A stretch of DNA of 62,545 nucleotides, filler included, from Porpidia crustulata (taxonomy: Eukaryota), in the NCBI GenBank assembly GCA_964255105.1. It is 14 parts of 14 records of this genome, joined end to end, with 100 filler letters (N's around TTAATTAATTAA, not from the genome) between each part and the next. Parts side by side here need not be neighbours in the genome. Positions count along the whole stretch, not along the records: positions 40,390 to 44,748 come from CAXUWE010002093.1; 13 more parts are not named here. One strand, written 5' to 3'. Below are positions 1 through 62,545 of the stretch, piece after piece. The notes below the pieces were generated by a model. The model did not search any database. It saw only the letters and a list, made by a program, of their open reading frames with translations, and was not told the DNA's origin. The position numbers and the translations under genes were made by a program. The stretch's first letter is position 1. Each line of letters begins with the position of its first letter.

Positions 1-54
1 TCCCTACCCATGGTCGAAAAAGGAAAAAAAAAAAACGCCAGGGCCAAAAAGCCA

Positions 55-128
55 ACGATTCTATACCCTCTCTTCACTCCGCTAAGTCGGCGACGATTCT
101 ATGCCCTCTTTACCCGCTGACTCGGCGA
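55..128. repeat. Degenerate two-unit tandem repeat (~37 bp) downstream of UBA2
   Basis: ACGATTCTATACCCTCTCTTCACTCCGCTAAGTCGGCG is followed directly by ACGATTCTATGCCCTCTTTACCCGCTGACTCGGCG. Confidence 0.6.
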
Positions 129-261
129 GGTGTGTCTGCGTGAGAAGCCTTGCCCTTTTTCGGTTTATTGGATCGGTGCGCGCGTTCGTGTCGTAGTCGT
201 ACACGTCGTGAAAGATGCGATTGGAATTGGGATTGGGCGTGGGGGGAGATGGGCGTGGGGT

Positions 262-2348
262 CTAGTCGTCGATGATGATGGCGCCGTTGCCGGAGTCGTC
301 GAGGATGATCAGGTCGTCGTTGTCGTCGGCGGGAGGCGCTTTGCGGGTTTTGGCCATCTTTGAGGGTTGTTGCTGTTGTTGGTGTTGTGTATCAGGTTCC
401 TCAAGGCTGGGGCTGCGTTTGCGCTTGTTGCCGGTGTCGTTGGTGGCGGTGGGCGCTCCGTTGGTTCCGTTGGTTCTGTTCGCTCCATTTGATTCACCGT
501 TGGCCGGGGTGAAGATCTTCGGTCTCCGGACGACGTTGATTTTTTGGGGCACTTGAACTGGTGCGGAGCTTTCGGGTAGGGTTTGTTCTGATACTGAGAG
601 CGAGAGGTTGACGCGAGGGTTCTCGTCTTCATCGTCGATGACTGTCAAGAAACTACCACCCTTGACACCCAAGTCGCCGAAGGCTTTTAATACGTTATCG
701 TCCAGCTCCGGGTCGTACAGAGTGCCGGCGTCGCTGTTGATGCTGAAGTCGTCGCCGTACCCAAGTTGTGTTTTGAGGACATCCTCGACCAGATTATTGA
801 GCGTAGCCCGAGCTGGGTCGATGACCAGTTTCGATTGGACAACACTGCAGACGCTACAATTAGGGTTGGGAGGTCTGAGAGTGTCAGTGTTGATTACTCG
901 CGCGGCTGAACGTTCAAGAAAGACCTGTGGAATTTTTAGCATTGCTTCCGTCCGTCAATTGGGGGTTGTTACCATCTTCGCTTTACTAAGCTCTTGACGC
1001 ATGACTTTGAATGCTTGGAGAACACACAGGCCTGCAGTCATGGCATTTGTGGTTGCGATTGCTGGTATGATGTTGCCAGCCATCTCTGTTGACTGTCAGT
1101 TCGTGTTCAACTCGACAAAGCACGACGACCTACGCTTGATATCGAATTTCGATCTAGTTTCAATTCCAAATACGATAGACCGTAGGTTGGCACTCGCTGC
1201 GACAAAGTCTAATATGTCATCATCGTCTTTATCAAATGTCAAAGTAGGCAAAGCGGTCCCATTGGCTTGACTCTGTTGTATCCGCAGGCTGAGTCTTTTC
1301 AGGCCATCACAAAATACTGAAAAAGTCTCTGCATCTGTCCATGTGACCTGATCTTTTTGCGCCACCAATGACTCGATCTTCGAAGCAGCATTTGTTAAGT
1401 CATCAAAGCTTAGCGGTGTTGGTGGCTTTCTTGCCTTCCACACGTCGCCTGTGCTGCGCAGCCGATTGATGTCGTCTAAGAAGACCTTATCAAACACTTT
1501 GCGCGGAAACTCATCTGAGCCCATCGATTGTCGGATATTGTTCAATTCTTTTGACTCTTTTTGCAGATTTTCTACTTCCTTCGCGTTTTCGGAGTCTTCG
1601 GAGTGATCGAAGTCAGGAGTGTCTTCTTCGCTGGCCCCAAAGATCTCCGTGAACAAGTAGCTTTTTGCCCAAACAATGCAGTGTATAGGCTGACTAGGGG
1701 TACTCCGAATTGTGCAGACGGGGAAGCTCTTGGGTACTTCTTTTGCGTTGCAGTCATAGCATTCGGTTTGACCCTTTACTATGACCTGCACCTGCCCGTT
1801 GAATCCAGTGGTACCACTTTCGATCAAGGGCACTTCAGCCGCGAGACACATTTTGTTGACATGGCGCCTTGCGTCCAAGTTGTCGAGCGCATTAAATACT
1901 AGATTGAAGCTTTGAAACCATTCGACGTCGAATTGTGGATCCTTGATGTTGGCATGGTGCGCTTCAAGTTTGATGTGAGGATTGAATTTCGCTGCCGACT
2001 CTTTGGCAACCTGGTAGCAGAGGTTAACTTTGAGGTCGGGATGTCGAACGATCGTGGTTTACCAATGCTTTCGACTTCTTGATGTGTTCATGGCGGAATA
2101 GGAATTGGCGATTGAGGTTACTGAGATCGATGGTATCAAGATCAACAATGTGTACCTCTCCAAAGCCCGTGAGGACAAGATTTTTTAGTAATTCGCAGCC
2201 AATTCCACCAGCGCCAACCATCAATATGCGCGACTGGTAAAAGTTCGGTCAGCGTGAATTGTGTGATCGTAGGAGGCAGCAAACAAACCTGTTTGACCAA
2301 GCTATACAGAGCGCCTAATGACTGCTTGGGGTACCGATCACGTCCCAT
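262..2348 (-). CDS. UBA2: SUMO-activating enzyme E1 subunit Uba2 (3 introns)
   Basis: [15 protein letters not shown] nucleotide-binding motif, [11 protein letters not shown], catalytic [34 protein letters not shown] and the C-terminal CSVC zinc motif. GT-AG introns join ORFs 2142-2348, 2024-2224, 1096-1878 and 262-942. Confidence 0.96.
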
Positions 2349-2923
2349 GTCTGCGATAGATCTATCATGCGCGATGAGCCAAGAAGGAAGAAGAGAACCT
2401 CAATTGTGAGTCGGTACATCGAAGGAACGACGATAGAAAATGCAATATAAGAGTGAGGTGAAGGAAGTAGAAGAAGAAGTAGAAGAAAGAAAGAAGTGAT
2501 GAGGCCGTACAGGCGCAGAAAGTTAGGCCGGGATCCGTGTTGAATGTTCCTGAATCCGTCATTGCTAGACAACCTTAAATTCTTTAGTGCAGCCCTACAA
2601 CCACAGCGGTGGGATTCTCACATCCGACACATCTCACCGTCTTTCTATGCTTTTTGTTTCTGTTTTCCGTTTCTCTTTGGTGGTCCTTGAAGTCCTCTTA
2701 CTTTCTTTTGCCTGGCCCTTCTCGTTGGTGATCCCGATTACCCGTCTTGTCTGTCCCTACCCACCGCAACTTCGTCGTCAACGTAGAGAGGCACGGCTGC
2801 TTGTAGTCGTCGAGTGAGGTCGCACGATCGCTCGGGGACAATCGCTGGCCTTGCCGAGACTTCTGAAAGAATACTTTACTGCTGGACGCTGTCTCTATGA
2901 TTTCTTTGAAATTCCCTATTGCC

Positions 2924-4271
2924 ATGCCTGACGACGAAGCGGACGAAGAACTCCTGGCTCTCCTCCGGAAATCCCTTGGCACTGACAGCAATGCGGTCCC
3001 AGGCCCAGCGGAAACAAAAGTGCTAGAAAGTGCAGAATATGTATATGACAATTCTATAGACGTAGCTATTGACATGCGTGGCGCAAAGGCGGCAGCTTCG
3101 AGTATCTGGAAAAGCATGCAAGAAAAAAAGTATGGTTTAGATTCTTGGTCCGAGCACGAATTGCATCCCAAAGAGAAGGATGAAAATACCGTCAATTTTA
3201 TTTTCCTTATGGATTTGCTGAATTTTTCCTTTTGGTCTGATAACCCGGATCCCGAAGAAGCGTATGCTGTGGAGTATCGGGGTAGGAAATGGACGGGATA
3301 TTGGAGTCTGGTTGCCGCCATACAGCGAGCTCTTGATGAAGGTAATTGACTGTGCTTCGCACCATGTACACCCAAAGTAATGAAGATCTGCAATAGAGAT
3401 CCCAATCACGAACCCAGAGTATTACATGAATGAAACCGAATGCCCCGACGAAACCCTTACCTACATCTTCCGCTCCGCAACCTCATCCCCAATCCCCCTC
3501 CTCCAAGAAAGAATATCCTGTATCCGCGAAGCCGGCAAAATCCTCCACACCGTCAGTCCCGCCATATTGCCTTTCTCTCACTGAGACCACCGGCTGATCA
3601 CCCCAAGCTCCCAGCGCTTCGCAGGCACCTTCCCGACCTGCATCCACGAAGCCGCCAACTCCGCCGCCGCCCTCGTCAACCTCATCGTCTCCAACTTTCC
3701 CTGCTTCCGCGATTCCACCACCTTCGAAGGCCAGACCGTACACTTCTACAAGCGCGCCCAGATCCTCGTCGCCGACCTCTGGGCCTGCTTCCAAGGCATC
3801 GGCCACGGCCGCTTCGACGACATTGACAAGATAACCATGTTCGCCGGTAAGCCCTTCCTGCTCCCCTCCTTTCCCCTATAGCCTGCAGGCCCCAGAGAAA
3901 CAGACCACTGACAAAACAATCGTCCCCCCCAAAAAATAGACTACCGCATCCCGCAAATCCTCCACCACCTCTCCTGCCTCACCTACGCGCCGCCCCTGCG
4001 CTCGCACATCGCCCGGCGCATGCCGATCCCGAGCGGCCACGTTTGGGAGGTCCAGCTGCGCGGCTGCAGCATCTGGTGCATCGAGCTTGTGTGGCGGGAG
4101 ATTGCACGGCTGCAGCGGGCGCAGGGCACGAAGGGGAAAGCGGGCGAGGGGATCGGGTTCAATGCGATCCTCATCGATTTTTTCCTCTACGATACCATCA
4201 AGGCGAAAGAGGCGGCGGGGGAGGCGGAGGGAGTGCTGCCGCATCATCGAACGAGGAGTATTTGGTATTGA
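2924..4271 (+). CDS. QNG1: Queuosine 5'-phosphate N-glycosylase / queuosine salvage protein (DUF2419 family), 3 introns
   Basis: DLLNFSFWS, TGYWSLVAAIQRAL, FPCFRD, FYKRAQILVADLW, TMFADYRIPQ, EVQLRGCS and the C-terminal HHRTRSIWY. Introns at about 3342-3396, 3552-3614 and 3846-3939. Confidence 0.93.
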
Positions 4272-4402
4272 CGTGGCGGGGACGGTCGGTTGGTTCTGAT
4301 GGAAAGAGCGCGTGTGAATGATGGGTTTGAGGTTTGGCTGTAGCTAGTCATGCTGGTAAACGATGCGGAAGGTATCCATATTCATCTAATCACCTAAAAC
4401 CC

Positions 4403-4502
4403 NNNNNNNNNNNNNNNNNNNNNNNNNNNNNNNNNNNNNNNNNNNNTTAATTAATTAANNNNNNNNNNNNNNNNNNNNNNNNNNNNNNNNNNNNNNNNNN
4501 NN
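4403..4502. other. Artificial contig-joining linker (N44-TTAATTAATTAA-N44; stops in all six frames); first of 13
   Basis: Identical 100-bp linkers at 4403-4502, 8902-9001, 13401-13500, 17897-17996, 22391-22490, 26874-26973, 31352-31451, 35825-35924, 40290-40389, 44749-44848, 49208-49307, 53658-53757 and 58107-58206. The intervening contigs never increase in length (4402 down to 4339 bp). Confidence 0.99.
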
Positions 4503-4546
4503 TTTTTCACGTTTTGAACCGGGTCGTGTATATAAATTGTCGGTAA

Positions 4547-5632
4547 TTATGGGGTGGGGGTGGGGCATGAAGATGGGGAAGGCGATAGAAAAGGTAAGGC
4601 GTCGAGGGTCTCCGCGGGTTCGAGGGTTGTAATCGACCTTGTTTCGTTTTGATAGGGTGCTTCCAAAAGGTGGTCAGACTTTACGGGGGCCATATCCATT
4701 TGCATAACATCATCCCCCGAAAGCAATTTATTCGATTTGTCGTGATCAGCGGCCTTCCCGTAGCAATGCTCTTCTATTTTTTTGCGACATGATTCGACCG
4801 CTTTCATCAAACAGGTCTTGATAGCCTTCACCTTCTCCGTCACAAAGTGACCGATTGCCTGCAATCCTGCTTGCAATGTTTTCTGGCCATGTCGAGTGAA
4901 GCTGGGGAGTTCATTTTCGACATCCACCAACTCCGGGGGTGCGTTTAACGGGGCAAGATCCTGCGTCTTTGTGCGCCATTCCTCAGGGTGAGCTTTCACG
5001 ACGGCCAAGTTGACGGTAGTTGGGCTCAGGCGAATGATCTCCGGGTGCTTAAGCTGTTTCCAAGACACGGTAAACCCTAGTGGCTCACTCGCAGATTGGC
5101 TGGAGATGTAAAATGCGAGGACCTGGGCCACATCATCGCCATTGGAATTAGCTCCACCAGTCGGAAGGGTGTCAAAGAGACATGTGATTTCCCAGGTAAC
5201 AAGAGTTCTTTCGGGATAGATGCCATCCACGAGCCCGCTGCCCGCAGCGTCGATACCATTCCATTGTGAAAGAAGTTGCTGGCCGTTCAAGCTTATGTTG
5301 TTATCTCCACAAGGCTTTTCGTTCGTATCGACCTCGAAAGACAGTATCTATGATAGCCTCAGTGGAGTATTCCAAAAGATTCTCGGAACGATACCATACC
5401 GGTAGATCACCACCTGCTTGAGTTCCTTCAACCTTGATGTGTACCAGAGCTTCTGCTGGTACTGAGTTTCCATTAGCTTAGTCTTGTGGCAAAATACATA
5501 GCGTAACTCACGATACTCAACGGTAGACTTCAAACCACCGAGACTACTAGGAGCAGGCTCTGGAATGACAAACGCCAACACCGAAGTCAAAGTTGACGAC
5601 AGCAATGCTGCCGCCTTCGTGAAGCCACGCAT
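4547..5632 (-). CDS. Uncharacterised signal-peptide protein (2 introns); the 3' end may be affected by the contig edge
   Basis: Signal peptide MRGFTKAAALLSSTLTSVLA. Two GT-AG introns splice in frame into the 247-aa ORF 4547-5290. Confidence 0.65.
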
Positions 5633-6973
5633 ACCGCGGTTTCCTATCCGAGGATACCTGCTTTGGAAGTCTCAATACAACCTTCTCACATGATGTAAGG
5701 AATGTAAGTTGGCTGCTGCCTAACGAACTAGGAGTGGGCAGGCCGTTGAGGCTGAGCATTTCAAGCTAAGCGCGGCACAGCCGTTTCAAGGCCGCGTGTT
5801 TCTTCGAAGGCACTTAAGCGAGGGGTTCATATAGGGGTGATATCCTAAAAGGTATAACAAGGAAGGGAATTATTTCAATAAAGTACCTTTTCGGAATTAA
5901 ATTGGTTTATATAATGATGCCTAGCACATGTTAAGCAGCCACAAGGCCAAAAACTAAGCCAGAGCGACATGTCCAGAGTAGAGATAACAGACAGTATCTG
6001 CAGATACTCGGTTCACATCACCACGTCTCAGATATCTATCAATGTTTCCTCCCGATATGCAGACTAAGAAAGTGTTTGAAACATTCGTCAGTTTGAGATC
6101 ATAGCGGACCTTTTTCCTTCTCAGTGACAAGATATCCCAGTCCGTGAGCTGTAGAATTATGGGGGTTTCCGAGCAACCTTTAGCACTGATTGCTCCATCT
6201 ATAGCGTATAAGAGTCTTCAATCCATGTAATGTTCATTACATTCATGTTCCGTGTTGCGTCCCTTGCATTAGGCTGGGCTATTCCTCTTCAGTGATCTCG
6301 TCAAATTGAATGGTGTTCGTATTAAAACATAACATGTTCTGAAGTCGTCTTACTTTTTCAAGTGCTTGCGTTCGAAAATTGTCTCTTTAATTCCTCAAGT
6401 TTCATTTGATTATTAGGATTTCCTGCTCAGCCCACATAGTCTTGCACCCTTGATCTAGACACGCCTTTTCCACACTGGTCGTCCATCGAAACGCTTTGTT
6501 CTCCGAGTATTGTCGCTTCCAGCGCTCGACGCAAAATTCTTTCCTGATCATAGCCCAGTCTCCATTCTGACGCTCCTCTTCTCTCTTCCCTCGTCTCGAC
6601 CAATCTCGCGGAAGCAGGCCACAGTCTTAGAATCTCCTACAAGAATGCCAAATGATCAGCTGGCGGTGGAAGTATTTGCTGCTATTATAGGAGACATCAT
6701 CCCGACATCTCTTCAAAACTGATACAGTACAACAGCTTTGCTTCAATATTGAATTGTCGCCGTGTGCATACAAGAAGCGCAACAAGGTATACCAGGTCGT
6801 CGGATGGGAGGAAGTCTTCCGTGACCCGTGCTCGATCCTCTTCCAATCTCCATATCTGAGAAATTCCAAAGGACAATCTTTGCCTGTCTGAGATTATGGT
6901 TCCCTAATCTCCAGAGTCGGAATCTTGTCAAAAATCCCATCCTAAGGCTCCGTTGCTCGAGTTTAAATAAGCC

Positions 6974-8357
6974 TCATCTCTTCCCCCTTTCAAACTCTTC
7001 AACATATTCCTCTTCCTCTACTTTGAAGTACTCTGCCACAGCCGCCTTTTCATCCCTCGCCCTCTCAGGATCCAGCATGAATCTAATAGTCCCCTCCCGC
7101 ACTCCAGGTTTGGTCTGTGGAGTTGTACCGTTAGCTGTACTAGCTCCTGTTCCTGGTGACAAAACGTCTTTGATCGAGGATTCGCGAGGGCTAGTCTGCA
7201 ATTTTCGTTCCTTCGAGACTCCATTGGTGACTTTGGATCCCTTACGGAGTTGCCGATCCTTGGCAGTTTCAGTAAAGCGTGGGTATTTTTCGGCGGATGC
7301 TTCTTGATTAAGGACAATGCGAATACTAATGAACGTCTCGATAGCATGACCTTGCCCGACAACGGTAGATGCGCGATGGTGAGTGTACAGGTCAAGTAGA
7401 TCGAGGAGCGTTTCTGCGATACTAGATTAGTTGCATTGGAAAGAATCATGTCACGGGAGCGGACGAACCCATAACTTCGGGACGTGTAGTCTTCCACTTT
7501 GCAAAGCTTTTGCCGGCTTCAAGCTCTGGAATGTTTTGCTCAAAGATCCGCGCCGAAAGCTCCACACAAGCTATAGCCATCGTGGCCGTCGTTTGCTTAA
7601 GAGGCGCAAAGGTACGATAGAGATCCAATGACATATTGTAAGCTGTCTTGCCTACCGATGCCTTATCGACGTTATAGTGCTTTGCGATTTTCACCAATAG
7701 TTCTTGAGGATAGCGATTGCGAAAGTCAAAGCCTGACGATTCAAGCATCACACGTTCGAGGCCGATAATAATTTTGGAGTGACCCTCAAAAATCTAGATC
7801 ATGATTAATTCTTCAATTGTTGAGCAGAAATGTTCAACGTACCGGGTCATCGAGGTTAGCTTGTTCTGCTGGTGCGAGCTTGAGATTATGGGCAGCACAG
7901 AGAATCTCTCTTGATTTTTTCAACGTGTCTTCGATCTTGCAAGCCGCGAACAGCGCTGCTGCTGCCACATCCTAATTCATCATTAAATCACAAACAGGAG
8001 CATCAAAAAATTTCTACTACCCACAATGTACCCTTGACCATCAGGATGCACGAGACGAAACTTATGATAATACACACAAGCAGTATTGAAAGTTCGCATA
8101 GGCCTGTTTTTAGTCAGTACGATTCTCAGAATATTAAATCCAAGAACAACGCACAAGTGCAAAGCTTTCCTCACACTGTCGATCCAAGCAACGCCCTGTA
8201 GACGAATGCTGTCTTCTTTCTGTTCAGTAATTCCAGCTGCGTTCATGCATTCCCGTATTGTTCGTTCAAACACGTAAGGCTGAGCAATCTGAATGAAAGA
8301 CGGATGAGGACCAACATGATCGTTTTCTACCGTGGAGGATGAGTGCGCAGGAGCCAT
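6974..8357 (-). CDS. CTK2: RNA polymerase II CTD kinase cyclin (Ctk2/cyclin K-like), multi-intron
   Basis: Cyclin box IRLQGVAWID..RKALHL..TFNTACVYYHKFRL, AALFAACKIEDT, LERVMLESSGFDFR, DLYRTFAPLKQ and the C-terminal GTIRFMLD. Confidence 0.88.
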
Positions 8358-8687
8358 GATGATATTGCTCGCTTCCTCACCATGTGCACTCGCACCTTTT
8401 GGAGGTAGCACTGTAGTTTTTGTTACTCCTAATGCTGGACCTAACCTGTTATTTTTGTTGAAATAGGGTAAGGAGAATTTGACCGTACTCGATTTGTAGC
8501 GATGTTCGGTAAAACTTTCAATTTCTAAGCTGGTGGAGAGCTGATATTCGGCTGGAGCTACGCTATGTGAGGGTCAGACTAGTGTACCCCAGCCCCAATC
8601 AGGCGTGTCATCGAAGCATCATAACTATGAAGGACCCATATCCGTATCCATTACGGAATCATTCCATCCCACTTAGAGACAGCTTCG

Positions 8688-8901
8688 ATGACCATGGCTA
8701 GAATCTCTATGATCTGTTCTTACACTTTAATAATCCTCAGCGCAGCTTCCGCTGCCCTCATCCCCCAACAACCTCTTGTCTCTCCAACAGACCCCCTCCT
8801 AGCCCTGGCTTCACCAACCACAAAACCCTCGCCGCTGCCTCTGGTCGTATGGCACGGCCTCGGTGACAAGTATGCCCCCATCCTCACCCCTTCCTTTACC
8901 T
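8688..8901 (+). CDS. PPT1: Palmitoyl-protein thioesterase, 5' fragment truncated by the linker
   Basis: Signal peptide followed by the hallmark PLPLVVWHGLGD, then a GTATGC donor. Confidence 0.8.
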
Positions 8902-9015
8902 NNNNNNNNNNNNNNNNNNNNNNNNNNNNNNNNNNNNNNNNNNNNTTAATTAATTAANNNNNNNNNNNNNNNNNNNNNNNNNNNNNNNNNNNNNNNNNNN
9001 NGCCCAACCCCACCT

Positions 9016-10621
9016 TCACTTCATCTCCTCCTCGGCCACATAATGCAAATACGCCCCTAGCAGCTTCGTCCCCTCAATATAATTCCTCCGATCCAGCTTC
9101 TCATTGATACTGTGCGCCGCGTCCGTCGAGCTACCCATGGGCAGCAGCAGCACGTTCTTGCCCGTGGCGCGCTCGAACGTGATGGTCACGGGGATGCTGC
9201 CCCCCTCGCGCGTGAGGTCCGGCTGCACGCCGAAGACGCTCTCGACGGCGCGGGCCGCGGCGGTGAAGTTCCAGTGGTGCGGGGACGCCACCCACCAGGG
9301 TCCGGCGGCGTTCTGGAGGAAGACGTCGAGGGTGTTTTTGCTGCCGAGGTTTTTGAAGGCGAAGACGGCGGCGTCGACGCGGTCGCTGATCATGTTCGGG
9401 ACGGTGCGGATGCTGAATTTGCCGATGACTTTGGCGGGGATGACGGTTTTGCCTCCGGGGGCGCTGTAGGCGCCTTCGATGCCGTGGACGCTGAGGGAGG
9501 GGTAGCGCCAGCGCGCCATGAGGGTCTCCTCTTTGGATGCGTGCATGCCGGTCTTGCTGCCGAGGGACTCGTAGAGGTTGTCCATGGTGTAGCTGATATC
9601 GCCGTAGAGCTTCTTTTCGTCCGAGGTTATTGGGGCGACCATTTCCTCAATGCCGGGGATTTGGATCTTGCCGTCTGTGTCGACCAGCTTACCGAGAATA
9701 CGGACGAGATCTGTCATGGGTTCCTGAGCGGTGCCGCCGAAGACGCCGCTGTGGAGATCTTGTCCGGGTCCGGAGATGGAGACGGAGTAGTAGTTGCATC
9801 CACGGAGACCGTAGGTAAGACATGGCTTTTCCGTGCCGAGCCAGTAGTTGTCGCTGATACAGACGGCGTCTGCCTTTTCAAAGAAGCCACCTGGTTTTGC
9901 TTCTCTTTCGATGAAATCATCGAGACCTTCGCTGCCAGTTTCCTCCATACCCTCGAAACACAACAGCAGGTTGACCGGCAACTCCACGCCAGCTTCCTTG
10001 TGTGCGTGTAGTACATTAAGCCAACCCAGTACGGGACCCTTGTCGTCTGTACTTCCCCGACCATACATGCGCCCCTTGTCATCAATACTCAGCAAGAAGG
10101 GTTCGGTGGCCCAACCATCTTCCTTTAGCGCAGGCTGCACGTCGTAGTGACCATAGACGAGGATCGTACGCTTATTTTGAGAGGAACCGTAGCGGGCGAC
10201 TACGACAGGCGGGAGTTCAAGGTGCTTTGTTCCGGGTTGGGGTCCCAAGGGGCGAGACTCGACGTGAGCACCAAGGGAGGTCAGTTCGGCGACGAGGAAT
10301 TCGGACATCTTATTGGCAAGAAATGTCAGTGATAGGACGGGAGCTGCGGTGGGCAGGAACAAACTTTGACGACATCTTGACGTCGATCTTCGTCTGCGGA
10401 CACGGAGGGAATGGCAACAGCTTTGCGGAGGCCTAGAAAGCGTTCAGAAGGGTTGAGTATGCAGGAAGGAAGGGTGGGACTCGCGCTCAATGAAAGAATC
10501 AGACAGGTGATCAACTCTGAGAAAAAATAGACTAGTTAGATCTCAAGCCACTCCATTGTTGAGATGGAGGATAGAAAACCATTGCTTACTTCTTGAAATA
10601 GCTGTCCAATTGGGGCGCCAT
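9016..10621 (-). CDS. DUG1: Cys-Gly metallodipeptidase (M20 family), 3 introns, one of them GC-AG
   Basis: MAPQLDSYFK start, VYGHYDVQPA, GRGSTDDKGP, EGMEETGS, DLHSGVFGG, TREGGSIP and DAAHSINEK. Confidence 0.95.
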
Positions 10622-11164
10622 AGTCTCGGCTGTGGTCACGAAGCGTGCTTTGTGTGGAGAATTCAGGTATCTAGAGTTTGAAAGGTGTCCGTCGAGGGGA
10701 GAACCAGGCCAATAGCTTGGTCTGAAGAGTGGAATTGGTCGTTTAGGAACCAAGAGACGACAATTGTTGATCTGATAGAGGGGCACGCGGGGCATTGGAG
10801 GTGGGAAGGGATGATTCGGCTGTCAACACCCTCGACGTTCAAGTACCAGAGCATATAAGGACAGCATTGACGAATTGAGTACGAATAGATATTTACATAG
10901 ATACATCATGAGGCTTGACATTGCTGAGTATATATAATTATAATATACCCCAAAGCATATTCTGACTTTTGTCAAAGCATGTAGCTTACCAATTGCAGAA
11001 TCTGCACCACGACATCTTGATATGGAAGATAAAAAGGTAAGAAAACCATTCGTAGAAATATCCCAACATGATCAACAAGCCTCCTTTAGATTTACCTTCC
11101 CATACTCCAATAATCCAGACGACTCCGCCGATATACAGCCCCACTCATGATATAAGAGTAGATA

Positions 11165-12751
11165 TTACGGTGTCCGCGCTGCGTTCGCGTCCGAGAACGG
11201 CCCTTCTTTCTTCCAACTAGCCAAACTTCCCACATTGCCTTGCCCGCCAACACTTCCGAGGCCTCCATGTCGCGGCTCTCTGCTTGCACGCCGAGTAGCC
11301 TCTTCGATGATCTGGTTCAAGCTGCCAGATCTGGTATGCCTCTGCCTACGTGCATCGGCAATTTCTAGGTGGTCGGCACTTTCCGGAGTAGAGCTTGAAG
11401 ATGGTTTGAATGGTGAATGTCTTAATTCTGGCGCGGAGGAGGGGGATCTGAAGCCAGTGCTCCCACCAGCAGAGCTTCCCCACGATTGTGACTTGAGCCG
11501 ATCGTGACCCATCAGGCTTTGTTCATCTGGCGAGTCCGCGTCTTCGTCGCTAGAGGCGTCATCAAAAGTGGACGAATCGCCGTTGTGTCGGGCCGGATCG
11601 ATGATCGACGAGGCCCGTTGTGGTAACCTCGTTAATGAGGCTTGCGTTGTTTCGCTGTTGCTTGGGCTCGGATTGTTGCGGGGAGTGGGAATGCTGATCG
11701 GTGACGGTATTGCAGCCGTGGTGGGTTTGAGGGCGTTGTTAGATTGACTCCTGGTAACAGTGACGGCCCTAGGCACCCCCAGACGGGCTACCATGGGTCC
11801 GCTCGGATTTCGCCGGACAGAGCCATGTCTTTGATAGTCTATCGCTGGCACAGGCGGTGTCACAGACCTCGGCGTATCGATAGGACTGTTCTTCCCGCTC
11901 GATTTAACGCTGACGGCGACCGCTTGGGCTCGAGTAGCAGTTATGGCTGGCATGGTGTTAATAACGGCATTGTGTTGATAATTCGTCGTCGCAACGCTGC
12001 TTCGTATCATACTTGGAGCTACGCTTGATCGAGCGATGGAGCTTCGACCATCATCTGTGTAGCCCGAGTACCTTGAGTCGTGTAAATCGCTCGGCATGAA
12101 GAAGTGCTGGTCCTGGCTGGGTTGAGGCGTAGTAACGGTCGAATTTGAGGGTGACGCTGCCGGAATAGGCGGGACAGGCGGGACAAGGTGGTCAGGGGAC
12201 GCGTCGACAGACCTATTGGTGACTCCGGGTATGTAGGCGATCTGTATTATATTCGAGGCGCGTGTGAGGACAGTTGAGGCAATTGAGCCCACCGTATGAG
12301 TAGATGCTCTCGCATCTCTCTGCATTACGAGATCGTCACCCTGTTTTTCCGTGCTCATACCTCCTTCGGGCCACTCATTTTCCTCAAAATGATCTCTTCT
12401 CTTTTTAATGCAGAATCGCCAAACAAGAAAGGTGATGATAATCACGAAAGCGATACCACCGATTACACCACCCGCGATTGGGCCGGCGGGTGATGTTTTT
12501 GGAGGAGGGGGTGGTGTTGTTGGGGCGGCTCCAATTTTGGTGCACTGAGTTTGTGGACATTTATCACAGGATTTGGTTGTCAAGGTACAAAGCTCATCGG
12601 AAGCACATACCGGGCATGATGGTTGTGTGGCAGGACAATCGAGGCAACGGCGGAATAGACGTGGAGTAGAAAACCCGAAACCTGCGTCTCACTGTAAATA
12701 ATCACAAGACCATGAGGACTTCCTGCGCTCACCAAATGTCGACGAGTCCAT
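11165..12751 (-). CDS. OPY2: Opy2-like membrane anchor of the HOG/osmosensing pathway (1 intron)
   Basis: Cys-rich N-terminus CLDCPATQPSCPVCASDELCTLTTKSCDKCPQTQC, a single TM helix (IAGGVIGGIAFVIIITFLVW), and the conserved STHTVGSIASTVLTRASNIIQIAYIPGV. Confidence 0.85.
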
Positions 12752-13500
12752 GCTGCGCAGGATGTCAGAGAATATGATCGAATATGAGTCTAGGGACTAG
12801 GCCGCTCAGATCAGGTCAGGATATTTGGCCACTGTTGGAGGACTCTATTGAACAAATTATTCGTCGAAGTAGTCTTCGAGCGTCGAAGCACAGATCGTAA
12901 GAAAGAATGGAATAAACTTATTCCGCAAGGTGCCCTGGATTGGATCGTTGGTGGTGGTGTAGTCTCAGTGGAGGGAAATTAGTCGTGGACAAAGTCGGAC
13001 AAAGAACTTCGAATAGAATGACAACGCTTCTAGATCCGACGGGGACTTGCGATGTTGGTGGAACTGATAAACGAATGACTTCCGAGCCTCCTAATGAGAC
13101 ACCTCTACCAGTAGCCTTTTTAACTCAGTTGCATAGATTGCTTCGGCGTGCTGCTGCGAAGCTGTAATGAGATCGGCTCGGGCGCATGAAACTGCTTCCC
13201 GCAGGGGCAGACAAGTGGGACGAATTAGTAAGAAGCCAGCGACAACATGACCTGGTAGAGACGCGAAGATCATAAATGTTCGAAATTGAGATCGAAGATC
13301 CAGAGGTCTGCCGGCGACTCGCGAGAGTAGTGAGATGAGGGAGACTGATTGTAGGTAGCTGGAGGTGATACGAAGGAAGGGCTATTTTCAGGGACAGTGA
13401 NNNNNNNNNNNNNNNNNNNNNNNNNNNNNNNNNNNNNNNNNNNNTTAATTAATTAANNNNNNNNNNNNNNNNNNNNNNNNNNNNNNNNNNNNNNNNNNNN

Positions 13501-15123
13501 TCCTCGCGGTGCGCGGCCAGGAACGCCGCCACGGCGGTGCCGAGCGTGCAGCCGCTGCCCGTGATGCGGCCGAGGTAGGGGTCGCCGTTGGCGATGGCGA
13601 GGGTGCGGCGGCCGTCGCTGAGGAAATCGGTGGGGCCGGTCATGAGCACGAGGGTGCGTTCGCGGGCGGCGAGGTTCTTGGCCGCGGTTGCTTTCTTCAG
13701 GGCTGTGGTTGCGCTGGGGCCGCTGTCGACGCCTTTTTGCTGGGTCGTGGCGGCGCTATCGTCGTCGAGGACGGTGAGGATTTCGTTTTCGTTGCCTTTG
13801 ATGAGGTGGAAGTAGCCGGCGTTGAGGAGGGAGCGGACGGCGGTGCGGCGCGTGCGGGTGGCGCCGGCGCCGACGGGGTCGAGGAGGATGGGGCCGTTGG
13901 TAGTGTTGTAGGCGCGGATGGCTTGGGTGAAGTTGGCGATGCCGGAGGGGGTGACGGTGCCCATATTGACGACGAGGGCGCCGCCGAGGGCCGCGAGGTC
14001 GGGGGCTTCTTCGCCGTAGTTGGCCATGATGGGGCTTGCGCCGATGGCCAGGGCGACGTTGGCGGCGAAGTTTTGGACGACGAGGTTGGTCATGTTGTGG
14101 CAGAGGGGGATCTTGATACCGACGTCGCGGACGATTTCGGGGATTTTTTGCAGGAGTTTGTCGAGCGGTTCGTTGTTGGTTGTGAGGCCTGTTGCAAATA
14201 TTGGGGGTTCTTTGATCAGTGCTCGTAACTCAGCAGCTGCCTGCCTAGGGTCTTCGGCGGTGATGATGGCGCTTACGGCAGCAACACCATCGAGACTCTT
14301 GAACGTTGACTTGGATTGATATATAATTCGCTGAACGTTGGACGCGTTGATGCCACCGATGGCTACGGTGTGTACTTTTCTGTCCATGGCCTCAATTGAT
14401 CGAAGGATTGCTCTTGTTCCACTGGGGCCAATGATCGATTTTGAATTTTCTTTCCTGGAGGTTCATCAACATGACTATCGTGCGCTATCAAGTGTGATTA
14501 ATCTTACGTGGGAGTAGCATACATAGTCCCAATGCCCAAGTAGTCTGCACCTGCGTCTACTGCTGCAATGGCTTCCTCCGGAGTGGAACAAGTCACACCA
14601 ATGATGGCATCAGGACCCAAGGCTCTCCTCGCAGAAACGGGATCTGCATGTGTTCTTAGCTAAATCCATACAGCTGCTCTGTACAGTGTGAATATATGAA
14701 GACTAGGGTTGCCCGCAAATCTCCGCACATCCTGTCATTGAGTGCCAGAAGTGCTGAAAGAAGAACAAGATTCAAAGACTGACATACCCATATCTTCCTG
14801 CCCTAAGTGGACTCCTGCAGCACCCACAGCCAGGGCAACATCGACACGATCATTGACGAGCAGTGGAACTCCCAAGCTCCGAGTGGTCTCACAAAGTTGT
14901 TTGGCAGTACGGATCAAGTCTGCTGTTTCGCTTGTTTTATCACGATATTGTACGATTGTGACGCCTGTACTTTGTTAGTCCATTTTATCAGAGAGGCGTC
15001 GTTGAACCTACCTCCTTTCACTGCTGCAGCGACCACACTTGCAAGATCATTTTTGCCCAGAATTGCACTGGTAGAGTCGGTCACCAGGTACAAAGAATAG
15101 TCGGCGGGCATGCGGTTTGCCAT
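13501..15123 (-). CDS. THI6: Bifunctional thiamine-phosphate synthase / hydroxyethylthiazole kinase, 3' truncated, 3 introns; start codon ambiguous (15132, 15123 or 15111)
   Basis: DYSLYLVTDS, VNDRVDVALA, GVHLGQED and VAIGGIN in the synthase domain; HNMTNLVVQNFAANVALAIGASPIM, DPVGAGAT and ITGSGCTLG in the kinase domain. Confidence 0.95.
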
Positions 15124-15951
15124 GCTGTACATGCCCAACTTGTCAAAATTATAAGGTGACGATGTTGGGAACGGAGGATATCAGAAATTGAACTTGCGAT
15201 ATGAAATGTACAAAAGGGAGTTTCTCGTTCTGACGAGAGATCGTTTCTTGAAGATTCAGGAGTCTAACTTGAGACGAGAAGAGATAGAGATGTCGTAAAA
15301 GAGTCTACAGAGATAGTTGGATTCCATTGTTAGTCTGTTGACTTTTCCGAGAACCATAACGTTATGAATGCTCAAGGCTAATCGACACTGCGAAGGGGAT
15401 CACTGATGTCTATTGGCAGACATACTTAACGAGATATATGGCCCAAAGGAGTGACATACAATTATCTATATAATCTAGGTTTTATGATCACAGAGATCAA
15501 AGAGACCAAAAAGATCAGATGGGGAATTGAAACTTGTTGTAGAGTTGATGAGGCTCAGAGAATTTTTCTCAAGAAGGACTAGTGGACTGGGCGTTTTACT
15601 TGCCTGATTAATTTGGTCAGCTAGTCACTTAGTCATGCAGTCATCGCACGAGGACGCGCCAGAAACAGTTTATTTGCCGGATCATAAATTTCTATTTCTA
15701 TTTCTTTCTCATAAACCTCTTCCGTCTGACTACCTACACACTTGTTCATTGTCCAAGTCCAACACAAACAACCAACAAGGCAATACACACGTTTGCCTGA
15801 CGGATCACAGCAACTGTATTCAAAACTATCATACCTCACATCGCTTCTTGAGCACATTGCCAACGCTCTACTCTCCTCTTTTCACCACCTAAGCCCATCA
15901 CCAGCCAGCACCCCACATATTGCAAAAAGCACTGCCGACACACTGCTTTTT

Positions 15952-16059
15952 ATGTATTCGCCCCGTGTTAACGCCTTCAGACACCATCCGCCGCTCAAGC
16001 AGCAATCATTTCGCATACCGCGGAAACCTTGTAGCCATTCTGCAAGGTCCAACGGCTAA
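15952..16059 (+). promoter_or_regulatory. Putative uORF1 of eIF5 (35 aa), AUG in poor context TTT-ATG-T
   Basis: ATG at 15952 with -3 T and +4 T, stop TAA at 16057-16059, upstream of the eIF5 ATG at 16203. Confidence 0.55.
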
Positions 16060-16105
16060 TTCGGAGCTTCTCTAAAATATCGTTGCTTGCTACTACGGAC
16101 ACTGG

Positions 16106-16177
16106 ATGTCTTTTTCGGCATCTCTTGGCGGTTTATCCATCCAGTTCGAGGCTTCCAGAAATTTCTATTTTCCTTAA
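16106..16177 (+). promoter_or_regulatory. Putative uORF2 of eIF5 (23 aa), AUG in poor context TGG-ATG-T
   Basis: MSFSASLGGLSIQFEASRNFYFP* ends 25 nt before the main ATG. Confidence 0.5.
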
Positions 16178-16202
16178 ATCAGGTATAACTTAACCAGCAA
16201 TC

Positions 16203-17615
16203 ATGGCTACTCTCAATATTCGTCGGGTGAGTTGCTCTCATTTCATGAAGGTCGAGAGTTAACTAACCATCATCACAGGATGTATCCGACCCCTTTTACC
16301 GTTACAAGATGGAGCGTCTCCAGTCTAAAATCGAAGGCAAAGGAAACGGCATCAAGACCGTCATTGTCAATTTGAGTAGCGTTGCACAATCTTTGGCTCG
16401 TCCACCACCTTGTTCGTATCCTAAAGATCATCACTCTGCGCAGCTCAAACTTGCTAACCATCGGTAGACGTGATCAAATACTTTGGTTTCGAACTTGGTG
16501 CGCAGACCAACACCAATCCCGCAGATGACCGCTGGATCATCAACGGTGCCCACGAGGCCTCCAAGCTTCAAGATTACCTAGACGGATTCATCAGCAGGTT
16601 TGTCCTTTGCAAGAAGTGCAAGAATCCCGAGACCGACGTCGTCATCAAGGATGGACATATCGTTTTGGACTGCAAAGCTTGCGGTCAGCGCTCCGATGTC
16701 GATCTTCGCCTCAAGCTCAGCTCTTTCATCCTCAAGAACCAGCCAAAGAAGGGCAAGAAGGAGAAGGCGGACAAGGCAGAAAGAAAGGCACGCAGAGCCA
16801 AAGCAAAGGAAAATGGAGATGTTGAGCAGAATGGCAACGGCAATGGTCATGCTTCCGGAGAGAGCAATTCGGATGGCGCAGATGTCGATGACGGAGATTT
16901 TGCGCCTGAAGCAGGCAGCGACGACGAATTGACACGCCGTATCAACGCCGAAGCAAAAGAGTTAGACGCCAACGCTGACGTCAAGGACGACGTATGGGCT
17001 GTCGATGTTTCTGAAGAAGCAGTCAAGGCTCGTGCCAAGGAACTCCCAGACGACCTTAAACAGAAGCTGGTCTTTGAAGATGGCGATGAAGACGAAGGTG
17101 AAGGCGGCGGCAATAGCTCGTACGATCAGCTCGGCAGCTGGGTCATCAGTACCGCTGAAGCAAAAGGCGGCGTCAGCAAACTTGACGGTGTTGATATCTA
17201 CGTCAAGGCCAAAGACCTTGGCATCGAAGCAAAGCACAAGACCCTCACTGTGCTTGCCCAGACCGTCTTTGATGATTCCATCGTTACTCAGATTCCCGAG
17301 CGTGCCAGCATGCTGAAGAAAATGATCACCTCCGAGCGCCACGAAAAGGCCTTTCTTGGCGGCACCGAACGCTTCCTTGGCAAGGAGCATCCCAAGCTCA
17401 TCCCCGAGGTTCCCAAGGTCTTGATGGCTTACTACCAAGAGGATCTCATTTCCGAGGGTGTGCTCAAGAATTGGGGATCCAAAGCCAGTAAGAAGTATGT
17501 CGATCTGGCGACTAGCAAGAAAGTTCGCCAGGCTGCCCAGCCTTTTCTCGAATGGCTGGAGAATGCCGAGAGTGATGAGGAGGGTGAGGAAGGAGAAGAA
17601 GAAGAGGAGGAATAG
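16203..17615 (+). CDS. TIF5: Eukaryotic translation initiation factor 5 (2 introns)
   Basis: [46 protein letters not shown], zinc finger CKKC..CKACG and the W2 domain ending [13 protein letters not shown]. Confidence 0.98.
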
Positions 17616-18227
17616 TGGGACCTCGCTAAGATATTTCTTGTCCCTTGCTCTTCGTCGATCGTCAGCCATTCCCCGTTCTTGTTGGAAGTCTCCTGTTCGC
17701 CACTCCGCTCTCGGTGTTTACGTTCGCTCCACTTTTGTTTTGGGCCACTCAGTGCACTAATACTCTCAAAAGCCGTGTCGAATGTTCGAGTCTTGTATTT
17801 ACTAAATAGGAACATCTCTCCTCTATGTCGCTTATCCTGCTTGACTTGCTCCAGAACATTGAACTCAAACACCACCATACACACATACCATAAGCCNNNN
17901 NNNNNNNNNNNNNNNNNNNNNNNNNNNNNNNNNNNNNNNNTTAATTAATTAANNNNNNNNNNNNNNNNNNNNNNNNNNNNNNNNNNNNNNNNNNNNGCCC
18001 TTCTCGTCTCCCGATCCCCGTCACACTAAATTCCATGTCAATACGTAGTCTCCAATTCACAGATCATCCACAACCACACAATCACACACACCTCTCACAT
18101 CACATACACAAAACACTCCTCATAAACATCTATTCACCACCCATCTACATCAAACGGATACCAAGACCTCCATATCCAGTTTTCCCTCCCCCAATCCCTT
18201 CTATAACCAATACCCCAAACCGAAACC

Positions 18228-19882
18228 TCATCCCGTAAGCTTAAACAACGCCTTTCCCCCTCCAACAGCAACCTGCTCCACAAATCCGTCAACCACGCTC
18301 CCGGCCAACACATCGTCGAAACCCTGCCCGTCATCGATGACATGGATACTCGCCGTTTTGTTGCTACTGGCGAAGACAACAGCCACCTTGATCGTACGAT
18401 CGAGCGGCCGGTCGAAGTAGTCGGAGCAGCCACCAGCGGGAAGCATGTGCAACGTCGACTTGCAGCGGGAATTGCCCGTGTCGAGGATCTCGAACAGGTC
18501 GAATTCGCCGCAGCCGCTCGTCCAGCAGGAACAGTCGGGGTTGCTACCGTACTGCGAGGTCAGCGGAATCTGGGCGTTCATGAGCCAGATGGCCGGCATG
18601 TCCGCGTTGAAACCGGACTTGCCGGACGCAGGCATGGAGAATTCGAGGAGGAAGACTTTGTGGTCGCCACCGAAGCCGTCTATAGTACGATTAATTTGTA
18701 ATTCAATGTGAAAAGGTAAGGATACTGACGGTACGCTATGCCTCCAGGACGAGTATATCCGCAGCCGCCATCGTTGCAATTCTTGTCCGATAGAATAATG
18801 ACTTCAACATCATCTTCAATCGTTTGATCGGATAGCACTTGAGTAGAGCCAGCACCAGATTTGAGATCAGAAGATGCATATGACAATGATGCACCGAATC
18901 TAGTGACAAATATCAGCGTTTTTCTTTGCACGCTCTGCAAAACACCAACGCTGTGCCTCCATCTGCGCTACCAGGAATGCCGGGAGTTCCGCCAAAATGG
19001 TTCAAGAAAGTAATTCCAGTCGAGATCCCTCCATTCGCGTTATAGTATGCGTGACGACTCCAGGTGCCGATAGAGACGGTCGAAGAACTCGGTGAGCTTG
19101 GAGAGATTGAGGTTGCGTGGGGATCTGTGGATGAGACAGAGGTTGCATAGGAATCCGAAGAAGAGGCTGAAGAAAGTACCGAGGTGACAACAGAAGATGC
19201 GGTAGAAGACGCAGGTCTTGAGGAGCTCGTAGTCAAAGTTGGCGCCAAGGTCGAATCCGCCACAACGTCCGAAGCAGCTTTGGTGGTAACAGAGGTAGCG
19301 ACGCCAGGACCGGCATACTCATTGGTCCAGCTGGCAACCTTTCCACTAATGGTCGCGCTTACAACATCACCAAGAGCGCGTTTCCCATGCTTTCCGTGTA
19401 GTTTCTCGTGATTCTTGCTAGCACCGTGGTGCGAATGATGATGACCGTGTCCATGACCGTGTTCCACATACCCAGCATCATCAGCGCGCTTCGCCGCACG
19501 ATCGCTGGGGAAATAGACCGCGACTTGTTTCAGCCAAGTTGGGCCGCGCACATGCAGGGACAGCTTCGTGGATTTTAGCTGTGAGCTTGATGTTTTTCCA
19601 TGCCGGCACGCGTAGGAAAGGAAAACTCACCTCTTCGTTCAACGGCGCAAGAGACCCGCTGTACTGGTAACGTTCACTACGGCATTGGCCGCTCGCGGCA
19701 TCCATGTAGGTGATTTTGTTGTAGGAACCGGTTCCAGGGAAGTTTGTGTAGGTAATACCTTTCACCGATGAACAGTACCAGTTGCCTTTGATCTCCTTGG
19801 CCGATCCCTCTGCGCAAGCCTGAGCGGCAATGTTGTGAGCGGCGAGCAGCGCCGCCGCAGCGACGGGGATGATTGTACGCAT
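18228..19882 (-). CDS. TOS1: Tos1/Pga52-like secreted cell-wall putative glycosidase (DUF2403/DUF2401), 3 introns
   Basis: Signal peptide, GNWYCSSV, YSGSLAPLNEE, RGPTWLKQVAVY, Ser/Thr linker, DMPAIWLMNAQIP and CSCWTSGCGEFDLFE. Confidence 0.85.
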
Positions 19883-20832
19883 GCTGATAATGATATTGGT
19901 AGGATTTTTTTCAAAAATTCTGGCAGGACAATCGTGCAATGTTTACTCGTTCGGGTTGCGCTTTCTGTTTTTGGGTCGAGTGAAGGGGTCGTGATTTGTG
20001 GTGATGGTTGAGATCGCGGCTTCCTCGACGACGACAACACTAACATAACGTGTCGAAGGATTGGCCGGTAGGTGCCGTTGGACTGTAAACATCTAGGAGA
20101 GCTTGTCGGTCACGACAGCGAGATAAGATGACATGGAAGTCAGAGAGGAGGGAGATTGGGGACATCTTTGGTATCACACAAGCGAACATCTTCACCGATA
20201 TTACCTCAGTGCTCTCGGACCTGATGAATGCAATGAAAATGCTCCGCCTCTTTCCAAACCCTCCCAAAGATGTGATGCTAATGAAACTGATGTGAAGGAG
20301 ATGAAAACCACTAGGGGAAGCGCTAGGGCTACTTTATTCACCGCGAGATTGTTGACGGTCACGAGAAATGGAGGGCTCAATCCAAGAAATCGTCAGGTAA
20401 ATAGGGAACCTCACGGTCAAAAATTCAAGGGCACAGCGTCAGTCAAAGTATGTGCAGACAGTCATGCCAAATCGAGGAGGAACATCGTCATTTCGTACAG
20501 AACCCAATATGTATAATTAAACATACGCACCAAGCCTCGGCTGTTGGACATGTAGAGGTACGCCCGCGTACTGGATAAGCAAAGCTTGTGGGGAAGGAAT
20601 GTATCTCTGATATCCAGCAGCCTCCCCTATCCAAAATAAAAATAAAAAGCCATGTCAATATACAGGATGGTTTCCGGGTATATCCAAAAGCTCCCCAGTG
20701 AATTGTAGCAGAATCAAGTGTGATGTATGCAATGAGAGAAACAACCGCAGGCTACTTAGTTCATCATCTTCGGGAAAAGACTAGAATCATCCACCTACCC
20801 TCGAAACATTTGATGAGCCGCGGCGGACCTCC

Positions 20833-21768
20833 TCAAAATTCCGTTGTCATGTGCGCGGGGCCGGCAGTTAACGCCCCACCGGCATTGGTCTGAGACACAT
20901 CCGTGAAGCTGTTCGCTTCCTTGCTGCTGACAACGCCGCTCTGAGAACTCATGGTCAACTTTTGGCCAACAGAGTTGCCTGTGGCGGGGATGGAAGATCG
21001 GTCGTAGCCGCTCCAACCGTTATTCTTGATGTTGCCAAAATCGAATTCTCCCCATGGGCAGTTGGGAACGCCACCTCTCGTTGGGTCGGTTCCACAGTCG
21101 GTGGCCAAACCACCCTGAGTGTCCTCGTCGAAAGCAACTGTTTTCTTTCCGCCGGCGGGGATCTCAAGTTTCAAAACGGGGCAGGTCCATCCAGCGACCT
21201 TTCCGTCGGGGCAAGCTTTGTTCCATACGTTGACAGTGATTTGCGATGAACCGGTATTGGAAATAACGTTGGTATACTTCCAGTTGCTCAAATCCGACTC
21301 CGAGATCTCCTTCATATTGCTACCGTAGGGCGCGCCGACGTTTCCGATACGGTCAGCGTCAACGCCGTCCTCCTTGGGAGCGGTACGACCACCGAATCCG
21401 GAAGTTGAGGCACCACCGCTAGCGGGTTTGCTGGAGCTGGCTTGGGTAGGCGCCGGAACTGGGCTGCTGGAAGGGGGAGCGGCAGCAGCCTTGTTTTCTG
21501 GCACCGAGGGAGCTGGCGCGGAAGCACTAGCGGAGGCCGCAGGTGGAGCAGCAGCGGGGGGGGCCGCGGGAGCAGCAGCAGCAGGTTCAGGGCTTCCAGG
21601 GTATTTGATCTTAGTGAAGTCTACCTCGTTGGCGATATTTGTGTAGAGCGACGGGTCGTTGTAATCCACACCCCTCCTCTGATGGGAGTGCCTGTGACGA
21701 GCAGGTGATGCAAAAGCGCCATCGAGGCTGAGAGCGACCAAGAGAAGAGCGCTGTATGATAGCTGCAT
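20833..21768 (-). CDS. Secreted allergen Asp f 4-like protein
   Basis: Signal peptide MQLSYSALLLVALSLDGAFA, HRHSHQRR, Pro/Ala linker, GNVGAPYGSN, VAFDEDTQGG and WGEFDFGN..NNGWSGYD. Confidence 0.8.
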   Translation of the reverse strand: MQLSYSALLLVALSLDGAFASPARHRHSHQRRGVDYNDPSLYTNIANEVDFTKIKYPGSPEPAAAAPAAPPAAAPPAASASASAPAPSVPENKAAAAPPSSSPVPAPTQASSSKPASGGASTSGFGGRTAPKEDGVDADRIGNVGAPYGSNMKEISESDLSNWKYTNVISNTGSSQITVNVWNKACPDGKVAGWTCPVLKLEIPAGGKKTVAFDEDTQGGLATDCGTDPTRGGVPNCPWGEFDFGNIKNNGWSGYDRSSIPATGNSVGQKLTMSSQSGVVSSKEANSFTDVSQTNAGGALTAGPAHMTTEF

Positions 21769-22798
21769 TTTGTTTGATGATAATTTTGTGTTCGTAGATA
21801 ATCGTGTATAGAACGTAGCTTTGGCGATAGAGTTGCAATGAATTCGATGCGCTGGATCTGGAGGTTTGGTATTAGCGATCAACGCTTTTACCGGCAAGAT
21901 ATATGATAGAAACAAATGAGTGTGTTGAGAAGAGAGTGTGGTTGTATGACAGAGAGAGACAGTGAGGGACAGAAGTTTCAAGGTCACGGGTAGTCCTCGA
22001 AGTAAGAAATGCTCGGAATGTGGTGCATCAAAACAATGCATCGAGACAATACCTCGAAGTGATGCATCATTGACAACAAATCGCCACATGAACACAGTAA
22101 AGCCATTGCCAACAATAGTATCTGTTGCGACAACAAAGAACGCCGCGCTGCGCTTGTCCACGTACCTAATAGATTTGATTGGCTTTTCGTCGCGCGAAAG
22201 AACAGAGTCTGACTGGTCAAAGAGAGTGATAGATGTCTGGAAAGAGTGGTATCAACGAAAGTGACTGAGAATCAAGAAAAGAGTGACTTGATTTCCAGTT
22301 GATGATTCGCGAATAAATGCTGAGAACAGAAAAGATTGTATGTTGCAAGTCGAAGAGAAGGGAAATCTGGGTGTGAGAGAGATGTTGGATNNNNNNNNNN
22401 NNNNNNNNNNNNNNNNNNNNNNNNNNNNNNNNNNTTAATTAATTAANNNNNNNNNNNNNNNNNNNNNNNNNNNNNNNNNNNNNNNNNNNNGTTTGGGGTG
22501 TGCACGGGACCGGAACGTGCACGGGCCCGGGAATACTCCTATAGGGCCGAGGGTGGAACCGCGCCAGTATCGCTATTCGGGATCGTGGCCGATTGGCGCC
22601 CACACAGTCACTTACATCTTCGCCTGCATAAATAGCTTGTAATTCCAGTCAATATCAGCCTAGGTACCTCACCTAAGGTGCAAGTCCAAATAGAACCTTG
22701 CTCCTTTACTAGTACATTGAAAACGCTGTGTAATAGATATTTGACGTCTTTTGTGATACTTGGGTTCGCAGAATATATTCTGAGACAGCTCGGACACC

Positions 22799-24213
22799 AT
22801 GGACTTGACTTCTCTCAACACGATTGACCTTCCTCCCACAGTATGTTGTGAGAGTAAACCGCAGGTGGTTACAAGTACACATGCTCTAGGGTACGCTAAC
22901 TTCTACAACTTCTACTGTTAGGCCGATTTTCATTGTCACCTACGCGAGGGTGCCATGATGGAGCTCGTCACGCCAATTACGAGTGGAGGGTGCGATACAA
23001 TCTTCGTCATGCCTAATCTAGAGAAGCCTATTGTATCAGTTGTACAAGCCTTAGCATATCATAAGAAACTGAGCGAGCTTGCTCCAAATGTTGTGTTTCT
23101 GATGTCGTTATATTTACACCCAGATGTAACGACAGACCAAATCAAATTGGCTGCCGAAACAAAACTCATATTTGGCGTGAAGCTGTACCCTGCTGGAGTG
23201 ACTACCAATTCTCAGCATGGTGTACGGGATATAAAGCAATACTACCCCGTTTTTGCAGCAATGCAGAAAGTAGGATTGGTTTTGAACTTGCATGGGGAAT
23301 CCATGAACTCTTCACCAGATACCTCAACCATGTATGATTCTATGAATGCTGAATCTAATTTCCTGCCACAATTATTTGAGCTCCATAAGGACTTTCCAGA
23401 TCTGCGAATTGTAAGGACAAAGTGGACCCTTTTGATTCAGAACGGTATGCTAACAACCTCGGGACGAAATAGGTACTTGAGCATGTGAGTACGAAAGAGG
23501 GCGTCGATGCCGTAAAGCAATGTGGACCCAACGTAAGGGGAACACTCACAGCTCACCATTTATGGGGGACCATTGAAGATGCTGAAAGTGATGTTTTCAA
23601 TCTTTGCAAGCCGGTTATGAAGACTCCAGACGACCGTCTCGCGCTTATAAAAGCTGCTGTTGATGGCTCATCAAAATTCTTTTTTGGAAGCGATTCCGCT
23701 CCGCATCCGATACAATCAAAGACAGAGAAGGAATGTGCCGCAGCAGGCTGTTTCACACAACCGTAGGTTATCATCTCGGCTTTATTCTAAGATGTTTTGT
23801 TCCTCTGCTCACCCTTTTCTTGCACTTTGAGGATGATCTTTCTTAAATAACGCGTTTTGGACCAATGAGGCAGCTGATGGCGTTTGATGAACTGAAACAT
23901 TATCTTCAATCCTAATACTGACATTTACAGATGGTGTACAGCTCTCGTCATCGGCGCTTTCGAACGCGCGATGAGCCTGGGCTGGATCAGTAAAAACATC
24001 TCGCGGGAGGTGATCGAGGGTTTTCTTTCACATTACGGTCGAACTTTCTACAAAATCGCTCAGCCGGAACAGGAAACGACGTCCAAATATAGCATTCGGC
24101 TTGAGCGGAAAGGCGAAAGAATTCCTAAATCAATCAAGTCCTTGGACGGAACTATCGAAGTCGTTCCATTTCGCAGAGACGAGAATGTAATGACTTTGAC
24201 TTGGCTAAAGTAG
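22799..24213 (+). CDS. URA4: Dihydroorotase (3 introns)
   Basis: DFHCHLR, VMPNL, GVKLYPAGVTTNS, LNLHGE, VLEH, TAHHL, CKPV and FFGSDSAPH; the metal ligands and catalytic Asp are present. Confidence 0.93.
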
Positions 24214-25045
24214 GATTTATGAACCGAGTGATCGTGTGTGACTATACCGCAAAGAATTGCAAGCTTTGGCTATCTTCTTCTTATCAGGGACGCAATTGAG
24301 GTGATCCCGCCTAGCAGGCAAATGCACGAGGGATAGGTCGGCTAGCCAGGCATTTTATCAACGGAGAACTAAAAGCTAAGAAAGAAAGAATGTGCTACGA
24401 CCACCCCCAGGGGCACATATATACCCGGGTGAGGAAGCGGGTGTCCGCTGAAGGGGAGGCGCACCACCCCAACTGCACCACCCAAAGGCGAAATACTAAG
24501 TCGTTAGACTTAGTCTATGTGCTACAAGATATACCCTAGGTAGGGCTCTAACAGAAAGAAAGAGCAATGATGATATTAGATAGAATTGTGAGAAATAAAC
24601 GAAATTAAATTTGATTTAAATAATATCATCTCTGAGTCGCACGTGCATCGCATTAAAAATCGAATTTCCGTCTGTCGCATTATTGATGACGCTAAATCTC
24701 TTTCGAATTGAGTTTTATGAGAAGATTTGGTTGTGACAGTTTTGATGATCGCTTGGTTGATGCGCCACAGTTTTTGCGCCCGACCCTCGGCGTTAAAGGC
24801 GTGTGCGGCGTAAACGGTACTCTAGCGTGTTTAGGTAATGTGCAAGGGTCTAGCAACACGAAATTCAGTAGAAAAGCTAAGAAGCGTGTTTTAAACATTA
24901 TACAACATCTACATCAATTTTCATCTTGAAGTTGGACTGGAATACCATAGTAGCCCCTCTACGGAAAGCGATTTTTAATTTTCGCAGATTCGAGTGTACT
25001 CTGTGGAGCCGAGGGGTGATTGGCAAAAGCCTAGCCAAAATCAAG

Positions 25046-26873
25046 ATGCAGGCCCCAGTGGTGGTGATGAGTATTCCCCCTACGTTCCGGGTATATTTTA
25101 AAGTTCTTGACTAATCGAGTATCCTAGATACGCAGTCTGGTGATAGACAAGTAGGTCGCAAAGCCCAACTCTCAAATATAACAGCCGCGAAAACGTGAGC
25201 GACATTATCCGCGTTTCTAGATTACTCCCCGAGCGAATACTGAACGAACATAGGGTTGCGGATATAATAAGATCATGCCTCGGTCCGAAAGCTATGCTCA
25301 AGATGCTATTAGATCCTATGGGTGGTATAGTACTCACGAACGATGGTCACGCTATATTACGAGAGATTGAGGTCGCGCACCCTGCAGCAAAGAGTATGAT
25401 AGAGCTTAGCAGAACACAAGATGAGGAAGTTGGTGATGGCACAACGACAGTCATAATATTAGGTGCTGTAAAGATGGCCCGCTTGTTAGCTGATTGCTGA
25501 CAGACCCCAGCTGGCGAAATACTGGCACAGGCCCTTCCTCAATTAGAACGAAACATCCATCCCGTTGTTATAATATCTGCCTTCAAACGTGCCCTCGCAG
25601 ATGCTCTCGAAATTGTTGAAGAAATCTCATTACCGGTGGATATCAAAGACGACAAAGCCATGTACCAATTAATCTCTTCCTCAATCGGCACCAAATTTGT
25701 CTCGAGATGGTCCGAGTTAATGTGCAACCTAGCCCTAAAGGCCGTCCGAACAGTGTCTCATGATATTGGCGGCGGCAAGAAAGAAGTAGATATCAAACGC
25801 TACGCGAAGGTCGAGAAGATCCCCGGCGGCGAAATTGAAGACAGCAAAGTACTCGATGGCGTCATGCTGAATAAAGACATCACCCATCCCAAGATGCGTC
25901 GTCGCATCAAAAATCCTCGCGTCATCCTACTTGACTGTCCCCTTGAATACAAAAAAGGTGAATCCCAAACCAATATTGAAATTTCCAAAGAGGAAGACTG
26001 GAACCGCATCCTGCAAATCGAAGAAGAACAAGTAAAACAACTCACCGACGCCATCCTCGCCCTCAAACCCGATCTTGTCATCACCGAAAAGGGCGTCTCC
26101 GACCTCGCCCAGCATTATCTTGTCAAAAATAACGTCACCGCCATCCGCCGCGTCCGCAAAACCGACAACAACCGCATCGCCCGCGCCACCGGCGCCACAA
26201 TCGTCAACCGTGTAGACGACCTCCACGAATCCGACGTCGGCACACAGTGCGGCCTCTTCGAAATCGAAAAAATCGGCGACGAATACTTCACCTTCCTCAC
26301 CCACTGCAAAACCCCCAAAGCCTGCACCATCCTCCTGCGCGGCCCCTCCAAAGACATCCTCAACGAAATCGAACGCAACCTGCAAGACGCCATGTCCGTC
26401 GCCCGCAACGTCATGTTCCACCCCCGCCTGTCCCCCGGCGGCGGCGCCACCGAAATGGCCGTCTCCGTGCGCCTGGCCCAAAAGGCCAAGTCCGTCGAGG
26501 GCGTCCAGCAATGGCCGTACAAATCCGTCGCCGAAGCCATGGAGGTGATTCCCCGCACCCTGATCCAGAACTCCGGCAGCAGCCCCATCAAGGTCCTGAC
26601 GGAGCTCCGCGCCAAGCACGCCGAGGGCCAGAGCACGTGGGGGATCGACGGGGATAAGGGTGCGCAGGTGGACATGCGCGAGTACGGGGTGTGGGAGCCC
26701 GAGGCTGTGAAGCTGCAGAGTATCAAGACGGCGGTCGAGGTGAGTTTCCTCCTTCCTGTGGGGTTTTCGGTAATGGGGAGACGCTAACAGATTTGGGGGG
26801 CAGTCGGCGTGTTTGCTGTTACGGGTCGATGACATTTGCAGCGCGAAAAGCGCGAAGCAGGCTGGGGGGCGAG
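25046..26873 (+). CDS. CCT3: T-complex protein 1 subunit gamma, extreme 3' end truncated (4 introns)
   Basis: MQAPVVVM, SCLGPKAMLKMLLDPMGGIVLTNDGHAILREI, EVGDGTTTV, DITHPKMRR and EEDWNRILQIEEE. Confidence 0.98.
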
Positions 26874-28210
26874 NNNNNNNNNNNNNNNNNNNNNNNNNNN
26901 NNNNNNNNNNNNNNNNNTTAATTAATTAANNNNNNNNNNNNNNNNNNNNNNNNNNNNNNNNNNNNNNNNNNNNGTGGAGGAAGCATGGGGATTAGATTGA
27001 TTTATTAGGGATAGTGTATATTTTTTTTCGGGGAGTTTTGAAAGGTTGGCTGTGTGTGAGTTTGGAGTTCTAGTGGAACATTTTCGAAAGAGATTTGCAG
27101 TCCAGTTCTAGTAAAAGGAAGATCGCGCGACATAATACGCACAAGTATTTCAAGTAAAACCATGCACAAAAATCACCCAAAGAAAAATCCCAATCCCAAC
27201 GCCAACGCCCCATCCACTCCATACCACCCCAGCTCACCTAAATCCTCAAACCCTCAACCCCAATCCCATACCTCCGCTCTTTCTCACACCGGTTCAAATC
27301 ACCAGTCCACAGCCAAAAGTCGCCATAATAAGCAGATGAGACCGACTTATATGACTAAAGGATAGAACGTACGAAAGCTTGTGTTTGTGTATGTTTGTTG
27401 GTGGTGGTATATTGGGGTAGATTGGGGTAGGTTTGTAGGTATTGATTGGAATGGTTTAGCGGTGGTAGGGGCTAGGGTGGGTTGGAATGGATAAGGAAGG
27501 GGTATGAAGGAAGTGGTTGACTTAGGGTTGGACTAGAAATTCATGAGGTTTATGAACGAGGATGTTGGTCGATATTTTTTTGCCTGTCATTTATGGTCTT
27601 TATAAATTGTCCCTGTCCGCGTGTCGTTGCCCAGATGTTCTTCCAGTAGCGTGGTTTGCTTTTTTTGACGGTGAGGATATGTTGGTTTTTGGCTTTTGGG
27701 TTTGAGCTGTAGTTGAGCATGATCATGTCAGCAGAGACAACTTTCTCTCTACGTTACAGCAGTTAGATCGCGTGGCTTTGTTTGAGGAGCTTTCTGGAGT
27801 GTTCTGTCCGAAATAAGTATCATGAATGTTTGCACAGTGGATCAGGGTTTAGGAGCAGATATTACACAAGGGATTTTCTTGGAGTAACGTCTTATGGCTA
27901 TGAATCTAAAGTGAAATGATGCTGTATGTTTGCGTACGCTTAGCAAATCAAACGAGTTATATGGGTAGAAGAGCGAGAAAAGGTCTGTACATTCGAATTA
28001 CAGAGTGAACGGATGTTTAATGTCTCAGCATATATTGCTATATAGATGCTGCAAAAGCCGAAAACAACACCACCGTGATTTTGTGGTAGAGAAACAAAAG
28101 CCGATTAGGATCTATACTCCTTGAAAGACCTCAAAATCTAGAGTGCTGTTGATAAAACTCCTGTACACGATATAGAAGCACCTCAATCAGTCACCAGACA
28201 TTCCCAGCCT

Positions 28211-29067
28211 TCATCTCTTCCTTTGAGACTTGTCGCACCACGACTCGACATAACGCCGTGTTGTAACAACTGGTACGCCAACCTCATGCTGTGGTCTCAG
28301 ACAGACCACCGGCAAATCGATCAAACGATGCTTCCAGCCTTCCTTGGATGCTACCATGGTGTAAAGATCCAACCACGGAAATGGTCCAAGGAAGTCGACG
28401 TCAATCTCGGATCCATACACTTGCTCGTCCTTGTTGACGCCAACTACGTTCTCCACTTTGGAGACATCGGGGTGGATGACCGTCAGACGGTCTCGAACTT
28501 TGTCGGCCATTATACCGAGTGCATTGGCCGTGAGTGTGGGGCGTCCTAGCCTATCTTCGTAGTCGCTCATCCTATGGTAGGAGGCGCAATGAGTATGAGG
28601 GTGAAGGTATGCAGAGAGGGGCAGTTTGCAGCAACGGCGCGGAGTTGGAGCTCAATCGCCCGGTCGCCTTGATACCCCTCGTGCGCCTCAGCGGTCCAAT
28701 TGAGGTTGTAGCCGAGCGTGATGTGTCTCATCATGCCCATTTGGGGGTGCATCGGAGTACTGCATGGTGGGCGTGTATTGGAGATCGTCGAGCGGAATCG
28801 ATTTTGTCCATAAAGAGCCATGACCGCCTCGTAATAGATACTCCGAGAAGTACGAAGAACTGCGGTGTGGTGAATGGTAGGATTGGTGGCCAGGCGCCTT
28901 GATAGACTATTCTCGTCATTGATATATGTTTCAGTGATCTGGTCCGTTCTTCTGCGGAGGGTCGCAGTTGATGCAAGAATGTGTTCAAAGATCTCAAGGC
29001 GAATCTCGGGAGGGATAATGGGGAGAGATCCCAACCCTGGCTCTGCAGTTCGATGAGTCTTCGGCAT
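28211..29067 (-). pseudogene. F-box-like (LPxEIR) protein split by an apparent frameshift at 28567-28570
   Basis: ORF 28567-29067 (IIPPEIRLEIFEHIL, AVLRTSRSIYYEAVMALYGQNRF) ends in an ATGA that opens ORF 28211-28570 in another frame. There is no GT donor nearby. Confidence 0.5.
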
Positions 29068-30056
29068 CGTGACTTATTCGCGAAGATTATTGATTATATT
29101 AGACCTCGAAAATTTGATGAGCAAGAATCGTAGGCTATCTTATGGAGAGACGCACGATGTAGGAAATATCGTTAACTTATATATGCCAAAAGTCTCTGCT
29201 CTTCATCGATGAGGTGACAAAACAACAAAATTGTGCAATCTGGACAACACCGTCATGCGTTAATATAGGGACTATCATTCTCACACAAGATAAAAGGAGA
29301 TGCGACACAATGAAAAACATATCAACAACACAAGGTTACGTCAAAAACATTGGACTTGGACGACATCATCCAGAAGCTCTCCAAACCCCTCAACAATACA
29401 GCAGCTTAATCAACCTGACTTCGACAAGCGATGGTATTCTGTGAAATTTCTTCGAAGTCATAGTGGTAATTTCTTTGTCTTGGAAAATAAAATACAACAT
29501 TGACAAAGACTCACACAGTACGATAAGAGATAGAGCCGTTGGATATTCGAATTCACAAGGAGTTCCTCGATGAATGACAATCTTGAGCGTACACGGTGTT
29601 CCGGTTATTCAATCCTCCGAAGTGCGATTATTGTGTCGGAAAACAAGCAATCTGACGTACCGTGACCTGGTCCTGTGTGTCATCGCGGCCATTGTCACTA
29701 AGGAGCGAAGAGTTGGTGTTGTTGGGTATGAATAAGAAAATAGGCAATGATTGAGTAATTCGTGTCTCGCATCTGATGTTCATATCGATGTGCAACCCAT
29801 ACAAGGCAAAACGTGCTTTTACATTGAATCTATCACCTTCGTTTATTGTCCCAATTCGGTCTTCACGCAATTTACGCATCGTCGGATCCAAGTGCCGTAT
29901 ATTCATACGCATTATCTTCTTATATAACATCTTGAAGTCCAACAGTCACAACTCTCGCTTATATACATATTCGGCTTCGTGGATTATTCACACAGGGCTT
30001 CTCGATTGTGCGCCGATGATCCTCAAACATATAACGCTCAAGACGATTTAGAATGC

Positions 30057-30710
30057 TCACAGCGTGAGGTTGAGTGCGTTGCCGGCCTTGACAAACAGTG
30101 TCATCTATAACACACATATCTACATCAGCCCCACGTTCATCCACAGCGACAATATCAAAGGAGGATTCAACTCACGCAAGTTCCCACACCAACCAAGAAA
30201 ACCACAGTCCTCACGTTACTGATGCTTAATTTCTCGGTGTTGATGTAGAGTATGTTGTAAACCGCCCTTGACATGAGGTACACGGCAGCCGCAGTATTGG
30301 TCGTCGAAGCCGGGACCCTGGCCACATTGGCAGCGACAATGGCGGCGGCGTACAATCCTATATTCTCGAACCCGTTTTGTTGCGCGGCTTCGGCACGCTG
30401 GTACTGGGCAAATTGGGCAGCGGTCGTTTTCGACTTTAGGGTGTCGTTTGCGGCGTTTCGCGGGTTGACATTGTCGAATTTGCCGACGCTATTCTACGGT
30501 AGAGATTGACGGTCAGGTCATCTAGCTCTTTCCTTCATTCGCATCTCTCAGGTGAGGTGGAGCGGAACGACGTACAGCGATGGTGGAGGCGTATAAGTGA
30601 GGGATAATGGAGATGATCCATGCTGCCTGCTTGTGTTCAGCGATGGAAATCTTCAGTTTTGGGAGGGCTATAAGTACCGGGATGCTGTAGAGGGAGTAAT
30701 TGGTGGACAT
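30057..30710 (-). CDS. MAPEG-family membrane protein (3 introns)
   Basis: MSTNYSLYSIP, FDNVNPR, RAEAAQQNGFEN, YLMSRAVYNILYI, and last exon MTLFVKAGNALNLTL*. Confidence 0.85.
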
Positions 30711-32473
30711 GTCGCTATATCTTATTTTTGAAGAAGGGAAACGAGGAAAAGAGAGTGTTGGTGGAAGAAAACACAGACAAAGGCGAAAGTTTAGATCACA
30801 TCAGTTTGCAGCCTAAATCGCGGAGAATTGAAAGAGTGCGATGATCCGCTAGCATTTAGATGGGATCTGTGGAAGCTCGTTGTGATGCTATCCAGGATCA
30901 TGGACATCAACGAGCGTGTAAAGTCATGCTGTGTAACATCTAACTATCTTCAAATGACTTCTACGCGCGTTTCAACAACTTTGTGATAATGTTCATGTTG
31001 CGCGATACAAAACTACGTCATCGCGTTCAAGCAAATAAAATACCGTTGAATTATTCCTCAATGGGCAAAACATCTCTCTCATGCTGAATGATGGTATGTG
31101 GTTTCCTGAATTATTACCCAATATCTCAAGATCCTACGGATGAAATGGACAGAAAAGACCTGCGGAAGGTGCAGGTTCATGACAACCGAGCTGGACATCG
31201 GAGTAAGCTCTGAGATATAGCTCGTATACTTCAATGGCAGGACAAAAATCTCTTCAATGACTTCATTTCTTTTCGCTCAAGCTCGATCTCATCTTCAAAT
31301 TTCCAACAATTTCTACTCCAACATTACTTATCCATCACCACCACTCCAGTCNNNNNNNNNNNNNNNNNNNNNNNNNNNNNNNNNNNNNNNNNNNNTTAAT
31401 TAATTAANNNNNNNNNNNNNNNNNNNNNNNNNNNNNNNNNNNNNNNNNNNNGGATATAGATGTCGAGGTGGCTACGAACGTTGGAGAAGAGGTCAGAGTT
31501 GGCTTGGAGGGTAAAGAGGATCAGGAAGTAATACTCTAGAGGGAGTTATTGGAGGTGATGGCTGCTTGGTCAGGATCGATTCTACGGCTTACGAAATGTT
31601 TTGAGATAGCCAGGAATCATACTAGAAGGTAGGTGTATAGATGATGAAGGGTTGTGCTCGAGAAGGATTGGGAAAGCTGAGCTCTGCAAATAACTCTGTA
31701 GTGTATGGCAACAAGGTAGTAATGAGCGAACTCGAATGAAATTTTGCGAACAGCCGGACAGATATGACGTGGTACAGATGTCGGTATCTAGAAGAAAACA
31801 CTGTGACATATATATCTAGGTCAGAGAAATCTTTCACAGTGCCTATACGTCTTTTTGAGAAAGAGAAAAGTGGGACCGTGAGTTTCGAGTGAGTCAGTGT
31901 CGGAGTCTTGATTGCACTGGACATAATAGGGGGTTGGTGGGATTGTTCAATTTCCATGAGAATATTCAACGGACTTTAGGATCATCTTTGAGTCCAAGAC
32001 TGTTCGGAGTCTGACAACATTGTACAGCTAGATCCAGCAGTACCTCCTGATGTGAAGCCAAGCGGGAGGCCAATCGCTTTCACGGGCAGTCTTGTGATGT
32101 CTGTCTTGACCGTAATTTGTGCTAGATAAGTTTGCCGGATCCGAACTCTTAGGTGTTCAAGTAATGGATTGGTAAATGGCAAAGGTTAGTTTGCTTGGGA
32201 GTGGTAGAAATTCCGAAGTTGTGATCGAATATCATCGTGCCCAAGGGGCGTGAAGCTGAAGTTTGGCTTTGGCGCAAACTTTCCCCTGCGTGAATGGGTA
32301 GCTTTCTGGTGGGGCCCCCCAGAACCGGTTCCGACAACCAATCTCCACGGTACTTCGTCGATGTTCATCCGTAAGGTAGTCATCATGTGATAAGAAACAA
32401 TCATAAGAGTGATATAAGCTGCTCTTTCCTTCGAATTCGAATTCGAAGAACCATTTGTGACTTGCGACTTCTA

Positions 32474-32614
32474 TACTCGTATAAACCCCTCCTTCGATTA
32501 CACCCCTAGTTCGAAAACAGCACCTAGGGTTAGGGCTAAACCCCCTTATTACTCCTAACCCTAGCTGCCGTTTTCGAACTAGGGGTGTAATCGAAGGAGG
32601 GGTTTATACGAGTA
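32474..32614. mobile_element. MITE / foldback element, probably Tc1-mariner (pogo)-derived
   Basis: 61-bp inverted arms (32474-32534 and 32554-32614) with 2 mismatches, the first 45 bp perfect. 19-nt loop, terminal TA on both sides consistent with a TA target-site duplication, no ORF. Confidence 0.8.
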
Positions 32615-33196
32615 ATCAAGATATCAGGTTTTTGTTTGGCTAAACATGTTAAGGAGTTTCGCCAAAACAGACATTAAAAGGTTACAATATTTAGTCCTAT
32701 TATTATAATACAATGACATTGCTATCCTTTGAACCCCCGAATTTCCATGGAAGAGCTTACACTTGCATGCAATAGTGCCTTCTAATCTACTTGCTATCTA
32801 ATTTTTCACTCTCCTCCGGAGCGACGACCTTAGCTGTACGTCAGACTGTCTAATATATCGACAAGGCCGTCGAAGCCTGTCATCCAGCCGCAGCGATCAT
32901 GGCACATGGGACATTAACGTCTTAAGTTTCCCTCTCCGGAGACGTAAGATATGGTTCCAAGTCATTCTCTGTTGGCTTTTCGATTTCCCAGCACCATTGC
33001 GACCTTATATGTTAACGCCTGATTCCAGCGATATGGAATCGATCTTTCCGCTTCCTGACTTTTCTCTTGCAATTCGGATTTGAATCAGAACGATGCTCAT
33101 CATGGCAGCCCGAGGAAGTAGCTTGTCTTTCGGGTTGAAACTTGAGACAGTCATGTTTAGATCTTGATGTGTGCCGAGCCGCCGTCACATAAAATC

Positions 33197-33916
33197 TCAC
33201 ACTTTGATATCGAAACTCGTTCCGCACCCACAACTACTTGATGCTGCCGGATTTCCCACGATTTTGAATTGGCTCCCTATCAATTCCATAGTATAGTCAA
33301 TCTTACTACCTTTAAGTAGCTCCAGACTCGGTTCGTCCATTACAACCTTTGCGCCAGTACCATCGGTGGCTTCAAATATTGTGTCTTCGGAAGAAACCTC
33401 AGAAGTGTTGGTGAGTGACATGAGATATTGAAAGCCATGGCAACCACCAGACTCAACTCGAACCCGTAATGCAAGCTTAGGATTAGAATCTTTAGACATA
33501 ATCTCTTGGAGACGCTAAGAATCCGTCAGGATCGAGGCTCGTTAGACATACCAGTAGAAACGTACTGTTGCAGCGCGAGAAGTTATGTCAATCAGCATGT
33601 CCTTGCCTCCTTCATCTTTCCGAGGATTTATGGTTACGACCACAGCTTTTCGAGTAGGTGAGGAAGTGAAACTCCGTTTGGGCTGTGTTCCTTGAGGATT
33701 TTGGCATGACATTCGCAAGTTCTGACGGTAGTTCAAAAACGTGCTGCTGTACGTTAAACATGACGGTGTAAAGTTCTGTGAAAATCCATGATTCTGGTGA
33801 CTGCTGGTAGAGAGGTGACGGCGGGGTATCGACATAGATTCCTTCATTGCTGCAATGCGCCCTGATCTCTTGACTGTAAGCCGGAGAAGTGGCACAGCGT
33901 ATTTCAAAGCAGCCAT
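33197..33916 (-). CDS. ISA2: Mitochondrial iron-sulfur cluster assembly protein Isa2 (1 intron)
   Basis: Arg/Ser-rich presequence, LRVRVESGGCHGFQY, KIDYTMELIGSQF and SSCGCGTSF. Confidence 0.92.
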
Positions 33917-34097
33917 AGAAATATTAAATTAACCACTGAGGTGCCGAAATCTGGGCAGGAAAGAACAGTATCGTCGTATGGGAGGAAGACGTAGCTCTAT
34001 GTTAGTGGGGGATTTTTAGGTTGTGGGTGTGGCGCCGTGGCGCCATCGACGGTCCAGCGTTCATCTAGATACCTTTTCAAATTGCAAGTGATATAAA

Positions 34098-35824
34098 ATG
34101 ACTAATCATCATCAAGGTATTGATATCAGCACAAGAGAACATTCGGATTTCCTGGATGAAAGGGATACCTTGAAAAGTCTAAAGAATGAATTCATAATGC
34201 CCACAAAGGCGGATTTGAGAAGCAGAACATTGGCGAAGTCAAGTAGCATTCTGCCTCACCTAAGATTAAAGATGCTGATTGACGGATGTTGTAGATCCTA
34301 CGATCGAGTGTGCGTCAGAGCCTTCCATATATTTCTGTGGTAATTCATTGGGTCTGCAGCCTCGTCGAACATCACAGCGCATATCCTCGCATCTTTTGGC
34401 ATGGGCTTCTAAAGGAGTCCTCGGCCATTTCACAGAACATGATGATAGCCCGTTGCCTCCATTTCTCGACATCGATGATACAGCGGCAGAATTTATGGCT
34501 CCGATTGTAGGTGCCAAGAAGAGCGAGGTTGCAGTGATGGAAACATTGACGGCGAATCTGCATCTACTAATGGCAAGCTTCTACCAACCTACAAAGGAGA
34601 GATACAAGATTGTCATGGAGGGCAAAGCGTTTCCAAGTGATCATGTAGGCACTTCGCCAATCTTCCAGCTCTACGAGTATTCGATATCTGATAGGCTTCT
34701 TACCCAGTATGCAGTTGAATCACAAATCCACCATCATAACCTCGACCCAAAGGATGCTATGATTCTTATTGAGCCTCCAGATTCAGAGCTTGCTACTGTC
34801 ACCACTTCTCACGTTCTCTCTGTAATCGATGAGCACGCCTCATCAACGGCTCTCATACTGCTTCCCGGGATACAGTACTACTCTGGCCAATACTTCGATA
34901 TACAGACAATTACGGCACACGCTCATTCTCACGGGATTATCATTGGCTGGGATCTTGCTCATGCAGTCGGAAACGTCGATGTGCAGCTCCATGACTGGAA
35001 TGTCGATTTTGCTGCTTGGTGCAACTATAAATACGTAAACTCCGGTCCTGGCGCCATAGCTGCGCTTTTCGTTCATGAGGAGCATGGAAAGGTGGAGAGA
35101 GGGGCCGCTGGCGATGTTGAATTTCGACCACGATTAAGCGGCTGGTGGGGCGGCGACAAAGGGATTAGATTCGAGATGGGCAAAGGTGAGCCTGCTACCA
35201 TCTTCTCCATTATTACCATGCCTACGAGTTGTCGTTGTACTCCTTAATGATTTGCCGAAATTTATGCTGGCACTCTACAACCAAATCTCTGCAACATCTC
35301 CACCCGAATACAATCACATGATCATTGCACTGCTCACATTTCTCCAGATTTTCTCCCCATCCCTGGCGCCCCCGGCTACCAAGTCGGCAACCCTTCCGCA
35401 CTCGCCCTGACCGCTCTACTCGCCTCCCTAGAAGTCTTCGCATTGACTTCCATATCCGCACTCCGTGCCAAATCCATGGCGCTAACCGCCCACCTCGAGT
35501 CCCTCCTCCTACAAAATTACGACCCAATCAATTCCCCCTACCGCATCATCACCCCTTCGAACCCTGCCGAACGAGGTGCACAATTAAGCGTACAATTAAA
35601 GCCAGGGTTGCTTGAGGGGGTGATGAAGGAGTTGGAGGATAAGGGGGTGGTGGTGGACGAACGAAAGCCGGATGTGATAAGGGTGGCGCCGGCACCGATG
35701 TACAATGGATTTGGGGAGGTGTGGGAATTTGTAAGGATCTTCAGCGAGGCTTGTCGAGAGGCGGAGGAAGGGCTGTTCGCAGGGGCGGGGGATGCGACGG
35801 GTTTAAAGGAAAGGAAAAGAAGGG
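34098..35824 (+). CDS. BNA5: Kynureninase (3 introns); stop codon lost in the linker
   Basis: [68 protein letters not shown] and DVIRVAP. Confidence 0.96.
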
Positions 35825-35990
35825 NNNNNNNNNNNNNNNNNNNNNNNNNNNNNNNNNNNNNNNNNNNNTTAATTAATTAANNNNNNNNNNNNNNNNNNNN
35901 NNNNNNNNNNNNNNNNNNNNNNNNCACGAAGCTCCTATCTAAGGAAATGACCATCATTATATAGACATAGGAAATTCGTGCCAAGAGCCT

Positions 35991-36102
35991 ATGTTCGCCA
36001 TGGTCGCTATGAGCGCTCAATGCTCATGGCGACCAAGGTGTTCATCATGATCGCTATGATCGCTATGAGCGCTCAATGCTCATGGCGACCAAGGCGCTCA
36101 TC
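35991..36102. repeat. Minisatellite of ~9-bp modules containing two identical 35-bp hairpin units
   Basis: TCGCTATGAGCGCTCAATGCTCATGGCGACCAAGG occurs at 36004-36038 and 36060-36094, built from ATGnnCGCY modules. Confidence 0.85.
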
Positions 36103-36809
36103 CTGAGGGGTACGCCCACTAGGCGTAACTCTGATACCTTGTTAAGCAGCCGCTAACAACATGTGGATCAATTTCTCTGTCACTTCAGATTATTAGATAA
36201 ATAAACGTCTAAGTTGCGAGACGCGGTGCAGAGTAAAGTAAATAAAATTTGCTCCTTTTTTCGCTCGGATTCGCTAAATCCTGAAATCGGGATCAGAATT
36301 TTGAATACAACGATAAGTAGGAGACTGGGAATACAATCTGCAGCATCTTACGTCTACCACAGACGCCTGCGTTTCCGAGACCGCATACGATGAGGCTTCA
36401 GGGAGACGTAATTAAATATAGTACCAAGAATGAGGGCCTTGTCTCTGCTGATGGAAGTCTGTAGCCATGGGGGACTATACCTGTGGTGGCTGAAACAGTA
36501 AAAAGTGTTCGGCGGAGAGAATCCCTGGCAAGGCTCGGAGGGTAGTATCGTTTAGGAGCAGTGGCAACAACTAGGATGAATGCCTCCGCTGGGATACATT
36601 TTGAGATTAAAGATTAAAGGTTAGTGAGACTACTTAAGCTTTGAGGATATACTGCAAGCGGAGTCGACCGGCATACCGACCATCGTCTACTTCCGATTGG
36701 TGCAACGACGCTATGGCGACGGTCCGACGATTCCCACGTCTTGTACCCTCGACTGCTAGAAAATGATTCCTCAGCTTCACATCTGGGATCCGACTCAACG
36801 ACCGTCGCC

Positions 36810-38252
36810 ATGGGTACCTCCGAGCCCGACTTCAAAGGGACCTTTCACATTACAATCATCGGCGCCGGATTAGCAGGCGTTTTAGCGGCCATTGCGCTGG
36901 CGAAATCGGGCTACAAGGTCACCATTCTCGAGCGAGATGGCGAGCTTCGCGAGGTAAGAAGAGCCTACAAAGCAAGAGATACCGCACCTCCTTCACTAAG
37001 GCCTTTCTTCAGTGGGGGGCAGGCATACAGATTCCTTCCAATTGCGCCAAGGTGCTTCGCGAGGTCGGAGTTCTAGATCAGGTGCAAGCCCGCTCGACCC
37101 AACCACGCACCCACTCGGTTTTGTCCTACAAGTCGGGCACAACATTGTCCAAGCAGGACATGATCCCCATGATTGAGATGGTCTTCGGAGCTCCGCATTT
37201 GGTCATTCATCGTGCCGTTCTACAAAAGGTCCTTGTACAGCAGGTGGAAACCCTGCCGGCCATCAGTATCCAGCTTGGTGCGATCATCGACCCCACTTTA
37301 TCCGACTTCCGCCAAGGATCCATATGTTTCTCGATCGATGGGAGCGAAACCAAGAAGGTCACCACTGACCTCATCATCGGCGCAGACGGTGAGCGTTCCA
37401 TGTGTCGAGAGATTCTTCTGGGTCGATCGGACCCGCCAAAACCGAGTGGCTACGTCGCATACCGCATGTTAATTGAGGGCAGTAAAATCCTCGAGTCCCC
37501 AGAAACTTCTCTCCACGACCTGGTCAACGATCCCAGCGTGAGTGTCTGGCAGGGTCCCGAAAGCCATGCTGTGGGCTACATGCTCGACGGCACGTTGAAC
37601 CTCGTGCTCTTCAAACCTTCTGCCAGCAGCAGCAGTGGACCTTCCAGCCTCAAACCGGAGTTCGTTGGCGGGGAAGAGCTTCGGTCCCAATTCGTAGACT
37701 GGGAGCCTAGAATCCAGGCTCTGTTGGGGCTGGTGGTCGACTGTATCAAATGGGAGATTTTGGAGACGGAGGAGCTGAAAGAATGGGTTCACCCCAACGG
37801 ACATTTCGTCTTGTTGGGAGACTCGGCACACGCTATGCTGCCTTTTCTGTACGCCTGAGAAATCTACGACTCACCCTACCGAGATACGTACTGCTTTAAC
37901 AGTCTCTGTACTAACGTCGTCCAGCTCCCAAGGTGCCGCCATGGCCCTGGAGTCCGCATCCTTTCTCTGCCACCTTCTCTCGAAAGCCACGAGCCCGACG
38001 CAGATCGCGCCTATCCTTCGAATTTGGAACGAACATCGCGAGCTTCGTGTTAGAAAGGTTATTGAAGGCAGCAAGATGATGGGTCGGTTCTGGCATTCTC
38101 CGAATACGCCGGGACTTCCCGAGGCATCTCGGCCGAAGAACGTACTTGCAGATCCACAATTCCAGATGTGGCTCTTGGGATACGACGTTAAGGAGGATGC
38201 AGAGAAGGCATGGGAAGCATTTCAAAATGGAAGTCTGAATTCCCAGGTCTAA
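36810..38252 (+). CDS. FAD-dependent monooxygenase (salicylate hydroxylase-like), 2 introns
   Basis: IIGAGLAG, (V)GAGIQI, IHRAVL, DLIIGADGERS and LLGDSAHAMLPF..QGAAMALES. Confidence 0.9.
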
Positions 38253-38338
38253 TGGCGGGTCTAAGGACCCTGCCACTCTACACTGTCATCTGTACGTGCT
38301 ACATGTCTAGCGAATTGACCTGTTCCTCGGCTTCCAAA

Positions 38339-39607
38339 TCAAACGATCTTAGCTTTCACGGCAGCGGCTTTCACGGCCGCAACCTCTTCCTCCAGCCCCA
38401 GAATATGAGGCAAAGGCCCCAATGCCGTGATCCCCGCAGGGTTCAGCCTTAGATGGCTCTTTGTATAGTGATTTTTGATTTGCTGAAAGTCCGTGGTGCT
38501 CTTGAAAGCATCTTCACCCCAATAGAGCCGTCGCAGCCATTGGTGGAGAGCAGGATAGCCCGACCGAATATCCCGGATGTTGCACTTGAAGTGCTGGTGG
38601 TAGACGGGATCGAAACGCGCCACTGTGACGTACAGGCGAACATCGGACTCGGTAATGTGCGAACCGTAGTAGAACGGACCCGGGGAGCTGGCTAGGTGCG
38701 CCTCGGCGCGATCGAGCGCAGCGAATAGAGCTGTGACCGCCTCCTCGTAGGCCTCTTGCTTCATGCTAGCGCCGGACTTGTACACACCATTGTTGATTTC
38801 ATGGTAGGTCCAGTCGTTGGTCTCTTCGATGTCCTTGCGCAGATTCGCGGGGAATAGATCGATCTCTGCGTATTTCGCGGGCAGGAACTCGTCGAATTCC
38901 GTGTACAGCATTCTAAGGATTTCGCTGGACTCGTTGCTCACGATCTGGTCGGTCTTTGTGTCGTAGAGGAGAGGTACGGTGTACCGTCCTTTGTACTCGG
39001 GGTCTTGGGCCAGATATAGTTGGGAAAGATGCGTGTATGTAGGATGGATTGGATCTGGACGCATATTCTGCTCAGGCACCGTCTCCTCTGCCGTAGCGAA
39101 GCGCCAGCCTGTTAAAAGAAAAGATTGGTTAATAAGGTCAAGGAAAAAATTGGGAAAAGAAGTTCTTACTCCCGGAGTTGTTCTTGTCCACATTCAGCTC
39201 CAGATGCCAATGAACACAGGTAAACGGTAAGATATCTTCCAAGCCCTTCAACTTCCTCACAATTAGGACTCTATGGGCTGTATCTCCCCAGAGAGCCATC
39301 AGCCTTGCATTTCCATTGTTTTCTGAAAGAAAAGCGACCAGGATTCCCATCGTATTTCTGTTGCTTACCCCAAGGACACGCATAAGACACATAAAGATGA
39401 TATCTGCCTTTTTCCGGCGGGAATTCCGCTCCTGGCTCTTTCGAGACGAATCGACGGAACGTCGAAGCTGCCCGAATGAATTTACCGGTCTTCGCGTCCA
39501 CGTTGGTATGGGTGGCTTGTTCGGACTATTGAATGCTGCTCAGCTTGTGCACCTTATCGAAACCACAGCTCTCTGGTTTCACAAAACATCCGCCTACTCA
39601 CCGACAT
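38339..39607 (-). CDS. ECM4: Glutathionyl-hydroquinone reductase / omega-like GST (Ecm4/Gto family), 3 introns
   Basis: GRYHLYVSYACPWAHR, GRYTVPLLYD, IVSNESSEILRM, INNGVYKSG, RFDPVYHQHFKCN and IKNHYTKSH. Confidence 0.9.
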
Positions 39608-40415
39608 AATTTCTGGTTGTTTTCTGGGTTCAGTTACGTGAATGTCAATTATCAAGAGTTCTCAGGTAGGTCGAGTAGCATTAAGAGGGAGTGAGCGCAG
39701 GTATATATGCCTCTGTACATGTGAGTGAGTGAACGAATGGGGTTGGAACCGCTGCGAACAGCTCTTATTCAGGTAGGCATCCAAGCTGTACTTAGGTCAC
39801 AGGAACACATGACGCACTGCAAAGTAGGCAAAGTTAAGGTGGTGGGATTGACAAGGCCCGCGCTCACCGACCACGAACCAAATGTAGGGTTGTACGGTGC
39901 CACGGTGCCAGGCGGGAATGCCCGCACATGAAACACCCCGGCCCGAGTCGTCTTACCTCTCACCCTCCATCGGCGACAAATGACATAGCTTATCGACCCC
40001 GCACCAACATCACTCCACTCTTTCTTCACCCATCCACACCCGTGCCCCTCATAGCGTGAAACCACCTTGCCACCCTGCCTGCTATCCTAGGATAATCGGC
40101 ATTCACAACTCGTGGTGTTACACCATGCGGTCCTTCGCTCATATACCGGCATAATTTCATGTGTATGCATGTTCGGTAGGAGGATTTATGTAGGTACATA
40201 GGTGTATGTGTGCAGAATGTTCCGATAGGTAGGGTGTATGTACTCTATATGGAAGGGAAGGGACATGTGGACTGCGTGTGGTGTAGGGGNNNNNNNNNNN
40301 NNNNNNNNNNNNNNNNNNNNNNNNNNNNNNNNNTTAATTAATTAANNNNNNNNNNNNNNNNNNNNNNNNNNNNNNNNNNNNNNNNNNNNGTAGGGGGAAT
40401 CTGGAGAAGGCGGGG

Positions 40416-41633
40416 TTAGTTGGGTTGGTTTTGGGTAGGTTGGGCATGCTCGGAAAACTCCTGGGTTTGACTACCTTCTATCGGAACAACAGCAGGAACA
40501 CTCCTGTCTGGTGCATGCGTGTCCAATACTTCATCGATAATGTTTTGGGTGTTCGCCTTTAGCATTTCTCCTAGGCTATTTAGTCGATCTGTGGTCTCTT
40601 CATCCAAAACTTTGCATCCGGCACACCCAGCCGCCATACTAATGACGTTGTTATTGAACGTCCCCGCATGCGCGAGACTCCCAATTTTCGTCGGGTCGAA
40701 CAACGCCATGATGTTCGCCTTTCCCCCAAATGCTCCGAAGCTCATCCCTCCGCCTCCCCATTTGCCCAAGGTCATGAGATCAGGTTGAATGCCTAATTTG
40801 TGACCTAGTCCGCGGTACGAGAGGCGGCTGGTCATGACTTCGTCGAATATGAGGAGCGCGCCGTGGGATGAGGCGTACCCGCGGAGGAATTCCAGGAACG
40901 GCAAGGAGCCGGGGATGGCACCGGCGTTGCCGAGCATTGGTTCGACGAGGATGGCGGCGAGACTATCGGATGGGAGGGCTGAGAGGATGTCTTTGGTTTT
41001 GGCAATGTCGTTATAGATGGCAACGACCCATTCGTGAGGGAGGTTCACGCTCTGGTGAGTTGCTCCAGTGGGCGGGACACGGAATGAGAGTGTGGCTCCG
41101 TGATAACCTCCTTGAAAGACGAGGATTTTCTTTCTGCCCGTCCATACCATTGCCAGGGCCACGGCCATCATGTTTGCCTCTGTACCCGAATTGGTAAATC
41201 TCACCAGCTCCATCGTAGGCTGAAATCTTTGGCAAATCAGCTTGGCCAATTCCTTTTCGTAGATGTTATTCCCCCCGAAGCTCCATCCTTTGTTGAGCGC
41301 TTCATCAATGGCACTGCGGATGGCTGCGTTATTGTGGCCATAGATACCCGCGGTGTACTCGCCAAGGAAATCGATGTAGCTGTGGCCGTCAAGGGAAATC
41401 AGGGTGCCACCATTGCCCGAGGCAAAGGTCATGGGGAATGGATTGGCATGGAGGACAGTGCGTGTATTACCGCCTGGGAGGTGTTTGCATGATGATAGGT
41501 AGGCTTGGTGAGACTTGGGATTGAGCTCGCTGTATGTGGAGTGGACTTGTGCGAGGACCCCTTGGACAGCTTCAATCAGCTTTGGGTGATCGGACTGTGA
41601 CGGACTTGGAATTGGGAGGTGTAGAGTAGTCAT
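40416..41633 (-). CDS. Class III PLP aminotransferase (glutamate-1-semialdehyde aminomutase-like); C-terminus probably lies beyond the contig end
   Basis: LPGGNTR, DFLGEYTAGIYGH, RFTNSGTEANM, GGYHG, LIFDEVMTSR, PLP lysine in DLMTLGKW and HAGTFNNN. Confidence 0.88.
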   Translation of the reverse strand: MTTLHLPIPSPSQSDHPKLIEAVQGVLAQVHSTYSELNPKSHQAYLSSCKHLPGGNTRTVLHANPFPMTFASGNGGTLISLDGHSYIDFLGEYTAGIYGHNNAAIRSAIDEALNKGWSFGGNNIYEKELAKLICQRFQPTMELVRFTNSGTEANMMAVALAMVWTGRKKILVFQGGYHGATLSFRVPPTGATHQSVNLPHEWVVAIYNDIAKTKDILSALPSDSLAAILVEPMLGNAGAIPGSLPFLEFLRGYASSHGALLIFDEVMTSRLSYRGLGHKLGIQPDLMTLGKWGGGGMSFGAFGGKANIMALFDPTKIGSLAHAGTFNNNVISMAAGCAGCKVLDEETTDRLNSLGEMLKANTQNIIDEVLDTHAPDRSVPAVVPIEGSQTQEFSEHAQPTQNQPN

Positions 41634-43820
41634 TTTGATTGTCTGCTACCATTGGGGATGAAGTAAGGGCAGAAAGGGATGCCGGAATGCTGAGCTGGAG
41701 GAGGCGGCTTACCAAGTAAGTAGTGGCATCTTGCACGCAAGAGGCCGACGATCGGAGCATAAGTAAGGTAGTTTAATAGGAGCATTCACCGCTTCGTTGT
41801 CTTCATCCATGCCGAACACGGACCTGCCGGCTCTTTCATTCATCTTGAAATGTTCGTGTCGTCAAAGCTCGCTTCGCTCCGGCGGCACATTGATTTTCCG
41901 CTCTTTCGCTCTGCATGCTGGATCCTGAAAGGGGAGATTGCTGAACTAGGAAGAGCGTCATGGGCACAACTGTACAGTTTCAGGCGGGAGCATTAGATAC
42001 CCCATGCCGGCGGAATTGTGGTTAAATCGCAACACTGTCTATTGATACCAAGCTGAGATGCTATAGGCGAGCAACGAACCTCGTGGGGAATAGACGGATT
42101 TGAGAGCGAATCGGAACTCGCGTTCTACAACCAGTAGTAGAGCTGCCGGCTTCGTCTTTATCGCTTGCGTCTTCTACTGTCAGCCCCACGGATTGCGAGA
42201 GTGCTTGCAAGAGTGCCTGCCAGCAGGTGGGACATCTTGAGGATCACATAAGAGGAATCTAAGCGAGGAGTGACGAGATAGTTCTGTGCAAAACAACGCT
42301 GCTTATATTTTTTCGGCGACGAACCAAAGCGAGAAAGTCTACACAGCATTTATCTACAAGGCTTCGTAGAGCGGAAAGAGCCGGATGTCCTCGAAAAGAT
42401 CGGAGGTCATTGTCAAGACTAGCACTGTTTCACCTACTTTGGGAGAGCCGCTTCGATACCTATTGAAGATGAAAGCATTCATCGAATTGCCGAAAGATCA
42501 TGTTATGGAGGCAATCTCTGAACTGGCTTGGAGAGCACATTTGTGGAGAGTAAAGATCCAAACGCAAACCACATGAGGTATCAGTTCACGTGCGTTCATA
42601 TCAGCAAAACATTCTATCATCGAATTCCTACCATTACTTCGTGGCAATCCGCACACCATGGCTGAATGTGAGTCGTCTTTACGAAAGTTTCGCTTGCTTA
42701 AATGGTCCGCCTTCTTGAAGGAATGCCTGGCTCTTACTACAACCAGAGAGCTCATCGGGTATCTGCGTTCAAACCAGCAGTCTCCACGTACCCCGTGGGC
42801 AATGAATGTAGCAGTGGCACTGTCTGCCCAGAGATCCTTCGCCTGACTGGTATGTAACACTCCTCGCACAAATGACTGTGCTCATGGTATGTTGTCTCAC
42901 CTTCCGTTTATCTGTTTGCACGGGGTATCTCATCTTCTTTGAATGTTTCAAACTTTGAGCTTCCGCCAAGCTGCTCGTGGTAGTTTGGACTACCACTCTA
43001 GAGCTTGCAAATATTTTAGGTCTTTTCGAGCGCCCTTTTCTTCTACGGCCAAGAGTATGGATGGTGGCATATAGCTACCAGATTTGCATTTTTGCACCTG
43101 AGAAAAGGAACGGAAGTTCCCACTGCTATTTGCACGCCATGAAATTCTGACCCTGTTGTCTGTGTTTTCTCTACATTACGTATGGTCACAGTACTACAGG
43201 ATTATTTCTGAAAGGTGTGGATCTTTGTACTGAACTACGCATAAAGGAAAACCTTGAATACAGTTGAGCGAAATTCGACCATGCCATGCTTGGAGGGTCA
43301 CCGTCGGCTTCATGCAATATCACTTGAGGTTTTAGAAGATTCTGAGGATTCTGCTGACCGCCGACGCATGGGTAGTAGAACATTTTGATCGCCCAAACCT
43401 ATGCAACCGCAAACTCATGATTTGGCCTGAGAAGTCCTTCAGTATTGCCGACGCTCGAATAGGATTAGCGCATCAAGGTTGAGCTAACCGCATTTGGGTA
43501 TCAATAGACCAGATTCACAGACACTCGGCTTTCATCCTCAAACCCGATGAACAAGACAAATCCCAACGCCCAAATCTGAAGCAATAAAGAGGATCTGGTT
43601 TGAGAGGGCTTGCCTATCGGTATGACTGGCCGAATGGGCATCGCCAACTACAACAGTTTTGATTATAACGTTATAGCCTGCTACCCCTTTTTTGGAGCTT
43701 CTGAGCATTGGTTGGCGTAAGCTTGCTCTCATTCGAAATGCATCATAAAAACACTATCGGTAACCGATATGTTGTAGCTGTGGCCTGGATCCCTCTCATG
43801 ACATGGCTAGATGCGCCTCG

Positions 43821-44060
43821 CTCAATAATTTCCCTCAATGTTACTATGACCCTTGTTCTCCAGTATCTCTTGATGAAAGCCGTTGTTGAGCCCTCGTACT
43901 CTATCACTTCTTATTGACAAAGATCTTAGTTTTAGAGCCACCGCCCGTGCATAGATTCTTTTTGACGACCCAGTCCTTTATTGATGGTGGTAGTGCCACT
44001 TCACTTTTAGCTCATTGCAATCTTATTGGGGTTCATTGAAACACGGAAGAATCTATAAGA
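43821..44060 (+). promoter_or_regulatory. Pheromone-gene promoter with clustered YATTG(A) motifs and a TATA-like element
   Basis: CTCAATAA 43821, CTCAATG 43834, TTATTGA 43911 and 43978, TCATTGC 44012, TTATTGG 44023, TCATTGA 44033, and CTATAAGA at about 44053. Confidence 0.45.
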
Positions 44061-44319
44061 TTTCTCGAGTCCCTGTCTATAGATCCATTTGCCAGCTCAC
44101 TTATAGTCTTTCCTTACTCATCTTTTCTTCAGCAGTACGAGATCATCTTTGATAGATATCTCCTTCTGGAACTTGCCTTCCTTCTTTTCATCATCCACAC
44201 TCTTTCATACCAAAACATATTTGCTATTCTTGACGGAGATTATCCAACATCTGGACTCGACTCTCGGTATCCAGAACAAACATTTACCCTTAGCGATATC
44301 TTAACGGCATCTTACCAAC

Positions 44320-44748
44320 ATGAAGCTCACACCTATCCTCTGCACTGCCATCCTGGCTACTGCATCAGTCCGGGCCCTACCGATCCAGGAGCCCAACTCC
44401 GATGACCGTCCTGATGTCCAACTGGCAAAGAAAGGAATTGCAGCCCAGGCCAATGCTGATGCCCTTGCCGCTCCTGGCGAAGTCAAGAGAGGCAACATTT
44501 GGTGCTATCTGGCCGGGCAACCATGTTCGAAAGCCAAACGTGACGCTATCGGTCTTGTTGACGCCGACGAATCGGAGGACTCTGCCGGAAATAGTAAGCA
44601 ACGGCCTTCTTCCCACCCCTTTGCTTCCATATAGCATGCTGACCAAATGCTTCACAGACCTTGTTGAGCGTGAACGTGTGCATCTAGGAGGTCTAGGTGA
44701 TGGGTGGTATGATTCTAAGAAATGGCCTCATCTCGCAGGCGAGCCAAT
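44320..44748 (+). CDS. ppgA: Alpha-factor-type mating pheromone precursor (PpgA/Ccg-4 class), 3' truncated; intron 44594-44657
   Basis: Signal peptide, X-A dipeptide run (AQANADA) and a Kex2-flanked unit KR-GNIWCYLAGQPCSKA-KR matching the Pezizomycotina WCxxxGQxC consensus. Confidence 0.88.
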
Positions 44749-45709
44749 NNNNNNNNNNNNNNNNNNNNNNNNNNNNNNNNNNNNNNNNNNNNTTAATTAA
44801 TTAANNNNNNNNNNNNNNNNNNNNNNNNNNNNNNNNNNNNNNNNNNNNGTATATATATATACAGCATATAGATAGCAATGATGTAGACAGCGTATACAAA
44901 GCATGAGATTCTACCAAAACAGTTATATAACAAAAATATCGGCAATTGGGGGGTTATGATTTATCAAACACACATATTTAAAAATATCATCAACATTTCA
45001 TTTACATCTTTCGACCCATCACCCACACAATTTTCAAAATTTTTCTTACTAAAAACATCTTCCCACTGGTGCACATTCACTCTGCATACTCATACCACAT
45101 CCATCAATTACATTTACGCACATGTCATATCCCATATCCCATATCCCATATATCCATACTATAATCTATTCAATCAATCCTAGCCGAATTTTTCTCCTTT
45201 TTCCCCTTTTTCTAATGGATTTCCGCTTCCAACTCGTATTCATCAGATTCAAGTGGTCGAGGTACATCCGTACGATTTTCAAACCCCGGTCGAGATATAT
45301 TTTCAACCTTAGCCGAGCTGAACCCCTGGATATAATCCGCGCCCATCGCGGCTATTCTCTTTTTTTGGGGGAGAATTTGCAATGGGTTTAGGTTTTTTGG
45401 TAGGGTTTGTTTCTGGGGGGTAAGTGGTTATGTTGCTTTGCTTCTTTTCGTTGTTGGTTTTTTTTTTGTGATTGAATCCTTTTTTTCTTCTAGCCTTGTG
45501 CTTCCTTGTGCGTTCTCTTTATTCAATACTCTCAAACCCCAGACAAACCCATAACTCACCCCAACCCCAAAACCTTTCAGCGCCAATCAACAACGCCAAC
45601 CCAAGGACCTCATCATTCTCCTCATTTCCATAATCTCAATTTCCACTTTTACTTTCAATGGAGGTGGTACATTGCAAACCTCAGAACAGCCAAATGACGG
45701 TACTCAATC

Positions 45710-48212
45710 TTACCTCCATACTATAAACCCTAGAATCTTAAATATCACGATCGCAGTCACAAAGAATACACCTGTTCCCTCATGTTTGAAGCTTCTCATT
45801 GATTCTCCCCTAAATACAATGGCGGTGTTGTTCGCAGCCGCCAAGAAGGTAGCCGGGGTACTTCCCACTGCAGTCGTGAAAGGTGATGGTGTGCCGTCGG
45901 ATGATGAAGATAAATTTATGTTTTGGAGCCGATAAGGAGATTGGCAGTATTCGGAAAACTCGATATGTTAGGGGTCGCAATGATAGATTCCGTAGTAGGT
46001 TGTGATGGCCCCGCGAGTGTGGGTTTGGATAATCGAGCTGAAACAGAGGTCTCTTCAGAAGATCTGTCTATCGTCGTCGATAACAGTGTCGTCTCTGCAA
46101 CGGATAGGCCGTCATTAGGTACCAAGTGCGACTGCTGACCGTCTGCTGAGGAGAGCGTTGATGCAAGAGACGAGTCCGCAGCTGTAGATACGAGAGACTT
46201 TGTTGTCAAGCCATTCGAATTCAAACTAATAGACATGGCTGGGACTATTGTCTTATTCTTGCTGAGCAATATCGTTGATTCAGCAACGGCCTCGGTATTT
46301 GGATCTCCTCTAAGAGGTTGATTTCCAATTAATGAGAAAGTAATTGATATAGTCGAAGGTGGTATTGCAAGTATAGACGTTTCAGCGATGTTATCACCAC
46401 CATCGGCCGAGGTCGCCATTCCTAGTGTTGTTGCTGTAGAACCTTCTTGTGACAACGTCATCCCTGCAATGCCTGCGTGGGTATCTGGTGCTACATTGAC
46501 TACCTGATCATTCGTACCCGGGAGAGTAGATGAGACGTCTTATGTGACAGAGTCCCTCGTGCTACTCAACGTATAGCTAGTTGTTGACAAAGCAGGAGCG
46601 CTATGAATCATGATGGAATATCCGCCAATGGTTGCTTGCTGTAGGCTTGAGCTGGAAGTCAAGTTGTATCTTGTCTCCTGTACTGCTCCGCTATACTTAT
46701 TATCTGTTTGAAAACCCAAGCTAGGCTTTAGATTTGAGTCAGACTTGGTCTCTGATGGCGCATTAATGATCTGGCTCGAAGCTGGACCCGGCTGAGAAGC
46801 AGGATCTGTATTGACGGGAGAATCAAGCCTGCTTTCTAAACCAGCGGTACTCTTACTCATGCTCGATACAGGAGCCTGTGGCAGTGGAGCTGATGTAACT
46901 TTCGCTGAGGGGGTTGCACTCGGAATCATGGGATTCATAGTCGATGCTGGGGCAGCGGCGGCTGGAAAGTCCTTCCCCACTTGTGACGTTTTTGTAGTCG
47001 GATCCGGAGTAAGAGGGCCGGAAGCAGGCAGTAGCATTCGAGGTGGATCCCATAATCCGGCGATAGCCGAGCAGGATGACCACGAGGGCTCGAGATTAAA
47101 TATTTCTTGAGGAACTGATAGCAAAGGTTTGCACGGATCGTATGAAACCACTAGATTCAGATATGACGAGTCAGCGTTATCGATCTTGAGGTTTTCAAAG
47201 TTATGTTAGCTATGACCCTTGGAATGTGGTCACAAACCTCCTTCCACATTTGTGACCGTCTTCTGTCCACAATTCCTGTAGATCGTATGTCAGCTATAGG
47301 CCCTTGATATTTATCCATAGCATTGATTACTCTGTAAGATCATGAAGATTCATTGTTGTCCAGGCAATATGATTTATCACCTCATGGAGAGAGATGTGAT
47401 GGGGTATGACAAGAGCGCCAGTCATCAGCTGGTTGGGTAGAAAAGACATAGTAATCATCGGATAAGATGACCCTTTCTGACCACAATGATCAAAAGCGGA
47501 AAGCGACTGGAATGCTATATAAATCGATGGGGAAGTACTGCGCCATGGGTTAATTATTTATCCTTTTCAGATTAGGAATTTCTTACAAGGTAAACCCATT
47601 AGAGACAAGAGTATAGCTGACTTGGTCCTTAATTGATGTGACAACTGTAGATTGACTAATCTTGATGGCACCGATTGAAATGTTTGAATGGGTTGGAACT
47701 TCGGTGTTCGGCCAGGCATACAGCTGGGCCTCGTCCCCTTGAAGACGACAAGTGCCACAACAAGGTGGCTTCGCTACATATCTCCAGCTAGGATCATAAG
47801 AAGCGGCCGATACTAGCGAAGCAGTCACGCCCAAAAGTTTCCTGTCTGGACGATAGCCATTGAAGCTTGTTGTACCAGTGATTGGGCCTGACGCAATATA
47901 CTGCAGGAAAACGGTAGAATATTGAGTACTACATAAGCTTTGGAGGGTATCGCATGGAGTCCCCTCGCATTCCCACGGGTTGATACAGCCCTGTCTCGTA
48001 ACGACAGCACAGCTTCGGCCAACCGCGATGGCGGCGTTGAGATAGGTAGCGTCGTATGAGCTGGAACCAAACCACTTGTGGGCGCATGAAGACGGAACCG
48101 AAAAAGAGATATTTGGTGCATGATCAAATTCAGTGTCAGAAACCAAAGACTGAGAAACAGAAGGTAATATATTGACGGCCATGATGAGTAGAACGAGGTT
48201 GAGTGATAGCAT
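45710..48212 (-). pseudogene. Secreted Cys-rich/Ser-Thr-rich, probably GPI-anchored protein, disrupted by an in-frame stop and a frameshift
   Basis: Signal peptide, PPCCGTC..LYAWP, TSPSIYIAF..AFDHCG and CKPLL..LEPSWSSC..WDPP over 4 exons. In-frame TAA at 46540-46542 with the same frame continuing to 45916. A hydrophobic GPI-like tail lies in a shifted frame ending at 45710. Confidence 0.6.
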
Positions 48213-49307
48213 TATATATGAAATACGAGATAATCTCCTGAATTCAAAGAGGAGTCTCATAACAGGGAAATGAGAAGGAAGTACAAGGTGCACGAATTGA
48301 CGTTTCGACAACTTTACTCTGCAATAAGAGCCTGCTGAACCTCAGGACATTCATTGCGGGTTTCCGAAACGTACCTCCCTTCCACTTGAGATCTGTGTAG
48401 TAGTCAACAAGCCGAGCTCACCACCACCCTGATACAGCCCTCCCATACACGGCCCCCATCTGGGGTGACACCGTGTATGATCCTTGAGATTGCATCTCTG
48501 CCCGTACTTCAAGGTCTACTGCATCTGGTAGAAAAGAACACTGCAAGTCTCGAACCCACCAATCAAGTAGCCACTTCGCTTCCGAAAAGGCCGCAACAGT
48601 GTTTCTTGAGAGTCGTACACCGTTGTTTTATAGCTTTGCCCTCATCGATCTGTGATTTCCCGCCTCGCTCACGCTTTGCGGCACTCCACTTCAAAGATCA
48701 TCGCAAGTCCTCCTAGTGATCCTATTGATGGTTTCCTGTCGCACCAAACGCTATGGCTTGTACGCTTTGACAGCGCTTCGAGCTTCTTGTACTCAATCTC
48801 AATAGGTATGCACCTGCTGAGAGCGCTTAGCTGTAAGCGGTTAGTCGAGAAGGCTAAAGTGCCAACGGAAACTCTGGCCCTTCTCGTCAGTCAGCTATTC
48901 TTTCCGTCCGAACGCTCTTCATTCTCCCCTCATTATCTTAATTTCAGAGCTTATCAATCCCAAAAGCCGATGCTGAGACAAATATTCATTCGTCAATAGA
49001 ACTGTTGACTTGGGAATATTGTCATCTCCCATAAATGTCAATTTCAATTCCTCAAAACTCCCAATGTCCCCATTAACTACGTATGATATCCTTGTCCTCA
49101 CAACCACATCAATCGTCCCTCTCATCTCAATCCTCTTCTTCTCGAATTACCCTCCCCCTACTGCTCCACCGCTCAGTCACCCTGTCCCCTGGGACCCCTC
49201 TCCAAACNNNNNNNNNNNNNNNNNNNNNNNNNNNNNNNNNNNNNNNNNNNNTTAATTAATTAANNNNNNNNNNNNNNNNNNNNNNNNNNNNNNNNNNNNN
49301 NNNNNNN

Positions 49308-50482
49308 CACCTCACTCTGAATCATACACTTGATCGCGCCCGTCCCCGGATCCGCCGCCGTCTCAAACGCCTTGACCGCATCCTCGATATCGAACCGATG
49401 CGTGACCAGCCTCGTCAGATCCAAGACTCCGCTCTCGATTAGCCGGATGGCGCGCGGCCACGTATTGGCGTAGCGGTACTGGAACTGCAAATCGATTTCC
49501 TGCGTGCTGAGGCGCATAAACGGCACCTGCATTTCCGGCTTCCCCACGCCGATGACGAAGACCTTGCCGCCGAAACGGACGGCCCAGATGGCGGCGGCGA
49601 CGGAGGATTCGACACCGGTGCACTCGAGCGCGACGGTGGGTTTGACGCCGCCGCCGGCGTGGATGATGTCGGTTGCGATTTGTTCCGTGGAGACGCCGCG
49701 GGCGACCTTGTAGGGGCGGGCGCGCGGGCAGAGCTCCTGGGCGAAGCGGAGGCGGCCGTCGTCGATGTCGGTGATGACGAGGGGTTCGGCACCGGCGGCG
49801 GCGCAGCAGAGGAGGGAGATGAGGCCGATGGGGCCGGCGCCGCAGATGAGGACGGGGTCGCCGAGGCGGACGCCGGCGCGCTGGATGCCGGCGAGGGCGA
49901 CGCTGAGGGGTTCGAGCAGGGCGCCGTTTTCGTAGGACATGGCGCCGATTCTGTGGCACCAGACGGCCGGGTGGGTGACGTAGCGGCGCAGGAGGCCGTC
50001 GATGGGCGGGGTCGAGAGGAATTTCATCTGTTCGCAGCCGTTGTAGCGGCCGGTCAGGCAGGGCTCGCAGGCGTAGCAGATCAGGCCCGGTTCGATGGCG
50101 ACGCGGTCGCCGACTTTGAGGTGGGTGACGGAGGGGTGGGCGGCGAGGATGATGCCGGCGGATTCGTGGCCGAGGATGTGGTTGTTTTCGACGACCATGG
50201 GGCCGATGCGGCCGGCGTGCCAGAAGTGGACATCTGATCTGTTTGGTTGGGGGGAGTGTCAGTTGTGATTCAATTGAGGTGGAGAAGGAAGGTAGGTGAT
50301 TCTGGAAAGTCTAACCCGCAGATCCCAGTGCTCTTGATAGCAATCGTGACTTGGCCTTCTTTGAGATCTTCGCCTTTCTTGACCGTCTCGAGGCTGGGTT
50401 CTGTTGCGGATACCCAGAGGTCGTGCGCCGGGTTGATGTAGACGCCGACGTTGTTCTTGCTGATTGTGGTTGTAGTCGACAT
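49308..50482 (-). CDS. ladA: L-arabinitol 4-dehydrogenase (Zn-dependent MDR), 1 intron; last codons lost in the linker
   Basis: [53 protein letters not shown] and [13 protein letters not shown]. Confidence 0.88.
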
Positions 50483-51774
50483 GATGAGGATGGGGAGGGG
50501 AGCAGAGAGAGGGAGAAGGTGATAGTGGTAGGTTCTGATGAGACCTCTTATATGGGCTGGGGGTGCTCTGGAAGATTGGTGGGGTACCAAGAAGCGTGAA
50601 GCGCTCAGGCGCACCAGTGACAGAGGAGAGGGTGGTGCTGGCTGTGCAGGAGTAGGGCTAGGGAAAGGATGATAGTGATGTTGGGGATTGGTTCTTCTGT
50701 AGCGTGAGCGATTGGGAGTTGAAATAAATTGGATTGGAATATATACGAAGAGACAGAAGCAAAGACAGCAAGGTGCCCAATTGGGAAAGATAAGATATTA
50801 GGAATAGATTTAGATAGATGGAGACGTTGGATAATTAATTAAGAAAGAATAGCTGATAGTCTCGCAGTCTCACCTTTTCACCTTGACATCATATCTGGCA
50901 TATAGCGGGGCAAATACTCTGTTGATTTACCCCGCCACTCCTGTTGAGGCCGGATCAATACGCTACTTATCCATCCATGTTCAAGTCCCAGAAGAACGTC
51001 GCTCATCCTAAATGGAATTATCATAAACAATATGATGCTCTGGGTCATGAACTTGAGGATCGCATGCTCCAGGACGTTGGAACAGAGTTGCGAAAGCCTT
51101 TGAAAGGGAATAAAAGCAAGCTAGCTGATGACTCAGCTATTTTGGACTCAAGATTCGGTTTCGCGGTTACTTGCAATGGGTTTATGACAAGTACATGTCG
51201 ACGAGAATACGGGTCCGCTCCGGGCGGATCGATTTTGCGCACAACGGAAATCCTAGCATTTCGTATGGACGTGGTCATTGGGACAAAGGCCGGAATGGGA
51301 ACACAAGGCCAAAGGTGCAAGGATAAAGAGGTTTGCATGCGGAAACCCACTTGACAGCAAAAATCCTACATCTCGCCTACCTGAAGATATGGAGGGCTTG
51401 ATAAATATGGCGCAAGCATCCAATCTTCTTGTATCGAATGAAATGGTACAATGCCGAGGAAGTCGAAAGAGAAGATGGGTGGCAGAACGACCGGCTCGGT
51501 GAGATCTCCTTCCATTCACAGGCTTGCTGGTTCTTCTTGCTGATTATAATTCTATAAGACTACAGTTCCGACCGGGAGAAACGAGCATTCGGAGCCGTCC
51601 GCAAAGTCTCACAAAAGGGGGTTCACTCTGACCGAGGTCAGGACGAGATATGGAAACGGCCAAGAGAGGGTCCAAATTACAACTCAATGGAATTCAGATC
51701 GACAGCATGAGACTGCAGGTACGATCCTACAAGATGATAGGAAAGCCTTCTGGGAGGCGTCCAAACAACACGGA

Positions 51775-53115
51775 ATGTTCAGTCTCGTGTCGGATCATCT
51801 CGCTCTTTATCAACAGACAATCTACAAAGGCTTTAAAGCTTTGCAAAGTAGGACTCGTAGATATCTAAACGACATAATGGAAGGGTTGAGAGCTCCTCAG
51901 AGAGCTCCTCAACGAGCTAGAAGGGTTCCTGTATCTACTACAATATATGTAGGCAGTCTTCTTGCCCTTATGTTGAAAGTTGCAATATTTTTCTATCTTG
52001 TCTATACATCCCTCTTCTTTTTCTGCAGCACCACTCTCGCGTCTACTAAATATGCCTCAATCTGCCCATTCCTGGGTGCGGATTCTCCCTTGTCAATGAA
52101 GGATAACCGGTCTTCTGTTATTAAGGACTACATTCGACATAGCCATGGTGATTTACGATACTTGATACGAGACAGAGTCTACACAAAGATTCATATGAAG
52201 GACATTGATACTCTTCTCGATACTTCCGTTTTTGCGGTGATCGACAATTCCACCCTACCATCCCGTGAAAGATTAATCAAAGACCTTGAATCATATAAGT
52301 CGATCAGCAATTCCACAATTGGGAATATCTGGGCCTTCAATCACGACGTGCGTTTCGTATGCATGAGCGCTATCGTCAGTTCTGAAATGGCTTTGGATTA
52401 TTTCCCACTCTATCTTGGTCGACGCGACGAACAANNNNNNNNNNAACAAATGTTTGTCGACCAGCAAGTCGAGGTTATCGCTCGTAACTTTCGGTTCCTC
52501 AACGACTCAGCCCCAAAGGTTCTAAACTCATTCCTTAACCTCAGCAAAATAGCCACTACTCTGAAGGATGATCTACGAGGAGACTTTGAGAGCATTACTG
52601 CTTCGTGTAACGAAACAGTTGAAAATGGCAGATCCGTGCCGCGTTGGTCGTGCAGCCCAAAGTTTCCGATAACAGACATGTCAGATATCCAAGAGCAGAT
52701 TCTCTTGCTAGAAAACATCATACCCATCGTCGAGGAAGTGGTGCATCTCGCAGGCCATCTCCTGTGGAGATTCCAGAAAATCGGCCGGAATCTCGAGTAC
52801 CTGGTCGAGAACACCCTACGGCTGATGGAAGACTGCGATTACAAAGAATGGTATGGCCGCACCTTCGAAGACCCAGATACAAACGCAGAGACCGGTACCG
52901 TCAGAAAAAGCGGCTGGGAAGGCAGAGACAGCGGAATCAAAGGCCTGGAAACGGCCCTGGAATCCTGGATCATGTTCCGGGACGATTTCCAAATCGAATT
53001 TTCCATGGAAGCTTATGCGAAATCAGGGAGGTATTCGACCGCCGCCGATGCGTTTGACGAGCTGTACGATGATATGTATCCGGGCGTGTTTGCAGCGCGC
53101 GTGCTTGAAGAGTGA
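51775..53115 (+). CDS. Hypothetical intronless protein with an N-proximal TM segment and helical C-terminus; spans a 10-N gap (52435-52444)
   Basis: 446-codon ORF with the hydrophobic stretch IYVGSLLALMLKVAIFFYLVYTSLFFFC. No family recognised. Confidence 0.55.
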   Translation: MFSLVSDHLALYQQTIYKGFKALQSRTRRYLNDIMEGLRAPQRAPQRARRVPVSTTIYVGSLLALMLKVAIFFYLVYTSLFFFCSTTLASTKYASICPFLGADSPLSMKDNRSSVIKDYIRHSHGDLRYLIRDRVYTKIHMKDIDTLLDTSVFAVIDNSTLPSRERLIKDLESYKSISNSTIGNIWAFNHDVRFVCMSAIVSSEMALDYFPLYLGRRDEQXXXXQMFVDQQVEVIARNFRFLNDSAPKVLNSFLNLSKIATTLKDDLRGDFESITASCNETVENGRSVPRWSCSPKFPITDMSDIQEQILLLENIIPIVEEVVHLAGHLLWRFQKIGRNLEYLVENTLRLMEDCDYKEWYGRTFEDPDTNAETGTVRKSGWEGRDSGIKGLETALESWIMFRDDFQIEFSMEAYAKSGRYSTAADAFDELYDDMYPGVFAARVLEE

Positions 53116-53757
53116 TATCGCTAGGCATTGCTTAGATGGCGCCTCCGTAGGACTTCTTGGGAGCGTATACGCTTCTTCGGATGTTTGGGTGTTGCCATGT
53201 CTAGATTTCTCGCTCTCATTTACTTAGAACGATGTGTAGATTGCATTAGTTGCAGCTAGGAGAGATGATGCATTCGCTCTGCTATTCTCCGAGTCATGGA
53301 TCCATAAAAGCTGCTATAACCCTGCATTCCAAACCCTCCCCCTCTCATCCACAACCCCAACCAATTCCTCCCAAAAAACCTCAAAGTATAACAAAACTAA
53401 AAATCATACCATTCTACATGTCGATGTTTGTGAAATCTGACTTGGTTGGTAAGTGGTAAGTGGAGATGGGAATGGCTGGTGGTGGGAGTGGAGTAATGGG
53501 TGGTTGGGAGTGATGAATGAGAAAGAGAAAAGATGAGAGAAGAGAGAAGAATGGAGGGAGGAAGAGAAGAGGAAAAGAGGCAAAGAAGAACGAGCGAAAT
53601 GAATTAGGATTACAGGATGACGATAAACTAACAGAACGTAAATGAAAGATATATAGANNNNNNNNNNNNNNNNNNNNNNNNNNNNNNNNNNNNNNNNNNN
53701 NTTAATTAATTAANNNNNNNNNNNNNNNNNNNNNNNNNNNNNNNNNNNNNNNNNNNN

Positions 53758-53828
53758 GAGAGGAGGAGCTTGTAGATGGTGAGGCGGATTTCGACGGGGA
53801 GTTCAAGGAGGGGCGGGGTGGATGCCAT
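53758..53828 (-). CDS. 5' fragment of an F-box-like protein, truncated by the linker
   Basis: MASTPPLLELPVEIRLTIYKLLL read from the ATG at 53828; too short for the ORF track. Confidence 0.65.
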
Positions 53829-54654
53829 TGAGGTTAATAGTCGACTTGAGACAGCGATCAGGAAGAAGCAGTTTCTAGTGCTTATGAGAGCGATCCTGGT
53901 CTTTTGATTGAGATGAACAGGTCAATGACTAGAAGCGGATAGATGGCTCGTAGCTCATGTGTTAGTACAAAGACAAGCGGCGGCGACACCCTCACTCAGT
54001 CACGTCGACGAATAGTGTAATCAGCGTTGAAGCCATATATTAGGGGGTTGTAAAAGTCGCTGGACAATTGCCGGTTAAGAAGAAGATAATCGTGACTCTC
54101 CTCATTATATGAGAGTTATTGAAAATCATTACTGGGTTTTCAATAGTACTGTGAGCTTGCTCGATGTTTGGATGTCAACCTTTGAAAGGGGTTATTGATA
54201 TATGGCGTTTTACTTGAGACCGATGTCGCCATCGGACTGTGTGGTAACACTAACACTACTGTCTAGACATACCTGCCGGTTGTGGTCCAATGACCTTTGT
54301 GACATCCAGGCTGTTTATGTAAGATACTTTAGGTTATCCTCTACTTCAGTCCACGGTCCAGAACGGTCCCAGTATGGTAACGAAGAGAAAGGGTCCTCTG
54401 GCATGCAATTTGAACCTAAGACTTCCCTACAATATCCTGCGCAGCTTTCTGTTCGAGCCGGCTGAACCTCCATAGAATAGTGTCAGAACAAACAATTCTG
54501 TCTATTCCCCATTGTCAGTTCCCGTTCTCAGCATGTCGCAATGAGTCCTAGAGAATCTTAAAATCGAGCGCCAGAGGCGAGCGGTGAGAGGCGCCGGAGT
54601 CTCTCCCTCTAGACAGCACCTTTTTGGCCCGCAAGCTCCTGGACGTCGACCATA

Positions 54655-55821
54655 TCAACATTGTGCATGGTTTTTCGCGTGATCAAACGCTTGTAACAAT
54701 CCAATAAGATGAGCTGTCGCCGCCAGCAAGATCAAGATGTGAAAGATCTGATGAGAGCTCCCAAACATGTCGAATTTCCCGGGGTAGAGTCGCTCGGGTA
54801 CGCGTGCCTGGCAATTATGTTAGCCATCGATCCTGTGGCCGTCGGTAGAGAACAAGGGCTGATCTTCACACACGGCATAGATACAAGCACCCAGTATATA
54901 CAAGAATCCTTGTAGTATAATCCAGAAGAGACCAATTTGGTTGTTCAGTTGCTGAATGCCATATCTTCTCAGCCCATGCAAAACAGGAAATACAGCGGAC
55001 AAGCCCATGGCAATGAACATTCCCGCCCTCCATGGCCGCCAAATTGGGCTTCGGAATTTGGGGTTCAATGAGACAATGGTGCATCCTATACCAAATGTCG
55101 ATATCTGAGGTTGAATCTTAGAACGCGTCTTATTGTCCCATATATCTGTTGTGACTTACCATTGCCCAGTATAATCTTTGAAGCGTTGGCTCGCAATAGA
55201 ACCCGTAGAACACACTCGGCACAAAACTTCCTGTAATAAGAGCAACAATACCCACGTAATCTAGCTGATTACCCAAACGTTGCACCAAGGGAGAATGATT
55301 TGATGTGGCATGAAAAGCTGCGCTGGTACCGAGACATGAAATCTAAGATGTTCGTTCAGTAATGGCTCGATACAGAGTAAATTCAAATATGTGATTGAAT
55401 GGATCTATCAAAAGAAAGGGGTAAATGGAGATCGCGAACTTACAGCACCCGCGAAAAAACACAAAAAAGCAGCGATGTCTTGACTAGATATCGACCGGGT
55501 ATCAAATGCGTAGATGGAGAAAGACATGAAGAAGAATAGAAATGCGCCTAGTAAATGTGTGTGAATATTGACGGATTCATTGTGAAGATAAAAGAGACTC
55601 TGGAAGGAGCCTAGGTATGAGTTCGATGCTGGCCGGTAATGACCTAATATGTAATGATTGTCTTGCTGCCAAGAAGGGAGGTCATTCCATTTCAGTAAGA
55701 GAGGGAATCCTGGGGTTGTCGGCGTCGGAGGAAATCGGGGTTTCAAAGCAGTGTCGATGGTAGGTGAGACAGGTGAGAAAGGCGAGGGGGTCCTAGACAC
55801 AGCCCGGCGGCGTGAAGCCAT
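54655..55821 (-). CDS. PAQR / haemolysin-III (Izh-like) membrane protein, 3 introns
   Basis: WQQDNHYILGHYRP, YLHNESVNIHTHLLG, SAAFHATSNHS, LDYVGI, ARVPER..PGKFDMFGSSHQIFH. Confidence 0.92.
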
Positions 55822-56195
55822 TGAAAGTTCACTGGAACGCTTCCAATACTTCAGTCAATTCATGCGAGGGTCTGTGAGATGTTTTCGAATCTTGGGACTT
55901 GTCGATGAATATATTTGATTAGTGTACTGAAGGGTCTCTTGAGAGAATAGATCTCCAGATCTAGTTGACTCTCGATGGGTTGGTAGTAACACAAGTCGTT
56001 GCCTTATCTTCAACTGTTTATTCAATGGCCGAACAAAAAACAGACGGGATGTTAAGGTATCGTGCATGACTAAGCGACTTTTGGCCGGATGCCGTGAAAT
56101 CATTGGCTCGCGGGCAGGCAAACCTTCTTCATTCCGCAAACGGACCGCCATGACAGTGTCCCGTCTCCCTTATGCGGTGATCCAACACAGTCTGC

Positions 56196-57159
56196 ATGAC
56201 TGCCAGGCGAGGTTTCGGCCGCAGTGATGGATTCCACTCGACTAGAAGTCGTCTAAAAGATGTTTCAGTGGACCCTCTTGAAAGCGTTGGACTCCCGTCG
56301 AAAGGAGACTTTAGGCATGGACACCCTCTGCCTATGAACCTCAGCCATGGGCTGACGACGTATTAGATTACTCGGGTTCGAGTTGCAGGAAAACTACTTC
56401 GGGACAATAGTAGACCGATATGACCGTTTCTGTGCAGCTGTGGGCCGGAGCAAGGATCTTGACAGATCTCTTGCCTCTCTCTCCTTGGGCCCCACAAGCG
56501 ATGTGAATTACTGTGTTCCCGCGCTCAAAAATGTGGCAAACAATGTTGGGAAGGATCAAAGCCAAGATTCAAGAGCCCTCCCCGTTATCATTATGGCCAT
56601 GCGCAAACTCCGCGAAGCCATTGTAGCAACGACTCGCACCGATGCTTTTGCTACGCACGCATACGTCTTTATCATCCGTACTACAGTGCTAGAAAAGCAT
56701 GTGGAGTCATATCATCCTGCTCTGCTGCACTTTCTACGGAGATTTCATAAGTCTCCAAAGTTATCGGCTTCAGAAAAACATGAAATCGTGGGATACTATG
56801 TTTTGGATCTCGCTTGCCGACAAGGTGACTTGGCTGGAGCATTCAAAGCACAGCACTTGTACAATTTTACGGATACTTCCGTGGAGCTTGTACTGAAAGC
56901 AATAGTTCGAGGGAACTGGGTTGCCTTTTGGACGGTTAAACGACTGATGGATGAGCGTCAACAAAGTTTATTGGAATTGGGAGAAGCTCGGATGAGGAAA
57001 CATGCAGTGAACTGCTTGGGACGGAGTTATCTAAGTGTCGACAAGATCTATGTTGAAAAGGCTACAGGCTGGCAATGGAAAGATCTCAAAGAGCACGAGA
57101 AATTGAGTTGGGAGCAGGATAATGATAGGATTATGATGAAACAATACAGACGCAAGTGA
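56196..57159 (+). CDS. PCI/Sac3-like (CSN8-PSMD8-eIF3K type) domain protein; GC-AG intron 56315-56366
   Basis: DPLESVGLPSKGD, MRKLREAIVA, HVESYHPALLHFL, YYVLDLACR and CLGRSYLSV. Exon 1 joins ORF 56383-57159 in frame through the GC-AG intron. Confidence 0.7.
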
Positions 57160-57511
57160 AAGTCCGTATTAGCTCTTCGAATCCGAATGTGCAAATAAAG
57201 TCCCAGCAGATTGATTCCTTCGAGGATCTTGAGGAAATATTCGATGTAAGCTTGCACCTAATCAGACCATTCGGAAATAAGCACAAGCGTCGGGATTAGG
57301 GCTTAAAGCTAAATCAGTGTAGGCGGAGGCTGCTCCTATCGATAAGAAGTAGCTTGATACCTCGGTATCTGATCTTTGGATAGCTATTTTTCATCTTTCT
57401 CCCTGTCAATAGAGCTTTCTCGGCTTCGACGGATCCATTTCTACTTAAGATATCACACTGAAGAGATATCGTTGTCCCAACTCTCCTTTCTTGACCTCAT
57501 CTCTATCCACA

Positions 57512-58106
57512 ATGGCTCAAGATCGAGTTGCACAAATTGCCGGCCACCTCTACCCCCAAGGGATGCTCACTGGCCAAGTCGCCATCATCACCGGATCTGG
57601 TCAAGGCATTGGTGCCGAAGCAGCCCGTTTATTTGCGACCGAGGGCGCAACGGTCGTCGTACAAGATATCGATGCGGCAAAAGCTCAAGCTGTAGCGCAA
57701 GAAATAAATGACAAAGGAGGGAAGGCCGTTGCGGTGCCGGGAGATATGCTGGATCCGAAATACATCGATGAGCTGGTAAAGAAATCCGCCGAGTTTGGGG
57801 GAGGGAAAATCCACATTATCGTCAATAACGCGGGATTTACGTGGGATGGGGTGATTCACAAGGTAGCTCTTGCAATTGACGGCAACATGGACATGCAAAC
57901 ATGAACCCAAGACTAATTCGAACGGGACATTCAGATGACGGACAAACAATGGGACACAATCCTCGCCCTCCACAACACCGCTCCCTTCCGACTCGTCCGA
58001 GCCGCAGCCCCCTACTTCCGCGTCAAAGACGGCGAGCCCCGCAACATCATCAACATCAGCAGCACCAGCGGCGTCAACGGCAACGCGTCGAGCACGACCA
58101 GCGCGG
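57512..58106 (+). CDS. Short-chain dehydrogenase / 3-oxoacyl reductase-like protein with PTS2, 3' truncated (1 intron seen)
   Basis: AIITGSGQGIG, IVNNAGFTWDGVIHKM and NIINISSTSG; the N-terminal RVAQIAGHL matches the PTS2 consensus. Confidence 0.88.
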
Positions 58107-58908
58107 NNNNNNNNNNNNNNNNNNNNNNNNNNNNNNNNNNNNNNNNNNNNTTAATTAATTAANNNNNNNNNNNNNNNNNNNNNNNNNNNNNNNNNNNNNN
58201 NNNNNNCGGGGATTGTGGTGGGAGGGAAAAACGGTGAGATTGAATGGATTCGCTCACAGTAGAAACAGGTAAGGAGTGGCTTTCAAAAAGGCGTCTCAAG
58301 TCTCGCTCGCTCGATTGGGACGTAAGATGTAGGGGCTATATTTTGATATCCGAGAGTTTTTTCAATGCACTCCAACACGAGGTGCAAAGATTTCTGGAGG
58401 CTTGCATGAACTATCTACTACGCCCTCTATCTCTAAACCAATTACGTGTCCTGGCATCTTGTCTGGACTTTCAACTCTCCCTCATTACCCCCACCATCCA
58501 GCTGAAGAAAGAAACCCAGCGCCTGCACGCACCGCTAAGAATGCTCGATCGCGGTGGAGATGCGGGGGATGTGCTGATTTCGATGGTGGGTGGTGGTTTT
58601 GGCATGTTGTTGTTGTCGAGTGATAGCGCCATGCGTCTATGTGTCAATATGATGGGAACAGCCACGGAAGAGGTGGCCAGAGGCTTGTGATGGCTCTTGG
58701 GGTGAATCTCGTTCTTGGTTGTAGGTTAGAAGGGGCGGAGGAGCGCGTGTGGAGATATCCCTTCAGAATCATAGATTTGGCACCACCAGGAATCCATTTT
58801 CTCCTCCCGGGGGCCTTAACCATGGCTCCGCCCCGAAAGCTCTTGCGAAGCGAGCCGGAGTTTTGCCACGAAAATACTTTCTAACGTTTTGGCCGCCCGC
58901 ACTCAATT

Positions 58909-60690
58909 TCAACACTCGTCCGGAAGGTTGACCGACCGATTTAGGATCGCCACACCCTCAACATGCCCCGTCTGCGGGAAAAAGTCAAAGCCGCGGAGGC
59001 TCTCGATCTCGTACTTGCAGCCTCCAGTGCCCACGACCAGCGTCCCGACATCTCGAGCCTGCGTGTGAACGTTACAGCTGACGTAGACGACCCTGCATGG
59101 TCCGAACCGCAGCAGCTGGTCGAGGAAGGCGTCGTCGCAGCCCTTCCGGGGCGGATCGATGATGACGACCGTCTCGTCGGCGGTGAATGTGACTTTTTCG
59201 AATAGGGCGGATGCATCGGCGGTCATGAAGGTAGCATTCGCGACACCGTTGGCAGCAGCGTTTTCCTTGGCGAAGGCGATGGAGCCGCCGGCGATGTCGA
59301 TGCCGATGGAGGAGGTGAAGAGGGCGGAGAGGGTGACAGTGAAAAGGCCGGAGCCGCAATAAGCGTCTATGAGGTATTTCGGGGGCTTTGTGTTGGTATC
59401 TGTTTGTGGAGGAATGATGTGATCGCGGATGTAGGCGGTAAATTTGGGGAGGATCGAGTTGTTGTTTTGGAAGAAGGCGCCGGCGGGATTTTTGAAGACA
59501 AAGTTGTCAATATATTCAGTCGAGGTGGCTTTTTGGTCGGTAATGTAGGTCTTCTCTTCTATGTACGGCAGATATCGATCGTGGGTGGTCTTGCCGTTGG
59601 TGTCATGAGCGTTTGCTGTCTTACTGCCCACATCGTCATGGGTCTCATCTAGTTGCTCTTGCAAGGCTTGCACTTGGCCGTCAACAGTAAGCGACTCTCC
59701 GGACTCTGGAATCTCACTGTGAGGTTTTGGTTTTCTCGTTGTACTTTCTCTAAGAAGGATAGTAGCGCCTCTGATATACTTCGCAAATTCTTCAATCATC
59801 CGTTTTCTTTCCTTTTTCATCCCCTGCCGAATTGCATCAGTCCCAATGGGGCAGTCTTCTATGTCTATTATCTTTCGAGTATTCTTCATGTTAAATCCAA
59901 TTGGCGGAATTTCTTCGAAACTTTTCCTTAGCGAGCTATCACGTCTTACCCTTCTACTAAGGCTACCAGGCGGGCCATCGAAGTGAGGCGTCAACTTGGT
60001 TCGATACTCATATTGTAAAGGAGATCCAATCGTATCTTCAACACCTGGTATGAGGTTGGGAGTTAAGGAGGAGAAATTACGGTATGCTTTCTCAATGATG
60101 GTCTTCTTATGAGCCAGCTGTTGCTCGTACGGAAGCATTTGTATCTGGCAACCTGAGCATTTTGCAAAATATGGACACCGTATAAGAGTATCATCTCGCC
60201 GTGGGGATGGTTCATTAATTTTTATCAAGTCTGTCAAAGTATACCGGTCTTTGATAAATTGATTTACAGTTCTAGCAGTGACAACATCTCCAGGTACTGT
60301 AAACGGTACAACATAAACGTGATCAGAGCTAGAAACAAGCCCTAAACCATCACCAGTAGATGATAATTCGGATATCTTTACTTCCACCTCTGTGAACCGT
60401 TCTGGTGGAGAGTAGGAAGACTTCGAGACTTCCTGATCAGCTTCCACAAAATTTTCTTCGGCTGATGATGGTGATGTATTTTTAAAGAACAGAAGCTTTT
60501 GGACATCTTTCAGCAGAATCTCATTAGATCCCTCAATCATAGCCTTGGATCCCGTCTTCTGTCTTTTGGACGGTTTGCTTTGATGATACAGCCTTTTAGT
60601 CATCTTCCTCAGGAGAAGAAAATTCGACCTCCTTACGACAATGCCACCAGAACCCACTGGGATTGTTGAACGCAAGAATAGGTACCACAT
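58909..60690 (-). CDS. TRM2: tRNA (uracil-54-C5)-methyltransferase
   Basis: TRAM region, CPYFAKCSGCQ, YRTKLTPHF, AFFQNNNSIL, LIDAYCGSGLF, IDPPRKGC, YVSCNVHTQARD and FDFFPQTGHVE. Confidence 0.95.
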   Translation of the reverse strand: MWYLFLRSTIPVGSGGIVVRRSNFLLLRKMTKRLYHQSKPSKRQKTGSKAMIEGSNEILLKDVQKLLFFKNTSPSSAEENFVEADQEVSKSSYSPPERFTEVEVKISELSSTGDGLGLVSSSDHVYVVPFTVPGDVVTARTVNQFIKDRYTLTDLIKINEPSPRRDDTLIRCPYFAKCSGCQIQMLPYEQQLAHKKTIIEKAYRNFSSLTPNLIPGVEDTIGSPLQYEYRTKLTPHFDGPPGSLSRRVRRDSSLRKSFEEIPPIGFNMKNTRKIIDIEDCPIGTDAIRQGMKKERKRMIEEFAKYIRGATILLRESTTRKPKPHSEIPESGESLTVDGQVQALQEQLDETHDDVGSKTANAHDTNGKTTHDRYLPYIEEKTYITDQKATSTEYIDNFVFKNPAGAFFQNNNSILPKFTAYIRDHIIPPQTDTNTKPPKYLIDAYCGSGLFTVTLSALFTSSIGIDIAGGSIAFAKENAAANGVANATFMTADASALFEKVTFTADETVVIIDPPRKGCDDAFLDQLLRFGPCRVVYVSCNVHTQARDVGTLVVGTGGCKYEIESLRGFDFFPQTGHVEGVAILNRSVNLPDEC

Positions 60691-60924
60691 GCAGAATGAG
60701 ATTAGATCTTGTCATACATCTATTGGATATCTTATGTACGGAGTTTGACGAATAATAACGTATCAAAAGCGACTAGCACGGTAATCTTGTATCCAACTCG
60801 GCTAAGCTGCTGGTACCGGGTCCATTACTACTTTAATAAATAGACCGCTCTCTATCTTCAACAACTCGACGGTAGTAGCAGAGGAAAAGGGGTGGAGGAG
60901 CTGTACCACACAAGGACATACGTC

Positions 60925-62157
60925 ATGAAAGTCTCGCCGCCTTTTCGCTACCTTTTTGTACACGACTCTGCGCCAGCCCGATCATCTCTAAGGCGAAAAT
61001 TCCATTGCTCTCATTCGGTGTACGCTCGCCCTGATCCCAGGTATCCGAGCATTAAAGCGTCCAAACAGGATTTGGCAAAAGCCAACGCTCAAAAGTTTGG
61101 ACCATATTCAGACGCCCAAAAGGCAGCTGTCTCCGAATTATATACCCCAGAGCAGGTGGCTGCGATCGAAGCCGGCGAAGCAGCGATAGATCCCCAGGAT
61201 CTAGCTACGCAAGGAACGATACGGGAGGATTCTTTTGCTCTGCCCTATCTTGACGACTTATCAAATATTCATCCCGTCGTTGATAAACCTGTCCGCGCAC
61301 CAGAGACCAACTACGACCCAAACCTACGATTCAAGACTGAGGATGAGATCGCACAAGATTATGTCAAGTGGTTTAGGAGGAATCCCGATCCGGAGAACGA
61401 TCCTCCAGAATCCAGTATTCTCGACAACATGCGATTGACTATTGGCAAAGAAGAGGCGGAGCGAAACCCTCGAAGTTATCTCGCCCCGGCCATACCTAAA
61501 ATCGACAGTCTTCTTGCACCTAAAAAGCCCAATGTCGACGGAAAGGAAGTTGATCCGGGTATGATGAGACTGATGAGACAAACTGGCTTCACCAACGAGG
61601 AGATTCGACGATTCCGGGTTAAACAACTGATCTCACATCGAGTTGTGAACCAGACAAGACTGGGGAAGATCCAGAGCATGTATTTCTTAACTGTTGCTGG
61701 GAACGGAAGAGGACTGCTGGGCATTGGGGAAGGGAAATCTGCAGAGCCCGCAGATGCAAGGAAGCAGGCTCAATATGCCGCTATAAGGAACCTTCAACCA
61801 GTACCAAGATATGAAGAGCGGACAATATTCGGCGATGTAAAAGGCAAGGTCGGGGCTACCGAGTTGGAGTTAATGACCAGACCGCCAGGTATCTATCGGC
61901 ATGCTTTACTCTATACGATGATGTTATTGACAAGTTTAGGTTTCGGACTACGATGTCAAGCCTATATATTCGAGATGTGTCGATGCGCCGGAATTCAAGA
62001 CTTGGCCGCACGGGTCACAAGGTCTCGAAACCCGATGAATACTGTCAAGGCAGCTTTCCAGGCCCTAATGAGTCAACGACTGCCTGAAGACGAAGCGCGG
62101 GCTCGGGGGAAAAAGCTGGTAGATATACGGAAGGTGTATTACGGAGGGTTTGTGTAA
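60925..62157 (+). CDS. MRPS5: Mitochondrial ribosomal protein uS5m; in-frame intron 61889-61939
   Basis: Presequence, HRVVNQTRLGKI, VAGNGRGLLGIGEGKS, PRYEERTIFG, RPP/GFGLR and RSRNPMNTVKA. Confidence 0.93.
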   Translation: MKVSPPFRYLFVHDSAPARSSLRRKFHCSHSVYARPDPRYPSIKASKQDLAKANAQKFGPYSDAQKAAVSELYTPEQVAAIEAGEAAIDPQDLATQGTIREDSFALPYLDDLSNIHPVVDKPVRAPETNYDPNLRFKTEDEIAQDYVKWFRRNPDPENDPPESSILDNMRLTIGKEEAERNPRSYLAPAIPKIDSLLAPKKPNVDGKEVDPGMMRLMRQTGFTNEEIRRFRVKQLISHRVVNQTRLGKIQSMYFLTVAGNGRGLLGIGEGKSAEPADARKQAQYAAIRNLQPVPRYEERTIFGDVKGKVGATELELMTRPPGIYRHALLYTMMLLTSLGFGLRCQAYIFEMCRCAGIQDLAARVTRSRNPMNTVKAAFQALMSQRLPEDEARARGKKLVDIRKVYYGGFV

Positions 62158-62387
62158 GGTTTTCGTGGGCCATTGTACATAGCGCACCATCTTCAATGGA
62201 AGTTTTCGTGATTATTGCGCCACAACTTCGTCCCGAGACGCTCAAATCCGTTGACGTCGAGACCGTAGTATCTTCCCAGAAACCATCTCTTCCAACACCG
62301 TTGAAAAAGCCTCCACGACCCACCATCGCCATCGTATCCGCGCCACAAAACCCCCAAACCCCCATTCCCATCGCGCGACCGCACCCC

Positions 62388-62545
62388 CTACCCATCCTCA
62401 TCCCCGCCATAAATCTGCTGCTGCAGCACAATACTATACACACTCGCCTTCAACAGCGTGCACACCACACTCGTCTTCCTCTCCAGCATCCGCAACCCAT
62501 CTAAGACTTCCGCCGTCGGACGATCGGCGAGCGCGTTTAGTTGCG
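62388..62545 (-). CDS. DAD3: DASH/Dam1 complex subunit Dad3, 3' part
   Basis: Manual translation gives QLNALADRPTAEVLDGLRMLERKTSVVCTLLKASVYSIVLQQQIYGGDEDG*; not in the ORF track. Confidence 0.85.
   Translation of the reverse strand, partial: QLNALADRPTAEVLDGLRMLERKTSVVCTLLKASVYSIVLQQQIYGGDEDG

Follow-up and report, generated by a model that had tools for sequence, protein, structure and literature searches.

The window and its QNG1 gene

The window analysed here is a stretch of 62,545 nucleotides from Porpidia crustulata. It consists of 14 contigs of ~4.4 kb each with linkers (N44-TTAATTAATTAA-N44) between them, so that its "breaks" are contig ends, and it has an overall GC content of 0.49 and a GC skew of +0.035. 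Its gene content, with Asp f 4-like and DUF7730 domains, TOS1 and short introns, marks it as fungal; a protein-atlas search aimed at taxonomy gave nothing beyond generic CCT/thermosome clusters. The first island of extreme composition lies in the 3′ half of QNG1, with the following features.

2867..4271, + strand: QNG1 gene (queuosine salvage, Pfam Q_salvage), about four exons, intron borders placed by eye
3430..4030, + strand: C arm of QNG1, covering part of exon 2, intron 2, exon 3, intron 3 and the start of exon 4
4030..4031, no strand: switch point, with the cumulative-skew minimum at 4030, 241 bp upstream of the stop codon
4031..4340, + strand: G arm of QNG1, covering the last 80 codons, the stop codon (4269–4271) and the start of the 3′ UTR

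The original prediction described a C-skewed and then a G-skewed tract in QNG1 that leave the protein undisturbed, and quantification bears this out. The coding strand of the C arm is C-rich and T-poor (A 0.22, C 0.43, G 0.17, T 0.18; CpG o/e 1.12), and 200-bp windows over 3401–4000 have a GC content of 0.53–0.64 and a GC skew of −0.31 to −0.47. Its introns share this composition (C 0.37–0.40, G 0.13–0.15), and C3 of exon 3 amounts to 0.77–0.78. The switch from C to G is abrupt, being a few tens of bases wide; successive bins of exon 4 pass from C3 0.70 to G3 0.50 and then to G3 0.65 with C3 0.00. In the G arm as a whole (A 0.19, C 0.20, G 0.41, T 0.21) G3 is 0.50–0.65, and windows over 4101–4400 have a GC skew of +0.32 to +0.40. 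PF10343 matches three pieces of the QNG1 ORF at profile positions 1–60, 108–186 and 186–285 of 285, and Q_salvage matches span both halves of the gene (E 6e-35 and 1e-32), indicating that the QNG1 protein is intact.

Compositional islands at gene 3′ ends

The same pattern recurs in about ten other genes on both strands. All the genes named beforehand, namely CCT3 and BNA5 on the + strand and DUG1, TOS1, the zinc alcohol-dehydrogenase gene (earlier called ladA) and TRM2 on the − strand, show C followed by G, and it is shared by three further − strand genes, for an aminotransferase, UBA2 and a thiazole kinase. The features are as follows.

110..582, − strand: 3′ end of a UBA2-type gene, coding-sense C arm (+ strand G-skewed), near the contig start
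9022..9880, − strand: DUG1 (peptidase M20) island, switch at 9163, 147 bp upstream of the ORF end; contig start at 9002
13501..14189, − strand: thiazole-kinase gene, C arm only (G half on the + strand), truncated at the contig start
18284..18692, − strand: TOS1 island, switch at 18387, 159 bp upstream of the ORF end
26036..26873, + strand: CCT3 island, switch at 26622; the last exon runs past the contig end
35340..35824, + strand: BNA5 (kynureninase) island, switch at ~35568–35600, truncated by the contig end
40618..41059, − strand: class-III aminotransferase island, weaker, switch at 40767
49308..50292, − strand: zinc alcohol-dehydrogenase island, switch at 49571; G arm truncated by the contig start
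58883..59600, − strand: TRM2 island, switch at 59054, 145 bp upstream of the ORF end
62200..62545, no strand: C-skewed contig-end tract downstream of the mitoribosomal S5 gene

The islands in QNG1, DUG1, CCT3 and the alcohol-dehydrogenase gene measure 892, 859, 838 and 985 bp. Island means of GC are 0.58–0.67, with 200-bp peaks of 0.70–0.73, and CpG o/e is 1.1–1.4 vs 0.83–0.90. Third positions follow the switch in CCT3 (C3 as high as 0.87, then G3 0.50–0.57), in BNA5 (C3 0.60 to G3 0.73) and in the alcohol-dehydrogenase gene (GC 0.66; C3 0.70–0.97, then G3 0.47–0.65). The C arm of the thiazole-kinase gene reaches a C3 of 0.60–0.93, while that of UBA2 (GC 0.58, skew +0.32, AT skew −0.49) ends in a bin with C3 0.95 and has its switch ~139 bp beyond the ORF end. 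The 3′ UTR of TOS1 (17997–18227) contains, in coding sense, G at 0.40 and C at 0.06. The tract downstream of the S5 gene possibly represents the G arm belonging to a convergent gene on the − strand.

Islands of at least 400 bp in the window (n = 11) comprise seven that run from C to G, none in reverse, two with G only and two flat ones. In 51 related loci 31 islands run from C to G vs two in reverse, with 32 flat and one C-only, although these counts are not independent because the loci are orthologous. It had been argued that a C-then-G order on both strands means independence of transcription direction. This argument does not hold, since the pattern is its own reverse complement and looks the same on either gene strand; the proposed check, whether polarity flips with gene orientation, therefore cannot fail.

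The islands are anchored at the 3′ ends of transcription units. Eight of nine switches lie within −351 to +139 bp of an identified ORF end, an interval that makes up 10.8% of the sequence and was picked after the data were seen; the usual position is 145–351 bp upstream of the ORF end, and the G arm spans the last codons and the 3′ UTR. In a metagene of 15 genes the coding-strand skew is positive over the last 100 bp in 12, and gene 5′ halves are almost without skew. Each island is a domain of ~0.5–1 kb that sits where a transcription unit ends and contains a sharp switch; its arms are 0.3–0.9 kb long, and the skew fades within that distance. A promoter-centred process with the C arm as its flank was rejected, given an estimated distance of ~60–1550 bp from gene start to C-arm onset vs 145–351 bp from switch to ORF end. 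Inspection by eye of nine printed switches revealed no evident shared motif.

Contig ends and assembly

Skew islands had also been predicted to cluster at breaks, and they do: 8 of 13 islands lie less than 300 bp from a contig end, compared with 2.14 expected under random placement (P = 0.00055). Mean |skew| is 0.355 in the terminal 200 bp vs 0.164 in the interior (p = 3e-7). GC richness and skew occur together at only 6 of 28 contig termini, and termini read outward are G-skewed in 13 and C-skewed in 15 cases by hand count. The half-elements expected at breaks are likewise present, with a G half at 13501–14189 (GC 0.67, skew +0.32) and C-skewed ends at 58007–58106 and 62246–62445; the latter, the 200 bp at 100–300 bp from the contig end, has a GC of 0.56 and a skew of −0.55.

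Such clustering might suggest an artefact of assembly or sequencing, in which chimeric fold-back contigs arise or a GC-rich contaminant is fused to fungal genes, and the only sequencing run that matches the window yields contigs at a depth of ~8. This explanation is nevertheless hardly credible. Reading frames and Pfam matches continue through the islands, and an independent contig from the same run covers 287–4171 with zero differences. Many related fungi have a C-to-G island at the end of their orthologous CCT3 gene, inside contigs of 71–126 kb, which argues against an artefact. In Umbilicaria pustulata, GC-rich inverted repeats are reported to lose Illumina coverage, but their PacBio coverage is uniformly high (PMC7186782). 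The breaks are instead probably a secondary effect, GC-rich, skewed and fold-back-prone tracts presumably being badly recovered from low-depth short reads; contigs of the window and the independent contig terminate within islands, at 287–313 and 4171.

Silent sites and non-coding DNA

At four-fold sites of the C arms C accounts for 0.75, G for 0.11, A for 0.08 and T for 0.06, and two-fold sites ending in Y have C over T at 264:38 (OR 6.6, p 2e-27). Two-fold sites ending in R (Lys/Glu/Gln) have A over G at 113:55, vs 227:214 in the background (OR 1.9, p 5e-4), the reverse of what either translational selection or GC-biased conversion would produce. In the G arms, four-fold sites have G at 0.59 and R two-fold sites G over A at 71:10 (p 1e-11), and no bias was found at their Y two-fold sites. 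The site classes of the two arms thus carry the same signature on opposite strands.

The skew had been expected to extend to non-coding DNA, and introns and 3′ UTRs inside the arms are indeed skewed (G 0.33–0.43 in 3′ UTRs), which rules out codon selection as its source. Translational selection for C-ending codons can be dismissed on these grounds and on the preference for A in the Lys/Glu/Gln codons of the C arms. Plain GC-biased gene conversion fails on that same preference and on the directional nature of C↔G changes. Conversion by cDNA from the 3′ end is excluded as well, introns being both kept and skewed inside the two arms. The proposal of a strand-asymmetric footprint of mutation or repair agrees with the skewed introns and 3′ UTRs and with the A preference in C arms. 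In many genes the silent sites of the last kilobase look as if they had been rewritten, nearly all to C and then nearly all to G, as the footprint of a mutation process that acts on one strand and is tied to gene ends.

The CCT3 island in related fungi

Comparison across species covers one gene, CCT3. Directions of substitution were read from composition and from pairwise comparison of codons for the same amino acid, at near-saturated sites and without rooted reconstruction. Two further runs of the same study gave merely short, divergent matches from other organisms and were unusable for polarising changes. Against an island-less relative (L012), same-amino-acid codons of the CCT3 C arm differ by C/T 30:1, C/G 11:1, C/A 10:1 and A/G 11:0. 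Between the switch position of the window and those of three relatives, C here and G in the relative prevail at 17:2, 16:1 and 18:1 codons. Judging from these codons, the CCT3 boundary has shifted by ~165 bp between species through C↔G transversions.

In the relative L003, where the terminal intron of CCT3 is visible, the G arm extends through the 3′ UTR. Between two convergent genes that each have a switch the skew then turns sharply, from +0.33 to −0.55. Two neighbouring switches stand ~950 bp apart in L003 and its relatives. The strength of a gene's island varies with species; in L015 the CCT3 island is weak and that of the neighbouring gene strong. Six near-identical CCT3 loci had no excess diversity within the island, their variant counts being too small to interpret.

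A proposed one-strand pressure towards G

Site classes and pairwise codons point to a putative "anything-to-G plus C-to-T" pressure that is specific to the strand leading away from the switch. The strand running 5′ to 3′ away from the switch would be pushed towards G, A→G being strongest, C→G and T→G next and about equal, with some C→T. Viewed on the coding strand, this would give a C-rich, T-poor arm inside the gene, with a G-rich one behind it that spans the final codons and the 3′ UTR. One strand may often be single-stranded, its abasic or deaminated sites being bypassed through insertion of C opposite them in the manner of Rev1/Pol zeta. In yeast, Rev1/Pol zeta place C opposite AP sites, AP sites of the transcribed strand are removed by transcription-coupled repair, and T>G rises when RNase H is lost, though solely on the non-transcribed strand (PMC6063437). 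Exposure might be co-transcriptional, RNA:DNA hybrids forming with sense transcripts along the G arm and with antisense transcripts along the C arm; antisense transcription there is an assumption of the proposal. A G-rich displaced strand would favour more hybrids, and composition could thereby be driven to extremes.

In humans, R-loops and a co-oriented GC skew at the 3′ end are reported together for about 2000 genes (Ginno et al., 2013; PMC3787257). The positive coding-strand skew typical of R-loop-prone 3′ ends is present here too, with G3 at 0.50–0.73, 12 of 15 genes and the G-rich 3′ UTRs (0.33–0.43). The human GC-skew islands, at CpG-island promoters and gene 3′ ends, also resemble the present ones in their gene-dense setting, raised CpG and change of sign at a defined point. 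The present islands differ in that the G arm is preceded, within coding sequence, by a longer arm with the opposite skew, that silent sites are saturated (C3 up to 0.97) and that the fungal host lacks marked CpG depletion; R-loops are putative here.

Several findings stand against R-loops. If sense transcription were sufficient, skew should cover entire genes, yet 5′ halves are nearly unskewed; island strength does not track expected expression, being weak in the eIF5 and mitoribosomal S5 genes; and the S5 gene, apparently with a convergent neighbour, has no C arm. Runs of G or C are not enriched over synonymous-codon shuffles (z −0.3 and +0.3), and no specific sign of G clusters that initiate R-loops was seen. 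The favoured explanation, at somewhat less than an even chance, is that gene ends are recurrently exposed as single strands, probably in R-loops, and that C is inserted opposite lesions. Its extension, that ascomycetes of the lichen type and others bear self-reinforcing one-strand "anything-to-G" domains at gene 3′ ends, written by sense and antisense hybrids plus C insertion as compositional palindromes in coding DNA, is offered tentatively. If such domains were real, up to 97% of silent sites would have been recoded and amino-acid content shifted, boundaries would drift between species and genomes would be hard to assemble.

A literature search that left subscription journals mostly uncovered, so that absence is unproven, found no earlier account of an intragenic C3-to-G3 switch or of skew analysis in lichen fungi. 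Few natural footprints of strand-specific mutagenesis in eukaryotes would be as strong as these islands: in a single gene, silent sites go from ~90% C to ~60% G over a few tens of bases. In these fungi, such differences within genes confound analyses of codon usage, dN/dS and GC3. The islands also offer a marker readable from sequence that can be compared directly with maps of transcription, hybrids, recombination and replication.

Possible recombination hotspots or replication origins

Lengths of resection or conversion tracts are similar to those of the arms (0.3–0.9 kb). The islands could be hotspots of recombination or double-strand breaks with strand-asymmetric repair. The break would then sit in the 3′ intergenic gap or at the switch itself, with the skew written during repair of resected DNA and GC added by conversion; we consider this reading rather unlikely. 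It would suit the raised GC and CpG and the species-dependent strength at one gene, as in L015. A precedent is provided by human meiotic hotspots, at which strand-asymmetric C>N and A>N mutations, including C>G and A>G with off-centre peaks, are reported on the single-stranded flank and blamed on translesion polymerases (Hinch et al., 2023; PMC7615360). An exonic location also has a precedent in Zymoseptoria, where 1435 of 2578 recombination hotspots are reported in exons (PMC5844332). The human footprint is likewise two-sided, of sub-kb to 2-kb scale and ascribed to translesion synthesis on single-stranded DNA. It is, however, a small excess of rare mutations, whereas composition here is saturated.

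The position of the break is the main difficulty. If the break were at the C-to-G switch, the polarity would be the reverse of the human-type signature, as G-rich strands point away from the switch rather than towards it; the expected orientation occurs only at the sharp G-to-C flip between the convergent genes of L003, which it fits together with both flanking G arms. A break in the intergenic gap accounts for the G arms but not for the longer C arms, whose variable onset leaves them unanchored to promoters. The exclusion of plain GC-biased conversion and the lack of excess diversity in the six CCT3 loci (small counts) add to the case against hotspots.

At bacterial origins and in human skew domains, GC skew jumps upward and a G-rich strand runs from the centre. 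The original prediction read the islands as possible fixed replication origins, with leading and lagging strands diverging at the switch. The polarity stands: the switch is an abrupt upward jump, the G-rich strand leads away from it, and the C arm has more A than T on the + strand, so that its G-rich strand has T over A, the G arm having almost no AT skew. The scale does not. Skew is gone within 0.3–0.9 kb instead of being replicon-wide, at least ten islands occur within 61 kb, and switches stand ~950 bp apart in L003 and relatives. Compared with bacterial origins and human skew domains the scale is thus off by orders of magnitude, with several islands per 5 kb; the switches lie inside coding sequence at gene ends, just upstream of stop codons, and share no motif by eye. 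Origins are accordingly a very improbable explanation.

Fold-back structure and the inverted repeats of Umbilicaria pustulata

Composition might alternatively be under selection, for DNA or mRNA fold-back or as a terminator in which the G-rich 3′ end forms R-loops and the C-rich tract upstream prevents them. The location at the ends of close convergent genes in a compact genome would agree with this, and human terminal GC skew has been proposed as a termination aid (PMC3787257). Most pairs in minimum-energy DNA folds join the two arms (114/191, 100/162 and 90/171). However, these folds gain no stability over whole-sequence shuffles (z −0.27, +1.14 and −0.47) and only a little over arm-wise ones (z −2.3, −0.3 and −2.1). 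With energies equal to shuffles a selected hairpin is unsupported, and a true inverted repeat is ruled out, the only inverted matches being short, of low complexity and 12–24 nt long. Hundreds of near-saturated silent sites would also be hard to maintain, and the switch moves among relatives as island strength does by gene and species; selection on composition is thus improbable. The self-complementarity of the arms is compositional only.

The suggested link to the GC-rich inverted repeats of U. pustulata proved apt. Those repeats have a median length of 819.5 bp and overlap genes, for instance DHFR in a repeat of ~800 bp; they were called self-complementary, and the paper names no cause (Greshake Tzovaras et al., 2020; PMC7186782). 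The skew islands resemble these unexplained repeats, and would account for such repeats fragmenting lichen assemblies and hiding genes. The two are alike in size (838–985 bp here) and gene overlap; Illumina coverage falls in U. pustulata, and assemblies from short reads break up here. The present islands differ in having only compositional complementarity, an invariable order of C before G and an attachment to the 3′ ends of genes. The mean GC of the islands (0.58–0.67) lies below the 75% mode given for U. pustulata repeats but near the mean of 67.8% of their low-coverage class (PMC7186782).

Skew switches in the window and in QNG1

The window consists of 14 contigs of 4339–4402 bp each, arranged in size order and joined by linkers of the form N44-TTAATTAATTAA-N44, so that the apparent breaks are all places where contigs of a fragmented draft end. 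A run of 10 N at 52435–52444, within contig 12, differs from the 44-N linkers and represents a scaffold gap. The gene content is fungal: introns are short, and TOS1, Asp f 4-like, DUF7730, CCT3, eIF5 and TRM2 domains are present.

QNG1 was identified by Pfam Q_salvage matches over three ORF pieces, and its composition shifts in the 3' half. Relative to the whole-window baseline (GC 0.49, skew +0.035), 200-bp windows over 3401–4000 show GC of 0.53–0.64 and GC skew of −0.31 to −0.47, while windows over 4101–4400 show skew of +0.32 to +0.40; the cumulative skew minimum lies at 4030. Third codon positions are 77–78% C in exon 3 and pass in exon 4 from 70% C through 50% G to 65% G with zero C. The original observation of a C-then-G skew across this region holds. 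The protein had been thought undisturbed, which holds for domain integrity but not for amino-acid composition, which drifts with arm bias: C arms are richer in Ala, Pro and Thr, and G arms in Gly, Val and Glu.

Such GC-rich tracts, here termed islands, have a C arm followed by a G arm in coding sense and turn at a switch. The same shape occurs on the + strand in CCT3 and BNA5, and on the − strand in DUG1, TOS1, zinc alcohol dehydrogenase (ADH), TRM2, a class-III aminotransferase, a UBA2-type gene and a thiazole-kinase gene. Skew and codon profiles confirmed the recurrence originally noted for CCT3, BNA5, DUG1, TOS1, ladA (the zinc ADH gene) and TRM2. Among 11 GC-rich window islands of at least 400 bp, seven run from C to G, none in reverse, two are G-only and two flat; both G-only halves sit at contig starts. 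In 51 related loci, which are orthologous and hence non-independent, C-to-G islands outnumbered reverse ones 31 to 2, with 32 flat and one C-only. The aminotransferase gene carries a second, weaker cycle near its 5' end (41200–41645; C3 0.50–0.57, then G3 0.43), so 3' ends do not hold every cycle. The ORFs of TRM2 (− strand) and the mitoribosomal S5 gene (+ strand) point away from each other across a gap of only ~130 bp (60711–60844).

Anchoring to gene 3' ends

The occurrence of C-then-G on both strands was earlier taken to indicate independence from transcription. This argument fails, because the pattern is its own reverse complement and is uninformative on transcription; for the same reason, a polarity flipping with gene orientation, proposed as a refuting test, is an impossible outcome. 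Switch positions relative to ORF ends were as follows.

Table. Distance of switches from ORF ends
QNG1: 241 bp before
DUG1: 147 bp before
Opy2-domain gene: 184 bp before
TOS1: 159 bp before
Aminotransferase: 351 bp before
TRM2: 145 bp before
GST gene: 199 bp before
UBA2: 139 bp past
Asp f 4-like gene: 540 bp before

Eight of these nine switches fall inside a span, picked post hoc, that makes up 10.8% of the sequence (p = 1.5e-7); some of the ORF ends may be intron borders. The CCT3, ADH and thiazole kinase islands are each truncated by a contig end within the sequence that encodes the C-terminal region, and an oxidoreductase gene has a C-only island at its 5' end. Across a 15-gene metagene, coding-strand (G−C)/L is about −0.10 in the stretch 700–500 bp ahead of the ORF end and +0.10 over the final 100 bp, a segment in which 12 genes have positive values. 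The islands are tied to transcription units.

Site classes and direction of change

Codons were pooled from C arms (1456), G arms (482) and background (2564). Four-fold sites in C arms are C 0.75, G 0.11, A 0.08 and T 0.06. Pyrimidine-ending two-fold codons there favor C (C 264:T 38; OR 6.6, p = 2e-27), and purine-ending ones prefer A (A:G 113:55 vs background 227:214; OR 1.9, p = 5e-4). Neither translational selection nor ordinary GC-biased conversion is compatible with this A preference. G arms mirror the C-arm signature on the opposite strand: four-fold sites are G 0.59, purine two-fold codons favor G (G 71:A 10; p = 1e-11) and pyrimidine ones are without bias (T 47:C 41). Introns within the C arm contain C 0.37–0.40 and G 0.13–0.15, and 3' UTRs within G arms contain G 0.33–0.43 (TOS1 UTR: G 0.40, C 0.06). 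The islands therefore reflect substitution bias, not codon choice. CpG is undepleted in the arms (o/e 1.1–1.4 vs 0.83–0.90).

Substitutions were compared at CCT3 codons with an identical residue. Between the C arm of the window and L012, a related locus with a weak or no CCT3 island, differences were C/T 30:1, C/G 11:1, C/A 10:1 and A/G 11:0, which on the complementary G-rich strand read as A>G, C>G, T>G and C>T. The switch lies at about codon 303–320 in relatives and about codon 375 in the window. Between these positions, codons with C in the window and G in the relative prevail (L003 17:2, L008 16:1, L018 18:1), indicating that the boundary shifted by ~165 bp and intervening sites were recoded by C<->G transversions. 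Conversion bias is neutral toward C<->G and simple deamination yields transitions only, and both were rejected as causes of the shift.

CCT3 islands in related fungi

A search of the CCT3 ORF against metagenome contigs gave 80 loci (459 relatives), many of which show the C3-to-G3 switch at the same gene end. It is strong in L001–L008, L010, L018 and L039 (protein identity 90–93%) and in the more distant fungi L052, L070, L050, L053–55 and L048; in L052 (78% identity), C3 reaches 0.97 before G3 of 0.73. L012 and L015/16 show only a weak island, and the 67%-identity group has none. L015, where the CCT3 island is weak to absent, has a strong one in the adjacent gene, so island strength is gene- and lineage-specific. 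Relatives' islands sit within contigs of 71–126 kb, and an independent contig from the only run containing the window covers 287–4171 with zero differences. The pattern is neither an artefact, a poorly supported and extremely improbable explanation, nor private to the Porpidia crustulata window genome. In the same run, a 242-nt contig aligns to QNG1 exons 3 and 4 (window 3745–3986) at <90% identity, lacks precisely the 93 bp of intron 3 and probably represents a paralogue or a different fungus present in the sample.

The window CCT3 copy leaves its contig within the last exon. In L003, CCT3 contains a small terminal intron, and its stop lies near 2876; the G arm extends from ~2450 through the 3' UTR, and skew flips at ~3000 (+0.33 to −0.55). 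A separate switch, near 3400, belongs to the convergent gene (ORF 3287–4234, − strand). This gene and its orthologues in L012, L015, L020, L025 and L045 carry a strong 3'-end C-to-G island, including in lineages that lack one in CCT3; Gly/Arg/Glu codons abound in the gene's disordered tail, and amino-acid content seems to track the bias. Immediately upstream of CCT3, L015:1–700 is a very AT-rich block (GC 0.22–0.28) resembling a repeat-degraded AT isochore beside normal genes.

Possible origin of the islands

Complementary matches between island halves are only 12–24 nt and of low complexity, so any inverted repeat is compositional only. DNA folds of 500–600 nt around three switches placed 114/191, 100/162 and 90/171 pairs between arms, were not stabler than whole-sequence shuffles (z −0.27, +1.14, −0.47) and were only slightly stabler than arm-wise shuffles (z −2.3, −0.3, −2.1). 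Selected structure is accordingly poorly supported and quite improbable. The third-position change at switches completes within a few tens of bases; inspection by eye of the printed sequences at nine switches found no common motif, and G or C runs showed no excess over synonymous-codon shuffles.

A one-strand spectrum in which any base becomes G, and C also becomes T, would correspond to lesions on repeatedly single-stranded DNA with C inserted at bypass. In yeast, Rev1/Pol zeta put C opposite abasic sites, transcription-coupled repair clears such sites from the transcribed strand, and T>G rises on the non-transcribed strand alone when RNase H is lost (PMC6063437). The affected strand in both arms runs 5'->3' away from the switch, the geometry of the non-template strand of diverging transcription or of the lagging-strand template at an origin, and not that of the 3' tail which resection leaves at a break. 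Fixed replication origins, as originally proposed, agree with this polarity and with nothing else, and are very improbable. Co-transcriptional exposure is favored because the islands are anchored at gene ends. Sense hybrids may form over the G arm, as in the ~2000 human genes for which terminal GC skew and R-loops are described (PMC3787257), and antisense hybrids over the C arm; G-richness would favor more hybrid formation. That exposure through these predicted hybrids writes the islands is put forward tentatively; 5' gene halves without skew, weak islands in the eIF5 and S5 genes and zero G-cluster excess count against it.

A break or recombination hotspot is a less likely source, despite its agreement with arm length, raised GC and CpG, and turnover among species. 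At human hotspots, the exposed strand carries A>G and C>G changes (PMC7615360), but their polarity fits the intergenic G-to-C flip rather than the C-to-G switch, and the C arms stay unexplained. In Zymoseptoria, hotspots located in exons have been described (PMC5844332).

Contig breaks

The clustering at breaks noted originally was recovered: of 13 islands, 8 come within 300 bp of a contig end, where 2.14 would be expected (P = 0.00055). Over the 200 bp at contig termini, |skew| is twice that of the interior (mean 0.355; p = 3e-7), and by our own count 10 of 28 contig ends cut, or fall just beyond, the 3' end of an outward-pointing gene. Given a sequencing depth of ~8, the breaks are most simply explained if short reads recover GC-rich, G-run-rich tracts poorly. 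Similar short-read loss is reported in Umbilicaria pustulata, where 467 inverted repeats (mean GC 67.8%) had <10x Illumina but uniform PacBio coverage, and the DHFR gene lies within such a region of ~800 bp with G runs toward its 3' end; the paper gives neither cause nor polarity (PMC7186782). No later description was found in the literature searched. Outside the GC-rich islands, many contig ends still finish in short G-rich or C-rich low-complexity tracts, for example 4503–4600, 40390–40450 and 49120–49207.

Follow-up and report, generated by a model that had tools for sequence, protein, structure and literature searches.

A probable alpha-pheromone precursor gene with one canonical unit and an apparently amplified Cys-free unit

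Can one pheromone precursor carry two chemically different kinds of unit and, if it does, is the second kind put to use or is it a remnant? Most alpha-pheromones of filamentous ascomycetes are recognised by their two cysteines, and the question is raised by a gene of Porpidia crustulata in which a first-pass annotation had read a canonical unit followed by one without cysteines. The window (the whole stretch of DNA analysed, 62,545 nucleotides) is a chain of fungal contigs of ~4.4 kb separated by artificial linkers of the form N44-TTAATTAATTAA-N44 (e.g., 44749-44848), and contigs on the two sides of a linker are not physically linked. The pheromone gene lies at the right end of the contig 40390-44748. 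Divergent from it, 2.7 kb upstream and running towards the contig start, is an aminotransferase class III gene (PF00202, E=1e-44; 40416-41645, minus strand). The features of the first exon are:

44320..44593, plus strand: exon 1 of the alpha-pheromone precursor, 91 codons plus 1 nt, with its ATG at 44320
44320..44376, plus strand: probable signal peptide, residues 1-19, its end placed by alignment with relatives
44485..44541, plus strand: canonical pheromone unit GNIWCYLAGQPCSKA, with KR on either side (translation ...EVKR-GNIWCYLAGQPCSKA-KR-DA...; 17.8 bits)

Translation from the ATG bears out the KR-GNIWCYLAGQPCSKA-KR reading of exon 1 given earlier. Is its family a known one? A phmmer search with exon 1 gave 91 matches at E<=0.001, and removal of the self match and of two unrelated long proteins left the 88 relatives that were examined. 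Canonical units occur in 82 of them (301 units in total), one matching cluster is named Pheromone protein 1 / ccg-4, and exon 1 is 44-55% identical to its closest relatives (alignment A1). The hydrophobic N-terminus (Kyte-Doolittle up to 2.3) aligns with the N-termini of relatives and is a predicted secretion signal; Pfam MF_alpha_N on the precursor gave E=0.21, below the cut-off, and no Pfam model recognised the precursor family above cut-off. In an atlas search with exon 1 all matches were under 0.9, the best being 0.84 for an unnamed Ascomycota cluster and 0.79 for MF_alpha. A word-index search with exon 1 against proteins of 161-2000 aa retained none of 591 candidates, a weak negative as it missed relatives that phmmer found. 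Within exon 1, KK at 44428-44433 stands where P0006, P0093, P0094 and P0033 have KR, so that either a site has been lost or KK is tolerated in this species.

Does the upstream sequence fit with a mating-type role? The consensus for MAT1-1-1 is given as YYATTGAB (PMC8022922), and four matches to it precede the gene:

43500..43507, minus strand: MAT1-1-1 consensus site CTATTGAT, ~820 nt upstream
43821..43828, minus strand: MAT1-1-1 consensus site TTATTGAG, an octamer also reported in the A. fumigatus ppgA promoter (PMC8022922)
43911..43918, plus strand: MAT1-1-1 consensus site TTATTGAC
43978..43985, plus strand: MAT1-1-1 consensus site TTATTGAT

These are sequence matches only, four in the upstream kilobase against 0.45 per kb elsewhere (Poisson P=0.0012), with at least four being reached in 9 of 5000 shuffles. 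This is also the densest kilobase of the stretch: just 5 of 464 sliding 1-kb windows have four sites, and all five are here. Because family homology with canonical units is accompanied by these upstream sites, there is a high probability, as far as sequence can tell, that the gene is the orthologue of ppg1/ppgA and encodes an alpha-type pheromone precursor. A 164-nt contig of run X2, an air metagenome according to its record, matches the promoter segment 43970-44132 at 97.5%, and a close relative may be present in that sample. Separately, three consensus sites, including a perfect CTATTGAG, fall within 280 nt at 48722-48999. They lie ~500-790 nt upstream of a gene on the minus strand (ATG near 48212) whose product looks secreted and is rich in Ser, Thr and Pro; three scanned frames of it gave no Pfam family, and it is a possible second MAT1-1-1 target.

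As to the organism, a protein encoded on a neighbouring contig is 95% identical (216/227) to a Xylographa parallela protein, which points to Lecanoromycetes. The placement comes from one protein: ten were looked up, four were in the collection and only that one had species-named members. On the assumption that both contigs come from one organism, this suggests a lichen-forming Lecanoromycete host. Very little on the pheromone precursors of lichen fungi was found in the literature; for one lichen fungus, Endocarpon pusillum, loss of the alpha-pheromone gene is reported (PMC3897900).

What follows exon 1 is the subject proper of this report:

44594..44657, plus strand: predicted 64-nt phase-1 intron, with donor GTAAGC, branch CTGAC at 44639-44643 and acceptor CAG
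44658..44748, plus strand: exon 2, copy 1 of the repeated Cys-free unit, reading LVERERVHLGGLGDGWYDSKKWPHLAGEP then AT, truncated by the contig end
44660..44671, plus strand: L-V-E-R, probable non-canonical (LxxR) Kex2 site, homologous to the L-M-E-R of relatives
44717..44722, plus strand: KK ahead of the variant core, doubtful as a processing site given the P1 preference and the sites of relatives
44723..44748, plus strand: Cys-free pheromone-like core WPHLAGEP plus AT, with Pro for Cys2 and Ile or Met for Cys9

Fourteen GT-AG pairs leave the frame open to the contig end, and the 44594/44657 pair was chosen because it combines a consensus donor with the first acceptor after the branch point. 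The codon that this intron splits is AAC (Asn). The reading frames of relatives diverge at the same point, and one family opens with a translation matching that of the intron end. The earlier reading of a 64-nt intron, then an exon 2 with WPHLAGEP and AT, accordingly stands as a consensus donor/branch/acceptor prediction. If, instead, intron 1 were retained or the message ended early, the variant units would be untranslated and the product would be a 104-residue single-unit precursor; reading through the donor does give a 104-aa ORF with its stop at 44632. This is very unlikely, given not only the consensus donor, branch point and acceptor but also the same intron position and phase implied in relatives, and later copies of the unit that begin at the acceptor AG. 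In the wider family, the ORFs of P0006, P0012, P0032, P0033, P0055 and P0071 end in intron-like sequence after G-K or S-K, which suggests that there is a group of alpha-pheromone genes with introns, broken up into single exons by gene callers.

Is WPHLAGEP a pheromone unit at all? Scored against a profile of 298 canonical units from which the two Cys columns were removed, the core has 14.3 bits, where the exon-1 unit has 17.8 and the canonical median is 19.5. Leaving the two units themselves aside, one other 9-mer among the 87,127 of the stretch in six frames scores at least as high as the variant core, and the likeness of the core to a pheromone unit is more than chance. The aromatic first residue and the central G-[QE]-P turn are kept and the two conserved cysteines are absent. 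Sequencing error is an unlikely cause of their absence, since the Pro and the Ile/Met codons at the former Cys positions are each at least two changes from Cys. A further comparison is with the P0032 family (6 sequences, one 90% cluster), an exon-level ORF of a related fungus that opens with a translated intron end matching that of the present gene: MLTSYLTD-LMER...WCYMPGEP there corresponds to MLTKCFTD-LVER...WPHLAGEP here. From its L-M-E-R onwards P0032 reads L-M-E-R-D-P-E-A-H-V-K-E-I-W-C-Y-M-P-G-E-P-C, and in the alignment E-R, H, W and G-E-P are invariant, with a nine-residue insertion in the present exon 2. This alignment makes the variant homologous by position to a canonical repeat, in a gene where each exon holds one repeat, and the first-pass proposal of a derived repeat that has lost its cysteines gains from both score and alignment. 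The L-A-G of the core is shared with the gene's own exon-1 unit but occurs in only 1 of the 301 units of relatives; these three residues match those of exon 1 with different silent positions, a difference that could predate the loss of the cysteines.

Has any other fungus kept such a unit? The comparison with orthologues that the first-pass annotation had envisaged turned up none carrying it in protein, metagenome and atlas searches, which are weak because intron-containing genes are represented there as single-exon ORFs. Word-index searches with exon 2 gave no candidate among proteins of 38-123 aa and retained none of 16 candidates among those of 124-2000 aa. A metagenome scan with the exon-2 frame gave at least two loci from 594 stretches, both unrelated and matching intron-derived residues, and in the atlas search with exon 2 all matches were under 0.9 and nothing useful emerged.

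Does the gene continue beyond the contig end? No further copy of the canonical or the variant unit is present elsewhere in the whole stretch. Three Logan contigs of run X1, which may be the source run of the genome assembly and so a second assembly, not an independent sample, were placed on 43900-44748. Record 1 equals 43900-44708 with 0 differences. Record 3 (213 nt), which overlaps record 1 by 30 nt, equals 44679-44748 with 0 differences, continues for 90 letters and then takes up the sequence again from 44656, where 3 of 53 letters differ. In record 2 (1238 nt) the segment 44717-44748, with one letter changed, is followed by 89 letters and then by 44656-44745, in which 16 of 90 letters differ; the loose end of this record, read by eye, gives P-I-H-I-K-R followed by a short Ala-containing stretch. 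The exon-2 unit thus recurs with periods of 183 and 182 nt, all pieces are gap-free and both later copies begin with the acceptor AG, as would be expected if the exon is constant and the introns differ by one base, though the intervening letters are not shown. The depths of the three pieces (11, 7 and 10) agree better with single copies in tandem than with a depth of 11 shared between two alleles. Most simply, then, there would be at least three derived Cys-free units to one canonical unit. At a likeness of 80%, X1 gave no second piece for the canonical unit, in a search whose filter can drop records. Runs X3 and X4 yielded no contig for this segment. Such an architecture of several units, one canonical and most simply at least three derived, fits the family.

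The suspicion in the first-pass annotation that the contig breaks because further repeats follow was well placed, and its proposal to recover the 3' end is realized in these extensions past 44748. Its alternative that the second repeat is decaying is weakened by the recurrence, most simply, of three or more variant units rather than one. Because the exon-2 unit recurs beyond the break and was amplified after losing a cysteine, it can be put down neither to misassembly nor to one lone repeat in decay. That the loss came before the duplications follows from two points: in the first copy of record 2 one changed letter out of 32 is too few to bring back either Cys, and the most diverged copy has Ile, read by eye, at the second Cys position. 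Seven of the 16 differences of that copy are not listed, and its first Cys position is not visible. The residue after GEP in copy 1 had been left as Met or Ile, and it is probably Ile. Met, and with it a likeness to yeast GQPMY, was rejected, this likeness being probably not real because the most diverged copy has Ile there and copy 1 probably does too. Could assembly error, or mixed haplotypes at the contig end, have produced the whole effect? The unit does sit at a contig end, X1 possibly holds the same reads, and the two repeat junctions are on separate contigs that nothing bridges. Nevertheless, the second assembly has 0 differences over 43900-44708 and 44679-44748, on which ground contig-end misassembly was rejected, and the depths fit single-copy tandem pieces, so that an artefact is hardly credible.

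By what cuts would the Cys-free units be released? Kex2 is described as taking Arg almost always at P1, accepting Glu at P2 and favouring Leu at P4 (PMC8528282), and in KEP surveys KK is treated as a processing site (PMC7329392). Among 254 canonical units of relatives, 72 have LxxR as their closest site on the upstream side, and in the 88 relatives KK never directly precedes a canonical unit. On these sequence comparisons L-V-E-R is the more likely cut than KK, and because it is the homologous site the product would be of ~28 residues, from behind L-V-E-R to KR, rather than of 9-11. KK, which the first-pass annotation took for the dibasic release site, is a poor Kex2 site and was rejected as the main cut on the P1 Arg preference and the want of any KK-preceded canonical unit. 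Were KK cut, W-P would be exposed, a dipeptide of the type that Ste13, with its X-Pro specificity (PMC7329392), would be expected to remove. Unlike the D-P-E-A of relatives, no Ste13 spacer follows L-V-E-R, and a 17-residue extension would precede the Trp. The KR behind the variant unit is seen in the most diverged copy only. Translation and release of the Cys-free units we regard as likely.

Are released units also functional units? Here the evidence for selection on the copies is mixed, and selection is unproven. In the most diverged copy none of the nine listed differences makes a stop; three of the nine are silent (expected fraction 0.23; P=0.36), not above chance, and there are four residue changes in nine codons, with the Tyr kept. 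Of the 16 differences nine are in the front extension, a third of the length, so that they tend to avoid the LVER site and the core (P=0.05). The main rival explanation is birth-and-death drift: the gene would be kept for its exon-1 pheromone, the later exons being translated, functionless and neutrally duplicated. Pheromone repeats have been explained by birth-and-death evolution, and precursors with a single unit are on record (PMC13037118, PMC8661429); there is no significant synonymous excess among the copies, and no orthologue with the unit was found. A look-alike elsewhere also speaks for drift. Ppg1 of the F. solani complex (P0007, residue 259; P0100-P0113) has a Cys-free W-G-F-F-P-G-Q-S before KR, within a spacer, in 15 of 15 listed members, a conservation partly due to their forming one 90% cluster. 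It differs from the present units in being a single, unamplified copy that closes a long spacer, in a precursor with 5-6 canonical units. Among the 88 relatives, a sample biased to canonical units and without downstream exons, only this Ppg1 has a Cys-free look-alike of similar score, and no description of it was found in the literature. Less easy to reconcile with drift are the absence of gaps and the retention of KR in copies that have diverged by up to 18%. Amplification of only the dead unit beside one working copy would also be odd, because fewer repeats lowered mating in S. pombe (PMC6342294). Drift we hold to be possible, if somewhat unlikely.

May the units have become something other than pheromones? 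They could be a new Kex2-processed peptide co-secreted with the pheromone, e.g., a decoy for proteases, a signal perceived by another receptor or by the photobiont, or a RiPP core. The long Gly/Trp/Tyr-containing extension is not seen in relatives, its Tyr is kept in the diverged copy, and a route from pheromone to other product has been proposed for a Rutstroemia Ccg-4 homologue (PMC7329392). However, it is the pheromone-like part (W-x3-G-E-P, then KR) that appears the better conserved. With regard to a dikaritin-type RiPP (KEP with DUF3328), the unit does contain Tyr; the upstream side has one long ORF and 42 shorter frames, and the long ORF, the one scanned, is an aminotransferase III (Aminotran_3). 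Such a change of function is improbable.

The reading preferred here is that released, functional pheromone-type peptides come from the Cys-free units, beside one canonical pheromone, and to it as a whole we give a little less than an even chance; granted release, it is slightly more probable than not that the units are kept for function. By this account MAT1-1-1 would switch the gene on, the message would be spliced and the precursor would enter the secretory pathway. Kex2 and Kex1 would release one two-Cys pheromone from exon 1, and cutting of the later exons at L-x-x-R and K-R would yield at least three linear peptides of ~28 residues, each ending in a Cys-free W-x3-G-E-P turn. The ancestral exon-2 repeat would have lost its cysteines, gained about nine front residues and then been duplicated by unequal crossing-over. 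What might such peptides do? In F. oxysporum the Cys2-Cys9 oxidised pheromone is reported to be inactive and the central Gly-Gln turn to be required (PMC7289986), and a D-Ala1,2 analogue, without Cys2, to keep Ste2-dependent chemotropism and lose quorum sensing (PMC7289986, citing Vitale et al. 2017). The present unit keeps W and G-E-P yet cannot oxidise, and for this reason the peptides may, by analogy, be a second, persistent ligand of Ste2/PreB that disulfide formation does not inactivate, an oxidation-proof agonist or modulator co-secreted with a disulfide-switchable pheromone. This specific role, the most plausible of the functions considered, is offered tentatively and is itself rather doubtful.

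How does the gene compare with known systems? With Pezizomycotina ppg1/ppgA/ccg-4/MF2-1 it shares a signal peptide, Ala-rich spacers, a KR-flanked W-C-x3-G-Q-P-C unit, several units and the MAT1-1-1 sites; it differs in having one canonical unit, and amplified units that lack cysteines and a Ste13 spacer and have the 17-residue front. Closest in exon 1, in implied intron position and in the L-x-E-R opening of exon 2 are P0006/P0093/P0094, P0033 and the P0032 cluster, but the later repeats of the P0032 cluster are canonical (IWCYxxGEPC) after D-P-E-A; the later exons of P0006 and P0033 are unseen. Non-identical repeats are known, with P1-P6 in S. pombe Map2, for which a mate-choice benefit is proposed (PMC6342294), five unique peptides in the Bretziella fagacearum precursor (PMC13037118) and four different ones in that of Colletotrichum asianum (PMC8661429). 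In the accessible text of those reports these are sequence variants of one peptide type, none with most units Cys-less. A precursor with an amplified Cys-free majority beside one canonical unit was met neither among the relatives nor in the literature searched, outside which the main survey (Martin et al. 2011) may describe degenerate repeats; a search of the literature for degenerate ppg1 repeats gave none, and five six-residue motifs had no occurrence in it. S. cerevisiae alpha-factor is Cys-free. Cys-free alpha-pheromones, PYG[L/M]P[I/V]G, are also described in Pleosporales (PMC6339444). Ste2 ligands, as both these cases illustrate, need no Cys, but there all the repeats are Cys-free, in contrast to both types in one precursor here.

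The family is a known one and the gene is real; its amplified Cys-free feature is more extensive than first seen, and its function is unproven. If the units are drifting remnants, this is ordinary repeat turnover. If instead the preferred reading is true, a gene that has both types and has amplified the Cys-free one would stand as a natural intermediate between them, with a change in pheromone chemistry captured inside a single gene, and would open the questions of what the cysteines do and of how a pheromone class changes without breaking mating.
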